Shown: positions 1 to 64,000 of the stretch, in pieces
Layout: every line of letters starts with the position of its first letter
Position numbering within the stretch: the first letter of the stretch is position 1
Assembly (NCBI RefSeq): GCF_001677475.2
Contig: NZ_CP015229.1
Reading direction: 5' to 3' (one strand)
Length of the DNA stretch: 64,000 nt
Source: Escherichia coli
Lineage (GTDB): Bacteria > Pseudomonadota > Gammaproteobacteria > Enterobacterales > Enterobacteriaceae
Notes under the pieces: model-generated
The model's database searches: none
What the model saw: the letters and a program-made list of their open reading frames with translations, nothing else
Told to the model about the DNA's origin: nothing
Translations under genes and position numbers: made by a program

Positions 1-163
1 ACGTTTGCTGGCGAGCGACGATTACCAACAACAGCTGGCAGAAGCCATTTACAAAGGCTTGCGCAATTATTTCCTTGCGCATCCGATGCAATCTGCGCCG
101 CAGGGGGCAACGGCACAAACGGCCAGTACGGTGACGACGCCAGATCGCACGCTGCCAAACTAA
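1..163 (+). CDS. amiB: N-acetylmuramoyl-L-alanine amidase AmiB, 3' end (partial, start upstream of window)
   Basis: Frame from position 2 reads ...PDRTLPN then TAA at 161-163; sits immediately upstream of mutL as in E. coli. Confidence 0.7.
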
Positions 164-172
164 GGACGATTG

Positions 173-2020
173 ATGCCAATTCAGGTCTTACCGCCACAAC
201 TGGCGAACCAGATTGCCGCAGGTGAGGTGGTCGAGCGACCTGCGTCGGTAGTCAAAGAACTGGTGGAAAACAGCCTCGATGCAGGTGCGACGCGTATCGA
301 TATTGATATCGAACGCGGTGGGGCGAAACTTATCCGCATTCGTGATAACGGCTGCGGTATCAAAAAAGATGAGCTGGCGCTGGCGCTGGCTCGTCATGCC
401 ACCAGTAAAATCGCCTCTCTGGACGATCTCGAAGCCATTATCAGCCTGGGCTTTCGCGGTGAGGCGCTGGCGAGTATCAGTTCGGTTTCCCGCCTGACGC
501 TCACTTCACGTACCGCAGAACAGCAGGAAGCCTGGCAGGCCTATGCCGAAGGGCGCGATATGGACGTGACGGTAAAACCGGCGGCGCATCCTGTGGGAAC
601 GACGCTGGAGGTGCTGGATCTGTTCTACAACACTCCGGCGCGGCGCAAATTCCTGCGCACTGAGAAAACCGAATTTAACCATATCGATGAGATCATCCGC
701 CGCATTGCGCTGGCGCGTTTCGACGTCACGATCAACCTGTCGCATAACGGTAAAATTGTGCGTCAGTACCGCGCAGTGCCGGAAGGCGGGCAAAAAGAAC
801 GGCGCTTAGGCGCGATTTGCGGCACCGCTTTTCTCGAACAAGCGCTGGCGATTGAATGGCAACACGGCGATCTCACCCTGCGCGGCTGGGTGGCCGATCC
901 AAATCACACCACGCCCGCACTGGCGGAAATTCAGTATTGCTACGTGAATGGTCGCATGATGCGCGATCGTCTGATCAATCACGCGATCCGCCAGGCCTGT
1001 GAAGACAAACTGGGTGCCGATCAGCAACCGGCATTTGTGCTGTATCTGGAGATCGACCCACATCAGGTGGACGTCAACGTGCATCCCGCCAAACACGAAG
1101 TGCGTTTTCATCAGTCGCGTCTGGTGCATGATTTTATCTATCAGGGCGTACTGAGCGTGCTACAACAGCAACTGGAAACGCCGCTACCGCTGGACGATGA
1201 ACCACAACCTGCACCGCGCGCTATCCCGGAAAACCGCGTGGCGGCGGGGCGCAATCATTTTGCTGAACCGGCAGTTCGTGAGCCAGTAGCTCCGCGTTAC
1301 ACTCCTGCGTCCGCCTCAGGCAGTCGTCCGGCTGCCCCCTGGCCGAATGCGCAGCCAGGCTACCAGAAACAGCAAGGTGAAGTGTATCGCCAGCTTTTGC
1401 AAACGCCCGCGCCGATGCAAAAACCAAAAGCGCCAGAACCGCAGGAACCTGCACTTGCGGCGAACAGTCAGAGTTTTGGTCGGGTACTGACTATCGTTCA
1501 TTCCGACTGTGCGTTGCTGGAGCGCGACGGCAACATTTCACTTTTAGCCTTGCCAGTGGCAGAACGTTGGCTGCGTCAGGCGCAACTGACGCCGGGTGAA
1601 GCGCCAGTTTGCGCCCAGCCGTTGCTGATTCCGCTGCGGCTAAAAGTTTCTGGCGAAGAAAAATCGGCATTAGAAAAAGCGCAGTCTGCCCTGGCGGAAT
1701 TGGGTATTGATTTCCAGTCAGATGCACAGCATGTGACCATCAGGGCCGTGCCTTTACCCTTACGCCAACAAAATTTACAAATCTTGATTCCTGAACTGAT
1801 AGGCTACCTGGCGAAGCAGTCCGTATTCGAACCTGGCAATATTGCGCAGTGGATTGCACGAAATCTGATGAGCGAACATGCGCAGTGGTCAATGGCGCAG
1901 GCCATAACCCTGCTGGCGGACGTGGAACGGTTATGTCCGCAACTTGTGAAAACGCCGCCGGGTGGTCTGTTACAATCTGTTGATTTACATCCGGCGATAA
2001 AAGCCCTGAAAGATGAGTGA
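173..2020 (+). CDS. mutL: DNA mismatch repair protein MutL
   Basis: ORF track 170..2020; ATG at 173 gives [23 protein letters not shown] (GHKL ATPase N-terminus), 615 aa. Confidence 0.95.
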
Positions 2021-2963
2021 TATCAGTAAGGCGAGCCTGCCTAAGGCGATTTTTTTGATGGGGCCGACGGCCTCCGGTAAAACGGCGTTAGCCATTGAGC
2101 TGCGTAAAATTTTACCAGTAGAGTTGATAAGCGTTGATTCTGCCCTTATTTACAAAGGGATGGATATCGGGACGGCGAAGCCGAACGCTGAAGAGTTACT
2201 CGCCGCGCCGCACCGATTGCTGGATATTCGCGATCCGTCGCAGGCTTACTCGGCTGCTGATTTTCGCCGCGATGCGCTGGCGGAAATGGCCGATATCACC
2301 GCGGCGGGGCGGATCCCACTGTTAGTGGGCGGTACGATGTTGTATTTCAAGGCATTGCTGGAAGGGTTGTCGCCGCTACCGTCGGCAGACCCGGAAGTGC
2401 GGGCCAGAATTGAGCAACAGGCGGCAGAGCAAGGTTGGGAGTCATTGCATCGTCAACTTCAGGAGGTAGATCCGGTTGCGGCAGCAAGGATTCATCCAAA
2501 TGATCCACAAAGGCTTTCCCGGGCACTGGAAGTTTTTTTCATTTCGGGTAAAACTTTAACGGAACTGACGCAAACGTCAGGAGACGCTCTACCGTATCAG
2601 GTGCATCAGTTCGCCATCGCCCCGGCGAGCCGTGAACTGCTCCATCAACGCATTGAGCAGCGTTTTCATCAGATGTTGGCTTCAGGTTTTGAAGCAGAAG
2701 TCCGGGCGCTTTTTGCCCGAGGAGATTTGCATACGGACTTGCCTTCCATTCGTTGCGTGGGTTATCGCCAGATGTGGTCTTACCTTGAAGGCGAAATCTC
2801 ATACGATGAAATGGTTTATCGAGGTGTTTGCGCCACGAGACAGTTGGCGAAGCGGCAGATAACCTGGCTGCGTGGTTGGGAAGGGGTTCACTGGCTTGAT
2901 AGTGAAAAACCAGAACAGGCGCGTGACGAAGTATTACAGGTTGTTGGTGCTATCGCAGGCTGA
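2013..2963 (+). CDS. miaA: tRNA dimethylallyltransferase
   Basis: 316-aa ORF with P-loop GPTASGKT; start overlaps mutL 3' end by 8 bp. Confidence 0.95.
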
Positions 2964-3036
2964 ATGTGTACAATTGAGATGTATCGTGCGCAATTTTTTC
3001 AGAATCGAAAGGTTCAAAGTACAAATAAGCATATAA

Positions 3037-3357
<321 letters not shown>

Positions 3358-3433
3358 GGTTTCGGGCTGTTTTTTTTACACGGGGAGCCAGCGATCCTGC
3401 GTTCCCCGCTGATCTATTTAGAGGGTTATACGC

Positions 3434-4714
3434 TTGTTTGACCGTTATGATGCTGGTGAGCAGGCGGTACTGGTACACATCTATTTTACGCAAGACAAAG
3501 ATATGGAAGACCTCCAGGAGTTTGAATCTCTGGTCTCTTCCGCCGGTGTCGAAGCATTGCAGGTGATTACCGGTAGCCGTAAAGCGCCGCACCCAAAGTA
3601 TTTTGTAGGTGAAGGTAAAGCAGTTGAAATTGCGGAAGCTGTCAAAGCGACGGGTGCTTCGGTCGTTCTTTTTGACCATGCCCTGAGCCCGGCGCAAGAG
3701 CGTAACCTGGAGCGTTTGTGCGAGTGTCGTGTTATCGACCGCACCGGCCTTATTTTAGATATTTTCGCCCAACGTGCGCGTACCCATGAGGGTAAGTTGC
3801 AGGTTGAGCTGGCGCAGCTGCGCCATCTGGCTACGCGCCTGGTGCGTGGCTGGACCCACCTTGAAAGACAGAAAGGCGGGATAGGTTTGCGTGGTCCGGG
3901 TGAAACCCAGCTCGAAACCGACCGTCGTTTGTTGCGTAATCGCATCGTGCAGATACAGTCGCGCCTGGAAAGAGTTGAAAAGCAGCGTGAGCAGGGGCGG
4001 CAATCGCGTATCAAAGCCGACGTTCCTACTGTTTCGCTGGTGGGATATACCAACGCCGGTAAATCTACCCTTTTCAATCGCATCACCGAAGCGCGGGTCT
4101 ACGCGGCAGACCAGTTGTTTGCCACCCTCGACCCGACGTTGCGGCGTATTGACGTTGCAGATGTCGGTGAAACCGTGTTGGCAGATACCGTAGGGTTTAT
4201 TCGCCACCTGCCGCACGATCTGGTGGCAGCATTTAAAGCCACGTTACAAGAGACGCGGCAAGCCACATTACTGCTGCATGTCATTGATGCGGCGGATGTG
4301 CGTGTACAAGAAAACATCGAAGCGGTGAATACGGTTCTTGAAGAGATCGACGCTCACGAGATCCCAACCCTGCTGGTGATGAACAAGATCGATATGCTGG
4401 AAGATTTCGAACCACGTATTGATCGGGACGAAGAGAACAAACCGATCCGTGTCTGGCTTTCCGCACAGACCGGAGCGGGGATACCACAGCTTTTTCAGGC
4501 TTTGACGGAGCGGCTTTCCGGCGAGGTGGCGCAGCATACATTGCGTCTGCCACCGCAGGAAGGGCGTCTGAGAAGTCGTTTTTATCAGCTTCAGGCAATA
4601 GAAAAAGAGTGGATGGAGGAGGACGGCAGCGTAAGTCTGCAAGTTCGTATGCCGATCGTTGACTGGCGTCGCCTCTGTAAACAAGAACCGGCGTTGATCG
4701 ATTACCTGATCTAA
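3434..4714 (+). CDS. hflX: GTPase HflX
   Basis: 426-aa ORF with [10 protein letters not shown]1 motif; apparent TTG start preceded by GAGGG. Confidence 0.93.
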
Positions 4715-4799
4715 CGGCGTAGCGTCTGAAGCGTGGAGTCATATCCTCTGGCGTCGAAAGACAACAGGGATCACCGCATAACAAATATGGAGCACAAAC

Positions 4800-6059
4800 A
4801 TGGCGTGGAATCAGCCCGGTAATAACGGACAAGACCGCGACCCGTGGGGAAGCAGCAAACCTGGCGGCAACTCTGAGGGAAATGGAAACAAAGGCGGTCG
4901 CGATCAAGGGCCACCTGATTTAGATGATATCTTCCGCAAACTGAGCAAAAAGCTCGGTGGTCTGGGCGGCGGTAAAGGCACCGGATCTGGCGGTGGCAGT
5001 TCATCGCAAGGCCCGCGCCCGCAGCTTGGCGGTCGTGTCGTTACCATCGCAGCGGCAGCGATTGTCATTATCTGGGCGGCCAGTGGTTTCTATACCATTA
5101 AAGAAGCCGAACGCGGCGTGGTAACACGCTTTGGTAAATTCAGCCATCTGGTTGAGCCGGGTCTGAACTGGAAACCGACGTTTATCGACGAAGTCAAACC
5201 GGTGAACGTGGAAGCCGTGCGTGAACTGGCCGCTTCTGGTGTGATGCTGACGTCGGACGAGAACGTAGTGCGCGTTGAGATGAACGTGCAGTACCGCGTC
5301 ACCAATCCGGAAAAATATCTGTATAGCGTGACCAGCCCGGATGACAGCCTGCGTCAGGCTACCGACAGCGCCCTGCGTGGGGTTATCGGTAAATACACCA
5401 TGGACCGCATTCTGACGGAAGGTCGTACCGTGATTCGTAGCGATACTCAGCGCGAACTGGAAGAGACGATTCGTCCGTATGACATGGGTATCACGCTGCT
5501 GGACGTCAACTTCCAGGCAGCTCGTCCGCCGGAAGAAGTAAAAGCGGCGTTTGACGATGCGATTGCCGCGCGTGAAAACGAACAGCAATACATTCGTGAA
5601 GCAGAAGCGTATACCAACGAAGTTCAGCCGCGTGCGAACGGTCAGGCGCAACGTATCCTCGAAGAGGCGCGTGCGTACAAGGCCCAGACCATCCTGGAAG
5701 CTCAGGGTGAAGTGGCGCGCTTTGCTAAACTTCTGCCGGAATATAAAGCCGCGCCGGAAATTACTCGCGAGCGTCTGTATATCGAGACGATGGAAAAAGT
5801 GTTGGGCAACACCCGCAAAGTGCTGGTTAACGATAAAGGTGGCAACCTGATGGTTCTGCCGTTAGACCAGATGCTGAAAGGGGGTAACGCCCCTGCGGCG
5901 AAGAGCGATAACGGTACCAGCAATCTGCTGCGTATGCCGCCAGCCTCTTCCTCCACAACCAGTGGAGCAAGCAACACGTCGTCCACCAGTCAGGGCGATA
6001 TTATGGACCAACGCCGCGCCAACGCGCAGCGTAACGACTACCAGCGTCAGGGGGAATAA
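4800..6059 (+). CDS. hflK: FtsH modulator HflK (SPFH/band 7)
   Basis: 419-aa ORF, Gly-rich N-terminus, one TM segment, SPFH domain. Confidence 0.95.
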   Translation: MAWNQPGNNGQDRDPWGSSKPGGNSEGNGNKGGRDQGPPDLDDIFRKLSKKLGGLGGGKGTGSGGGSSSQGPRPQLGGRVVTIAAAAIVIIWAASGFYTIKEAERGVVTRFGKFSHLVEPGLNWKPTFIDEVKPVNVEAVRELAASGVMLTSDENVVRVEMNVQYRVTNPEKYLYSVTSPDDSLRQATDSALRGVIGKYTMDRILTEGRTVIRSDTQRELEETIRPYDMGITLLDVNFQAARPPEEVKAAFDDAIAARENEQQYIREAEAYTNEVQPRANGQAQRILEEARAYKAQTILEAQGEVARFAKLLPEYKAAPEITRERLYIETMEKVLGNTRKVLVNDKGGNLMVLPLDQMLKGGNAPAAKSDNGTSNLLRMPPASSSTTSGASNTSSTSQGDIMDQRRANAQRNDYQRQGE

Positions 6060-6061
6060 CG

Positions 6062-7066
6062 ATGCGTAAGTCAGTTATCGCGATTATCATCATCGTGCTG
6101 GTAGTGCTTTACATGTCTGTCTTTGTCGTCAAAGAAGGTGAGCGCGGTATTACGCTGCGTTTTGGTAAGGTACTGCGTGACGATGACAACAAACCTCTGG
6201 TTTATGAGCCGGGTCTGCATTTCAAGATACCGTTCATTGAAACGGTGAAAATGCTCGACGCACGTATTCAGACCATGGACAACCAGGCCGACCGCTTTGT
6301 GACCAAAGAGAAGAAAGACCTGATCGTCGACTCTTACATCAAATGGCGCATCAGCGATTTCAGCCGTTACTACCTGGCAACGGGCGGTGGCGACATTTCG
6401 CAAGCGGAAGTGCTGTTGAAACGTAAGTTCTCTGACCGTCTGCGTTCTGAAATTGGTCGTCTGGACGTGAAAGACATCGTCACCGATTCCCGTGGTCGTC
6501 TGACCCTCGAGGTACGTGACGCGCTGAACTCCGGTTCTGCGGGTACAGAAGATGAAGTTACTACCCCGGCGGCAGATAACGCCATTGCCGAAGCGGCAGA
6601 GCGCGTAACGGCTGAGACGAAGGGCAAAGTTCCGGTCATCAACCCGAACAGTATGGCGGCGCTGGGTATTGAAGTTGTCGATGTGCGAATTAAGCAGATC
6701 AACCTGCCGACCGAAGTGTCTGAAGCAATCTACAACCGTATGCGCGCCGAGCGTGAAGCGGTAGCGCGTCGTCACCGTTCACAAGGTCAGGAAGAAGCGG
6801 AAAAACTGCGCGCGACTGCCGACTATGAAGTGACCAGAACGTTGGCTGAAGCTGAGCGTCAGGGCCGCATCATGCGTGGTGAAGGCGATGCAGAAGCAGC
6901 CAAACTGTTTGCTGATGCATTCAGTAAAGATCCGGACTTCTACGCATTTATCCGTAGCCTGCGTGCTTATGAGAACAGCTTCTCTGGCAATCAGGACGTG
7001 ATGGTCATGAGCCCGGATAGCGATTTCTTCCGCTACATGAAGACGCCGACTTCCGCAACGCGTTAA
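6062..7066 (+). CDS. hflC: FtsH modulator HflC (SPFH/band 7)
   Basis: 334-aa ORF starting 2 bp after hflK stop; N-terminal TM plus SPFH domain. Confidence 0.95.
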   Translation: MRKSVIAIIIIVLVVLYMSVFVVKEGERGITLRFGKVLRDDDNKPLVYEPGLHFKIPFIETVKMLDARIQTMDNQADRFVTKEKKDLIVDSYIKWRISDFSRYYLATGGGDISQAEVLLKRKFSDRLRSEIGRLDVKDIVTDSRGRLTLEVRDALNSGSAGTEDEVTTPAADNAIAEAAERVTAETKGKVPVINPNSMAALGIEVVDVRIKQINLPTEVSEAIYNRMRAEREAVARRHRSQGQEEAEKLRATADYEVTRTLAEAERQGRIMRGEGDAEAAKLFADAFSKDPDFYAFIRSLRAYENSFSGNQDVMVMSPDSDFFRYMKTPTSATR

Positions 7067-7095
7067 TATAACGACTGCGGTACAGGTCAATAAAG

Positions 7096-7132
7096 CCACC
7101 GCATCCTCAGGGATGTCGGTGGTTTTCTTTTT
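7096..7132 (+). terminator. Rho-independent terminator after hflC
   Basis: Inverted repeat CCACCG...CGGTGG followed by TTTTCTTTTTC. Confidence 0.5.
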
Positions 7133-7147
7133 CTATAAGGATAATCA

Positions 7148-7345
7148 ATGAATTCGACAATCTGGCTGGCGCTTGCCCTGGTTTTGGTGCTGGAAGGTTT
7201 AGGGCCGATGCTTTACCCGAAGGCATGGAAGAAGATGATCTCTGCGATGACCAATTTGCCCGATAATATTTTACGTCGTTTTGGCGGTGGACTTGTGGTT
7301 GCGGGCGTTGTGGTCTACTACATGTTGAGGAAAACGATTGGCTGA
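7148..7345 (+). CDS. yjeT: small inner-membrane protein YjeT
   Basis: 65-aa hydrophobic ORF at the K-12 position between hflC and purA. Confidence 0.8.
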   Translation: MNSTIWLALALVLVLEGLGPMLYPKAWKKMISAMTNLPDNILRRFGGGLVVAGVVVYYMLRKTIG

Positions 7346-7390
7346 ACAAAAAACAGACTGATCGAGGTCATTTTTGAGTGCAAAAAGTGC

Positions 7391-7418
7391 TGTAACTCTG
7401 AAAAAGCGATGGTAGAAT
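7391..7418 (+). promoter_or_regulatory. candidate sigma70 promoter for purA (-35 TGTAAC, -10 TAGAAT)
   Basis: Hexamers with ~16 bp spacing about 30 bp upstream of purA ATG; not experimentally anchored here. Confidence 0.3.
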
Positions 7419-7426
7419 CCATTTTT

Positions 7427-7443
7427 AAGCAAACGGTGATTTT
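7427..7443 (+). promoter_or_regulatory. PurR-box-like sequence upstream of purA
   Basis: AAGCAAACGGTGATTT, about 11/16 match to PUR box ACGCAAACGTTTTCTT. Confidence 0.25.
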
Positions 7444-7445
7444 GA

Positions 7446-8747
<1,302 letters not shown>

Positions 8748-8951
8748 TTCTGGTACGCCTGGCAGATATTTTGCCTGCCGGGCTAACAGTATGATACATT
8801 GCTGTGTCGGTTAAGCCATTACGCTATCCGACACAGTGTTAAATCCTCGCTTTTTTCCTTCCCCGAACTGAAATAAATTAGCGACACAGCTTGTGGCTGG
8901 TTTATCATCAATATAAATGTATTTTTTCCCGATTTCCCTTTTGAGGTTGAT

Positions 8952-9377
8952 GTGCAGTTAACGAGTTTCACTGATTACGGATTACGTGCGCTGATCTACA
9001 TGGCGTCATTGCCAGAAGGGCGGATGACCAGTATTTCTGAAGTGACTGACGTCTACGGCGTCTCCCGTAATCATATGGTCAAAATAATCAATCAACTTAG
9101 TCGTGCCGGCTACGTGACTGCTGTTCGTGGAAAAAATGGCGGCATTCGTCTGGGTAAACCGGCGAGTGCGATACGTATTGGTGATGTGGTGCGCGAGCTG
9201 GAGCCCTTATCGCTGGTGAATTGCAGCAGTGAGTTTTGCCACATTACACCTGCCTGTCGGTTGAAACAGGCACTTTCTAAGGCCGTGCAAAGTTTTCTTA
9301 CGGAACTGGATAACTACACGCTTGCCGATTTGGTTGAAGAGAATCAACCGCTTTATAAATTATTGCTGGTGGAGTGA
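8952..9377 (+). CDS. nsrR: NO-sensing Rrf2-family repressor NsrR
   Basis: 141-aa ORF with apparent GTG start; Rrf2 HTH and Cys residues. Confidence 0.9.
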
Positions 9378-9415
9378 CGAAAATCTTCATCAGAGATGAC
9401 AACGGAGGAACCGAG

Positions 9416-11857
9416 ATGTCACAAGATCCTTTCCAGGAACGCGAAGCTGAAAAATACGCGAATCCCATCCCTAGTCGGGAATTTATCCTCGAACATTTAA
9501 CCAAACGTGAAAAACCGGCCAGCCGTGATGAGCTGGCGGTAGAACTGCACATTGAAGGCGAAGAGCAGCTTGAAGGCCTGCGTCGCCGCCTGCGCGCGAT
9601 GGAGCGCGATGGTCAACTGGTCTTCACTCGTCGTCAGTGCTATGCGCTGCCGGAACGCCTCGACCTGGTGAAAGGTACCGTTATTGGCCACCGTGATGGC
9701 TACGGCTTTCTGCGGGTTGAAGGGCGTAAAGATGATTTGTATCTCTCCAGCGAGCAGATGAAAACCTGCATTCATGGCGATCAGGTGCTGGCGCAGCCGC
9801 TGGGCGCTGACCGTAAAGGTCGTCGTGAAGCGCGTATCGTCCGCGTACTGGTGCCAAAAACCAGCCAGATTGTTGGTCGCTACTTTACCGAAGCGGGCGT
9901 CGGCTTTGTGGTTCCTGACGACAGTCGTTTGAGCTTCGATATCTTAATCCCGCCCGATCAGATCATGGGTGCGCGGATGGGCTTTGTGGTGGTGGTTGAA
10001 CTGACCCAACGCCCGACTCGCCGTACCAAAGCGGTGGGTAAAATCGTCGAAGTGCTGGGCGACAATATGGGCACCGGCATGGCGGTTGATATCGCTCTGC
10101 GTACCCATGAAATTCCGTATATCTGGCCGCAGGCTGTTGAGCAACAGGTTGCCGGGCTGAAAGAAGAAGTGCCGGAAGAAGCAAAAGCGGGCCGTGTCGA
10201 TCTGCGCGATTTACCGCTGGTCACCATTGATGGCGAAGACGCCCGTGACTTTGACGATGCAGTTTACTGCGAGAAAAAACGCGGCGGCGGCTGGCGTTTA
10301 TGGGTCGCGATTGCCGACGTCAGCTACTATGTGCGTCCGCCAACACCGCTGGACAGAGAAGCGCGTAACCGTGGTACGTCGGTGTACTTCCCTTCGCAGG
10401 TTATCCCGATGCTGCCGGAAGTGCTCTCTAACGGTCTGTGTTCGCTCAACCCGCAGGTAGACCGCCTGTGTATGGTGTGCGAGATGACGGTTTCGTCGAA
10501 AGGCCGCCTGACTGGCTACAAATTCTATGAAGCGGTAATGAGCTCTCACGCACGTCTGACCTACACCAAAGTCTGGCATATTCTGCAGGGCGATCAGGAT
10601 CTGCGCGAGCAGTACGCCCCGCTGGTTAAGCATCTCGAAGAGTTGCATAACCTCTATAAAGTGCTGGATAAAGCCCGTGAAGAACGCGGTGGGATCTCAT
10701 TTGAGAGCGAAGAAGCGAAGTTCATTTTCAACGCCGAACGCCGTATTGAACGTATCGAACAGACCCAGCGTAACGACGCACACAAATTAATTGAAGAGTG
10801 CATGATTCTGGCGAATATCTCGGCGGCGCGTTTCGTTGAGAAAGCCAAAGAACCGGCACTGTTCCGTATTCACGATAAGCCGAGCACCGAAGCGATTACC
10901 TCTTTCCGTTCAGTGCTGGCGGAGCTGGGGCTGGAACTGCCGGGCGGTAACAAGCCGGAACCGCGTGACTACGCGGAGCTGCTGGAGTCGGTTGCCGATC
11001 GTCCTGATGCAGAAATGCTGCAAACCATGCTGCTGCGCTCGATGAAACAGGCGATTTACGATCCGGAAAACCGTGGTCACTTCGGTCTGGCATTGCAGTC
11101 CTATGCGCACTTCACTTCGCCGATTCGTCGTTATCCTGACCTGACGCTGCACCGCGCCATTAAGTATCTGCTGGCGAAAGAGCAGGGGCATCAGGGCAAC
11201 ACCACTGAAACCGGCGGCTACCATTATTCGATGGAAGAGATGCTGCAACTGGGTCAGCACTGTTCGATGGCGGAACGTCGTGCCGACGAAGCAACGCGCG
11301 ATGTGGCTGACTGGCTGAAGTGTGACTTTATGCTCGACCAGGTAGGTAACGTCTTTAAAGGCGTAATTTCCAGCGTCACTGGCTTTGGATTCTTTGTCCG
11401 TCTGGACGACTTGTTCATTGATGGTCTGGTCCATGTCTCTTCGCTGGACAATGACTACTATCGCTTTGACCAGGTAGGGCAACGCCTGATGGGTGAATCC
11501 AGCGGCCAGACTTATCGCCTGGGCGATCGCGTGGAAGTTCGCGTCGAAGCGGTTAATATGGACGAGCGCAAAATCGACTTTAGCCTGATCTCCAGCGAAC
11601 GCGCACCGCGCAACGTCGGTAAAACGGCGCGCGAGAAAGCGAAAAAAGGCGATGCAGGCAAAAAAGGCGGCAAGCGTCGTCAGGTCGGTAAAAAGGTAAA
11701 CTTTGAGCCAGACAGTGCCTTCCGCGGCGAGAAAAAACCGAAGCCGAAAGCGGCGAAGAAAGACGCGAGAAAAGCGAAAAAGCCATCGGCTAAAACGCAG
11801 AAAATAGCCGCAGCGACCAAAGCGAAGCGTGCGGCGAAGAAAAAAGTGGCAGAGTGA
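9416..11857 (+). CDS. rnr: ribonuclease R
   Basis: ATG at 9416 gives [17 protein letters not shown], 813 aa; RNB domain, S1 domain, Lys-rich basic C-terminal tail; track ORF starts 14 codons upstream. Confidence 0.93.
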
Positions 11858-11924
11858 TCATAACCCTCTTCAAACAGAAGAGGGGCAGATTGCTGACAAA
11901 ATGCGCTTTGTTCATGCCGGATGC

Positions 11925-12013
11925 GGCGTGAACGCCTTATCCGGCCTACATAATCACGCAAATTCAATATATTGCAGGAATCATGTAGGCCAGATAAGCG
12001 TAGCGCATCAGGC
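11925..12013. repeat. REP (repetitive extragenic palindromic) elements
   Basis: GCCGGATGCGGCGTGAACGCCTTATCCGGCCTACA and inverted partner. Confidence 0.6.
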
Positions 12014-12037
12014 AAAACGTAAACAACGAGTACATTA

Positions 12038-12769
12038 ATGAGCGAAATGATTTACGGCATCCACGCAGTGCAGGCCCTGCTGGAGCGCGCCCCTGAACGT
12101 TTTCAGGAAGTCTTTATTTTAAAAGGCCGTGAAGATAAACGTCTGTTACCGCTGATTCACGCCCTTGAGTCCCAGGGCGTGGTTATCCAGCTGGCAAACC
12201 GCCAATATCTCGACGAGAAAAGCGACGGTGCCGTGCATCAGGGCATTATCGCCCGTGTGAAGCCAGGACGGCAGTATCAGGAAAACGATCTGCCGGATCT
12301 GATCGCTTCGCTCGATCAACCGTTCCTGCTGATCCTCGACGGCGTAACCGATCCGCACAACCTTGGTGCGTGCCTGCGTAGCGCGGATGCCGCTGGCGTT
12401 CATGCAGTGATTGTGCCGAAAGATCGCTCCGCTCAACTCAACGCCACGGCGAAAAAAGTGGCCTGTGGTGCGGCAGAAAGCGTTCCGCTGATTCGGGTGA
12501 CTAACCTGGCGCGCACCATGCGTATGTTGCAGGAAGAGAATATCTGGATCGTCGGTACGGCAGGTGAAGCGGATCATACGCTTTATCAGAGCAAAATGAC
12601 CGGACGCCTGGCGCTGGTGATGGGCGCGGAAGGTGAAGGTATGCGTCGCCTGACCCGTGAACATTGCGACGAGTTGATCAGCATCCCAATGGCAGGAAGT
12701 GTTTCTTCGCTGAACGTTTCTGTGGCGACAGGGATTTGCTTATTTGAAGCGGTGCGTCAGCGCAGCTAA
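12038..12769 (+). CDS. rlmB: 23S rRNA Gm2251 2'-O-methyltransferase
   Basis: 243-aa SpoU/TrmH-family ORF. Confidence 0.9.
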
Positions 12770-12789
12770 TTCCTCTGAATTATGAAAAG

Positions 12790-12816
12790 CCATCCAGATT
12801 TGGATGGTTTTTTTTG
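12790..12816 (+). terminator. Rho-independent terminator after rlmB
   Basis: CCATCCA-gatt-TGGATGG followed by TTTTTTTT. Confidence 0.6.
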
Positions 12817-12894
12817 TCTATAGCTGGTAAGATAATTACGTACTGCAAATATTCATTTTATTAATATTTAAACTTAATTTATATGGAATAATAT

Positions 12895-13296
12895 ATGACA
12901 TGGAATCCGTTGGCGCTGGCGACGGCGCTGCAAACTGTACCTGAGCAAAATATTGATGTAACAAATGGCGAGAACGCATTAATTATTAAAATGAATGATT
13001 ATGGCGATTTGCAAATCAATATTCTATTTACTTCCCGCCAAATGATTATCGAAACCTTTATTTGTCCGGTAAGTAGTATCAGCAATCCAGATGAATTTAA
13101 TACCTTCTTATTAAGAAATCAGAAGATGATGCCGTTGTCATCGGTAGGGATCTCCAGCGTGCAACATGAAGAGTATTACATTGTTTTCGGTGCGTTATCG
13201 CTTAAATCTTCTCTTGAAGATATCCTGCTTGAGATAACCTCGCTGGTAGATAACGCATTGGATCTGGCTGAAATTACAGAAGAATATTCACACTAA
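12895..13296 (+). CDS. yjfI: uncharacterized protein YjfI
   Basis: 133-aa ORF in AT-rich DNA; first gene of the yjfI-yjfC cluster. Confidence 0.75.
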   Translation: MTWNPLALATALQTVPEQNIDVTNGENALIIKMNDYGDLQINILFTSRQMIIETFICPVSSISNPDEFNTFLLRNQKMMPLSSVGISSVQHEEYYIVFGALSLKSSLEDILLEITSLVDNALDLAEITEEYSH

Positions 13297-13314
13297 TTAC
13301 AAGGACAGGTATTT

Positions 13315-14013
13315 ATGGGAATTTTAAAAAGTTTATTTACGCTGGGGAAATCGTTTATATCTCAGGCGGAAGAATCCATTGAAGAAACCCAGGGCGTGCG
13401 CATGCTGGAACAGCATATTCGTGACGCTAAAGCTGAACTCGATAAAGCCGGAAAATCTCGCGTTGATCTGCTGGCGCGGGTGAAATTAAGTCACGATAAG
13501 CTGAAAGATTTACGTGAGCGCAAAGCCAGTCTGGAAGCCCGTGCGCTGGAAGCGTTAAGCAAGAACGTTAATCCGTCTTTGATTAACGAAGTTGCTGAAG
13601 AAATCGCGCGCCTTGAGAATCTCATTACCGCTGAAGAGCAAGTGTTGTCGAATCTGGAAGTCTCTCGTGATGGCGTGGAAAAAGCAGTTACAGCGACAGC
13701 GCAGCGTATCGCTCAGTTTGAGCAGCAAATGGAAGTCGTTAAAGCTACTGAAGCCATGCAGCGTGCACAACAGGCTGTAACGACCTCTACCGTTGGCGCA
13801 TCTTCCAGCGTTTCGACAGCGGCAGAATCCTTAAAACGCCTGCAAACGCGTCAGGCCGAACGTCAGGCTCGCCTGGATGCTGCCGCACAGTTGGAAAAAG
13901 TCGCAGACGGTCGCGATCTTGATGAAAAGCTGGCGGAAGCCGGAATTGGCGGTAGCAATAAAAGTAGCGCCCAGGATGTATTAGCAAGACTGCAACGCCA
14001 ACAGGGCGAGTAA
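13315..14013 (+). CDS. yjfJ: PspA/IM30-family protein YjfJ
   Basis: 232-aa coiled-coil-rich ORF typical of PspA/IM30. Confidence 0.85.
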   Translation: MGILKSLFTLGKSFISQAEESIEETQGVRMLEQHIRDAKAELDKAGKSRVDLLARVKLSHDKLKDLRERKASLEARALEALSKNVNPSLINEVAEEIARLENLITAEEQVLSNLEVSRDGVEKAVTATAQRIAQFEQQMEVVKATEAMQRAQQAVTTSTVGASSSVSTAAESLKRLQTRQAERQARLDAAAQLEKVADGRDLDEKLAEAGIGGSNKSSAQDVLARLQRQQGE

Positions 14014-14019
14014 TTTTTT

Positions 14020-14052
14020 GCCAGCCTCGCTAAAAGGCTGGCAACTATTTTA
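14020..14052 (+). terminator. stem-loop after yjfJ (possible attenuator/terminator)
   Basis: GCCAGCC-tcgctaaaa-GGCTGGC followed by weak T tract. Confidence 0.35.
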
Positions 14053-14062
14053 AGGATAAAAT

Positions 14063-14722
14063 ATGTCTGGTTTTTTCCAGCGTCTGTTTGGCAAGGATAA
14101 TAAGCCTGCTATCGCTCGCGGTCCGCTGGGACTTCATCTCAATAGTGGCTTTACGCTCGACACGTTAGCGTTTCGTTTGCTGGAAGATGAATTGCTGATT
14201 GCGCTGCCGGGTGAGGAATTTACGGTAGCCGCTGTTAGCCGCATCGATCTGGGCGGCGGTAGCCAGATTTTCCGCTACTACACTTCGGGCGATGAATTTC
14301 TGCAAATCAATACCACCGGCGGCGAAGATATTGATGACATTGATGATATCAAGCTCTTTGTCTATGAAGAGAGCTACGGTATCAGTAAAGAGAGTCACTG
14401 GCGCGAGGCGATCAACGCCAAAGCGATGGGGGCAATGACCTTAAACTGGCAGGAAAAACGCTGGCAGCGATTTTTTAACAGCGAAGAACCAGGAAATATC
14501 GAACCTATCTACATGCTGGAAAAAGTAGAAAATCAAAACCATGCCAAATGGGAGGTCCATAATTTTACCATGGGCTACCAACGGCAAGTAACCGAAGATA
14601 CTTACGAATATTTGCTGCTAAATGGTGAGGAATCTTTTAACGATCTCGGCGAGCCAGAGTGGTTATTTTCGCGCGCGTTGGGTGTCGATATCCCGCTGAC
14701 ATCACTTCATATTATTGGTTAA
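14063..14722 (+). CDS. yjfK: uncharacterized protein YjfK
   Basis: 219-aa ORF. Confidence 0.75.
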   Translation: MSGFFQRLFGKDNKPAIARGPLGLHLNSGFTLDTLAFRLLEDELLIALPGEEFTVAAVSRIDLGGGSQIFRYYTSGDEFLQINTTGGEDIDDIDDIKLFVYEESYGISKESHWREAINAKAMGAMTLNWQEKRWQRFFNSEEPGNIEPIYMLEKVENQNHAKWEVHNFTMGYQRQVTEDTYEYLLLNGEESFNDLGEPEWLFSRALGVDIPLTSLHIIG

Positions 14723-14739
14723 TTACAAGGACGTTTACA

Positions 14740-15138
14740 ATGCATATACTGGATTCACTTCTTGCCTTTAGTGCCTATTTTTTTATTGGCGTGGCTATGG
14801 TGATTATTTTTCTGTTTATCTATTCTAAAATTACACCGCACAACGAATGGCAGTTAATCAAAAACAATAATACCGCGGCGTCACTGGCGTTCAGCGGTAC
14901 ATTGTTGGGTTACGTGATCCCCTTATCCAGTGCGGCAATCAATGCGGTGAGTATTCCAGACTATTTCGCCTGGGGCGGGATCGCACTGGTGATTCAGTTA
15001 CTCGTTTTTGCTGGCGTCAGACTTTATATGCCCGCATTAAGCGAAAAAATTATTAATCACAATACCGCAGCAGGAATGTTTATGGGAACCGCCGCACTGG
15101 CTGGCGGTATTTTTAACGCAGCTTGTATGACATGGTAA
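14740..15138 (+). CDS. yjfL: inner-membrane protein YjfL
   Basis: ATG at 14740 gives MHILDSLLAFSAYFFIG, 132 aa, four hydrophobic segments; track ORF is N-extended. Confidence 0.75.
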   Translation: MHILDSLLAFSAYFFIGVAMVIIFLFIYSKITPHNEWQLIKNNNTAASLAFSGTLLGYVIPLSSAAINAVSIPDYFAWGGIALVIQLLVFAGVRLYMPALSEKIINHNTAAGMFMGTAALAGGIFNAACMTW

Positions 15139-15147
15139 TGGACGATC

Positions 15148-15786
15148 ATGGCCAGAAAACGCAAATCAAGAAATAACAGTAAAATTGGTCACGGAGCGAT
15201 CAGTCGCATTGGAAGACCGCATAATCCTTTTGAGCCGCGCCGCAATCGCTACGCACAAAAATACTTAACGTTGGTGCTAATGGGCGGTGCCGCTTTTTTA
15301 ATAGTCAAAGGATGGAGTGAAAGTAGCGATGTCGATAACGACGGCGACGGAACGTTTTACTCGACAGTGCAGGATTGTATTGATGACGGTAATAATGCAG
15401 ACATTTGTGCGCGTGGCTGGAACAATGCCAAAGCGGCATTTTATGCCGATGTTCCGAAGAATATGACTCAGCAGAATTGTCAGTCTAAGTATGAAAATTG
15501 TTACTACGACAACGTTGAACAGAGTTGGATCCCGGTTGTTTCTGGATTTTTGTTAAGCCGGGTTATTCGTAAAGATCGCGATGAGCAGTTTGTTTATAAC
15601 AGCGGCGGTTCCTCTTTTGCTTCGCGCCCCGTCTGGCGCAACACTTCCGGTGATTACTCCTGGCGCTCCGGTTCTGGCAAAAAAGAGTCCTATTCTTCGG
15701 GCGGCTTTACCACCAAAAAAGCGTCAACCGTTTCTCGCGGCGGCTATGGTCGTTCTTCCAGCGCCCGTGGGCATTGGGGAGGCTAA
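15148..15786 (+). CDS. yjfM: uncharacterized protein YjfM
   Basis: 212-aa ORF, Gly/Ser/Arg-rich C-terminus. Confidence 0.75.
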   Translation: MARKRKSRNNSKIGHGAISRIGRPHNPFEPRRNRYAQKYLTLVLMGGAAFLIVKGWSESSDVDNDGDGTFYSTVQDCIDDGNNADICARGWNNAKAAFYADVPKNMTQQNCQSKYENCYYDNVEQSWIPVVSGFLLSRVIRKDRDEQFVYNSGGSSFASRPVWRNTSGDYSWRSGSGKKESYSSGGFTTKKASTVSRGGYGRSSSARGHWGG

Positions 15787-15788
15787 TC

Positions 15789-16952
15789 ATGCTGAGACAC
15801 AACGTTCCTGTACGGCGGGATCTGGACCAGATCGCCGCTGACAACGGTTTCGACTTTCATATCATCGACAATGAAATCTATTGGGATGAGAGTCGGGCTT
15901 ACCGCTTTACCCTGCGCCAGATTGAAGAGCAGATCGAAAAACCGACTGCGGAACTGCATCAGATGTGCCTTGAGGTGGTAGATCGCTCGGTTAAAGACGA
16001 AGAGATCCTGACGCAACTGGCGATCCCTCCGTTGTACTGGGATGTGATCGCCGAAAGCTGGCGCGCACGCGATCCTTCGCTGTATGGCCGGATGGATTTT
16101 GCCTGGTGTGGCAATGCGCCGGTGAAGCTGCTGGAGTACAACGCCGATACGCCAACCTCGTTGTATGAATCGGCTTATTTCCAGTGGCTGTGGCTGGAAG
16201 ATGCCCGGCGCAGCGGCATTATTCCGCGTGATGCCGATCAGTACAATGCCATTCAGGAACGCCTGATTTCGCGCTTTAGTGAGCTTTACAGTCGGGACCC
16301 GTTTTATTTTTGCTGCTGTCAGGACACCGATGAAGACAGGAGTACCGTGCTGTACTTGCAGGACTGCGCCCAGCAGGCTGGGCAGGAGTCGCGGTTTATC
16401 TACATTGAAGATCTCGGTTTGGGCGTCGGCGGTGTGCTGACCGATCTTGATGATAATGTCATCCAGCGTGCATTTAAGCTGTATCCGCTGGAGTGGATGA
16501 TGCGTGACGATAACGGTCCGCTGCTGCGCAAGCGCCGCGAGCAATGGGTGGAGCCGTTATGGAAAAGTATCTTGAGCAACAAAGGGTTAATGCCGCTGCT
16601 TTGGCGCTTCTTTCCTGGTCATCCTAACCTTCTTGCATCCTGGTTTGAGGGCGAAAAACCGCAGATTGCCGCTGGCGAAAGCTATGTGCGTAAACCGATC
16701 TACTCACGCGAAGGCGGAAACGTCACCATTTTCGACGGTCAGAATAACGTCGTTGACCACGCTGATGGTGATTACGCCGATGAACCGATGATCTACCAGG
16801 CGTTTCAACCTCTGCCGCGATTTGGCGATAGCTACACACTCATCGGTAGTTGGATTGTCGATGATGAAGCGTGCGGAATGGGGATCCGTGAAGATAACAC
16901 GCTGATCACCAAAGACACCTCACGTTTCGTTCCGCATTACATTGCTGGATAA
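15789..16952 (+). CDS. yjfC: glutathionylspermidine-synthase-like (ATP-grasp) protein YjfC
   Basis: 387-aa ORF from MLRHNVPVRRDLDQ. Confidence 0.8.
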   Translation: MLRHNVPVRRDLDQIAADNGFDFHIIDNEIYWDESRAYRFTLRQIEEQIEKPTAELHQMCLEVVDRSVKDEEILTQLAIPPLYWDVIAESWRARDPSLYGRMDFAWCGNAPVKLLEYNADTPTSLYESAYFQWLWLEDARRSGIIPRDADQYNAIQERLISRFSELYSRDPFYFCCCQDTDEDRSTVLYLQDCAQQAGQESRFIYIEDLGLGVGGVLTDLDDNVIQRAFKLYPLEWMMRDDNGPLLRKRREQWVEPLWKSILSNKGLMPLLWRFFPGHPNLLASWFEGEKPQIAAGESYVRKPIYSREGGNVTIFDGQNNVVDHADGDYADEPMIYQAFQPLPRFGDSYTLIGSWIVDDEACGMGIREDNTLITKDTSRFVPHYIAG

Positions 16953-17035
16953 GAATGTTTTAGCAATCTCTTTCTGTCAGGAATCCATGGCAGTGACCAT
17001 ACTAATGGTGACTGCCATTGATGGAGGGAGACACA

Positions 17036-18661
17036 GTGCACTGGCAAACTCACACCGTTTTTAATCAACCTATACCATTAAATAACAGCAATTTATACCT
17101 GTCTGATGGCGCGCTCTGTGAAGCGGTAACACGTGAAGGTGCTGGCTGGGATAGCGATTTTCTAGCCAGTATTGGTCAGCAGTTAGGAACGGCTGAATCT
17201 CTTGAACTGGGGCGGCTGGCGAATGTGAATCCGCCTGAATTATTGCGCTACGATGCGCAAGGACGCCATCTGGATGATGTGCGTTTTCACCCCGCCTGGC
17301 ACCTGCTGATGCAGGCGCTATGTACCAACCGGGTGCACAATCTTGCCTGGGAAGAAGACGCTCGCTCCGGCGCATTTGTGGCGCGCGCGGCGCGTTTTAT
17401 GTTGCACGCACAGGTTGAGGCAGGGTCGTTATGTCCGATAACGATGACCTTTGCCGCCACGCCATTGCTGTTACAGATGTTACCCGCGCCGTTTCAGGAC
17501 TGGACCACGCCGCTGTTGAGCGATCGCTACGATTCTCACTTATTGCCAGGTGGGCAAAAACGCGGTTTGTTGATTGGCATGGGAATGACGGAAAAGCAGG
17601 GCGGTTCCGATGTCATGAGCAACACCACCCGCGCAGAGCGCCTGGAAGATGGCTCTTATCGGCTGGTGGGGCATAAATGGTTTTTCTCGGTGCCGCAAAG
17701 CGATGCGCATCTGGTGCTGGCGCAGACTACAGGCGGTTTGTCCTGCTTTTTTGTGCCGCGCTTTTTGCCTGACGGGCAACGCAACGCGATTCGCCTCGAG
17801 CGGCTGAAAGATAAGCTGGGGAATCGCTCTAACGCCAGCTGCGAAGTGGAGTTTCAGGATGCCATTGGCTGGTTGTTGGGGCAGGAAGGGGAAGGAATTC
17901 GTCTGATCCTGAAAATGGGTGGGATGACGCGTTTTGATTGCGCCCTGGGTAGCCATGCCATGATGCGCCGTGCATTTTCGCTGGCGATTTATCATGCACA
18001 TCAACGCCATGTTTTTGGTAATCCATTGATCCAACAGCCCCTTATGCGTCATGTCTTAAGTCGCATGGCACTTCAGCTTGAAGGGCAAACGGCGTTGCTG
18101 TTTCGTCTTGCGCGAGCGTGGGACCGGCGTGCCGATGCCAAAGAAGCCCTGTGGGCGCGTTTATTTACGCCTGCGGCGAAATTTGTGATCTGCAAACGAG
18201 GTATGCCGTTTGTGGCCGAAGCGATGGAGGTGCTGGGCGGCATTGGTTATTGCGAGGAGAGCGAGCTGCCGCGGCTTTACCGGGAGATGCCGGTAAACAG
18301 TATTTGGGAAGGTTCCGGTAATATTATGTGCCTGGATGTACTGCGCGTGCTCAATAAGCAAGCGGGTGTATACGACTTATTGTCGGAAGCATTTGTGGAA
18401 GTGAAAGGGCAGGATCGCTATTTTGATCGCGCGGTTCGTCGTTTACAGCAGCAGCTGCGTAAGCCAGCTGAAGAACTGGGGCGAGAGATTACTCATCAGC
18501 TATTCCTGCTGGGCTGCGGTGCGCAAATGTTGAAATATGCCTCTCCGCCAATGGCGCAGGCGTGGTGTCAGGTGATGTTAGATACGCGCGGCGGCGTACG
18601 GTTGTCAGAGCAGATCCAGAATGATTTATTACTGCGGGCGACGGGAGGAGTGTGTGTGTAA
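17036..18661 (+). CDS. aidB: adaptive-response acyl-CoA-dehydrogenase-like protein AidB
   Basis: 541 aa from an apparent GTG start (..HWQTHTVFNQP); acyl-CoA dehydrogenase fold. Confidence 0.9.
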   Translation: MHWQTHTVFNQPIPLNNSNLYLSDGALCEAVTREGAGWDSDFLASIGQQLGTAESLELGRLANVNPPELLRYDAQGRHLDDVRFHPAWHLLMQALCTNRVHNLAWEEDARSGAFVARAARFMLHAQVEAGSLCPITMTFAATPLLLQMLPAPFQDWTTPLLSDRYDSHLLPGGQKRGLLIGMGMTEKQGGSDVMSNTTRAERLEDGSYRLVGHKWFFSVPQSDAHLVLAQTTGGLSCFFVPRFLPDGQRNAIRLERLKDKLGNRSNASCEVEFQDAIGWLLGQEGEGIRLILKMGGMTRFDCALGSHAMMRRAFSLAIYHAHQRHVFGNPLIQQPLMRHVLSRMALQLEGQTALLFRLARAWDRRADAKEALWARLFTPAAKFVICKRGMPFVAEAMEVLGGIGYCEESELPRLYREMPVNSIWEGSGNIMCLDVLRVLNKQAGVYDLLSEAFVEVKGQDRYFDRAVRRLQQQLRKPAEELGREITHQLFLLGCGAQMLKYASPPMAQAWCQVMLDTRGGVRLSEQIQNDLLLRATGGVCV

Positions 18662-18720
18662 GCGTATACGACTGATGCGACGCTGGTTTCGATTAACTCA
18701 ATGAAATATGTGAAAATTGT

Positions 18721-18752
18721 AGGCCGGATAAGGCGCTTGCGCCGCATCCGGC
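18721..18752. repeat. REP element
   Basis: GGCCGGATAAGGCGCTTGCGCCGCATCCGGC. Confidence 0.55.
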
Positions 18753-18777
18753 ATTGTTCATTTGCTGTAGATGACAC

Positions 18778-19053
18778 TCACGCATACAGTATCGCCTGCA
18801 CGCGCCAGTTATCAGGCTGCTGGTCTTCGTACATGGTAATAATGCGGTACCATGACGCACCTTGTTCTTCGGCCTTTAACGCCACGATACGTTCCACGTC
18901 CTGCGGATCCCCTGAAATATTGCTAACTGAGATCTGACCTATTTCATTCAGGCCCGTCACGCAGTCAGCACTGGCGAATTCTGCAGACTGTGCCGTGGCG
19001 CTCGCAGGATAAGTCACTAATTGCAGCGAGGGTGAGGCAAGTAATTGTTTCAT
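18778..19053 (-). CDS. yjfN: YjfN (DUF1471/YdgH-BhsA-McbA-like small periplasmic protein)
   Basis: 91 aa from MKQLLASPSLQLVT with signal peptide; track ORF is N-extended. Confidence 0.75.
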   Translation of the reverse strand: MKQLLASPSLQLVTYPASATAQSAEFASADCVTGLNEIGQISVSNISGDPQDVERIVALKAEEQGASWYRIITMYEDQQPDNWRVQAILYA

Positions 19054-19212
19054 CGTCAGCTCCATTTTTCGTTTCCCCACATGTTGCAGGGCATTCCATC
19101 GCGGTAATAAACGCCCGAGCTTCCAGCCGGTAATTTATTGTGCACAGGTAAACGCATAGGGACGCAAAGCAATGTAAAGCTGACTATGTAAGTTGTCTGA
19201 TTTATTTACGGT

Positions 19213-19400
19213 ATATACTCGTCATACTTCAAGTTGCATGTGCTGCGCCTGCGTTCACTCACCCCAGTCACTTACTTATGTAAGCTCCTGGGGATTCACT
19301 CGCTTGTCGCGTTACTCGGCCTGAGGCCTCGCCCTTTCAGGGCCAACGCAAGCGTTGTTCAAAACGCCCCTGCCGTTTTGTCCTGCAACTCGAATTATTT
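19213..19400. repeat. ERIC/IRU element (enlarged variant)
   Basis: Contains both ERIC primer-site motifs: ATGTAAGCTCCTGGGGATTCAC and reverse complement of AAGTAAGTGACTGGGGTGAG, flanked by GCAACTTGAAGTATGACGAGTATA-like ends. Confidence 0.6.
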
Positions 19401-19724
19401 AGAGTATAAAATGGCTTGTGAATACCACTGTCCTGTCACGATGGTTTCGTCCACCATGACGACAACGTAATAATCAGCTTTTGCAGCGACAGCTTTCGCT
19501 CTGATTTCTGCTAATGCGTCATCCGGAGAACCCCGAACCATCGTGCTTACGCTACCTATTCGCTGTAACCCTTGCGTCTGGTCGCGGCGAATCTCTTGCG
19601 GATGGTCCGTTACTGGCGGTGCTGGCTGTGGCGTACCTTGCAGTGCGCTACAGGCACTTAACATCAACACCAATAATAAACTGGCAAACCGGTAAATAAC
19701 GCTATTACGTTTCCTGCTAACCAT
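19395..19724 (-). CDS. bsmA: biofilm stress and motility lipoprotein BsmA (YjfO)
   Basis: 109 aa from MVSRKRNSVIYRFASLLLVLMLSAC (lipobox LSAC). Confidence 0.75.
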   Translation of the reverse strand: MVSRKRNSVIYRFASLLLVLMLSACSALQGTPQPAPPVTDHPQEIRRDQTQGLQRIGSVSTMVRGSPDDALAEIRAKAVAAKADYYVVVMVDETIVTGQWYSQAILYSK

Positions 19725-19905
19725 AGTGTAGTGCCTTATTAATTTAACTTTGGGGGAATGTTCCCGAATTGTTACCTGGTACGCGATTTTCGAATGAAAA
19801 CGTGACGAAAGCGTAACCCACATCTCAACATTATGAACTAATACCGCCAGCAGAAACTTGTGCTAAGGATTTCTTCATGTCATACCAGACAAAAAGGAGA
19901 GACAG

Positions 19906-20655
19906 ATGATTGAAATAGAATCACGCGAGCTGGCAGATATTCCCGTTCTTCACGCTTATCCCACAGGGCAAAAAGAAACACCGTTACCATGCGTGATTTT
20001 TTATCACGGCTTTACTTCATCCAGCCTGGTGTATAGCTATTTTGCCGTCGCGTTGGCACAGGCTGGTTTGCGGGTGATTATGCCGGATGCGCCCGATCAC
20101 GGTAGCCGTTTTAGTGGCGACGCACCGCGACGGTTAAATCAATTCTGGCAAATCTTGCTACAAAGTATGCAGGAATTCACTACCTTACGTGCGGCAATAG
20201 CCGAAGAAAACTGGCTGCTTGATGACCGTCTGGCAGTCGGTGGCGCGTCGATGGGCGCGATGACGGCACTGGGGATTATCGCTCGCCACCCCACGGTGAA
20301 ATGTACCGCCAGTATGATGGGATCGGGCTATTTTACATCGCTCGCCCATTCACTGTTTCCACCGCTGATACCTGAAACGGCAGCACAGCAGAATGAATTC
20401 AATAACATTATCGCGCCGCTGGCAGAGTGGGAAGCGACAAACCACCTGGAACAACTTGGTGACAGACCTCTACTGCTGTGGCATGGCCTCGACGATGACG
20501 TTGTGCCTGCCGATGAATCACTACGTTTGCAGCAGGCCTTAAGCGAGACGGGACGGGATAAACTGCTAACCTGTTCATGGCAACCAGGCGTGCGTCACCG
20601 CATTACGCCTGAGGCGTTAGATGCTGCCGTGACATTTTTCCGCCAGCATCTTTAA
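19906..20655 (+). CDS. yjfP: alpha/beta-hydrolase esterase YjfP
   Basis: 249-aa ORF with GxSxG-type nucleophile elbow (GGASMG). Confidence 0.85.
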
Positions 20656-21407
20656 ACACGCAGAATGCTGACCCCTTGCGCTTCCAGTTGTTGCAGGATT
20701 TCCGGGTTAGCATTTTTGCCGGTGATAAGCATATCGATTTGATCGGCACGGCTAAAAAGCATTCCCGCGCGTTCGCCAATCTTACTGCTATCAACCAGTA
20801 CCACCAGTTTCCCTACCACGCTCAGCATCTTCTGCTCTGCCATTGCCGTCAGCATATCGGTTTTATACAACCCTTCTGCGGTCAGTCCTTTGCCGCTGGT
20901 AAACATCCAGTGCCCGGCATAGAGACTGTTTTCGCTGCCCTGCGGGCTTAAAGTGATGGACTGACTTTTGTTGTACTGTCCACCCATAATGATCACGCTG
21001 TCATGTTCTTGATCGATCAGGTAATTTGCCAGCGGTAGATAATTAGTGATGATTTGAACTGGCTTGCCACACATTTCCCGCCCAAGCAGAAACGCAGTGG
21101 AGCCGCAGTTGATGACTACGCTTTCGCCCGGATTAACCAGCTGCGAGGCCGCTTTAGCAATACGTACTTTTTCATCGTGATTCTGCGCCTGATGCAGATT
21201 CATCGGCGTCCAGCGCGGGCGCTGTTGGGTAATAGCTTCTGCGCCATTGCGCACTTTTTTCAGTTTGCCGCTTTCGTCAAGTTTATTGATATCGCGTCGC
21301 GCAGTAGCAGGCGAAATTCCCAGACGCTCAACGACTTTCTCAACGGTCACAAAGCCCAATTGTGCGAGCATTTCCAGGAGGATTTGATGTCTTTGTGCTT
21401 CAGTCAT
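20652..21407 (-). CDS. ulaR: DeoR-family repressor of the ula operon
   Basis: 251-aa ORF with N-terminal HTH and DeoR-type sugar-phosphate-binding C-terminal domain. Confidence 0.9.
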
Positions 21408-21514
21408 GAGCTATTCCGATAAAATTTGATTTTTTTAGATGATATTTGAAATAGCCAGGAAATACTACGCCGGATAGCGCGAACTACTCCACGCTATCCG
21501 GTATAAACGACAGA

Positions 21515-22579
21515 TTACAGGAATGACTTGAACGGCAGATCCGGTTCAATAGTGAAGCAATCATCGAAACCACGCGGATAGTGGTACTCGAAGTTGTCTT
21601 TATCCAACGGCCAGGTAAATTTGCCGCCCACCTGCCAGATAAACGGCTTGAAGCCATACTTCAGACGATCTTTTTTCATCTCCCACAGCACGCGGATTTC
21701 TTGCGGATCGGCCTGGAAGTTTGACCAGATGTCGTGGTGGAACGGGATAACCACTTTCGCATTCAGGGCTTCACCCATACGCAGCATATCGGCGCTGGTC
21801 ATTTTGTCGGTAATACCGCGCGGGTTCTCACCGTACGATCCTAACGCCACATCGATCTGATGTTCGTTACCGTGCTTCGCATAATAGTTAGAGTAGTGGG
21901 AATCGCCACTGTGATACAGGGAACCGCCAGGGGTTTTGAACAGGTAGTTTACTGCGCGATCGTCCATGCCATCTGGCAGTACGCCAGCTGCTTTTTGATC
22001 GGCAGGCAGGGTGATCAGTGCAGTACGGTCGAAAGCGTCAAGCGCATGAATTTCAATGTCTTTCACTTTTACAACATCGCCCGGTTTGACCACGATGCAA
22101 CGCTCTTTCGGTACGCCCCAGCCAATCCACAAATCAACGCAGGTTTTCGGTCCAATGAACGGTACGTCATCATCACAGTTCTGCATCACGGCAGCAGCGA
22201 CGTTAACGTCGATATGATCGTTGTGATCGTGAGTCGCCAGTACCGCGTCGATCTGGCGAATCGCAAACGGATCAAGAACAAACGGGGTGGTGCGCAGGTT
22301 TGGCTGCAGTTTTTTCACGCCAGCCATGCGCTGCATCTGGTGACCCTGTTTCATTAACGGATTACCGTGACTTTGTTTGCCAGTGCCGCACCAGAAATCA
22401 ACGCAAACGTTGGTGCCACCTTCTGATTTCAGCCAGATCCCGGTGCAGCCTAGCCACCACATCGCAAATGTGCCAGGGGCGACCTGCTCTTGTTCAATTT
22501 CTTCATTCAGCCAGCTACCCCACTCCGGGAAAGTGCTCAGGATCCAGGATTCTCGGGTGATACTTTTCACTTTACTCAT
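21515..22579 (-). CDS. ulaG: L-ascorbate-6-phosphate lactonase (metallo-beta-lactamase fold)
   Basis: 354 aa from [21 protein letters not shown]; HxHxDH motif (HDHNDH). Confidence 0.9.
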
Positions 22580-24331
<1,752 letters not shown>

Positions 24332-24346
24332 TAAGGAGTTTTGATT

Positions 24347-24652
24347 ATGACCGTACGTATTCTGGCTGTGTGTGGCAACGGACAAGGCAGTTCCATGATC
24401 ATGAAGATGAAAGTGGACCAGTTTTTAACCCAATCAAACATTGACCACACGGTAAATAGCTGCGCGGTTGGCGAATACAAAAGCGAGTTGAGCGGCGCGG
24501 ATATCATCATCGCTTCTACGCACATTGCGGGCGAAATCACCGTGACCGGCAACAAATACGTGGTTGGCGTGCGCAACATGCTCTCTCCTGCTGACTTTGG
24601 CCCGAAACTGCTGGAAGTGATCAAAGAGCATTTCCCGCAGGATGTGAAGTAA
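24347..24652 (+). CDS. ulaB: ascorbate PTS EIIB component
   Basis: 101 aa from [16 protein letters not shown]. Confidence 0.9.
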
Positions 24653-24661
24653 GGACGCGCC

Positions 24662-25126
24662 ATGAAATTACGTGATTCGCTGGCGGAAAATAAATCCATC
24701 CGCCTGCAGGCTGAAGCTGAGACATGGCAGGACGCAGTGAAAATCGGCGTTGACCTGCTGGTGGCGGCGGATGTTGTCGAGCCGCGTTACTACCAGGCGA
24801 TTCTGGATGCGGTTGAACAGCACGGTCCGTACTTTGTGCTCGCACCTGGCCTGGCAATGCCGCACGGTCGTCCGGAAGAGGGTGTTAAGAAAACCGGTTT
24901 TGCGCTGGTGACGCTGAAAAAGCCGCTGGAGTTCAACCACGAAGATAACGACCCGGTGGATATCCTCATCACTATGGCGGCGGTTGATGCCAACACCCAC
25001 CAGGAAGTGGGCATCATGCAGATCGTCAACCTGTTTGAAGATGAAGAGAATTTCGACCGTTTACGTGCCTGCCGTACCGAGCAGGAAGTACTGGATCTCA
25101 TTGACCGCACCAACGCGGCAGCTTAA
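24662..25126 (+). CDS. ulaC: ascorbate PTS EIIA component
   Basis: 154-aa ORF. Confidence 0.9.
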
Positions 25127-25139
25127 GAAGGAATTGAAA

Positions 25140-25790
25140 ATGTCATTACCGATGTTGCAAGTCGCGCTGGACAACCAGACTATGGATAGCGCCTACGAAA
25201 CCACTCGCCTGATTGCCGAAGAAGTCGACATTATCGAAGTGGGCACCATTCTGTGCGTGGGCGAAGGCGTGCGTGCGGTTCGCGATCTGAAAGCGCTTTA
25301 CCCGCACAAAATCGTTCTGGCAGACGCCAAAATTGCCGATGCGGGCAAAATCCTCTCTCGTATGTGCTTCGAAGCCAACGCTGACTGGGTGACCGTTATT
25401 TGCTGTGCGGATATCAACACCGCCAAAGGTGCTCTGGACGTTGCAAAAGAGTTTAACGGCGACGTGCAGATCGAACTGACCGGTTACTGGACCTGGGAAC
25501 AGGCGCAGCAGTGGCGCGACGCAGGCATTCAGCAGGTGGTTTATCACCGCAGCCGTGACGCACAGGCCGCAGGCGTAGCGTGGGGCGAAGCGGACATTAC
25601 CGCGATCAAACGTCTTTCCGATATGGGCTTCAAAGTGACCGTCACTGGTGGCCTGGCGCTGGAAGATCTGCCGCTGTTCAAAGGCATTCCGATTCATGTG
25701 TTTATCGCTGGTCGCAGCATCCGTGATGCCGCTTCTCCGGTTGAAGCCGCGCGTCAGTTCAAACGTTCCATCGCCGAACTGTGGGGCTAA
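25140..25790 (+). CDS. ulaD: 3-keto-L-gulonate-6-phosphate decarboxylase
   Basis: 216 aa from [16 protein letters not shown]. Confidence 0.9.
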
Positions 25791-25799
25791 GGAGCGGAT

Positions 25800-26654
25800 A
25801 TGTTGTCCAAACAAATCCCGCTTGGCATCTATGAAAAAGCGCTCCCCGCCGGGGAGTACTGGCTGGAACGGCTGCAACTGGCAAAAACGTTAGGCTTCGA
25901 TTTTGTCGAGATGTCGGTAGATGAAACGGACGATCGCCTGTCGCGCCTCGACTGGAGCCGCGAGCAGCGTCTGGCGCTGGTGAATGCGATTGTTGAAACC
26001 GGCGTGCGCGTGCCGTCCATGTGCCTTTCTGCTCATCGTCGTTTCCCGCTGGGCAGCGAAGATGACGCGGTACGGGCGCAGGGGCTGGAGATTATGCGTA
26101 AAGCTATCCAGTTCGCCCAGGACGTTGGCATTCGCGTAATCCAACTGGCGGGCTATGACGTTTACTATCAGGAAGCCAATAACGAAACGCGTCGTCGTTT
26201 CCGTGACGGCCTGAAAGAGAGCGTTGAGATGGCAAGCCGTGCGCAGGTGACGCTGGCAATGGAGATCATGGATTATCCATTGATGAACTCCATCAGCAAG
26301 GCGCTGGGCTATGCGCACTATCTCAACAACCCGTGGTTCCAGCTCTATCCGGATATCGGCAACCTGTCGGCGTGGGACAACGACGTGCAGATGGAATTGC
26401 AGGCCGGAATTGGGCATATCGTCGCGGTGCATGTGAAAGACACCAAACCAGGCGTCTTCAAAAATGTGCCATTTGGCGAAGGCGTAGTGGATTTCGAACG
26501 TTGCTTCGAAACGCTCAAACAGAGTGGCTATTGCGGGCCGTACCTGATTGAGATGTGGAGCGAAACGGCGGAAGACCCGGCGGCAGAAGTGGCGAAAGCG
26601 CGTGATTGGGTGAAAGCGCGCATGGCGAAAGCGGGCATGGGGGAGGCGGCATAA
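25800..26654 (+). CDS. ulaE: L-ribulose-5-phosphate 3-epimerase
   Basis: 284-aa TIM-barrel ORF. Confidence 0.9.
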
Positions 26655-27340
26655 TGCAAAAGCTAAAACAGCAGGTGTTTGAAGCCAACATGGATCTGCC
26701 GCGCTATGGGCTTGTGACCTTTACCTGGGGCAACGTCAGCGCTATCGACCGCGAACGCGGGCTGGTGGTGATCAAGCCCAGCGGCGTCGCCTACGAAACC
26801 ATGAAAGCAGACGATATGGTGGTGGTCGATATGAGCGGTAAGGTGGTGGAAGGGGAATATCGTCCGTCTTCCGACACCGCGACGCATCTTGAACTCTACC
26901 GTCGTTACCCGTCGCTTGGCGGCATTGTCCATACCCACTCAACTCATGCTACCGCATGGGCGCAGGCGGGGCTGGCGATCCCGGCGTTAGGCACCACGCA
27001 CGCTGACTACTTCTTTGGTGATATCCCGTGTACGCGTGGATTAAGCGAAGAAGAGGTGCAGGGTGAGTATGAACTGAACACTGGCAAAGTGATTATCGAA
27101 ACGCTGGGCAACGCCGAGCCGCTGCATACGCCGGGAATTGTGGTGTATCAGCACGGACCGTTCGCCTGGGGGAAAGATGCCTACGATGCGGTGCATAACG
27201 CGGTGGTGATGGAAGAAGTGGCGAAAATGGCGTGGATTGCGCGCAGTATTAACCCACAACTCAATCACATCGACAGCTTCCTGATGAATAAACACTTCAT
27301 GCGTAAACACGGTCCTAACGCTTATTACGGGCAGAAGTAG
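26654..27340 (+). CDS. ulaF: L-ribulose-5-phosphate 4-epimerase
   Basis: 228 aa from [20 protein letters not shown]; start overlaps ulaE stop by 1 nt. Confidence 0.9.
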
Positions 27341-27397
27341 AACACGCGCTGCGGAAATTTCCTTCCTCGGGAGATAACTGGTCTAATTCCGCAGCCG

Positions 27398-27428
27398 TTT
27401 TTCAAAAAAAGCCCCCTGCGAAGGGGGC
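27398..27428 (-). terminator. Rho-independent terminator (serves yjfY; possibly bidirectional for ulaF)
   Basis: GCCCCCTgcgaAGGGGGC hairpin flanked by A-run upstream on the + strand. Confidence 0.55.
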
Positions 27429-27468
27429 AAAGCAAACTATGGCAATGTTTCGTTGGTTATACCTGGTG

Positions 27469-27744
27469 CTAGCGATAAATATCCGCGCTGGCGTGCATAT
27501 TGCCGTTACTCCCCGGTTCCCGCATTAGAATCACGTGGTAGTACGTTGCGCCCTGCGCATCTGTCTTTTCATTTAATGCCTGACGTGCTTCACTTTCAGT
27601 GGCGAAGTTATGGTTGATATAAATCACGCCTAAGCTTTGCACATCGTCCATATTTCTGGCCTGGTGGTTATTAATTTCAATGGCTGCCCATGTATTTGCA
27701 CTTAGCAAAAGCACAGCCAGAAGGGCTAAAATACGACTGAACAT
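27469..27744 (-). CDS. yjfY: YjfY (DUF1471/YdgH-BhsA-McbA-like small periplasmic protein)
   Basis: 91 aa from MFSRILALLAVLLLSANTWA (signal peptide). Confidence 0.75.
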   Translation of the reverse strand: MFSRILALLAVLLLSANTWAAIEINNHQARNMDDVQSLGVIYINHNFATESEARQALNEKTDAQGATYYHVILMREPGSNGNMHASADIYR

Positions 27745-27949
27745 AGATACCTCCTCAACGGCTGACTTTGTGTGCTCTCCTCTGTGATGCTCTTCTGATT
27801 TAATTTTAATCAATGATAAAGAAGTTGATGGTGACCATTTCTGATGCAGTTGTTCAAAAAAACACCATGATGAAGTGTGATGAACTTCAAATCAGCGTGT
27901 TAGTACGATTTGGTGAAGGATGAGATTTATTTGTCGGCTGGCCTTGAGT

Positions 27950-28466
<517 letters not shown>

Positions 28467-28472
28467 TTTCTG

Positions 28473-29019
<547 letters not shown>

Positions 29020-29048
29020 TCGGTCACGGTCCATTAATACGACTTTGA

Positions 29049-29510
<462 letters not shown>

Positions 29511-29533
29511 TTCGTTATTCAACGAGACGTAAA

Positions 29534-29570
29534 AACGCCGACCACTGGTCGGCGTTTTGCTTTCTATTTT
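29534..29570. terminator. Bidirectional rho-independent terminator (rplI / yjfZ)
   Basis: AACGCCGACC-actg-GGTCGGCGTT flanked by A-run on the left and T-rich tract on the right. Confidence 0.65.
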
Positions 29571-29580
29571 TCGTCAGGTA

Positions 29581-30375
29581 TTAGTTTCGCAAGTAGATCC
29601 ATTCACCATTCTCTTGTGTCCATAATTCAGGATGGTTTGCTGGCGTTAGATGCATACGATCACTCCTTATGTCTCGGTCCTGCGGCACTCGCTCGAAACC
29701 CAAACCCGAGTAGATTGCTGCTGAACTTGATAAGGAACGCAGACCAATTTTCAAATCATGGGGTAAATCAGAATACGCGTTTAGCAATGCAGCAATGATG
29801 AATCCGAGGGCATTAGAAACGCCTGTAACAGTGCGAAGTTGGTCGATATAAAGATCGATTGTTGGTAGTTCAGATGACCAGCAATTAGGCATTTGGGCAG
29901 GAAGGGTTACAACGTATCCTATCGTTTGGCCGGTATAGTCTGGAGTACCATAACCTGGACCCAAAACAACCTCGTGTATTGTGTATTTACTGTTGGGTTC
30001 GAAGGATTCGACATCTTGCAATAAATATTTCAGTTCTGCGGTTAACCTCGCACCCGCGTAAGCTTTATTGTATTTCTGGGCGTGAATATTATCTAATGTA
30101 GCTTCATGGTTCCATCCAAAAGAATTATCACCATTCATTGTTATTCCATCGTAAGCATTACACCTCGTCGCTAACTTATTGAATGCTTGCCAGCCTGAGA
30201 GATCTAGTTTGTGGATCTCAACAGTATGTCTGCCATCGCAATTATGGTCTCTTCCACGATTTGAAAGTAATGTAGCGCGTGCGTATTGATGAAATTTTAA
30301 TTTTACTGGTTTGTCGGTGGACGAAAAACGGGGTGAATATGCAGGAAATGAATAAATAGTGGTTGGTAATGTCAT
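29581..30375 (-). CDS. yjfZ: uncharacterized protein YjfZ
   Basis: 264-aa ORF convergent with rplI, matching K-12 position and length from memory; no motif recognised. Confidence 0.6.
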   Translation of the reverse strand: MTLPTTIYSFPAYSPRFSSTDKPVKLKFHQYARATLLSNRGRDHNCDGRHTVEIHKLDLSGWQAFNKLATRCNAYDGITMNGDNSFGWNHEATLDNIHAQKYNKAYAGARLTAELKYLLQDVESFEPNSKYTIHEVVLGPGYGTPDYTGQTIGYVVTLPAQMPNCWSSELPTIDLYIDQLRTVTGVSNALGFIIAALLNAYSDLPHDLKIGLRSLSSSAAIYSGLGFERVPQDRDIRSDRMHLTPANHPELWTQENGEWIYLRN

Positions 30376-30645
30376 TGTATCGTTGCCTGTTTAATGTTTT
30401 TATAAATATCTCAGCTGAATGTTTACAGAATAAAGAATCGATATTAATAAAAATAAGTTTGTTTTCTGAAGTAGTGAAAATAGCGGATGGTGAAAGATAT
30501 TAATATCAAAAATCGCTCATTGTGGATATAACGATGCAGCAGGGAGGGGGGATATGATTGACAACGCGTTGGTAAGCGAGGTTCGATAACTCAAGCTTCT
30601 TTAAAAACGCCATAACCTCAATTATAGCGTTTTTATTTAAAATAA

Positions 30646-31923
30646 TTAGTGGGTAGCTAACTGTACTTGTGGTTCTTCATCTTTAACTTTGATAAGCGTC
30701 CACAACGCAATAGCACCAATAATGTCAAAGAAAGCCAGGGCAATAAAGAACGGCGCGAAGCCGATAATGTGAACGAATGCCCCGATGAACAGGTTGAAAA
30801 TCAACTGACCGCTCCACGCACAGGCTCCTGCCATACCCACTGCGGTAGCTACTTCGTCCTTTTTGAACAGATCGCCACCCAGAGTTGCTGCTACAGTAGA
30901 AAGACATTGATGCGAGAACGCGCCAATACTAATCAGTAATACGGCAATGTAGGGATTTTCGACAATACTCACCAGACCAATCGTCATCATAATGACGGCT
31001 GCAATAGTGAAGGTAATTCTTCGTGAGTTAATTAAACTCACGCCGCGATCGTGGAAGAACTTCGCGACAAAACCACTGGCTAAACAGCCGAGATCGCCCA
31101 GCAGGAAAGGCAGCCAGACGAACATGGCAATTTCTTTCAGGCTAAAATGCAGCGTTTCGACGAAGAAAATCGGCACCCAGAAGTTAATGGTTCCCCATGC
31201 CGGGTCTGCGAGAAAACGCGCGATGCCAATCCCCCAGAAATTACGTTGGCTGAGGATATGCTTGATTGACGTTTTTTCTTTCTTATCTGTTTTAAGATGC
31301 TGTTCTTGCCCTGATTCAATATAGTGGCGCTCTTCATCAGAAAGGCGTTTGGCATCTTTCGGATCTTTATAACAAAAGAACCAAAATAAAGCCGCGAGCA
31401 AAGCAAGGCTACCTGAAACAATAAACGCAAATTGCCAGCTATGAAACATAATGCACCAGGCAATCAACGGTGGAGCAAGCATCGCGCCGAGTGAGGTGCC
31501 CATATTGAAAACACCTGTCGCCACGCCACGCTCTTTTGCCGGAAACCATGTTGATGCGGTTTTTACACCTGCCGGAATTGCCGACGCTTCGCTGAAACCC
31601 ATCAGGGCGCGCATAAATGCCAGACCTGACCATGTTCCGGTTAGTGCATGGCCCATTGTCGCCAGGCCCCAAATTGCGGCACATATCGCAAAACTTAACT
31701 TCAGACCTACGGTATCAATAAAGAAGCCCATTACCGGTTGCCCTAATGTATAGGCCAACTGGAATGCACTGACAATCCATGAATATTGTTCTTTGGTTAT
31801 TCCGGTTGTCTCCATAATCGTTGGAGCCGCAATACCTAACGCCGTTCTGTCCAGATAATTGATTACAGTGATAAAGCATACGAGGGCAATCATATGCCAT
31901 CGATAATTCTTTATTTTATTCAT
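30646..31923 (-). CDS. MFS transporter, anion:cation symporter (ACS) type (hexuronate/galactonate/tartrate-permease-like)
   Basis: 425 aa, about 12 hydrophobic segments, N-terminal INYLDRTALGIAAP motif; AAGG SD 7 nt upstream. Confidence 0.75.
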   Translation of the reverse strand: MNKIKNYRWHMIALVCFITVINYLDRTALGIAAPTIMETTGITKEQYSWIVSAFQLAYTLGQPVMGFFIDTVGLKLSFAICAAIWGLATMGHALTGTWSGLAFMRALMGFSEASAIPAGVKTASTWFPAKERGVATGVFNMGTSLGAMLAPPLIAWCIMFHSWQFAFIVSGSLALLAALFWFFCYKDPKDAKRLSDEERHYIESGQEQHLKTDKKEKTSIKHILSQRNFWGIGIARFLADPAWGTINFWVPIFFVETLHFSLKEIAMFVWLPFLLGDLGCLASGFVAKFFHDRGVSLINSRRITFTIAAVIMMTIGLVSIVENPYIAVLLISIGAFSHQCLSTVAATLGGDLFKKDEVATAVGMAGACAWSGQLIFNLFIGAFVHIIGFAPFFIALAFFDIIGAIALWTLIKVKDEEPQVQLATH

Positions 31924-32015
31924 TTTTAAACCTTTTAATTATATTAATAAACCCTGGTTGTTGGTATTTCCATGTAATAGGCAATAAAAATCAGGTACAG
32001 AGAAAATATTGAAAA

Positions 32016-34088
32016 TTATTGTGTGTAAATGTCTCCCTTTAAAAAGTCTGGCCAGTTTTTTTCAAAGTAAATACCGTTAATACACGGTTGCATACGTAAA
32101 GACTTTACTTCGGTAATAAAAGAACCTTGCGAATATTGAATTGTTAATTTGTGATTTTTATCTTCAGCGAGTTCAGAGCGAAAACGCCATTCTTCTTTTA
32201 CGCCGCGACGAGTTTGTGGTAGGCATTTGCCTTGTGGATCAATAACCATCCGCGCCCCACGACTGCCGCCACCAGCATCAATATAATGCGTTAATTGTGT
32301 TAATACCGCGGCAGAAGTCAGCGCCATATGCCGCCACATAAACAGCTCGGAAACTTCACCCACATGTTTGATTGCCAATCCATGCCGTTGGACAAATTCG
32401 TTCAATAGCAGGGCATCGCGAGTGGCGCGTCGGACTTTATCGGCATGGCAAATAAATCCCGCATAGTCAGACATTCGTGCCTGAATTTTTTCTCTCACAA
32501 CCGACAACGGCATCCCGGTCCCGTTATCGTGCGCCTGAGTAATGATCTCTCTTATAGAAGCCAGTGCCGGAGCTGCCAGCTGTGCTATATCTCCATCAAT
32601 ATTCCGCTTTTGCGTGCAACCAATAAAACGTGCCAGACGCACGGCAAAAACCTGCCCGGCATTCAATGCCGCACCACCAGGGCGAGTGACGCCGTGTGTG
32701 CCAGCAACTTCCCCCACTGCAAAACAACCGGGCAGAGATGTTTGTCCCCAGATATCCACTTCAATGCCGCCATTCATATGCTGATTATTCATGGCAAACT
32801 GCAATGGCTGCGTGGTGAGATCGTAACCGTGCATCTTATACAGCGAGATAGACAGCGGATTCATTCGTTGCAGTCGTTCGATGGGCGATGGCGCCAGGGC
32901 GTCGTTATTTTCCAGATACGCGCGAACGTCGTCGTCCAGTCGTTCTAATGAGAATGGCAGGTCACCCGGCACAGGTTCAGGATTGCGATTGAAATCCATA
33001 AATACCTGACGCCCTGATTGCTGCTCTTGCGCCACCGCCATATCTAACAAGCTGGAGCCAAAATCCATTACCCGCGTGGCGTGGAACGGCCACTGATAGC
33101 CTTTACGGAAGATGTTTGAAGCCAGCTCCTGGGTGGTGCGATAGTAATCTGCGAGGAAGTTATACTCGTTGCCCTCGGCATCCACGGAATAGATATATGG
33201 GATCACTTGTACATAGGTGCCGGACAAATTCCACGGAAACGTGCTGCGCGGCGTGCCTATACCAAACTGGCTTTCGGTCAGATTAGTTAGTGTCAGGCCT
33301 TCCTCCAGCGCCAGCCCCAGCGAGCCAAAACATTTGTGTGGGTACACACTGTCGCGATAAAGCTCGCCCGGCCCGCCTGTTGCCAGTACCACATTGGGCG
33401 CAGTCACAATTGCCAGCCCCCACGGGTTATGGGCGCGGGAACCGGTTGCGAGGATAGCCCCGGCCACACGATCTTCGCCGTTTTCACCGCGTTGATGCAG
33501 CAGTTTAATCACCGTTGCACTGGTCAACAGTGGGATGGCGAGGCGCTGCACTTCTTCGAGCAATACTTTCACCATCAGACGAGAAGTGCGCGGCCCACAG
33601 GAGGTTGCGCGTCCGGCTTCGTCATGGTCGGTCTGATAACGGAGAATTGCACCATAGCGATCTTCCGGTAATTCCAGACCGAGATATTGCAGCCCGCCAA
33701 GGGTATGTAGGGAACCGACCGCTTCGACATACGCCGTGTCGTGATCCATCGCACCGCCGCTCGCCAGTGCTTCAGCAAGTTTTGCGAAGTTATCGCCGTT
33801 GCCCGCCGTTGCGGCGGTAAACAGCGTCTGTTTATCGGAACCGGAGCAGGCCGATGTTCCCATGTATAACCCGGCGGTGGCGATTAGCACATTTTGCTGG
33901 CGACGTTTCAGTTCAACCGCCGCACGTAATCCTGCCGCGCCGCTACCAACGACCAGAGCATCTGTTTGCCAGAGCGGGTAATCAACACCGTCCACCGTGA
34001 CAATTGACGTTGGCTCTGCTGACACAAAACCCTTCGGGAAAGTGACGTGCGTCAGCGCATCGAGGATGGCGTCATCAGTCTGGCTCAT
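32016..34088 (-). CDS. FAD-dependent oxidoreductase, fumarate-reductase/succinate-dehydrogenase flavoprotein-like, with extra C-terminal region
   Basis: 690 aa; N-terminal dinucleotide fold VVGSGAAGLRAAVEL; start overlaps upstream gene stop (ATGA). Confidence 0.7.
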   Translation of the reverse strand: MSQTDDAILDALTHVTFPKGFVSAEPTSIVTVDGVDYPLWQTDALVVGSGAAGLRAAVELKRRQQNVLIATAGLYMGTSACSGSDKQTLFTAATAGNGDNFAKLAEALASGGAMDHDTAYVEAVGSLHTLGGLQYLGLELPEDRYGAILRYQTDHDEAGRATSCGPRTSRLMVKVLLEEVQRLAIPLLTSATVIKLLHQRGENGEDRVAGAILATGSRAHNPWGLAIVTAPNVVLATGGPGELYRDSVYPHKCFGSLGLALEEGLTLTNLTESQFGIGTPRSTFPWNLSGTYVQVIPYIYSVDAEGNEYNFLADYYRTTQELASNIFRKGYQWPFHATRVMDFGSSLLDMAVAQEQQSGRQVFMDFNRNPEPVPGDLPFSLERLDDDVRAYLENNDALAPSPIERLQRMNPLSISLYKMHGYDLTTQPLQFAMNNQHMNGGIEVDIWGQTSLPGCFAVGEVAGTHGVTRPGGAALNAGQVFAVRLARFIGCTQKRNIDGDIAQLAAPALASIREIITQAHDNGTGMPLSVVREKIQARMSDYAGFICHADKVRRATRDALLLNEFVQRHGLAIKHVGEVSELFMWRHMALTSAAVLTQLTHYIDAGGGSRGARMVIDPQGKCLPQTRRGVKEEWRFRSELAEDKNHKLTIQYSQGSFITEVKSLRMQPCINGIYFEKNWPDFLKGDIYTQ

Positions 34089-35626
34089 GCGTCCTCCATT
34101 GGCGTAAACAGGCTACTTTCCATCAGGCGCGGCTGGTTGATAATTGGACGGAAAGCCATGAACGGCAGAATGTCGCGGTCAATCTCCACGCCCGGCGCGA
34201 TTTCAATTAATTCAACGCCTTCTGCCGTTAACTGAAACACCGCGCGTTCAGTGATATACAACACTTCCTGACCGCTGTGCTGTGCGTAGGCGGCGCTAAA
34301 AGTGATTTTTTCCACCTGAGTAACCAGTTTAGGGATTTGACCTGACTGGGCGATATGCAAGCCATCTGGCGTTACATCAATCTTGCTGCCTTTGGCGTCG
34401 AACGTGCCGCAGAACACCACCTTACGGGCGTTTTGCGCAATTTCGAGAAATCCGCCGGGGCCAATCAGATTGCCATTGAGATGGGAGACGTTGACGTTAC
34501 CGTACTGATCCATCTCTCCCATGCCGAGGAAGGTGATATCGATCCCTCCGCCACTGTAGAACTCAAATTGATCGAGTGATGGAATAATGGCATCGGCGTT
34601 GCGGGCGCAGCCGAAAAACGCATCATCCAGCATCATACCGTTATGCACGCCTTGCTCGACGCTCAGCCATAAACTTTGGTAAGGCACGCCTTCGCGCAGC
34701 GCTACTCCTGGAATGCCGCCGGGAATACCAAAGCCAAAGTTGGTTGAAGCGCCAGCTACCAGTTCGCGTGCTGCCCGACGGGCAATCAGGCGACGTACCG
34801 GATGACTAACCAGTTCAATAGCGTCGTTAGAACTCAGACGGCGATGTTGGCCGCTGATGGTCAGGTCGTAACCGCCAAGATAGGTTTGTGGCTGTTCGCG
34901 GTGTTCAACGATGCCATCAACCAGAATGCCCGGTAATTTGACTCGGCGTGGTTCAATCGCGCCAGCTTCCAGCACATCGCGTACCTGTACAAACACTTTG
35001 CCGCCGCTGTTGTGTGCTGCCAGCGCCATGGAATAGCTATCCATATCAATCGCTTCTTCTTCAAGGCTGACGTTGCCCCGAGGATCGGCATAAGTGCCAC
35101 GCAAAATCGCGTAATCGACTTTGAAAGGGCGATAACGAAGTTTGGTTTCACCGTCGATTTCAATCAGTTCTACCAGGTCGTCGGTAGTGCATTCATTCGA
35201 CTTACCGCCGCCATTGCGTGGATCAACAAACGATCCCAGCCCAACGTGGGTAAAAAGCCCCGGACGTCCGGCGCCGATCTCCCGTAGCAGTGCCTGAATC
35301 ACGCCACCAGGAAAACAATAGGCTTCAATCGCGTTATTTTTTACCAGCGCCTGCATTTTGGGTGACCAGGTAAAGTGTCCGGCAATAATGCGTTTGAGCA
35401 TTTCAGCATGAGCGAAGCGGTTCGTGCCTTTGCAGTCGCGATCGCCAATGCCCAGCGAGTGGATTAATGTCAGATCGCGCGGGTGTCCGGTTTGCAGGAA
35501 GCGCGCTTCAATGGCTGCCAGAATATGGTCGGCTTCCACCATGCCGCCGCCGTTACCGCTAATGGCAATGGTTGCGCCATCCTGAATTTGCGCCGCCAGT
35601 GCCTCGGCGGTTGTTATCTTACGCAT
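34085..35626 (-). CDS. CoA-transferase, family I-like (YdiF/propionate-CoA-transferase-like)
   Basis: 513 aa; overall resemblance to two-domain family I CoA-transferases; assignment by eye, needs HMM confirmation. Confidence 0.6.
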   Translation of the reverse strand: MRKITTAEALAAQIQDGATIAISGNGGGMVEADHILAAIEARFLQTGHPRDLTLIHSLGIGDRDCKGTNRFAHAEMLKRIIAGHFTWSPKMQALVKNNAIEAYCFPGGVIQALLREIGAGRPGLFTHVGLGSFVDPRNGGGKSNECTTDDLVELIEIDGETKLRYRPFKVDYAILRGTYADPRGNVSLEEEAIDMDSYSMALAAHNSGGKVFVQVRDVLEAGAIEPRRVKLPGILVDGIVEHREQPQTYLGGYDLTISGQHRRLSSNDAIELVSHPVRRLIARRAARELVAGASTNFGFGIPGGIPGVALREGVPYQSLWLSVEQGVHNGMMLDDAFFGCARNADAIIPSLDQFEFYSGGGIDITFLGMGEMDQYGNVNVSHLNGNLIGPGGFLEIAQNARKVVFCGTFDAKGSKIDVTPDGLHIAQSGQIPKLVTQVEKITFSAAYAQHSGQEVLYITERAVFQLTAEGVELIEIAPGVEIDRDILPFMAFRPIINQPRLMESSLFTPMEDA

Positions 35627-35635
35627 ACAATTTCC

Positions 35636-36412
35636 TTAGTGATTATGGAAGCTCACGCTACTTTTTTCGGCAAATGCCTGCGTCGCCTGCTGGCAATCCT
35701 GAGTGGCGGACATTAATCCAGCCAGTAACTGGTGTGGGTATTCAGCGTGTTTATTTTCCAGTGCCAGAATCAGCTGCTTAATATGCGCCAGTGCCACCGG
35801 ACCACATTTTTCCAGCTGCGCTAACTGGTTCGCCATCCAGCTTTCCACCTGTTCTTTTTCTACTACTTCATCAATTAAATTCGCCGCCTGGGCTTCATGC
35901 GCCGTCAGACGTTTACCTAGCATCAGCATCTGGCGACCGACCACTGGGCCGACCTGATTAATCACGCGTTCAATGCCCATCCAGCCAGGCACCATGCCGA
36001 GCATGACTTCCGGGTTAGAAAATTTCGCGCTGGGGCGAGCGATTCGAATATCGCAGCACAAGGCAAGTTCAATACCGCCGCCGATGGTATGACCGTTGAG
36101 ATTCGCAACCGTTAATTGCGGTAAATTGCGCAGGCGATTAAAAACGTCATTGCCGCGTTTAATCCATTTTCTGCCCATATCTAATGGCGAATAGGCCGAC
36201 CACGATTTAATATCACCGCCCGCACAAAAGAATTTATCGCCGATTGCCGTTAATTCGACTAATCGTAATGTGGTGTCGTTTTCAATTTCATTTAAATAAT
36301 GGTCGAGAGATTCAATCATCTCTTCGTTAATAGCATGACATTTCTCTTCACGGTTCAACGTCAGGCGGCAGGAAGCCGCCGCTCTGCTGAACAGAACGGG
36401 TTGGTCACTCAT
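35636..36412 (-). CDS. enoyl-CoA hydratase/isomerase (crotonase fold)
   Basis: 258 aa; crotonase signatures FCAGGDIKSW and GGGIELALCCD, plus PE motif (SNPEVMLGMVPG). Confidence 0.8.
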   Translation of the reverse strand: MSDQPVLFSRAAASCRLTLNREEKCHAINEEMIESLDHYLNEIENDTTLRLVELTAIGDKFFCAGGDIKSWSAYSPLDMGRKWIKRGNDVFNRLRNLPQLTVANLNGHTIGGGIELALCCDIRIARPSAKFSNPEVMLGMVPGWMGIERVINQVGPVVGRQMLMLGKRLTAHEAQAANLIDEVVEKEQVESWMANQLAQLEKCGPVALAHIKQLILALENKHAEYPHQLLAGLMSATQDCQQATQAFAEKSSVSFHNH

Positions 36413-36421
36413 GATTATTCC

Positions 36422-37264
36422 TTAGCAATAATTCGCGATGCGATCGACGCTAATATCCAGCGTGTTGTTAATATCTTTCTGCCACCAGTACGGTGAGAAT
36501 ATTTCCAGTTCAATAGCGCCATTAAATCCGGCGTTTTCAACCAGTCGACGAATTGACGGAATATTTATCACGCCATCTCCCGGCATTCCCCGGTCATTGA
36601 CCAGATCGGTGGTCGGCACTAACCAGTCGGAAACATGAAACGCGAGAATACGTTTTCCGGCGCGCAGGAGCTGGCTGGCCAGATCCGGATCCCACCAGAC
36701 ATGGTAAACATCCACAGCCACGCCGAGGCCAAATTCGCCATCGGGATCGAGTTCATCACACCAGTCCAGCGCCTGGCGTAACGTGCACAGGCAAGAGCGA
36801 TCGGCGGCGGTCATTGGGTGCAGTGGCTCCAGCGCAATCGGCACGCCAACGTCTTTCGAATGTGGCAGTAACTGGCGTATCCCTTGTTTCACCTGTTCCC
36901 GTGCTTCATACAGATCTTTTGTGCCCTGCGGTAACCCGCCAACCACCTGCATATAACAGGCGGCGTTCAGCACCGCTGCGTCGTCCAGCGCCCGGCGGTT
37001 ATCATCAATTGCCAGTTTGCGTTCCGCCAGCGTCGGCGCGGTGTAGTAGGTGCTACGGCATAAACCGGAAACGCGCATGTTATTGACGGCAAGCTGGCGG
37101 GCGATCTGCTGAAGATCTTCACCCTGCAACTCTCTGCGCCAGGGGGCGATCGCACCGATACCGCGTGCGGCACAGGCATCAATAATGGCGGGTAGCGGCG
37201 TTTTATAGCCCAGTGTTGCGGTATTGATACTGAATAAATCCGGGCGTTGTAACAGATCTCTCAT
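36422..37264 (-). CDS. xylose-isomerase-like TIM-barrel protein (sugar phosphate isomerase/epimerase or dehydratase family)
   Basis: 280 aa; resemblance to AP-endonuclease-2/xylose-isomerase-like TIM barrels by eye; needs HMM confirmation. Confidence 0.55.
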   Translation of the reverse strand: MRDLLQRPDLFSINTATLGYKTPLPAIIDACAARGIGAIAPWRRELQGEDLQQIARQLAVNNMRVSGLCRSTYYTAPTLAERKLAIDDNRRALDDAAVLNAACYMQVVGGLPQGTKDLYEAREQVKQGIRQLLPHSKDVGVPIALEPLHPMTAADRSCLCTLRQALDWCDELDPDGEFGLGVAVDVYHVWWDPDLASQLLRAGKRILAFHVSDWLVPTTDLVNDRGMPGDGVINIPSIRRLVENAGFNGAIELEIFSPYWWQKDINNTLDISVDRIANYC

Positions 37265-37273
37265 GATTCAGCC

Positions 37274-38065
37274 TCAGAAGCGCGGCATACTTAAGCCGCC
37301 GTCGATGGCGACCGCCTGACCACAGGTGTAAATCAGTTTACCTTCCGCCATCGCGCGGACGGTGGAGGCAATATCAGCCGGATAACCCCAACGTCCCCAC
37401 GGCACCAGACCTTTGGCAATCAGTTCGTCGTAATAAGCCGTTGCTGGAATAGTCATATCGGTTTTGATGAGACCAGGGCGCACTTCATAGACGCCAATTT
37501 GTTCGTTGCAAAGGCGAGCAGCAAACAGACGAGCAGCGGCAGAAACGGCGGTTTTGGCAATTGTGTATTCGCCGCGATTCATCGCCAGCATGATGGCGTT
37601 GATGGAACTGACAAAAATAATTGAGCGGTGCGGGAATTCTGTTTCTGGTTTTGGCTGTGCGAGCAGACGTTTACTGAATGCCTGTGCAAGGAAGAACGGT
37701 GCGCGGGTGTTAATGGCAATATTTTGGTCGAAGCTGTCTGGTTCCAGGTCGAGAAGGTCACCGCGTTTTTTCACTGAAATGCCTGCGTTGTTGAGCAGGC
37801 AGTCCAGACGTCCCCACTGGTTTTGCGCTGCGTCGAGCATCTCTTCATGCAGGGAGAGATCGCCAACATCGGCAGGGAAGCAAATCACTTCCACGCCTTC
37901 CGCCAGACATTCTTGTTGTGTGACATGTAATTTTTCAACGCTATCGGCATCCGGACGATCATTAATCAGCAGATTAAATCCGCCACGCGCAAGCTCCAGC
38001 GCACAGCCCTTTCCAATACCACGAGCGGCTCCGGTAATCACGGCAACAGGACGAGTGGATTTCAT
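37274..38065 (-). CDS. short-chain dehydrogenase/reductase (SDR)
   Basis: 263 aa; TGAARGIGKG cofactor motif, NNAG, catalytic Ser and YxxxK (YTIAK). Confidence 0.85.
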   Translation of the reverse strand: MKSTRPVAVITGAARGIGKGCALELARGGFNLLINDRPDADSVEKLHVTQQECLAEGVEVICFPADVGDLSLHEEMLDAAQNQWGRLDCLLNNAGISVKKRGDLLDLEPDSFDQNIAINTRAPFFLAQAFSKRLLAQPKPETEFPHRSIIFVSSINAIMLAMNRGEYTIAKTAVSAAARLFAARLCNEQIGVYEVRPGLIKTDMTIPATAYYDELIAKGLVPWGRWGYPADIASTVRAMAEGKLIYTCGQAVAIDGGLSMPRF

Positions 38066-38133
38066 ACAATAGCTCTCTTTTTTTGAATTTTGTTTCCTTA
38101 GTGATGATTAGCTTGCGACTGGAGGATAAAAAG

Positions 38134-38155
38134 ATCAACCATCTAGTTGGTTGAT
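38134..38155. promoter_or_regulatory. candidate TetR-family operator (perfect 8-6-8 palindrome)
   Basis: ATCAACCA-tctagt-TGGTTGAT in the 212-bp divergent intergenic region between the SDR operon and the TetR gene. Confidence 0.45.
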
Positions 38156-38277
38156 ATGCGATGACGATCACAGGACATTTGATAACCTGATGAAAGTACA
38201 AGTTTTTGCCCTTTTTTCTGAAGCTGAAATCAAATCAGGTTATGATAGTCACCACGAAGAGGTCGTGGGGAAGCGTT

Positions 38278-38925
38278 ATGTATATTGATACCAGCAACGT
38301 ACAGAGCCTGAAGGAAAAGCTGCTGTTATGCGCGGTTAATGAATTTGCCGAATATGGTTATGAAGGGGCCAGGGTCGATAATATTGTTAAGTCTGCGGGG
38401 TGTAGTAAACAGACGGTTTATCACCACTTTGGTAATAAAGAAAATTTATTTATTGAAGTACTGGAATATACCTGGAACGATATTCGAAAAAAAGAAAAGG
38501 CCCTTGATTTCTCAGATCTTCCGCCACAAAAAGCCATTGAGAAAATTATTGATTTTACATGGGATTATTATATTGCTAATCCCTGGTTTTTAAAAATTGT
38601 GCATAGTGAAAATCAAAGTAAAGGTGTGCATTATGCAAAATCACAGCGTCTCTTAGAAATTAACCATGCGCACTTGCAGTTAATGGAATCCTTATTGGAG
38701 GAAGGGAAGAAACACAATATTTTTAAGCCAGATATCGACCCATTGCAGGTGAATATTAATATTGCTGCGCTTGGGGGATATTATTTGATCAACCAGCATA
38801 CGCTTGGCCTGGTTTATCACATCAGTATGGTTTCACCCCAGGCACTGGAAGCCAGACGTAAGGTCATCAAAGAGACGCTCCTTAGCTGGCTTTTGGTTGA
38901 CCCCTCATCTACCGCGCACGAATAA
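38278..38925 (+). CDS. TetR/AcrR-family transcriptional regulator
   Basis: 215 aa from ATG 38278 (GGGGAAG SD upstream); N-terminal [31 protein letters not shown]; track ORF is N-extended. Confidence 0.8.
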
Positions 38926-39547
38926 AACTGCCATCCGGCTGACGGGTAAACAGGACCTGTTGATTATTCCCCGTATCAATGGTTAAGCCCGTCACCACGC
39001 CGCTGGCGTTCTGGCGGATTTTCACCATCTGCCCGTTTTGCAAATTACTCAGCGGCTTATCCGCGCCTTCTACCTGCGCCATTGCATAGACATCGGTAGC
39101 GGGCAGTCCGTGGTCGCGGAACAGCTGCGCCATCGTTTTACCGGGTTCGACACGGTAAGAGCGCCATTGATTATCAATTCCGCTATCTGGCTGGAATGGT
39201 TGCGTTTGGGTGGTTTGCGGCTGCTCTTCTGGCTGGCCTTCCTGTATTGGTTCTGGAGCGACCGGGGCCACCTGATCAGGATCATTTTGTGGCGTAACTA
39301 GCTGCGCCCGCAGCTGTTCTTCTGTCGGCAGTTGTGATTGCGACTGAATATCTAACTGCGCTTCACGCGTCACCACCGGCGCGTTGGGCGTATCATCAGA
39401 TGGAAGCAGAAATCCGACCACCAATACAATGGCGGCAATAATGATCCCCCGACGATGCATCGGCGGCAGCGGGTCCATGAAGCGAAAATTGTCCGGCGCG
39501 TGCCAGACTTTCTCCAGGGTTGGTTTTAGTTCAAAGCGCCCGGGCAT
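38909..39547 (-). CDS. ytfB: OapA/LysM-domain cell-division protein YtfB
   Basis: 212 aa from [18 protein letters not shown], strong AGGAGG SD; Pro/Gln-rich linker and C-terminal OapA-like domain. Confidence 0.85.
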
Positions 39548-39764
39548 GGTTTCCTCCTGCTCCGCGTCTTGTTCCTCAATCATAGCCTATGAATAAGCTA
39601 ACGCTATGATGTCCGTGGTAAACCCGCCTTTATTATATTCATACGGGATATTGCTATTGTTTCTTTTTCCCCGGGATTTGTCATCATTCCCGCGACAAAG
39701 TTTTACCCAAAGAAGTGTGGCTGATATGCTGCCCGCTACTTTATACCCTAAGAAAGGAAATACG

Positions 39765-40385
39765 ATGACCACCCCAACTTTTGACACCATCGAAGCGCAA
39801 GCAAGCTACGGCATTGGTTTGCAGGTAGGGCAACAACTGAGTGAATCTGGCCTGGAAGGGCTGCTGCCAGAAGCACTGGTTGCAGGCATTGCTGATGCGC
39901 TGGAAGGCAAACATCCGGCTGTTCCGGTTGATGTGGTGCACCGCGCGCTGCGTGAAATCCACGAACGCGCCGATGCCGTTCGTCGTCAGCGTTTCCAGGC
40001 GATGGCTGCTGAAGGTGTGAAATACCTGGAAGAAAACGCCAAAAAAGAAGGTGTAAATAGCACCGAATCTGGCCTGCAATTCCGCGTGATCAACCAGGGT
40101 GAAGGCGCAATTCCGGCACGTACCGACCGCGTTCGTGTTCATTACACCGGAAAACTGATCGACGGCACCGTGTTTGACAGCTCCGTCGCTCGCGGCGAGC
40201 CAGCTGAATTCCCGGTTAACGGCGTGATCCCTGGCTGGATTGAAGCACTGACTCTGATGCCGGTAGGTTCTAAATGGGAACTGACTATCCCGCAGGAACT
40301 GGCATATGGCGAGCGTGGCGCAGGCGCGTCCATCCCTCCGTTCAGCACCCTGGTGTTTGAAGTCGAACTGCTGGAAATCCTCTAA
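39765..40385 (+). CDS. fklB: FKBP-type peptidyl-prolyl cis-trans isomerase
   Basis: 206 aa from [20 protein letters not shown] domain at C-terminus. Confidence 0.9.
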
Positions 40386-40692
40386 GCAGCGCATTCTGTT
40401 CCCCTCGAGCCAGAGGGGAGCAGGCATTCAGCAATAAACCCTTCAGTTTGCCAAACGGCGCTATTTTGTGTTGCAAAGACCCCGTAAGCGTGTATTTTTG
40501 TGAGCTGTTTCGCGTTATCACCGTGATATGACACTCACTTTAAACATAAAATTAACATTAGATCTAAATCTTAGTATTCATCCCGCGTATTGTTACCTAA
40601 TATCGATGAGTCCCGATACAGATTCGTCGTATCATAGACTGACTAAAGGCCGTAGAGCCTGAACAACACAGACAGGTACAGGAAGAAAAAAC

Positions 40693-42105
40693 ATGGTAGA
40701 TCAGGTAAAAGTCGTTGCCGATGATCAGGCTCCGGCTGAACAGTCGCTACGGCGCAATCTCACAAACCGACATATTCAGCTTATTGCCATTGGCGGTGCC
40801 ATTGGCACAGGGTTGTTTATGGGGTCCGGCAAAACGATTAGCCTTGCCGGGCCGTCGATCATTTTCGTTTATATGATCATTGGTTTTATGCTCTTTTTCG
40901 TGATGCGGGCAATGGGGGAATTGCTGCTTTCGAATCTGGAATACAAATCTTTTAGTGACTTCGCTTCCGATTTACTCGGGCCGTGGGCAGGATATTTCAC
41001 CGGCTGGACTTACTGGTTCTGCTGGGTTGTAACCGGTATGGCAGACGTGGTGGCGATCACGGCTTATGCTCAGTTCTGGTTCCCCGATCTCTCCGACTGG
41101 GTCGCCTCGCTGGCGGTGATAGTGCTGCTGCTGACGCTCAACCTCGCCACCGTGAAAATGTTCGGTGAGATGGAGTTCTGGTTTGCGATGATCAAAATCG
41201 TCGCCATTGTGTCGCTGATTGTCGTCGGCCTGGTCATGGTGGCGATGCACTTTCAGTCACCGACCGGTGTGGAAGCGTCATTCGCGCATTTGTGGAATGA
41301 CGGCGGCTGGTTCCCGAAAGGTTTAAGTGGCTTCTTTGCCGGATTCCAGATAGCGGTTTTCGCTTTCGTGGGGATTGAGCTGGTAGGTACAACAGCTGCG
41401 GAAACCAAAGATCCAGAGAAATCACTGCCACGCGCGATTAACTCAATTCCGATCCGTATCATTATGTTCTACGTCTTCGCGCTGATTGTGATTATGTCCG
41501 TGACGCCGTGGAGTTCGGTAGTCCCGGAGAAAAGCCCGTTTGTTGAACTGTTCGTGTTGGTGGGTCTGCCTGCTGCCGCCAGCGTGATCAACTTTGTGGT
41601 GCTGACCTCTGCCGCTTCTTCCGCTAACAGCGGCGTCTTCTCTACCAGTCGTATGCTGTTTGGTCTGGCGCAGGAAGGTGTGGCACCGAAAGCGTTCGCT
41701 AAACTCTCTAAGCGCGCAGTACCCGCGAAAGGGCTGACCTTCTCTTGTATCTGTCTGCTCGGCGGCGTGGTGATGCTGTATGTGAATCCCAGCGTGATTG
41801 GCGCGTTTACGATGATTACAACCGTTTCCGCGATTCTGTTTATGTTCGTCTGGACGATTATCCTTTGCTCGTACCTGGTGTATCGCAAACAGCGTCCGCA
41901 CCTGCATGAGAAATCAATCTACAAGATGCCGCTCGGCAAGCTGATGTGCTGGGTATGTATGGCATTCTTTGTGTTCGTGGTCGTGCTGCTGACACTGGAA
42001 GATGATACCCGCCAGGCGCTGCTGGTTACCCCGCTGTGGTTTATCGCTCTGGGGCTGGGCTGGTTGTTTATTGGTAAGAAGCGGGCTGCTGAACTGCGGA
42101 AATAA
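40693..42105 (+). CDS. cycA: D-serine/D-alanine/glycine APC-family transporter
   Basis: 470-aa polytopic membrane ORF. Confidence 0.93.
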   Translation: MVDQVKVVADDQAPAEQSLRRNLTNRHIQLIAIGGAIGTGLFMGSGKTISLAGPSIIFVYMIIGFMLFFVMRAMGELLLSNLEYKSFSDFASDLLGPWAGYFTGWTYWFCWVVTGMADVVAITAYAQFWFPDLSDWVASLAVIVLLLTLNLATVKMFGEMEFWFAMIKIVAIVSLIVVGLVMVAMHFQSPTGVEASFAHLWNDGGWFPKGLSGFFAGFQIAVFAFVGIELVGTTAAETKDPEKSLPRAINSIPIRIIMFYVFALIVIMSVTPWSSVVPEKSPFVELFVLVGLPAAASVINFVVLTSAASSANSGVFSTSRMLFGLAQEGVAPKAFAKLSKRAVPAKGLTFSCICLLGGVVMLYVNPSVIGAFTMITTVSAILFMFVWTIILCSYLVYRKQRPHLHEKSIYKMPLGKLMCWVCMAFFVFVVVLLTLEDDTRQALLVTPLWFIALGLGWLFIGKKRAAELRK

Positions 42106-42120
42106 CCGCATTATCATGCT

Positions 42121-42145
42121 GGATGGCGCAATGCCATCCAGCTTT
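42121..42145. terminator. Bidirectional terminator between convergent cycA and ytfE
   Basis: GGATGGCgcaaTGCCATCC hairpin followed by AGCTTTT. Confidence 0.55.
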
Positions 42146-42149
42146 TAGA

Positions 42150-42812
42150 TCACTCACCCGCCAGTGCGCGCGGGAACAGCACATTATTTTCCAGACTAAT
42201 GTGATCCATCAGGTCATCAATCAATTCATTGATACCGTTATACATCGCTTTCCAGGTGGTGCAGGCTTCCGGCGGCGGTGTGACATTATTGGTGGTGTGT
42301 TTAATCACTTCCAGCAGTTCGCCCGCTTCATCGTGCTCGCTTTCCATTACGCTGATTGGCCCCATTGCCTGGCTGCCCATGCCTTGTTTGATCATCGGGA
42401 AGAGGATCTGCTCTTCTTTCATCATGTGGCTGGAAAGCTCTTCATGCAGCATAGTCAGGTATTTTGTCAGCCCTTTTGGCACGCTCGGTTTGTCGGCGTG
42501 AACGCGCTCGACTTTAGTCGCTTGCAGGATCAGCTCCGGCAGTTGCTCGCGGTGACGATCGTGGTAGCGCACGATGATATGGTCGATGATTTCTGCCAGC
42601 GGGGCGCTACGCCAGTCTTTCTCAATCGGTTGTTCAGCAAGCTTTGCCAGCTCAGCTTCAATGACCTCAACATCCAGCTCTTTACGTGCCGCCGCACGCG
42701 CCAGCGTTTGCTTACCGCCGCAGCAGTAATCCATATCATATTTACGAAACAGCGCTGAAGCGCGAGGAATAGAGAGCGCCAGTTCACCTAAAGGTTGGTC
42801 GCGATAAGCCAT
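42150..42812 (-). CDS. ytfE: iron-sulfur cluster repair di-iron protein YtfE (RIC)
   Basis: 220-aa ORF with hemerythrin-like His/Glu residues. Confidence 0.9.
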
Positions 42813-42919
42813 AGCTGATACCTCATTCTTAATAAGATAAGATGTATTTTAAATGCATCTTTAAGGCGAATGCTATAACCCTTACGTAGCAGAGGCTTAT
42901 TTAACTCACAGCCAGCATG

Positions 42920-43894
42920 TCAACTTTCTGAGACAGATTCAGTTAAAGGTTTTTCCGGTTTTGCTCTGACTGCAATGACCACGCCAACCACTAACAGCGC
43001 GATACCGCTCAGCGTCATCAGCGGCGGCATTTGCTGGCGGAGTAAAAAGGTGTACAGCAAACCTGCCAGTGTTTCGAAAACAATCAGCGGCCCGAGAATC
43101 ACTGTCGGTAATCGCTGGCTGGCGACGTTCCAGCAGAGTGCGCCGACCCATGAGCAAAGCACGGCTATCGCAATCATCAGACTAATAAACACCAGCGGGC
43201 GGGGGCCAAAGGGTAGGGAGAAGTCCGGCGTTTGCGTATTCAGCCAGTAACAAGCGACGAGATAGCCGATAAGTGAAACCGGCAGTGTGACCAGCGCCTG
43301 CGCCGTTGCCCACATCATCGGATGTTTGTCGGGATTTTCCCGCAGCCAGCGGGCGTTGCGCAGGGCATACCATGCCCAGCAGACCACGGAAACTAACGCC
43401 AGCACGATGCCAGAGGTATAACGTGCCCAGTCAAAATCGGGGAGTCCGTGGTTTAACTCAGCAATATTCACGCACGCCAGGCCGATGCCAATACAAATCA
43501 GTGCCGGGGCGAGTCTTCCCCACGCGAGTTTGCCGTCGCGCTGGCTATAAAGCAGATTGGCAAAGACAGGAATCACCACCGGCAGGGTGCCGATAATCAT
43601 CGTGGAAACAGGCGCGCCAGTACGTTGAATGGCACTGGCAAGGCAGAAGTAATAAATGAGGTTGCCCATCATAGTGAGCATCAAGGCGGTAAGCCAGTCC
43701 CGACGCGCCAACTGACGCAAACGCACGCGTCCCAGCCAGGCAATGGGTAGCGCAATTAACCCTAACGCCAGATAACGCCCCATCGACTGCAACATCGCCG
43801 GGTATTCCGGCACAATCAACGGCCCGACAAAAATAAGCCCCCACATCAACCCTGCTAACAGGGCGTACAGCACGCCGCTAATCATTACTGGCAT
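42920..43894 (-). CDS. ytfF: EamA/DMT-family inner-membrane transporter YtfF
   Basis: About 10 hydrophobic segments; start could be ATG 43894 or 43885. Confidence 0.8.
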   Translation of the reverse strand: MPVMISGVLYALLAGLMWGLIFVGPLIVPEYPAMLQSMGRYLALGLIALPIAWLGRVRLRQLARRDWLTALMLTMMGNLIYYFCLASAIQRTGAPVSTMIIGTLPVVIPVFANLLYSQRDGKLAWGRLAPALICIGIGLACVNIAELNHGLPDFDWARYTSGIVLALVSVVCWAWYALRNARWLRENPDKHPMMWATAQALVTLPVSLIGYLVACYWLNTQTPDFSLPFGPRPLVFISLMIAIAVLCSWVGALCWNVASQRLPTVILGPLIVFETLAGLLYTFLLRQQMPPLMTLSGIALLVVGVVIAVRAKPEKPLTESVSES

Positions 43895-43992
43895 CCATTG
43901 ATCTGTCAGAAGAAAGTTCAGGAAGCAGACATGATTGCTCCCGGCATCCCGTCATTATCAGAGAGGATGCGGGAGGATGCCACTTTAATTAA

Positions 43993-44853
43993 CTAGTTAT
44001 TAACATTAAAAAGATTGCTTACGCTTTCGGCTAACGTTGTCGTCGGGCGACCAATCAGTTTACTCAGCGTTTTGCTGTCATCAAACAGACCGCCTTTTGA
44101 CGCGCCAACGTCAGAATCCGCCAGCATATCCGCCAGTCCGTCGGGCAGTCCGACGCTTTTCAGCGCAGCGGCGAAATCGGCTTCGCTCAGATTTTGATAG
44201 GTAACCTGTTTGCCGCTCTGTTTGGTCAGCTCTGCCGCTAACTGTGTCAACGTCCAGGCGCTGTCGCCCGCCAGTTCGTAAACCTTGCCTTCGTGACCGG
44301 CTTCGCTAATCACGCGCGAGGCAGCGGCTGCATAATCTGCCCGCGTTGCTGAGGCAATTTTGCCATTGCCCGCCGCACCGATAAATACGCCGTGTTCCAC
44401 TGCTGCCGGGGCGCTGGCGAGGTAGTTTTCGGTGTACCAGCCGTTGCGCAGAAGGGTGTAAACGATGCCAGAATCAGCCAGCATTTTCTCCGTCTCGATG
44501 TGCTCATCGGCGAGGCCGAGCGGGGAGGTATCTGCATGTAGCAGGCTGGTATAAGCGATAAATTTCACGCCAGCCGTCTTTGCGGCATTAATAACATTAC
44601 GATGCTGCGGGGCACGTTGACCCACTTCGCTGGAAGAGATCAGCAGTAGTTTTTCCACTCCCTGAAGTGCAGATGTCAGTGCGGCTTCATCGCCGTAGTC
44701 AGCCTGACGCACGGTAATGCCTTGTGCTGCCAGGGCCTGGGCTTTTGCCGGATTACGAACGATAGCCACTATTTGGCTGGCAGGAACAGTTTTCATCAAG
44801 GATTCAATAACATAGTGACCAAGTTGGCCAGTGGCACCAGTAATAGCGATCAT
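43993..44853 (-). CDS. qorB: NmrA-like NAD(P)H:quinone oxidoreductase
   Basis: 286-aa ORF with N-terminal Rossmann motif ITGATGQLG. Confidence 0.85.
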   Translation of the reverse strand: MIAITGATGQLGHYVIESLMKTVPASQIVAIVRNPAKAQALAAQGITVRQADYGDEAALTSALQGVEKLLLISSSEVGQRAPQHRNVINAAKTAGVKFIAYTSLLHADTSPLGLADEHIETEKMLADSGIVYTLLRNGWYTENYLASAPAAVEHGVFIGAAGNGKIASATRADYAAAASRVISEAGHEGKVYELAGDSAWTLTQLAAELTKQSGKQVTYQNLSEADFAAALKSVGLPDGLADMLADSDVGASKGGLFDDSKTLSKLIGRPTTTLAESVSNLFNVNN

Positions 44854-44941
44854 GGGAAGTCTCCATCGTTTTGTCTTGTGTTTAAATACGCTAACACCTA
44901 AACTTACTTTTAGTAAGTACGCACAAAAAGGTAAGTATGAA

Positions 44942-45322
44942 ATGAGTCAGGTTAGCCTGTCGCAACAACTGAAAGAGGGAAATCTCTTTGCGGAACAGTG
45001 CCCGTCGCGCGAGGTGTTGAAACACGTCACCAGCCGTTGGGGGGTATTGATTCTGGTGGCGCTACGCGAAGGCACTCATCGCTTTAGCGACCTGCGGCGC
45101 AAAATGGGCGGGGTGAGTGAAAAGATGCTTGCGCAGTCGTTACAGGCGCTAGAGCAGGATGGTTTTCTTAACCGTATAGCGTATCCGGTGGTGCCGCCGC
45201 ATGTGGAATATAGCCTCACGCCGTTGGGCGAGCAGGTGAGCGAAAAGGTTGCTGCACTGGCGGACTGGATTGAGTTGAATTTGCCCGAGGTGTTGGCGGT
45301 GCGGGATGAACGTGTGGCATAA
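44942..45322 (+). CDS. ytfH: HxlR-type transcriptional regulator YtfH
   Basis: 126 aa from MSQVSLSQQLKEG; divergent from qorB. Confidence 0.85.
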   Translation: MSQVSLSQQLKEGNLFAEQCPSREVLKHVTSRWGVLILVALREGTHRFSDLRRKMGGVSEKMLAQSLQALEQDGFLNRIAYPVVPPHVEYSLTPLGEQVSEKVAALADWIELNLPEVLAVRDERVA

Positions 45323-45323
45323 C

Positions 45324-45420
45324 TGCCGGATGCGCTGCGCTTATCTGGTCTACGGTGCATGGCTTGTAGGGCGGATAAGATGCGCCAGCATCGCATCCGC
45401 CAATAAATGCCGGATGCGGT
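45324..45420. repeat. REP elements
   Basis: GCCGGATGCGCTGCGCTTATCTGG and GGCGGATAAGATGCGCCAGCATCGCATCCGCC. Confidence 0.55.
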
Positions 45421-45450
45421 TGATGATTTATAGGCCGAAAAAGAAGTGTA

Positions 45451-47394
45451 TTACTTACTCAAATCCACCTGATAAATCGCAAACCCGATATCATCGGTCG
45501 CGACTTTATTCATCGGATATTGCCCTTTCTCTTTAATAAACGCTGCGGCTTTATCTGATGGAGAGGTTTCGAAACGGATATCCAGTTTCTTATCGCCAGC
45601 AATCGGTGCTAAACGCCAGTTGTTATCTGCCGCCGGGTGAATTTCCCCCGCACGTTTCGACTCATCAGCAATCCACGCTGCCAGCACCGAGCGGTTCTCA
45701 TCCGGTGAAGCAAAAGCGATATGGCTGTCGCCCGTACCAGCAAATTTGCCGCCGTAAGCGCGATAGTTATTGGTGGCAACGAGGAACATGGCGTTCGGAT
45801 CAATGGGTTTACCGTTAAAGGTCAGGTTCTTAATCCGCTCTGCATTGGCATTAACCACCTGACATTCACCGTCATAACGGGCGGGTTGGGTAACATCAAT
45901 CTGATAATTCACACCATCAATAACATCAAAGTTATAAGTGCGGAAACCATCCCAGTTGATGAGTGACTGTGGTTTCGTGCTGTTAGGATCAATCTGGTTA
46001 AACTGTCCGGCGGAGCACTCCAGCCACTCTTTCACCTCTTTACCGCTGGCTTTCACCACAATCAGCGTATTGGGGTAGAGATAAAGATCGGCGGCATTAC
46101 GGAAGGTCAACTGGCCTTTTTCCACCTCCACATAGCTTGCCGGGTCATTTTTGCGACCACCAACTTTAAACGGTGCGGCAGCTGAAAGCACCGGCAGTTT
46201 TGCCAGATCCGGATCGCCCTGAATGTAATGTTCGACATACGCTTTTTGCGCGTTGTTCACGACTTGCACGGTCGGATCGTCCTGCACCAGCGCCAGATAG
46301 CTATACATATTGTCGGCAGATTTACCGATTGGCTTGCTGACAAACTGGCGTGTGGCATCGTGATCGGCTTTGAGTGTTTCTACCAGCTTGCTATCTTCCG
46401 CCGCGAGGGATTTTTTATTAGCGATGTCGTAAATCGGCCGTGCTTCCGCTTTCGCCTGCATCACCTGCCATTTACCGCTGTCATTACTGAGTTACAAGTC
46501 GACCACACCAAGATGATCGCCCCACATGCCCGGCATTACCGCCGGAACACCATTCAGCGTGCCTTTCGCGATATCAGCCCCTTCGATATCAGCAAAATCT
46601 TTACCTGGGAAAACGGCGTGAGCATGGCCAAACATAATGGCGTTAACGCCCGGAATTTCACTGAGGTAATAAACTGAGTTTTCCGCCATCACTTTATACG
46701 GATCGGCAGACAGCCCGGAATGCGCCAGAACGACAACGAGATCGGCACCTTTCTCACGCATTTCAGGCACGTATTTGCGCACAGTTTCTGTTATATCGTT
46801 AACGGTGACTTTGCCGGACAAATTGGCTTTATCCCACCCCATAATCTGCGGCGGCACCACGCCAATATAGCCAATCTTTAACGTCTGTTTTTTTCCGTCT
46901 TTATCGACCACTTCGGTGTCTTTAATTAAATACGGTGTAAACATGGGCTGTTTGGTTTTTGCGTCGATGACGTTGGCATTTACATAAGGGAATTTCGCTC
47001 CCGCCAGCGCATTTTTCAGGTAATCCAGACCGTAGTTAAACTCGTGGTTGCCAAGCGTGCCGACGGTATAGTCCAGCGTATTTAATGCCTTATAGACCGG
47101 GTGAATATCGCCTGCTTTTAAACCTTTCGCCGACATGTAATCTGCCAGCGGACTCCCCTGAATCAAATCGCCGTTATCGACCAGTACGCTGTTTTTCACT
47201 TCATTGCGGGCATCGTTAATCAGGCTTGCGGTACGTACCAGTCCGAATTTTTCCGTAGCGGTGTCTTTGTAATAATCGAAATCCATCATGTTGCTATGCA
47301 GATCAGTGGTTTCCATGATACGCAGATCGACCGTCGCTGCATTTACACTGGCGGCAATCAGCGTGGCCAGGAGCGTTGCGCTAAACTTAATCAT
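45451..47394 (-). pseudogene. cpdB: 2',3'-cyclic-nucleotide 2'-phosphodiesterase/3'-nucleotidase, interrupted by one in-frame TAA
   Basis: Track ORFs 46492..47403 and 45451..46464 are in the same frame; together 647 codons with one TAA at 46492-46494 (..[17 protein letters not shown]..). Confidence 0.8.
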
Positions 47395-47583
47395 CAGGGA
47401 CATCCTTTTATCATCGGGAATACGAAAGAAAAGGGAGAATAAACGTCTTACTTATAGAACAGTGAAGAATGCCACAATTTTACGCTTTGAAAATGATGAC
47501 ACTATCACAGTTGGCGCATTCATTAACGATAGGGTATAAGTAAAACAATAAGTTAACACCGCTCACAGAGACGAGGTGGAGAA

Positions 47584-64000: not shown

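Follow-up and report, generated by a model that had tools for sequence, protein, structure and literature searches.

In Tn10, the tet regulator gene is divergent, palindromic tetO operators lie in the spacer, and TetR consists of an N-terminal helix-turn-helix (HTH) and a helical ligand domain. Because a pair of operators there lies across both of the divergent promoters, TetR also regulates its own gene. A TetR-family regulator may also act together with an activator, and uidA is under the TetR-family protein UidR plus CRP. The same logic of relief from a repressor combined with cAMP-CRP is found at lac P1, where LacI acts through lacO1, downstream of the start, and CRP is centred near -61.5. 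Among TetR-family proteins, FadR of Bacillus and Thermus and mycobacterial KstR2 control CoA-dependent catabolic operons, and RutR, which regulates pyrimidine catabolism in E. coli, binds uracil. The RutR box has the consensus 5'-TTGACCAnnTGGTCAA-3' (PMC2475637).

Here we compare with these systems a locus in a 64-kb stretch of Escherichia DNA (hereafter the window), in which the gene for a TetR-family regulator, called ytfA in PMC6790063 and PMC4287617, is divergent from a six-gene operon. The likeness to Tn10 TetR/tetO lies in the divergent regulator, in the probable palindromic operator within the spacer, and in the N-terminal HTH joined to a helical ligand domain; unlike Tn10, the ytfA spacer has one such operator, at the operon promoter only, plus a CRP site. 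Repressor relief combined with cAMP-CRP is the logic that the proposed control of the operon has in common with lac P1, and CRP would be near -61.5 here as well if the predicted start is right. In contrast to lac, where lacO1 is downstream of the start, the YtfA operator would lie between CRP and the -10 element, overlapping the -35, and the repressor is of the TetR family. Among characterised proteins, RutR comes closest in structure to the YtfA model (Foldseek TM 0.72-0.75, about 21% identity), and the RutR box and the YtfA palindrome share an ACCA/TGGT half-site core. However, ACCA and TGGT are separated by N6 in the YtfA palindrome and by N2 in the RutR box (4 bp further apart), and at 36.6 bits YtfA is a long way short of the cut-off of 368 for the RutR family. 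FadR and KstR2 proteins are among the best sequence matches of YtfA, over residues 14-155 (3vpr, 5gp9, 3whb and 4w97), and the operon, like their targets, encodes CoA-dependent functions, a CoA-transferase and an enoyl-CoA hydratase. The NCBIfam FadR match of YtfA has an E-value of 2.4e-12, yet reaches 47 bits against a family cut-off of 200; the fold search with YtfA places FadR and KstR2 proteins no higher than 26th to 41st, and the YtfA C-terminal domain is TetR_C_29, not the YsiA-like TetR_C_4.

In the literature searched we found no publication on the operon, on a YtfA target or on a YtfA operator, and YtfA itself appears there only in lists; nor did the search bring up any measurement of binding, footprints, transcription starts or expression for YtfA or for the promoter. 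The design that we describe, a repressor and an activator at one operon promoter, is ordinary, but apparently undescribed for YtfA.

Materials and Methods

The spacer was aligned across 15 orthologous loci, the window included. Six are from Escherichia (the window, Nissle, E69, E. whittamii, E. albertii and SCPM-O-B-8794), four are from Klebsiella spallanzanii, Salmonella enterica, Lelliottia and Leminorella, and the remaining five are more distant cassettes with TetR proteins 56-66% identical. A scan of a genome collection gave only nine loci, and it was exact-protein look-ups that supplied the majority of the orthologous loci. Entomohabitans (L006), in which the spacer is doubled by an insertion, and ETEC H10407 (L020) were handled outside the 15-locus set. 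A Halomonas relative (L008, 35% identity) has another gene context and no comparable palindrome, and was uninformative. Because a simple consensus scan gave no promoter anywhere in the spacer, promoters were sought with our own scan, which uses a simple sigma-70 position weight matrix (PWM) of approximate textbook frequencies.

Results

The window is Escherichia DNA, and 2.6 kb around the spacer are 96.8% identical to E. coli Nissle 1917. Its genes run in the order yjfZ, six minus-strand genes, spacer, the plus-strand TetR-family gene, ytfB, fklB and cycA. The spacer of 212 bp (38066-38277) lies between the ATG of the SDR gene (38065, minus strand) and the ATG of the TetR gene (38278), and both starts agree with the RefSeq annotation of Nissle. 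The six-gene target operon (30646-38065, minus strand), as assigned from ORFs, RefSeq names and NCBIfam matches, begins with the SDR gene (37274-38065), followed in order of transcription by genes for a TIM-barrel 'sugar phosphate isomerase/epimerase' (36422-37264), an enoyl-CoA hydratase (35636-36412), a fused CoA-transferase (34085-35626) and a 690-aa FAD-binding oxidoreductase, a fumarate-reductase-like flavoprotein (32016-34088), and ends with an ACS-family MFS anion transporter (30646-31923). The NCBIfam and cluster names of these products are generic. The TIM-barrel protein has two close solved homologues, 3qc0 and 3ju2 (E about 1e-86), both of unknown function, whereas for the 690-aa FAD protein no related structure was found at E < 1e-10.

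Every locus compared has the regulator divergent from this set of genes in unchanged order, as far as can be followed in the short contig L017, which ends inside the cluster. Because the flanking genes are wholly different in Leminorella and in the distant cassettes, the regulator and the operon can be regarded, from their gene contexts, as a mobile seven-gene unit. Unrelated contexts of this kind are those in Leminorella and in several metagenomic contigs (L012 and L013-L017). Within E. coli the locus is held by 3139 of 5426 complete genomes, and operon and ytfA together form a presence/absence polymorphism, present in about 58% (3139-3143 of 5426). In E. coli K-12 the operon and spacer are missing together with the 5' part of ytfA, of which the 5'-truncated pseudogene b4205 is left over; the deletion runs from the MFS gene into ytfA (K-12 locus L019, 3424-4096). 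Along 30600-40500 the divergence from Nissle (L001) is a mosaic of about 2% to 14% per 500 bp that peaks around 33500-34500, and the spacer differs by only 0.5%, which suggests that divergent alleles of the cassette have recombined.

YtfA (38278-38925, plus strand; 215 aa) is assigned to the TetR family from its Pfam matches, AlphaFold2 (AF2) model and RefSeq annotation. Residues 19-61 match TetR_N (6.7e-14), the remainder of the assignment comes from TetR_C_29 (4.6e-30), and the AF2 model, at a pLDDT of 92, is all-helical with 12 helices, so that both features of the family, an N-terminal HTH (PF00440) and a helical C-terminal domain of TetR fold, are present. All top PDB matches in a fold search are TetR-family proteins, the best being the uncharacterised 3npi and the uracil-binding RutR, and matches by sequence in the PDB include the acyl-CoA sensors FadR and KstR2. 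Across the YtfA orthologues the HTH region is nearly invariant.

The earlier note had singled out a palindrome of two 8-nt arms about a 6-nt centre as an operator for the neighbouring TetR protein, and the sequence is exactly where that note placed it: ATCAACCA (38134-38141), TCTAGT and TGGTTGAT (38148-38155). It can also be read as 11+11 with one central T:T mismatch. The centres of the half-sites are 11 bp apart, which places both on one face of the helix, and an 11-bp spacing of half-site cores suits a single TetR dimer. Symmetry alone is not convincing evidence for this palindrome, or for the second inverted repeat of the spacer discussed below. When the spacer was shuffled by dinucleotides, 4.5% of the shuffles contained a perfect inverted repeat like the first (arms of 8 nt or more, no more than 12 nt apart) and 1.2% contained one like the second (arms of 10 nt or more, no more than 60 nt apart). 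Seed matches in the whole window number 36 for the first kind and 17 for the second, against 16 and 4 expected, where overlapping registers of one repeat are counted separately. We therefore relied on conservation to separate the two repeats.

By this measure the palindrome stands out. It is the best-conserved 22-bp window of the spacer among the 15 loci, with a mean pairwise identity of 0.88 as against 0.53 for the whole spacer, and within it the identity is 0.97 for AACCA and 1.00 for TGGTT, with 0.72 for the central 6 bp. Conservation reaches further outwards in the left arm (0.96) than in the right (0.81), which in the distant cassettes has decayed on its outer side to TGGTTAA or TGGTTTA. 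The palindrome is present in every cassette, including those with a TetR protein of 56-66% identity in other genomic contexts. A 30-mer centred on it occurs in 3143 of 5426 complete E. coli genomes, one copy each, a number close to the 3139 that hold the locus. Elsewhere in the 64-kb window no copy was found with up to 3 mismatches allowed, and in the E. coli genomes, which were searched for near-identical copies only, no second one was found. Between the window and the ETEC H10407 spacer 33 of 212 positions differ, none of them in the palindrome arms or in the half-sites of the CRP site described below (hypergeometric P = 0.009).

These observations agree with the assignment made in the earlier note: the palindrome travels with the cassette, bears the strongest conservation footprint of the spacer and overlaps the predicted operon promoter, and it is probably a conserved binding site for the neighbouring YtfA. 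Its length of 22 bp is within the 15-30 bp or so of a palindromic TetR operator at a regulated promoter, and the near-invariant HTH of the orthologues is in line with the invariant core of the site. From conservation and linkage to the cassette we infer that YtfA binds 38134-38155 through the core AACCA-N6-TGGTT. The contig L017 carries a second palindrome, ACCAACCATTCGGTTGGTTTGT, at 4242-4263, which starts about 46 bp closer to the SDR gene than the main operator does. It covers -6 to +16 of the predicted operon promoter, over the predicted start, where a copy would be expected if a repressor acts on this promoter, and offers independent support for both the promoter position and a repressor role.

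The predicted operon promoter consists of a -35 element TTGATC in the outer part of the left operator arm (38133-38138, minus strand; pairwise identity 0.98) and, 17 bp from it, a weak -10 element CAAGCT (38110-38115, minus strand), both from the PWM scan. In 14 of the 15 loci TTGATC, 17 bp and CAAGCT, CATTTT, CATCTT, CATCGT or TAAGTT are among the top PWM matches at the same aligned position, CAAGCT being the operon -10 in Escherichia and the other four hexamers occurring elsewhere; the fifteenth locus has TTGTTC-17-CATTTT at the position of the operon promoter. The -35, the 17-bp spacing and the -10 thereby keep their geometry in all 15 loci, and this, the one sigma-70-like promoter of the operon that is conserved in position, is overlapped by the palindrome. 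The predicted start near 38103 would give a 5' UTR of about 38 nt, and the operator (38134-38155) would span -31 to -52. CAAGCT is a very weak -10, with 2 of 6 consensus positions (A2 and T6) and a PWM score of 6.7 bits for the promoter, and such a weak element suits an activator-dependent promoter. A GATC site for Dam methylation (38133-38136) lies within the predicted -35 and the left arm, and is kept in 14 of 15 loci.

A CRP site missed in the earlier note, TGCGATGACGATCACA, begins 1 bp to the right of the palindrome (38157-38172, centre 38164.5) and, read as TGCGA-TGACGA-TCACA, agrees with TGTGA-N6-TCACA in 9 of 10 bases. Conservation is seen in its half-sites (0.84 and 0.80) but not in the spacer between them (0.46). 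Matches to the CRP consensus, as expected of a class-I promoter, are found in the window and throughout the 15 loci, where they score 8-10 of 10 at a fixed 19-20 bp from the operator centre; relative to the start predicted from the weak -10, the CRP centre is at -61.5 (-60.5 in five of the 15 loci). CRP sites of class-I promoters are centred near -61.5, the classical position, or near -71.5, -82.5 or -92.5. A class-II arrangement, with CRP at -41.5, was considered and rejected, as no acceptable -10 was seen by eye at the required position. Occupancy of the site by CRP is on record in a related strain: by ChIP-seq in ETEC H10407, Haycocks et al. assigned the site TGTGATCACTATCGCA to ETEC_4557/ytfA (PMC4287617), and this is the orthologous CRP site of the H10407 spacer (4941093-4941108). 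The published peak centre, 4940903, is about 190 bp from the motif in the RefSeq record, and with this offset as a caveat we assign the peak to the ytfA spacer through the motif and the genes listed (PMC4287617). The only other match to the CRP core at up to 1 mismatch in the window is at 27876-27891, in the yjfY/rpsF intergenic region; there, TGTGATGAACTTCAAA is identical to a CRP ChIP-seq site in H10407 (PMC4287617, Table 1).

On the other side of the spacer a separate promoter is predicted for ytfA, with a -10 element TATGAT (38241-38246, plus strand; pairwise identity 0.82), a weak -35 element CTGAAG from the PWM scan (38218-38223, plus strand) and a start near 38253. The -10, as TATGAT, TAAGAT, TATAGT or TATAAT, is found at the aligned position in 15 of 15 loci and is among the PWM top matches in 13. 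Relative to this predicted ytfA start, the operator centre lies at about -108. In Entomohabitans teleogrylli (L006, about 7720-7930) the ytfA promoter is set apart from the operator/CRP module by some 210 bp of inserted G+C-rich DNA, so that the two modules are separable.

The second inverted repeat to which the earlier note had drawn attention is likewise where it was described, with 10-bp arms ATAACCTGAT (38182-38191) and ATCAGGTTAT (38234-38243) and 42 nt between them, but its reading as a functional pair does not hold up in the relatives. Complementarity is 10/10 in three Escherichia sequences only and 4-8/10 in the other 12 of the 15 loci; the decayed pairs include other Escherichia, the changes are one-sided, and not one compensatory change was seen among the 15 loci. 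The pairwise identity of the left arm is 0.60. The last 3 nt of the right arm are the start of the conserved TATGAT, the ytfA -10 hexamer, and only because of this overlap is the arm partly conserved. Judged by the alignment, the second repeat is probably fortuitous, a product of chance.

Discussion

We propose a model for control of the operon that we consider likely to be correct, in which a CRP-activated operon promoter carries the YtfA operator, ytfA has a separate promoter of its own, and the second repeat has no function as a pair. The spacer would hold two separate promoters, back to back. That of the operon would be a weak class-I CRP-dependent sigma-70 promoter, to which cAMP-CRP, bound to TGCGATGACGATCACA at -61.5, would recruit RNA polymerase. 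A single YtfA dimer would bind the palindrome between CRP and the -10 element, with the -35 contained in the left arm and the right arm covering the DNA where the C-terminal domain of the polymerase alpha subunit docks beside CRP. As the two arms cover both of these, bound YtfA would be expected to block recognition of the -35 as well as CRP-dependent recruitment. A substrate or intermediate of the pathway is expected to release YtfA, and expression of the operon would call for both the inducer and a lack of glucose. Transcription of ytfA would proceed from its own conserved promoter. Only one part of the dual role proposed in the earlier note, repression by the regulator of both the operon and itself, fares well here: the position of the site fits repression of the operon, and the conserved ytfA promoter is about 108 bp away from it, so that strong autoregulation of ytfA through the palindrome is probably not to be expected.

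The alternative closest to that dual role, which we regard as unlikely, is a shared operator, from which YtfA would repress the operon and ytfA alike, with the palindrome acting either on a distal promoter of ytfA or jointly with the 10-bp repeat. Autoregulation is common in the TetR family, and a plus-strand promoter candidate that uses the right arm as its -35 can be drawn (TTGATA at 38151-38156, 17 bp, GACATT at 38174-38179); its PWM score is 10.1 bits in the window, and the Lelliottia version, TTGATT-17-TATTAT, reaches 13.1 bits. It is this distal candidate that leaves some doubt over an overlap of the operator with the regulator's own promoter as in Tn10 tetR/tetA, which is otherwise not seen. 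The arms of the second repeat, for their part, contain AACC/GGTT and so resemble the operator core. The distal promoter is not conserved, however, and is confined to some taxa: Salmonella and Klebsiella have TTGGTT in the right arm, and the distant cassettes have TTAA or TTTA there; the ytfA promoter that is conserved stands apart from the operator centre, by some 210 bp more in Entomohabitans; and the decay of the second repeat without compensation speaks against a paired operator. The conservation of the palindrome could also have a cause other than YtfA, if the sequence were kept only for the -35 or for another factor and YtfA acted elsewhere or not at all. The better conservation of the arm that bears the -35 (0.96, against 0.81 for the right arm) is what such a reading would lead one to expect, and the footprint may partly reflect the -35. 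The TGGTT of the right arm, outside any promoter hexamer, is nevertheless invariant in the 15 loci, the full second palindrome of L017 is not at a -35 position, and in the 64-kb window and the E. coli genomes the palindrome occurs only with the ytfA cassette, all of which make this explanation very improbable.

The least probable of the readings weighed here takes the palindrome as RNA: in the operon leader it would fold into a hairpin with the U-run CUUUUUAUCC behind it, and would attenuate or terminate transcripts begun upstream of it. The consensus scan does report a terminator-like site on the minus strand (38155 to 38134; 8 pairs, a 6-nt loop and then CTTTTT), and there is partial conservation (0.66) of the A-tract on the left side of the palindrome. 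Against this, only 3 of the 8 pairs of the stem are G-C, and the 76-nt fold has an energy of -13.3 kcal/mol with z = -1.9; changes in the outer stem are one-sided in other loci, with no compensation, and leave a stem of 5-6 pairs in the distant cassettes. Neither the G+C-rich stem nor the pairing kept in relatives that mark an intrinsic terminator or attenuator is found. Moreover, the PWM scan gave no conserved minus-strand promoter upstream of the palindrome, the hairpin has no Rfam match, and a CRP site directly upstream of the palindrome fits a promoter rather than a leader. Our model of an operator within a CRP-activated promoter accommodates the fixed spacing of the CRP site, the palindrome and the promoter elements across the 15 loci.

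As to what would release YtfA from this operator, the earlier note had suggested an acyl-CoA. An acyl-CoA may be the inducer, in keeping with the CoA-transferase and the enoyl-CoA hydratase of the operon, but the matches of YtfA point in different directions: those by sequence favour FadR and KstR2, and those by fold favour the uncharacterised 3npi and the uracil-binding RutR. More tentatively, and at a strength well below that of the promoter model, the operator and CRP module may be the switch of an uncharacterised, horizontally mobile CoA-dependent pathway for an organic acid, possibly one derived from the gut or the host. If this is true, screens for the inducer with operator-reporter fusions would lead to the substrate and thereby to a new, strain-variable metabolic trait; a promoter fusion of the 90-bp module could be used for the inducer screen, and hence for finding the pathway substrate.

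For YtfA, the analysis assigns a likely operator, promoter and activator site to the regulator, and the same assignment serves a six-gene accessory operon common in E. coli, Salmonella and relatives. It also corrects the first reading of the spacer, in that the second repeat is not worth pursuing and autoregulation is not to be assumed. The distant versions of the cassette add a flavodoxin gene after the MFS gene, which suggests that the 690-aa flavoprotein may have an electron-transfer partner in the flavodoxin.

Follow-up and report, generated by a model that had tools for sequence, protein, structure and literature searches.

The window, a stretch of 64,000 nucleotides of Escherichia coli DNA, holds an intact TetR/AcrR regulator gene placed between ytfB, which it meets tail to tail, and a six-gene operon on the minus strand that diverges from it in the order SDR, TIM-barrel, enoyl-CoA hydratase, CoA-transferase, FAD oxidoreductase and MFS transporter. 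From left to right, the features of the locus are as follows.

29581–30375, minus strand: yjfZ (DUF2686), the left neighbour, retained in K-12
30646–31923, minus strand: MFS transporter of the anion:cation symporter/D-galactonate-transporter subfamily; a three-gene TRAP transporter stands here instead in other alleles
32016–34088, minus strand: FAD-dependent oxidoreductase of 690 aa, fumarate reductase/L-aspartate oxidase flavoprotein superfamily
34085–35626, minus strand: fused family-I acyl-CoA:acetate/3-ketoacid CoA-transferase, FadX-like (E = 4e-114, under the equivalog cutoff)
35636–36412, minus strand: enoyl-CoA hydratase/isomerase family gene (NCBIfam)
36422–37264, minus strand: xylose-isomerase-like TIM-barrel gene ('sugar phosphate isomerase/epimerase'; E = 3e-86 to PDB 3ju2/3qc0)
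37274–38065, minus strand: SDR '3-ketoacyl-ACP reductase', operon gene 1 (NCBIfam NF009386, 418 bits, cutoff 250)
38066–38277, no strand: divergent intergenic promoter region of 212 bp separating the reductase and TetR genes and lost from K-12
38134–38155, no strand: 22-bp palindrome ATCAACCATCTAGTTGGTTGAT, an inverted repeat with 11-nt arms and a candidate TetR operator
38278–38925, plus strand: intact TetR/AcrR regulator gene, an open reading frame with an ATG start, 215 aa and a stop codon
38332–38460, plus strand: helix-turn-helix (HTH) DNA-binding domain of the regulator (aa 19–61, Pfam TetR_N), missing from K-12 ytfA, where homology begins only at 38523
38524–38925, plus strand: segment surviving as K-12 ytfA (codons 83–215, with the complete TetR_C_29 ligand-binding/dimerisation domain)
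38909–39547, minus strand: ytfB (cell-division/LysM-like protein), with a reading frame extendable to 39583
38909–38925, no strand: 17-bp stretch where the TetR and ytfB coding sequences overlap tail to tail

Pfam analysis of the 215-aa regulator places a TetR_N HTH (PF00440) at aa 19–61 (E = 6.7e-14) and a TetR_C_29 domain (PF17938) at aa 83–200 (E = 4.6e-30), the latter spanning model positions 1–118 of 119, and in homologous E. coli loci the regulator is likewise annotated as TetR/AcrR. Several NCBIfam TetR models match aa 8–92; no NCBIfam equivalog threshold is passed, the best scores being those for FadR (47 bits, cutoff 200) and AcuR (31 bits, cutoff 247). The nearest solved structure is that of an uncharacterised TetR protein, 3npi (E = 2e-16). 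The original prediction had described the 3′ end of the regulator as convergent with that of ytfB over 17 bp at 38909–38925, and both the coordinates and the description are correct. Eight of ten other loci examined keep this overlap (K-12, ChlosBP-23-1, E69, E. whittamii, E. albertii, SCPM-O-B-8794, Escherichia sp. E1V33 and Klebsiella spallanzanii). It is missing from a divergent O178:H19-type allele, where TetR and ytfB abut (0 bp), and from Entomohabitans, where a 15-bp gap separates them.

Aligned over three genera, the SDR/TetR intergenic region is variable apart from one block, and the palindrome lies inside it. The core block is invariant except for a central A/G change in eight sequences from Escherichia, Klebsiella and Entomohabitans. 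Its position between divergent genes makes the palindrome at 38134–38155 a typical candidate for a TetR operator. By analogy with the family, a TetR dimer would bind this 22-bp element in the shared promoter region, and the transported carboxylate or its CoA thioester would free the repressor and switch the operon on.

The operon would encode a beta-oxidation-like catabolic pathway for an organic acid, placed under this ligand-released repressor. As to its function, NCBIfam returns generic families only; the SDR alone among the operon genes passes a named model, itself generically named. PDB sequence matches for the operon proteins are limited to uncharacterised structural-genomics entries or distant flavoproteins, and the entries matched by the TIM-barrel, 3ju2 and 3qc0, represent the uncharacterised Sinorhizobium meliloti protein SMc04130. 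In literature searches covering ytfA, yjfZ, ytfB and the PDB codes, no description of the operon turned up. Farther afield, a TetR homologue of 38% identity lies within 10 kb of TIM, SDR and CoA-transferase homologues in an Albidovulum metagenome-assembled genome, a neighbourhood that hints at a conserved module.

We compared this arrangement with that of K-12. In a megablast of 29500–40500 against 5,426 complete E. coli genomes, K-12 MG1655 covered just 27% of the query, and pairwise blastn resolved the K-12 locus into three blocks. The first (K-12 1–2537) corresponds to window 28000–30538 at 98.5% identity; the second (2541–2642) to window 37875–37976 at only about 80%; and the third (2647–6124) to window 38523–41999 at 98.2%, running through ytfB and fklB. 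The original prediction had placed only a short regulator-like reading frame at this position in K-12, and a truncated TetR reading frame is indeed what stands there: K-12 2648–3049 aligns with window 38524–38925 at 98.4% nucleotide identity, collinearly and in frame, and so does resemble the TetR gene. This open frame comprises codons 83–215, the 3′ 62% of the regulator. As judged from the Pfam limits, the K-12 product starts exactly where TetR_C_29 starts, with the HTH gone. K-12 is without TetR codons 1–82, the native start codon, the 212-bp promoter region and the divergent operon. At the level of sequence, K-12 ytfA is shown to be the 3′ stump of the window regulator.

This identification is in part already on record. 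RefSeq/PGAP annotates K-12 locus 2648–3049 as a 'TetR/AcrR family transcriptional regulator; incomplete; missing N-terminus', a 2025 preprint explicitly calls ytfA a pseudogene (bioRxiv 10.64898/2025.12.20.695731) and a survey of the TetR family lists ytfA as variably present in E. coli (PMC6790063). The older literature gives ytfA a size of 108 aa. The pseudogene status of ytfA, and with it the core claim of ordinary gene loss, is already known.

The K-12-type allele differs from the intact one by two deletions with a relic between them.

30546–37878, no strand: deletion 1 of the K-12-type allele, 7,333 bp, with 7-bp microhomology GCAGGGA at 30539–30545 and 37872–37878
37879–37986, minus strand: segment of the reductase gene surviving as a relic in K-12, where it measures 102 nt (2541–2642; about 80% identity)
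37987–38527, no strand: deletion 2 of the K-12-type allele, 541 bp, with 8-bp microhomology TCCGCCAC at 37979–37986 and 38520–38527

Deletion 1 sets in 108 nt downstream of the MFS stop codon; with it went the transporter, four of the enzyme genes and the greater part of the gene for the reductase. The 5′ end of that gene was lost with deletion 2, as were TetR codons 1–82 and, between the two, all 212 bp of the promoter region with its palindrome. What remains between the deletions corresponds to about codons 27–63 of the reductase; the K-12 block that aligns at about 80% (about codons 30–64) lies antisense to the reductase gene and carries two stop codons. Junction sequences from K-12, O157 and E1V33 keep one repeat copy at each scar junction, slightly mutated, and the K-12 junctions now read CGGGGA and CCAGCCAC. 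Local matches of equal score also turn up in 10–20% of comparisons between random 50–60-mers of the window; because such scores are not rare by chance, what carries the microhomology argument is that the repeats coincide exactly with the breakpoints. The alignments show that the K-12-type allele derives from the intact arrangement through two microhomology-flanked deletions of 7.33 kb and 0.54 kb, and the microhomologies point to replication slippage or illegitimate recombination as the probable mechanism. Deletion endpoints and microhomologies, which the original prediction had proposed to look for, could thus be located, with repeats of 7 and 8 bp. Its proposal that K-12 lost the operon by deletion holds as to the loss; it does not hold as to a single deletion, there being two with a relic between them, nor as to an event in K-12 itself, as the distribution of the scar makes plain below.

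The intact arrangement also occurs outside E. coli. A tblastn search with the window proteins recovered the order rplI–(MFS or TRAP)–FADox–CoAT–ECH–TIM–SDR / TetR / ytfB–fklB in E. whittamii, in SCPM-O-B-8794 (an E. coli-labelled genome standing as a separate species representative), in K. spallanzanii and in Entomohabitans teleogrylli. In E. albertii the locus ends at a contig end, and the order is seen from FADox to fklB. Protein identities across these species fall in step with those of the flanking genes. Conservation of operon, TetR and ytfB in further Escherichia species and two more genera therefore identifies a long-standing native arrangement, as had been surmised from the convergent overlap. 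A close TetR match was not returned from most Enterobacteriaceae genera in the species-representative scan; with so few close homologues in other genera, the word 'ancestral' implies many losses or transfer through the conserved flanks.

The reverse polarity, in which the K-12 arrangement is ancestral and the operon and regulator were gained here as a horizontal island, would accord with the variability of the locus among E. coli strains, with a GC content that ranges from 40% to 57% across it and with the lack of a close homologue in most other enterobacterial genera. Yet an empty site would contain no in-frame 3′ piece of the regulator and no reductase remnant, and the K-12 site has both; chance similarity of stump and relic is excluded by E-values of 1e-15 to 1e-171. 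Signs of mobility, which the original prediction had named as telling against it, are likewise missing: there is no tRNA in window 25000–45000, no IS or integrase among the annotated genes of the homologous locus and no att-like feature or direct-repeat border at the locus borders of the window, which are ordinary intergenic DNA also present in K-12. The same synteny and the same 17-bp overlap recur, moreover, in other Escherichia species and in Klebsiella spallanzanii. We accord a gain at this site virtually no credence. As a class, a horizontally acquired genomic island was rejected on the mobility signatures not found and on the remnants in the 'empty' K-12 site. Loss is supported and insertion rejected.

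How widely the scar occurs was gauged with a 251-nt query across both junctions, counting matches that covered at least 80% of it. It is carried by 2,227 of 5,426 complete E. coli genomes (~41%), at identities from 100% down to about 91%, and the intact form by 3,130–3,138 (~58%). A scan of one genome per GTDB species identified the same scar, with both junctions, in Escherichia sp. E1V33. Its relic shares three derived substitutions with all E. coli scars (six scar sequences in all), one being a nonsense change, ATTTTTC to ATTATTC. Between K-12 and E1V33 the relic has 17 differences in 102 positions, and its identity to every intact allele is 80–85%. This degree of change fits neutral decay of a fragment that dates from roughly the time when the E. 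coli and E1V33 lineages parted, and the decayed relic suggests that the loss allele is older than the separation of E. coli from a cryptic Escherichia lineage.

A divergent or foreign allele was also considered as the source of the relic and rejected: no E. coli variant or other species exceeds 85% identity to it, and we read its divergence as neutral decay.

A second left junction, ACGC (window 30564/37893), about 22 bp from that of K-12, is present in Nord122 and MS14387, whose relics are otherwise the same, nonsense mutation included. This variant means that the history of the scar was not one clean event; it may reflect an independent second deletion, a conversion patch or something else.

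These two left junctions invite the reading that the scar arose more than once, independently in E. coli, in E1V33 and in a Nord122-type lineage, the microhomologies being prone to deletion. It would also explain why most differences between the K-12 and E1V33 stumps are synonymous, as would be seen had each stayed part of a functional gene until fairly recently. Against such recurrence, all scars sampled have one and the same right junction, every scar row among 60 evenly spaced ones starting at window 38523, and the six scar sequences share the three relic substitutions, one of them a nonsense change that would be impossible in a functional allele. Nor were single-deletion intermediates seen in 60 evenly spaced rows of 5,373 genomes, which held only intact genes or scars. 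We consider repeated origin improbable. Our strong preference is for a deletion allele that is old and of essentially single origin and that segregates with the intact allele in E. coli, with ytfA as the stump of the TetR gene; we hold this with high confidence. That the presence/absence polymorphism of the operon is itself older than E. coli and has been maintained across species boundaries is a tentative extension, and we think it rather doubtful.

Intact alleles are themselves diverse. At the left end of the locus (window 29581–31923) cassettes have been swapped: yjfZ and the MFS gene occupy it in the window and in ChlosBP-23-1, in UTI89 hipBA replaces yjfZ, accompanied by an IS1, and in W4 and SCPM-O-B-8794 (non-coli Escherichia) a three-gene TRAP transporter replaces yjfZ and the MFS gene. 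yjfZ has been put forward as a signature gene specific to E. coli (PMC11057252); neither E1V33 nor E. whittamii has it, nor do the E. coli alleles of the TRAP and hipBA types, and it is not universal in E. coli. At the right end, a deeply divergent TetR–ytfB allele occurs in about 390–406 E. coli genomes, with O178:H19 2012C-4431 as an example. Compared with the window, its TetR is about 83% and its ytfB about 76% identical, with the flanking fklB at 97–98%, and the segment looks introgressed. The island between them (32250–38000) is strongly mosaic, with identities of 85–100% to other E. coli alleles in 250-nt windows; at 33501–34000, for example, no allele compared exceeds 90%, between flanks at 98–100%.

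Among the 5,426 complete E. coli genomes, the closest to the window reaches 98.0% over 16 kb of core genes (44000–60000) and 96.1% over the locus (29500–40500). We take the window to come from an outlying E. coli-like lineage that is unrepresented in the 5,426-genome set.

Such mosaicism, with intact alleles at 85–100% and some window segments at no more than 90% to all alleles compared, bears on a further account, in which the E. coli ancestor carried the scar, as a fixed or a common allele, and intact alleles came back later from other Escherichia lineages. They would have entered by homologous recombination through rplI/yjfZ and ytfB; the direction of change would be reversed for the window genome, and the identity of the stump would be unaffected. 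The deeply divergent TetR–ytfB allele of about 390–406 genomes and the changing left-end cassettes (yjfZ, hipBA, TRAP) speak for re-import as well. Long-term co-existence of both alleles, however, fits this evidence equally, and intact alleles form the majority (58%) in E. coli and are present in every other Escherichia species sampled except E1V33. Re-acquisition strikes us as unlikely, and we retain the old deletion allele segregating alongside the intact one.

The stump itself complicates the account. Between K-12 and E1V33 (its locus 9998–10399) the stumps have a dN/dS of 0.12, and the 133-codon frame is open in both, which would be unexpected if both had been neutral since one ancient deletion. 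The low dN/dS therefore obliges the single-deletion account to add recombination with intact alleles. Most simply, the stump was probably overwritten, up to the junction, by homologous recombination with co-circulating intact alleles. For the first 54 nt past the junction, the window TetR gene is 100% identical to K-12, and other intact alleles are 94% identical. The mosaic make-up of the whole island also accords with such overwriting.

The same observations could mean that the stump is not dead, either because an HTH-less TetR_C_29 protein is selected across species or because ytfB needs the DNA for its 3′ end. A retained stump could act as a free ligand-binding protein. In addition to the open frames and the dN/dS, this reading can cite an RpoD constitutive promoter (TTCACA-16-AATAAA), mapped together with an H-NS site in the K-12 yjfZ–ytfA spacer (PMC3946193), and the finding that CRISPRi of 'pseudogene ytfA' altered expression of dapE and bssS (bioRxiv 10.64898/2025.12.20.695731). 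These CRISPRi effects, however, could act through the overlapping convergent ytfB. IS609 (IS200/IS605 family; tnpA and insQ/tnpB; about 1.75 kb), moreover, is inserted in the stump after TTTATC, at window 38818, in about three quarters of scars, or roughly 30% of complete E. coli genomes (evenly spaced rows), which makes a retained function unlikely. Singletons on the scar branches, six nonsynonymous and two synonymous against 21 and 20, look neutral, although in this small sample the difference is not significant (p = 0.27). A functional stump seems to us very improbable, and we prefer a remnant that recombination has probably refreshed.

The insertion site of IS609 is identical in both left-junction types, and K-12 is without the insertion. 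The K-12 yjfZ–ytfA spacer (2377–2647) corresponds to window 30376–30538, which in the intact allele lies downstream of the MFS gene.

For work on regulatory networks, K-12 'ytfA' should not count as a transcription factor, because it has neither a DNA-binding domain nor an operator. The real regulon of the intact protein would be the adjoining six-gene operon, kept by about 58% of complete E. coli genomes. The detailed anatomy of the scar and its sharing across species are modest additions to what was on record. Their practical value is small, and the locus serves as a worked example of microhomology-flanked operon loss.

In its overall design the regulator resembles the TetR-family local repressors of divergent catabolic or efflux operons, of which B. 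subtilis FadR/YsiA, AcuR, RutR and AcrR are examples. Like them, it joins an N-terminal TetR_N HTH to an all-helical C-terminal ligand domain, and the short region that separates it from its divergent neighbour contains a conserved palindrome; it differs in staying far under the NCBIfam cutoffs for named TetR regulators. The operon, for its part, recalls short-chain acyl-CoA or beta-oxidation-like clusters, which combine a family-I CoA-transferase of the YdiF/FadX type with a crotonase, an SDR and a flavoprotein. It shares these enzyme families and adds a carboxylate transporter (MFS anion:cation symporter or TRAP), a set that would suit uptake of an organic acid, its activation by CoA transfer and then hydration, oxidation and reduction. 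It is, however, a member of none of the characterised pathways; its flavoprotein belongs to the fumarate-reductase/aspartate-oxidase superfamily, unlike acyl-CoA dehydrogenases, and, unlike short-chain acyl-CoA clusters, it includes an uncharacterised TIM-barrel protein of the SMc04130 type.

K-12 ytfA (b4205) is the closest comparison of all, being the same gene as the window regulator at the same site between yjfZ and ytfB and with the same 17-bp overlap; in its locus the 102-nt reductase relic takes the place of the HTH, the promoter/operator region and the operon. As to how that state was reached, the 7- and 8-bp direct repeats of the window at the breakpoints, with one copy left in each scar, are like those of microhomology-mediated deletions of the RecA-independent, slippage type. 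The K-12-type scar differs from a simple deletion of this kind in that it comprises two adjacent deletions with a relic between them, has since drifted and exists elsewhere in a variant with a second left junction.

Follow-up and report, generated by a model that had tools for sequence, protein, structure and literature searches.

The cpdB gene in this Escherichia coli sequence is interrupted by one premature ochre codon, and it is very probably a genuine, evolutionarily recent loss-of-function allele carried by a sub-clone within a rare lineage of E. coli. It lies on the minus strand of the window, by which we mean the whole 64,000-nucleotide stretch of DNA that was analyzed. On translation, the frame at 45451-47394 comprises 648 codons (647 plus the terminal stop), and its sole internal stop is TAA at codon 301, which appears on the plus strand as TTA at 46492-46494. 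An uninterrupted frame for the 647-aa precursor is therefore not present, and the two open reading frames found there, 46492..47403 and 45451..46464, share one frame. A preliminary description, made from the sequence alone, had reported two same-frame ORFs that together amount to 647 codons plus a stop and are separated by TAA at 46492-46494; its coordinates, frame and count were all reproduced by translation. The features of the locus are as follows.

45451..47394 (minus strand): cpdB pseudogene; ungapped full-length alignment to K-12 b4213, with the repaired protein passing TIGR01390 and NF006938
46492..46494 (minus strand): premature ochre codon TAA, codon 301; ancestral CAA (Gln) as in K-12, IAI1, Z142-6 and the sister genome; mutated base 46494
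46495..47394 (minus strand): N-terminal fragment, codons 1-300; contains Pfam Metallophos 24-260, and the exact 300-aa protein is public
47338..47394 (minus strand): signal peptide, codons 1-19; same as in K-12, with a 19-aa signal sequence according to PMC4905662
45451..46491 (minus strand): untranslated remainder, codons 302-647 plus stop; contains Pfam 5_nucleotid_C 357-549, strand 310-320 and helix 335-352 (AlphaFold2)
46459..46461 (minus strand): ATG codon 312 (lineage polymorphism T312M), start of a 336-aa C-terminal ORF without a signal peptide
46495..46497 (minus strand): Leu300 codon TTG (TTA in K-12, IAI1 and Z142-6); synonymous lineage polymorphism
47395..47583 (no strand assigned): divergent cpdB-cysQ intergenic region with the cpdB promoter and ribosome-binding site, intact; 189 of 189 bases as in K-12

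Identity of the gene and its locus

The window consists of E. coli backbone sequence that is collinear with K-12 between mutL and ytfQ, and the gene order ytfH-cpdB-cysQ matches that of K-12, IAI1 and Z142-6. When the stop is restored to Gln301, the protein scores 1243.4 bits against TIGR01390 (cut-off 883) and 1207 bits against NF006938 (cut-off 486), while each fragment alone falls below the TIGR01390 cut-off, at 540 and 667 bits. The score above the cut-off and the K-12 arrangement of neighbors confirm the earlier assignment of the gene as cpdB. In Pfam terms, the repaired protein consists of a Metallophos domain (24-260) and a 5_nucleotid_C domain (357-549); the stop separates the two, and only the first can be translated.

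Alignment with K-12 b4213 covers 1,944 of 1,944 nucleotides without a gap, at 96.45% nucleotide identity. Of the 69 mismatches, about 63 are synonymous and six are replacements, the stop included. The amino-acid differences are confined to positions 146, 219, 301, 312, 513 and 514, so that five polymorphisms (R146K, V219L, T312M, M513V and I514V) accompany the stop. Comparison with K-12 and with the sister genome described below revealed no lesion in the remainder of the gene downstream of codon 301.

Since the intergenic region and the signal peptide are those of K-12, transcription of cpdB and export of its product should persist. A scan of 45200-47700 for consensus promoters and terminators gave no match. 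As cpdB is convergent with ytfH and divergent from cysQ, no polar effect on the neighboring genes is expected.

Origin of the premature stop

Codons 300-301 read TTA CAA in K-12, IAI1 and Z142-6, and TTG TAA in the window. The most informative comparison is with a near-isogenic sister genome, GCA_016118575.1, whose contig DACZAT010000003.1 differs from the window by two SNPs in 21,944 bp, at 46494 and 49205. On the coding strand, base 46494 is C in the sister (CAA) and T in the window, and it is the sole difference between the two within cpdB, so TTG at codon 300 is common to both. A tandem AC-to-GT mutation, which the change from TTACAA to TTGTAA relative to K-12 might suggest, is thereby ruled out, the sister already having TTG CAA. 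Base 49205 of the window is shared by another lineage member, L007, and hence the stop is the only derived change of the window's sub-clone in this 22-kb stretch.

The event thus consisted of one C-to-T transition on the coding strand (G to A at plus-strand base 46494), turning Gln301 CAA into ochre TAA. That one C-to-T change in a CAA glutamine codon made the stop had been proposed beforehand, and CAA in K-12, IAI1, Z142-6 and the near-isogenic sister supports it; the last of these also supplies the comparison with other isolates of the lineage that had been suggested as a check. The internal-stop pattern is not due to chance, since it sets the gene apart in a defined way from both the intact orthologues and a near-identical sister. 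Judged from the sequence comparisons, TTG at Leu300 and T312M are polymorphisms that the lineage acquired earlier, apart from the inactivating event. Met312 is also carried by intact sister alleles, and the repaired protein (Gln301, Met312) is identical to a public protein (P0031) named as E. coli and found on at least 30 contigs.

Structural consequences of the truncation

After removal of the signal peptide, the fragment would comprise 281 aa with a mass of 30.6 kDa. It retains the metal-binding and catalytic residues D31, H33, D73, D76, N116, H117, H225, H257 and H259. Tyr440 and Tyr544, which form the substrate sandwich of the C domain, are encoded in frame but lie downstream of the stop and remain untranslated. 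The roles of the dimetal ligands, of the catalytic His117 and of Tyr440/Tyr544 are taken from PMC7922932.

The structural N domain extends further than the Pfam match, spanning residues 16-354 in PDB entries 3JYF and 5EQV (the Klebsiella and Yersinia orthologues). The AlphaFold2 model of the repaired protein (pLDDT 95.8, pTM 0.92) places strands at 294-303 and 310-320 and an interdomain linker helix at 335-352. In this model, the stop at 301 falls within strand 294-303, so that strand 310-320, helix 335-352 and the entire C domain are lost. Across 73 homologues, conservation is 90% or higher at L302, W309 and H345, three residues that lie downstream of the stop. The fragment also ends 54 residues before the C-terminus of CpdB_Ndom (aa 20-354), the smallest construct for which activity has been demonstrated. 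The preliminary description had stated that the fragment keeps its signal peptide and metallophosphatase domain and lacks the C-terminal substrate-binding domain of the 5'-nucleotidase type. The absence of the latter is clear, 5_nucleotid_C (357-549) lying beyond the stop. The signal peptide, the Pfam Metallophos segment and all metal and catalytic residues are indeed kept; the structural N domain, which runs to residue 354, is not whole.

Functional consequences and alternative explanations

Published work on the two halves of the enzyme frames what is lost. The isolated N domain, CpdB_Ndom, retains much of its phosphodiesterase activity toward 2',3'-cNMPs and bis-4-NPP but is nearly devoid of 3'-nucleotidase activity, with an efficiency loss that is 10^5-fold greater on 3'-AMP than on 2',3'-cAMP; CpdB_Cdom alone is inactive (PMC7922932). 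For cpdB mutants, neither 2',3'-cyclic nucleotides nor 3'-AMP can serve as a nutrient source (PMC4905662), and delta-cpdB strains are viable and in routine use (PMC9686202).

In the window's strain, the unchanged promoter region, start codon and signal peptide would allow the gene still to be transcribed and a 300-residue precursor to be made and exported. The product would end inside strand 294-303, without the second strand, the linker helix or the C domain, and, being shorter than the smallest active fragment, would most likely be misfolded and degraded, which would make the allele a null. Even a folded fragment would be devoid of 3'-nucleotidase activity, for which the C domain is needed (PMC7922932). 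Periplasmic 2',3'-cNMPs and 3'-NMPs would then probably no longer be converted to nucleoside and phosphate by the CpdB route, and a loss of periplasmic salvage of both 3'-NMPs and 2',3'-cNMPs is likely. The preliminary description had likewise considered such scavenging to be probably lost, which fits the enzymology reported for the isolated N domain (PMC7922932). At best, the fragment would act as a weak cNMP phosphodiesterase without release of nucleoside and phosphate. A split enzyme is not plausible, because the ORF restarting at ATG312, which gene callers do report on a Logan contig, would be without a signal peptide and catalytic site. The periplasmic acid phosphatase AphA also dephosphorylates 3'-nucleotides, and the 3'-NMP phenotype may therefore be partly masked.

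Three other explanations of the stop were weighed. A sequencing or assembly error in a strain that truly has CAA might be suspected from the fact that the near-identical sister genome has CAA, and a single-base error is possible in one assembly judged without its reads. Nevertheless, about 8-10 contigs from NCBI and Logan carry each of the exact 300-aa and 336-aa products, and Logan's assembly of run SRR25145098, which is independent, matches the window at 100% identity across 21,011 bp. This recurrence makes an error confined to a single genome very unlikely, and we regard an erroneous base call as having only a slight chance of being the explanation; the error that had been named as one possible refutation of the preliminary description is accordingly improbable. 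Restoration of full-length CpdB by an ochre suppressor tRNA or by efficient readthrough, which would leave the gene functional, is the least probable of the readings and close to negligible. The context, UAA followed by C, is not the strongest for termination and counts in favor of readthrough, and the tRNA evidence is confined to the 64-kb window, where a scan found no tRNA gene. Against it, the sister genomes simply have CAA, and we know of no recoding role for UAA in E. coli. Basal readthrough of UAA is about 10^-4 to 10^-3, and natural isolates seldom carry ochre suppressors, which impose a cost.

A third explanation accepts the stop and assigns the exported 281-residue fragment a changed function: it would work as a stand-alone 2',3'-cNMP phosphodiesterase that produces 3'-NMP without releasing nucleoside, so that the allele would not be a null. 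The retention of all metal ligands and of the catalytic His117, the intact promoter and signal peptide, and the activity of recombinant CpdB_Ndom on 2',3'-cNMPs and bis-4-NPP (PMC7922932) speak for this possibility. The natural fragment, however, falls 54 residues below the tested construct and ends inside a core beta-strand; strand 310-320 and the conserved L302 and W309 are missing, no truncation this large has been shown to fold, and the sequence bears no sign of selection for the fragment. We therefore consider an active fragment unlikely. An equally unlikely proposal, framed more broadly, is that the fragment serves as a 30.6-kDa cNMP phosphodiesterase lacking 3'-nucleotidase activity, or that the loss of cpdB was co-selected with the insertion in ytfQ described below, in a niche shift that sheds periplasmic scavenging. 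A recent loss-of-function allele remains the preferred reading.

Carriers, lineage and age of the allele

The roughly 8-10 carrier contigs could be repeat sampling of one clone; they indicate that the base call is reproducible and are not evidence of wide spread. An exact 33-nt pattern across the stop gave no match in 100,044 GTDB species representatives, a result to be expected because the lineage falls inside the E. coli species cluster.

Among the 5,426 complete RefSeq E. coli genomes, the lineage of the window has no representative, and it is known from draft genomes only, labelled E. coli by NCBI. The best identities in this set are 97.4% for cpdB, 98.1% for 39000-45300 and 95.1% for the 8-kb island described below. 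Because no complete E. coli genome comes closer than 97.4% at cpdB, the lineage may be deep-branching or belong to a cryptic clade. Divergence among members of the lineage is 0.3-0.5% (L007 and L008). Divergence from K-12 is unusually high at ulaC (93.1% identity), ulaD (94.9%), yjfM (95.1%) and rlmB (95.5%).

Apart from the stop, cpdB differs from K-12 by 63 synonymous changes and five replacements, and from the sister it has no derived change at all. This pattern of purifying selection, together with the absence of further derived changes relative to the sister, indicates that the inactivation is recent. On a very rough estimate from two SNPs in 22 kb, its age would be on the scale of decades to a few centuries.

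Other features of the window

Among the other K-12 genes that were compared in the window, the only one not intact is ytfQ (60267-63639), which is split by a 2,409-bp IS21-family element at 60674-63082. The element carries istA-like (60766-62265) and istB-like (62262-63017) ORFs and is flanked by a 7-bp target duplication, GTAAGTT. The product of ytfQ is the binding protein of the galactofuranose ABC transporter. In the sister GCA_016118575.1, ytfQ is intact and the sequence is otherwise 100% identical to the window across 50267-64000. As the sister has both CAA and an intact ytfQ, the cpdB stop and ytfQ::IS21 are both private to the window's sub-clone relative to it. By coordinate arithmetic, a 41-kb Logan carrier contig ends about a dozen bases from the IS junction, which suggests that this sample has the IS in ytfQ as well. 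Genome decay of the Shigella type was considered and ruled out, the other compared genes being intact except ytfQ and mutL being full length.

An island of about 8 kb (30646-38925) lies between yjfZ and ytfB and encodes an MFS transporter, a 690-aa FAD oxidoreductase, a CoA-transferase, an enoyl-CoA hydratase, a TIM barrel resembling sugar-phosphate isomerases, an SDR and a TetR regulator. Of the 5,426 complete E. coli genomes, 1,659 have this island, and their copies share only about 95% identity with that of the window. The K-12 'pseudogene' ytfA corresponds to the last 402 nt of the island's TetR gene (38524-38925), and K-12 therefore carries a deletion remnant. The chpS-chpB toxin-antitoxin pair, located between ytfP and ppa in K-12, is absent at 59048-59426.

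The gene ytfI (48536-49447) encodes 303 aa here and in Z142-6, as against 312 aa in K-12, from which it differs by 15 replacements among 28 differences. It holds the other SNP that separates the window from the sister (49205), with Y224 in the window and H224 in the sister, and it is split into two ORFs in the lineage member GCA_037967675.1 (L008, 7948-8859). Taken together, ytfI looks weakly constrained.

Rfam matches include the RpsF leader (27989-28073), STnc450 (52089-52146, minus strand) and naRNA4 (63672-63749). A further Rfam match, to the sRNA ES239 (47395-47517, plus strand; 157 bits against a gathering score of 62), lies in the cpdB-cysQ intergenic region, where it adjoins the cpdB start codon on the opposite strand. 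The ytfH-cpdB spacer (45323-45450) contains, as judged by eye, REP-like palindromic units of the GCCGGATGCG...CGCATCCGGC type.

Significance

The allele is an ordinary, recent nonsense pseudogene of a well-characterized, non-essential gene; it is of little importance beyond annotation and strain typing and implies no new mechanism. For annotation, the cpdB locus should be recorded as one pseudogene with an internal stop and not as two genes. For typing, the cpdB stop and ytfQ::IS21 together offer a handy marker by which to recognize a single sub-clone in an E. coli lineage that has been poorly sampled. Because cpdB has been reported to aid colonization in Salmonella and in avian-pathogenic E. 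coli, null alleles of natural origin might be useful as controls in colonization studies.

Comparison with known cpdB alleles and constructs

The reference for these comparisons is K-12 cpdB (b4213), which encodes the periplasmic 2',3'-cyclic-nucleotide 2'-phosphodiesterase/3'-nucleotidase. It shares with the window the 647 codons, the neighbors ytfH and cysQ, the signal peptide and the 189-bp upstream region, and it differs in having CAA at codon 301 where the window has TAA, besides the five polymorphisms.

Intact cpdB is the rule in E. coli: 80% or more of the gene is found in 5,403 of the 5,426 complete genomes, and an even sample of 40 genomes yielded 38 ungapped full-length copies, one IS1 insertion and one remnant. 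The insertion, in strain NH-21, is a natural inactivation by a mechanism different from the Q301 ochre codon, and the 21% remnant in strain 360D-1 is likewise not the Q301 ochre allele. Other independent cpdB lesions are hinted at by orphan C-terminal CpdB ORFs in the protein collection, whose first residue is M287 (17 contigs) or M513 (165 contigs) or which follow a frameshift (VEC74852.1). A literature search for cpdB as a pseudogene returned nothing relevant to E. coli. Loss of cpdB is thus rare but recurrent, and the present evidence does not distinguish drift from selection.

The closest experimental counterpart of the truncated product is CpdB_Ndom of Lopez-Villamizar et al. 2021 (PMC7922932), likewise a catalytic N-terminal portion from which the C-terminal specificity domain is missing; the natural fragment differs from it in ending at residue 300, so that the linker helix and some of the N-domain beta-sheet are absent. 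At the level of the organism, the same phenotype is expected as in laboratory cpdB nulls, namely the mutants of Beacham and Garrett 1980 and the Keio delta-cpdB strain: periplasmic 3'-nucleotidase and 2',3'-cNMP phosphodiesterase would be lost, and with them the use of their substrates as nutrients (PMC4905662). Unlike these, the allele described here is a natural point nonsense mutation in a wild clone, from which a truncated N-terminal product is possible.
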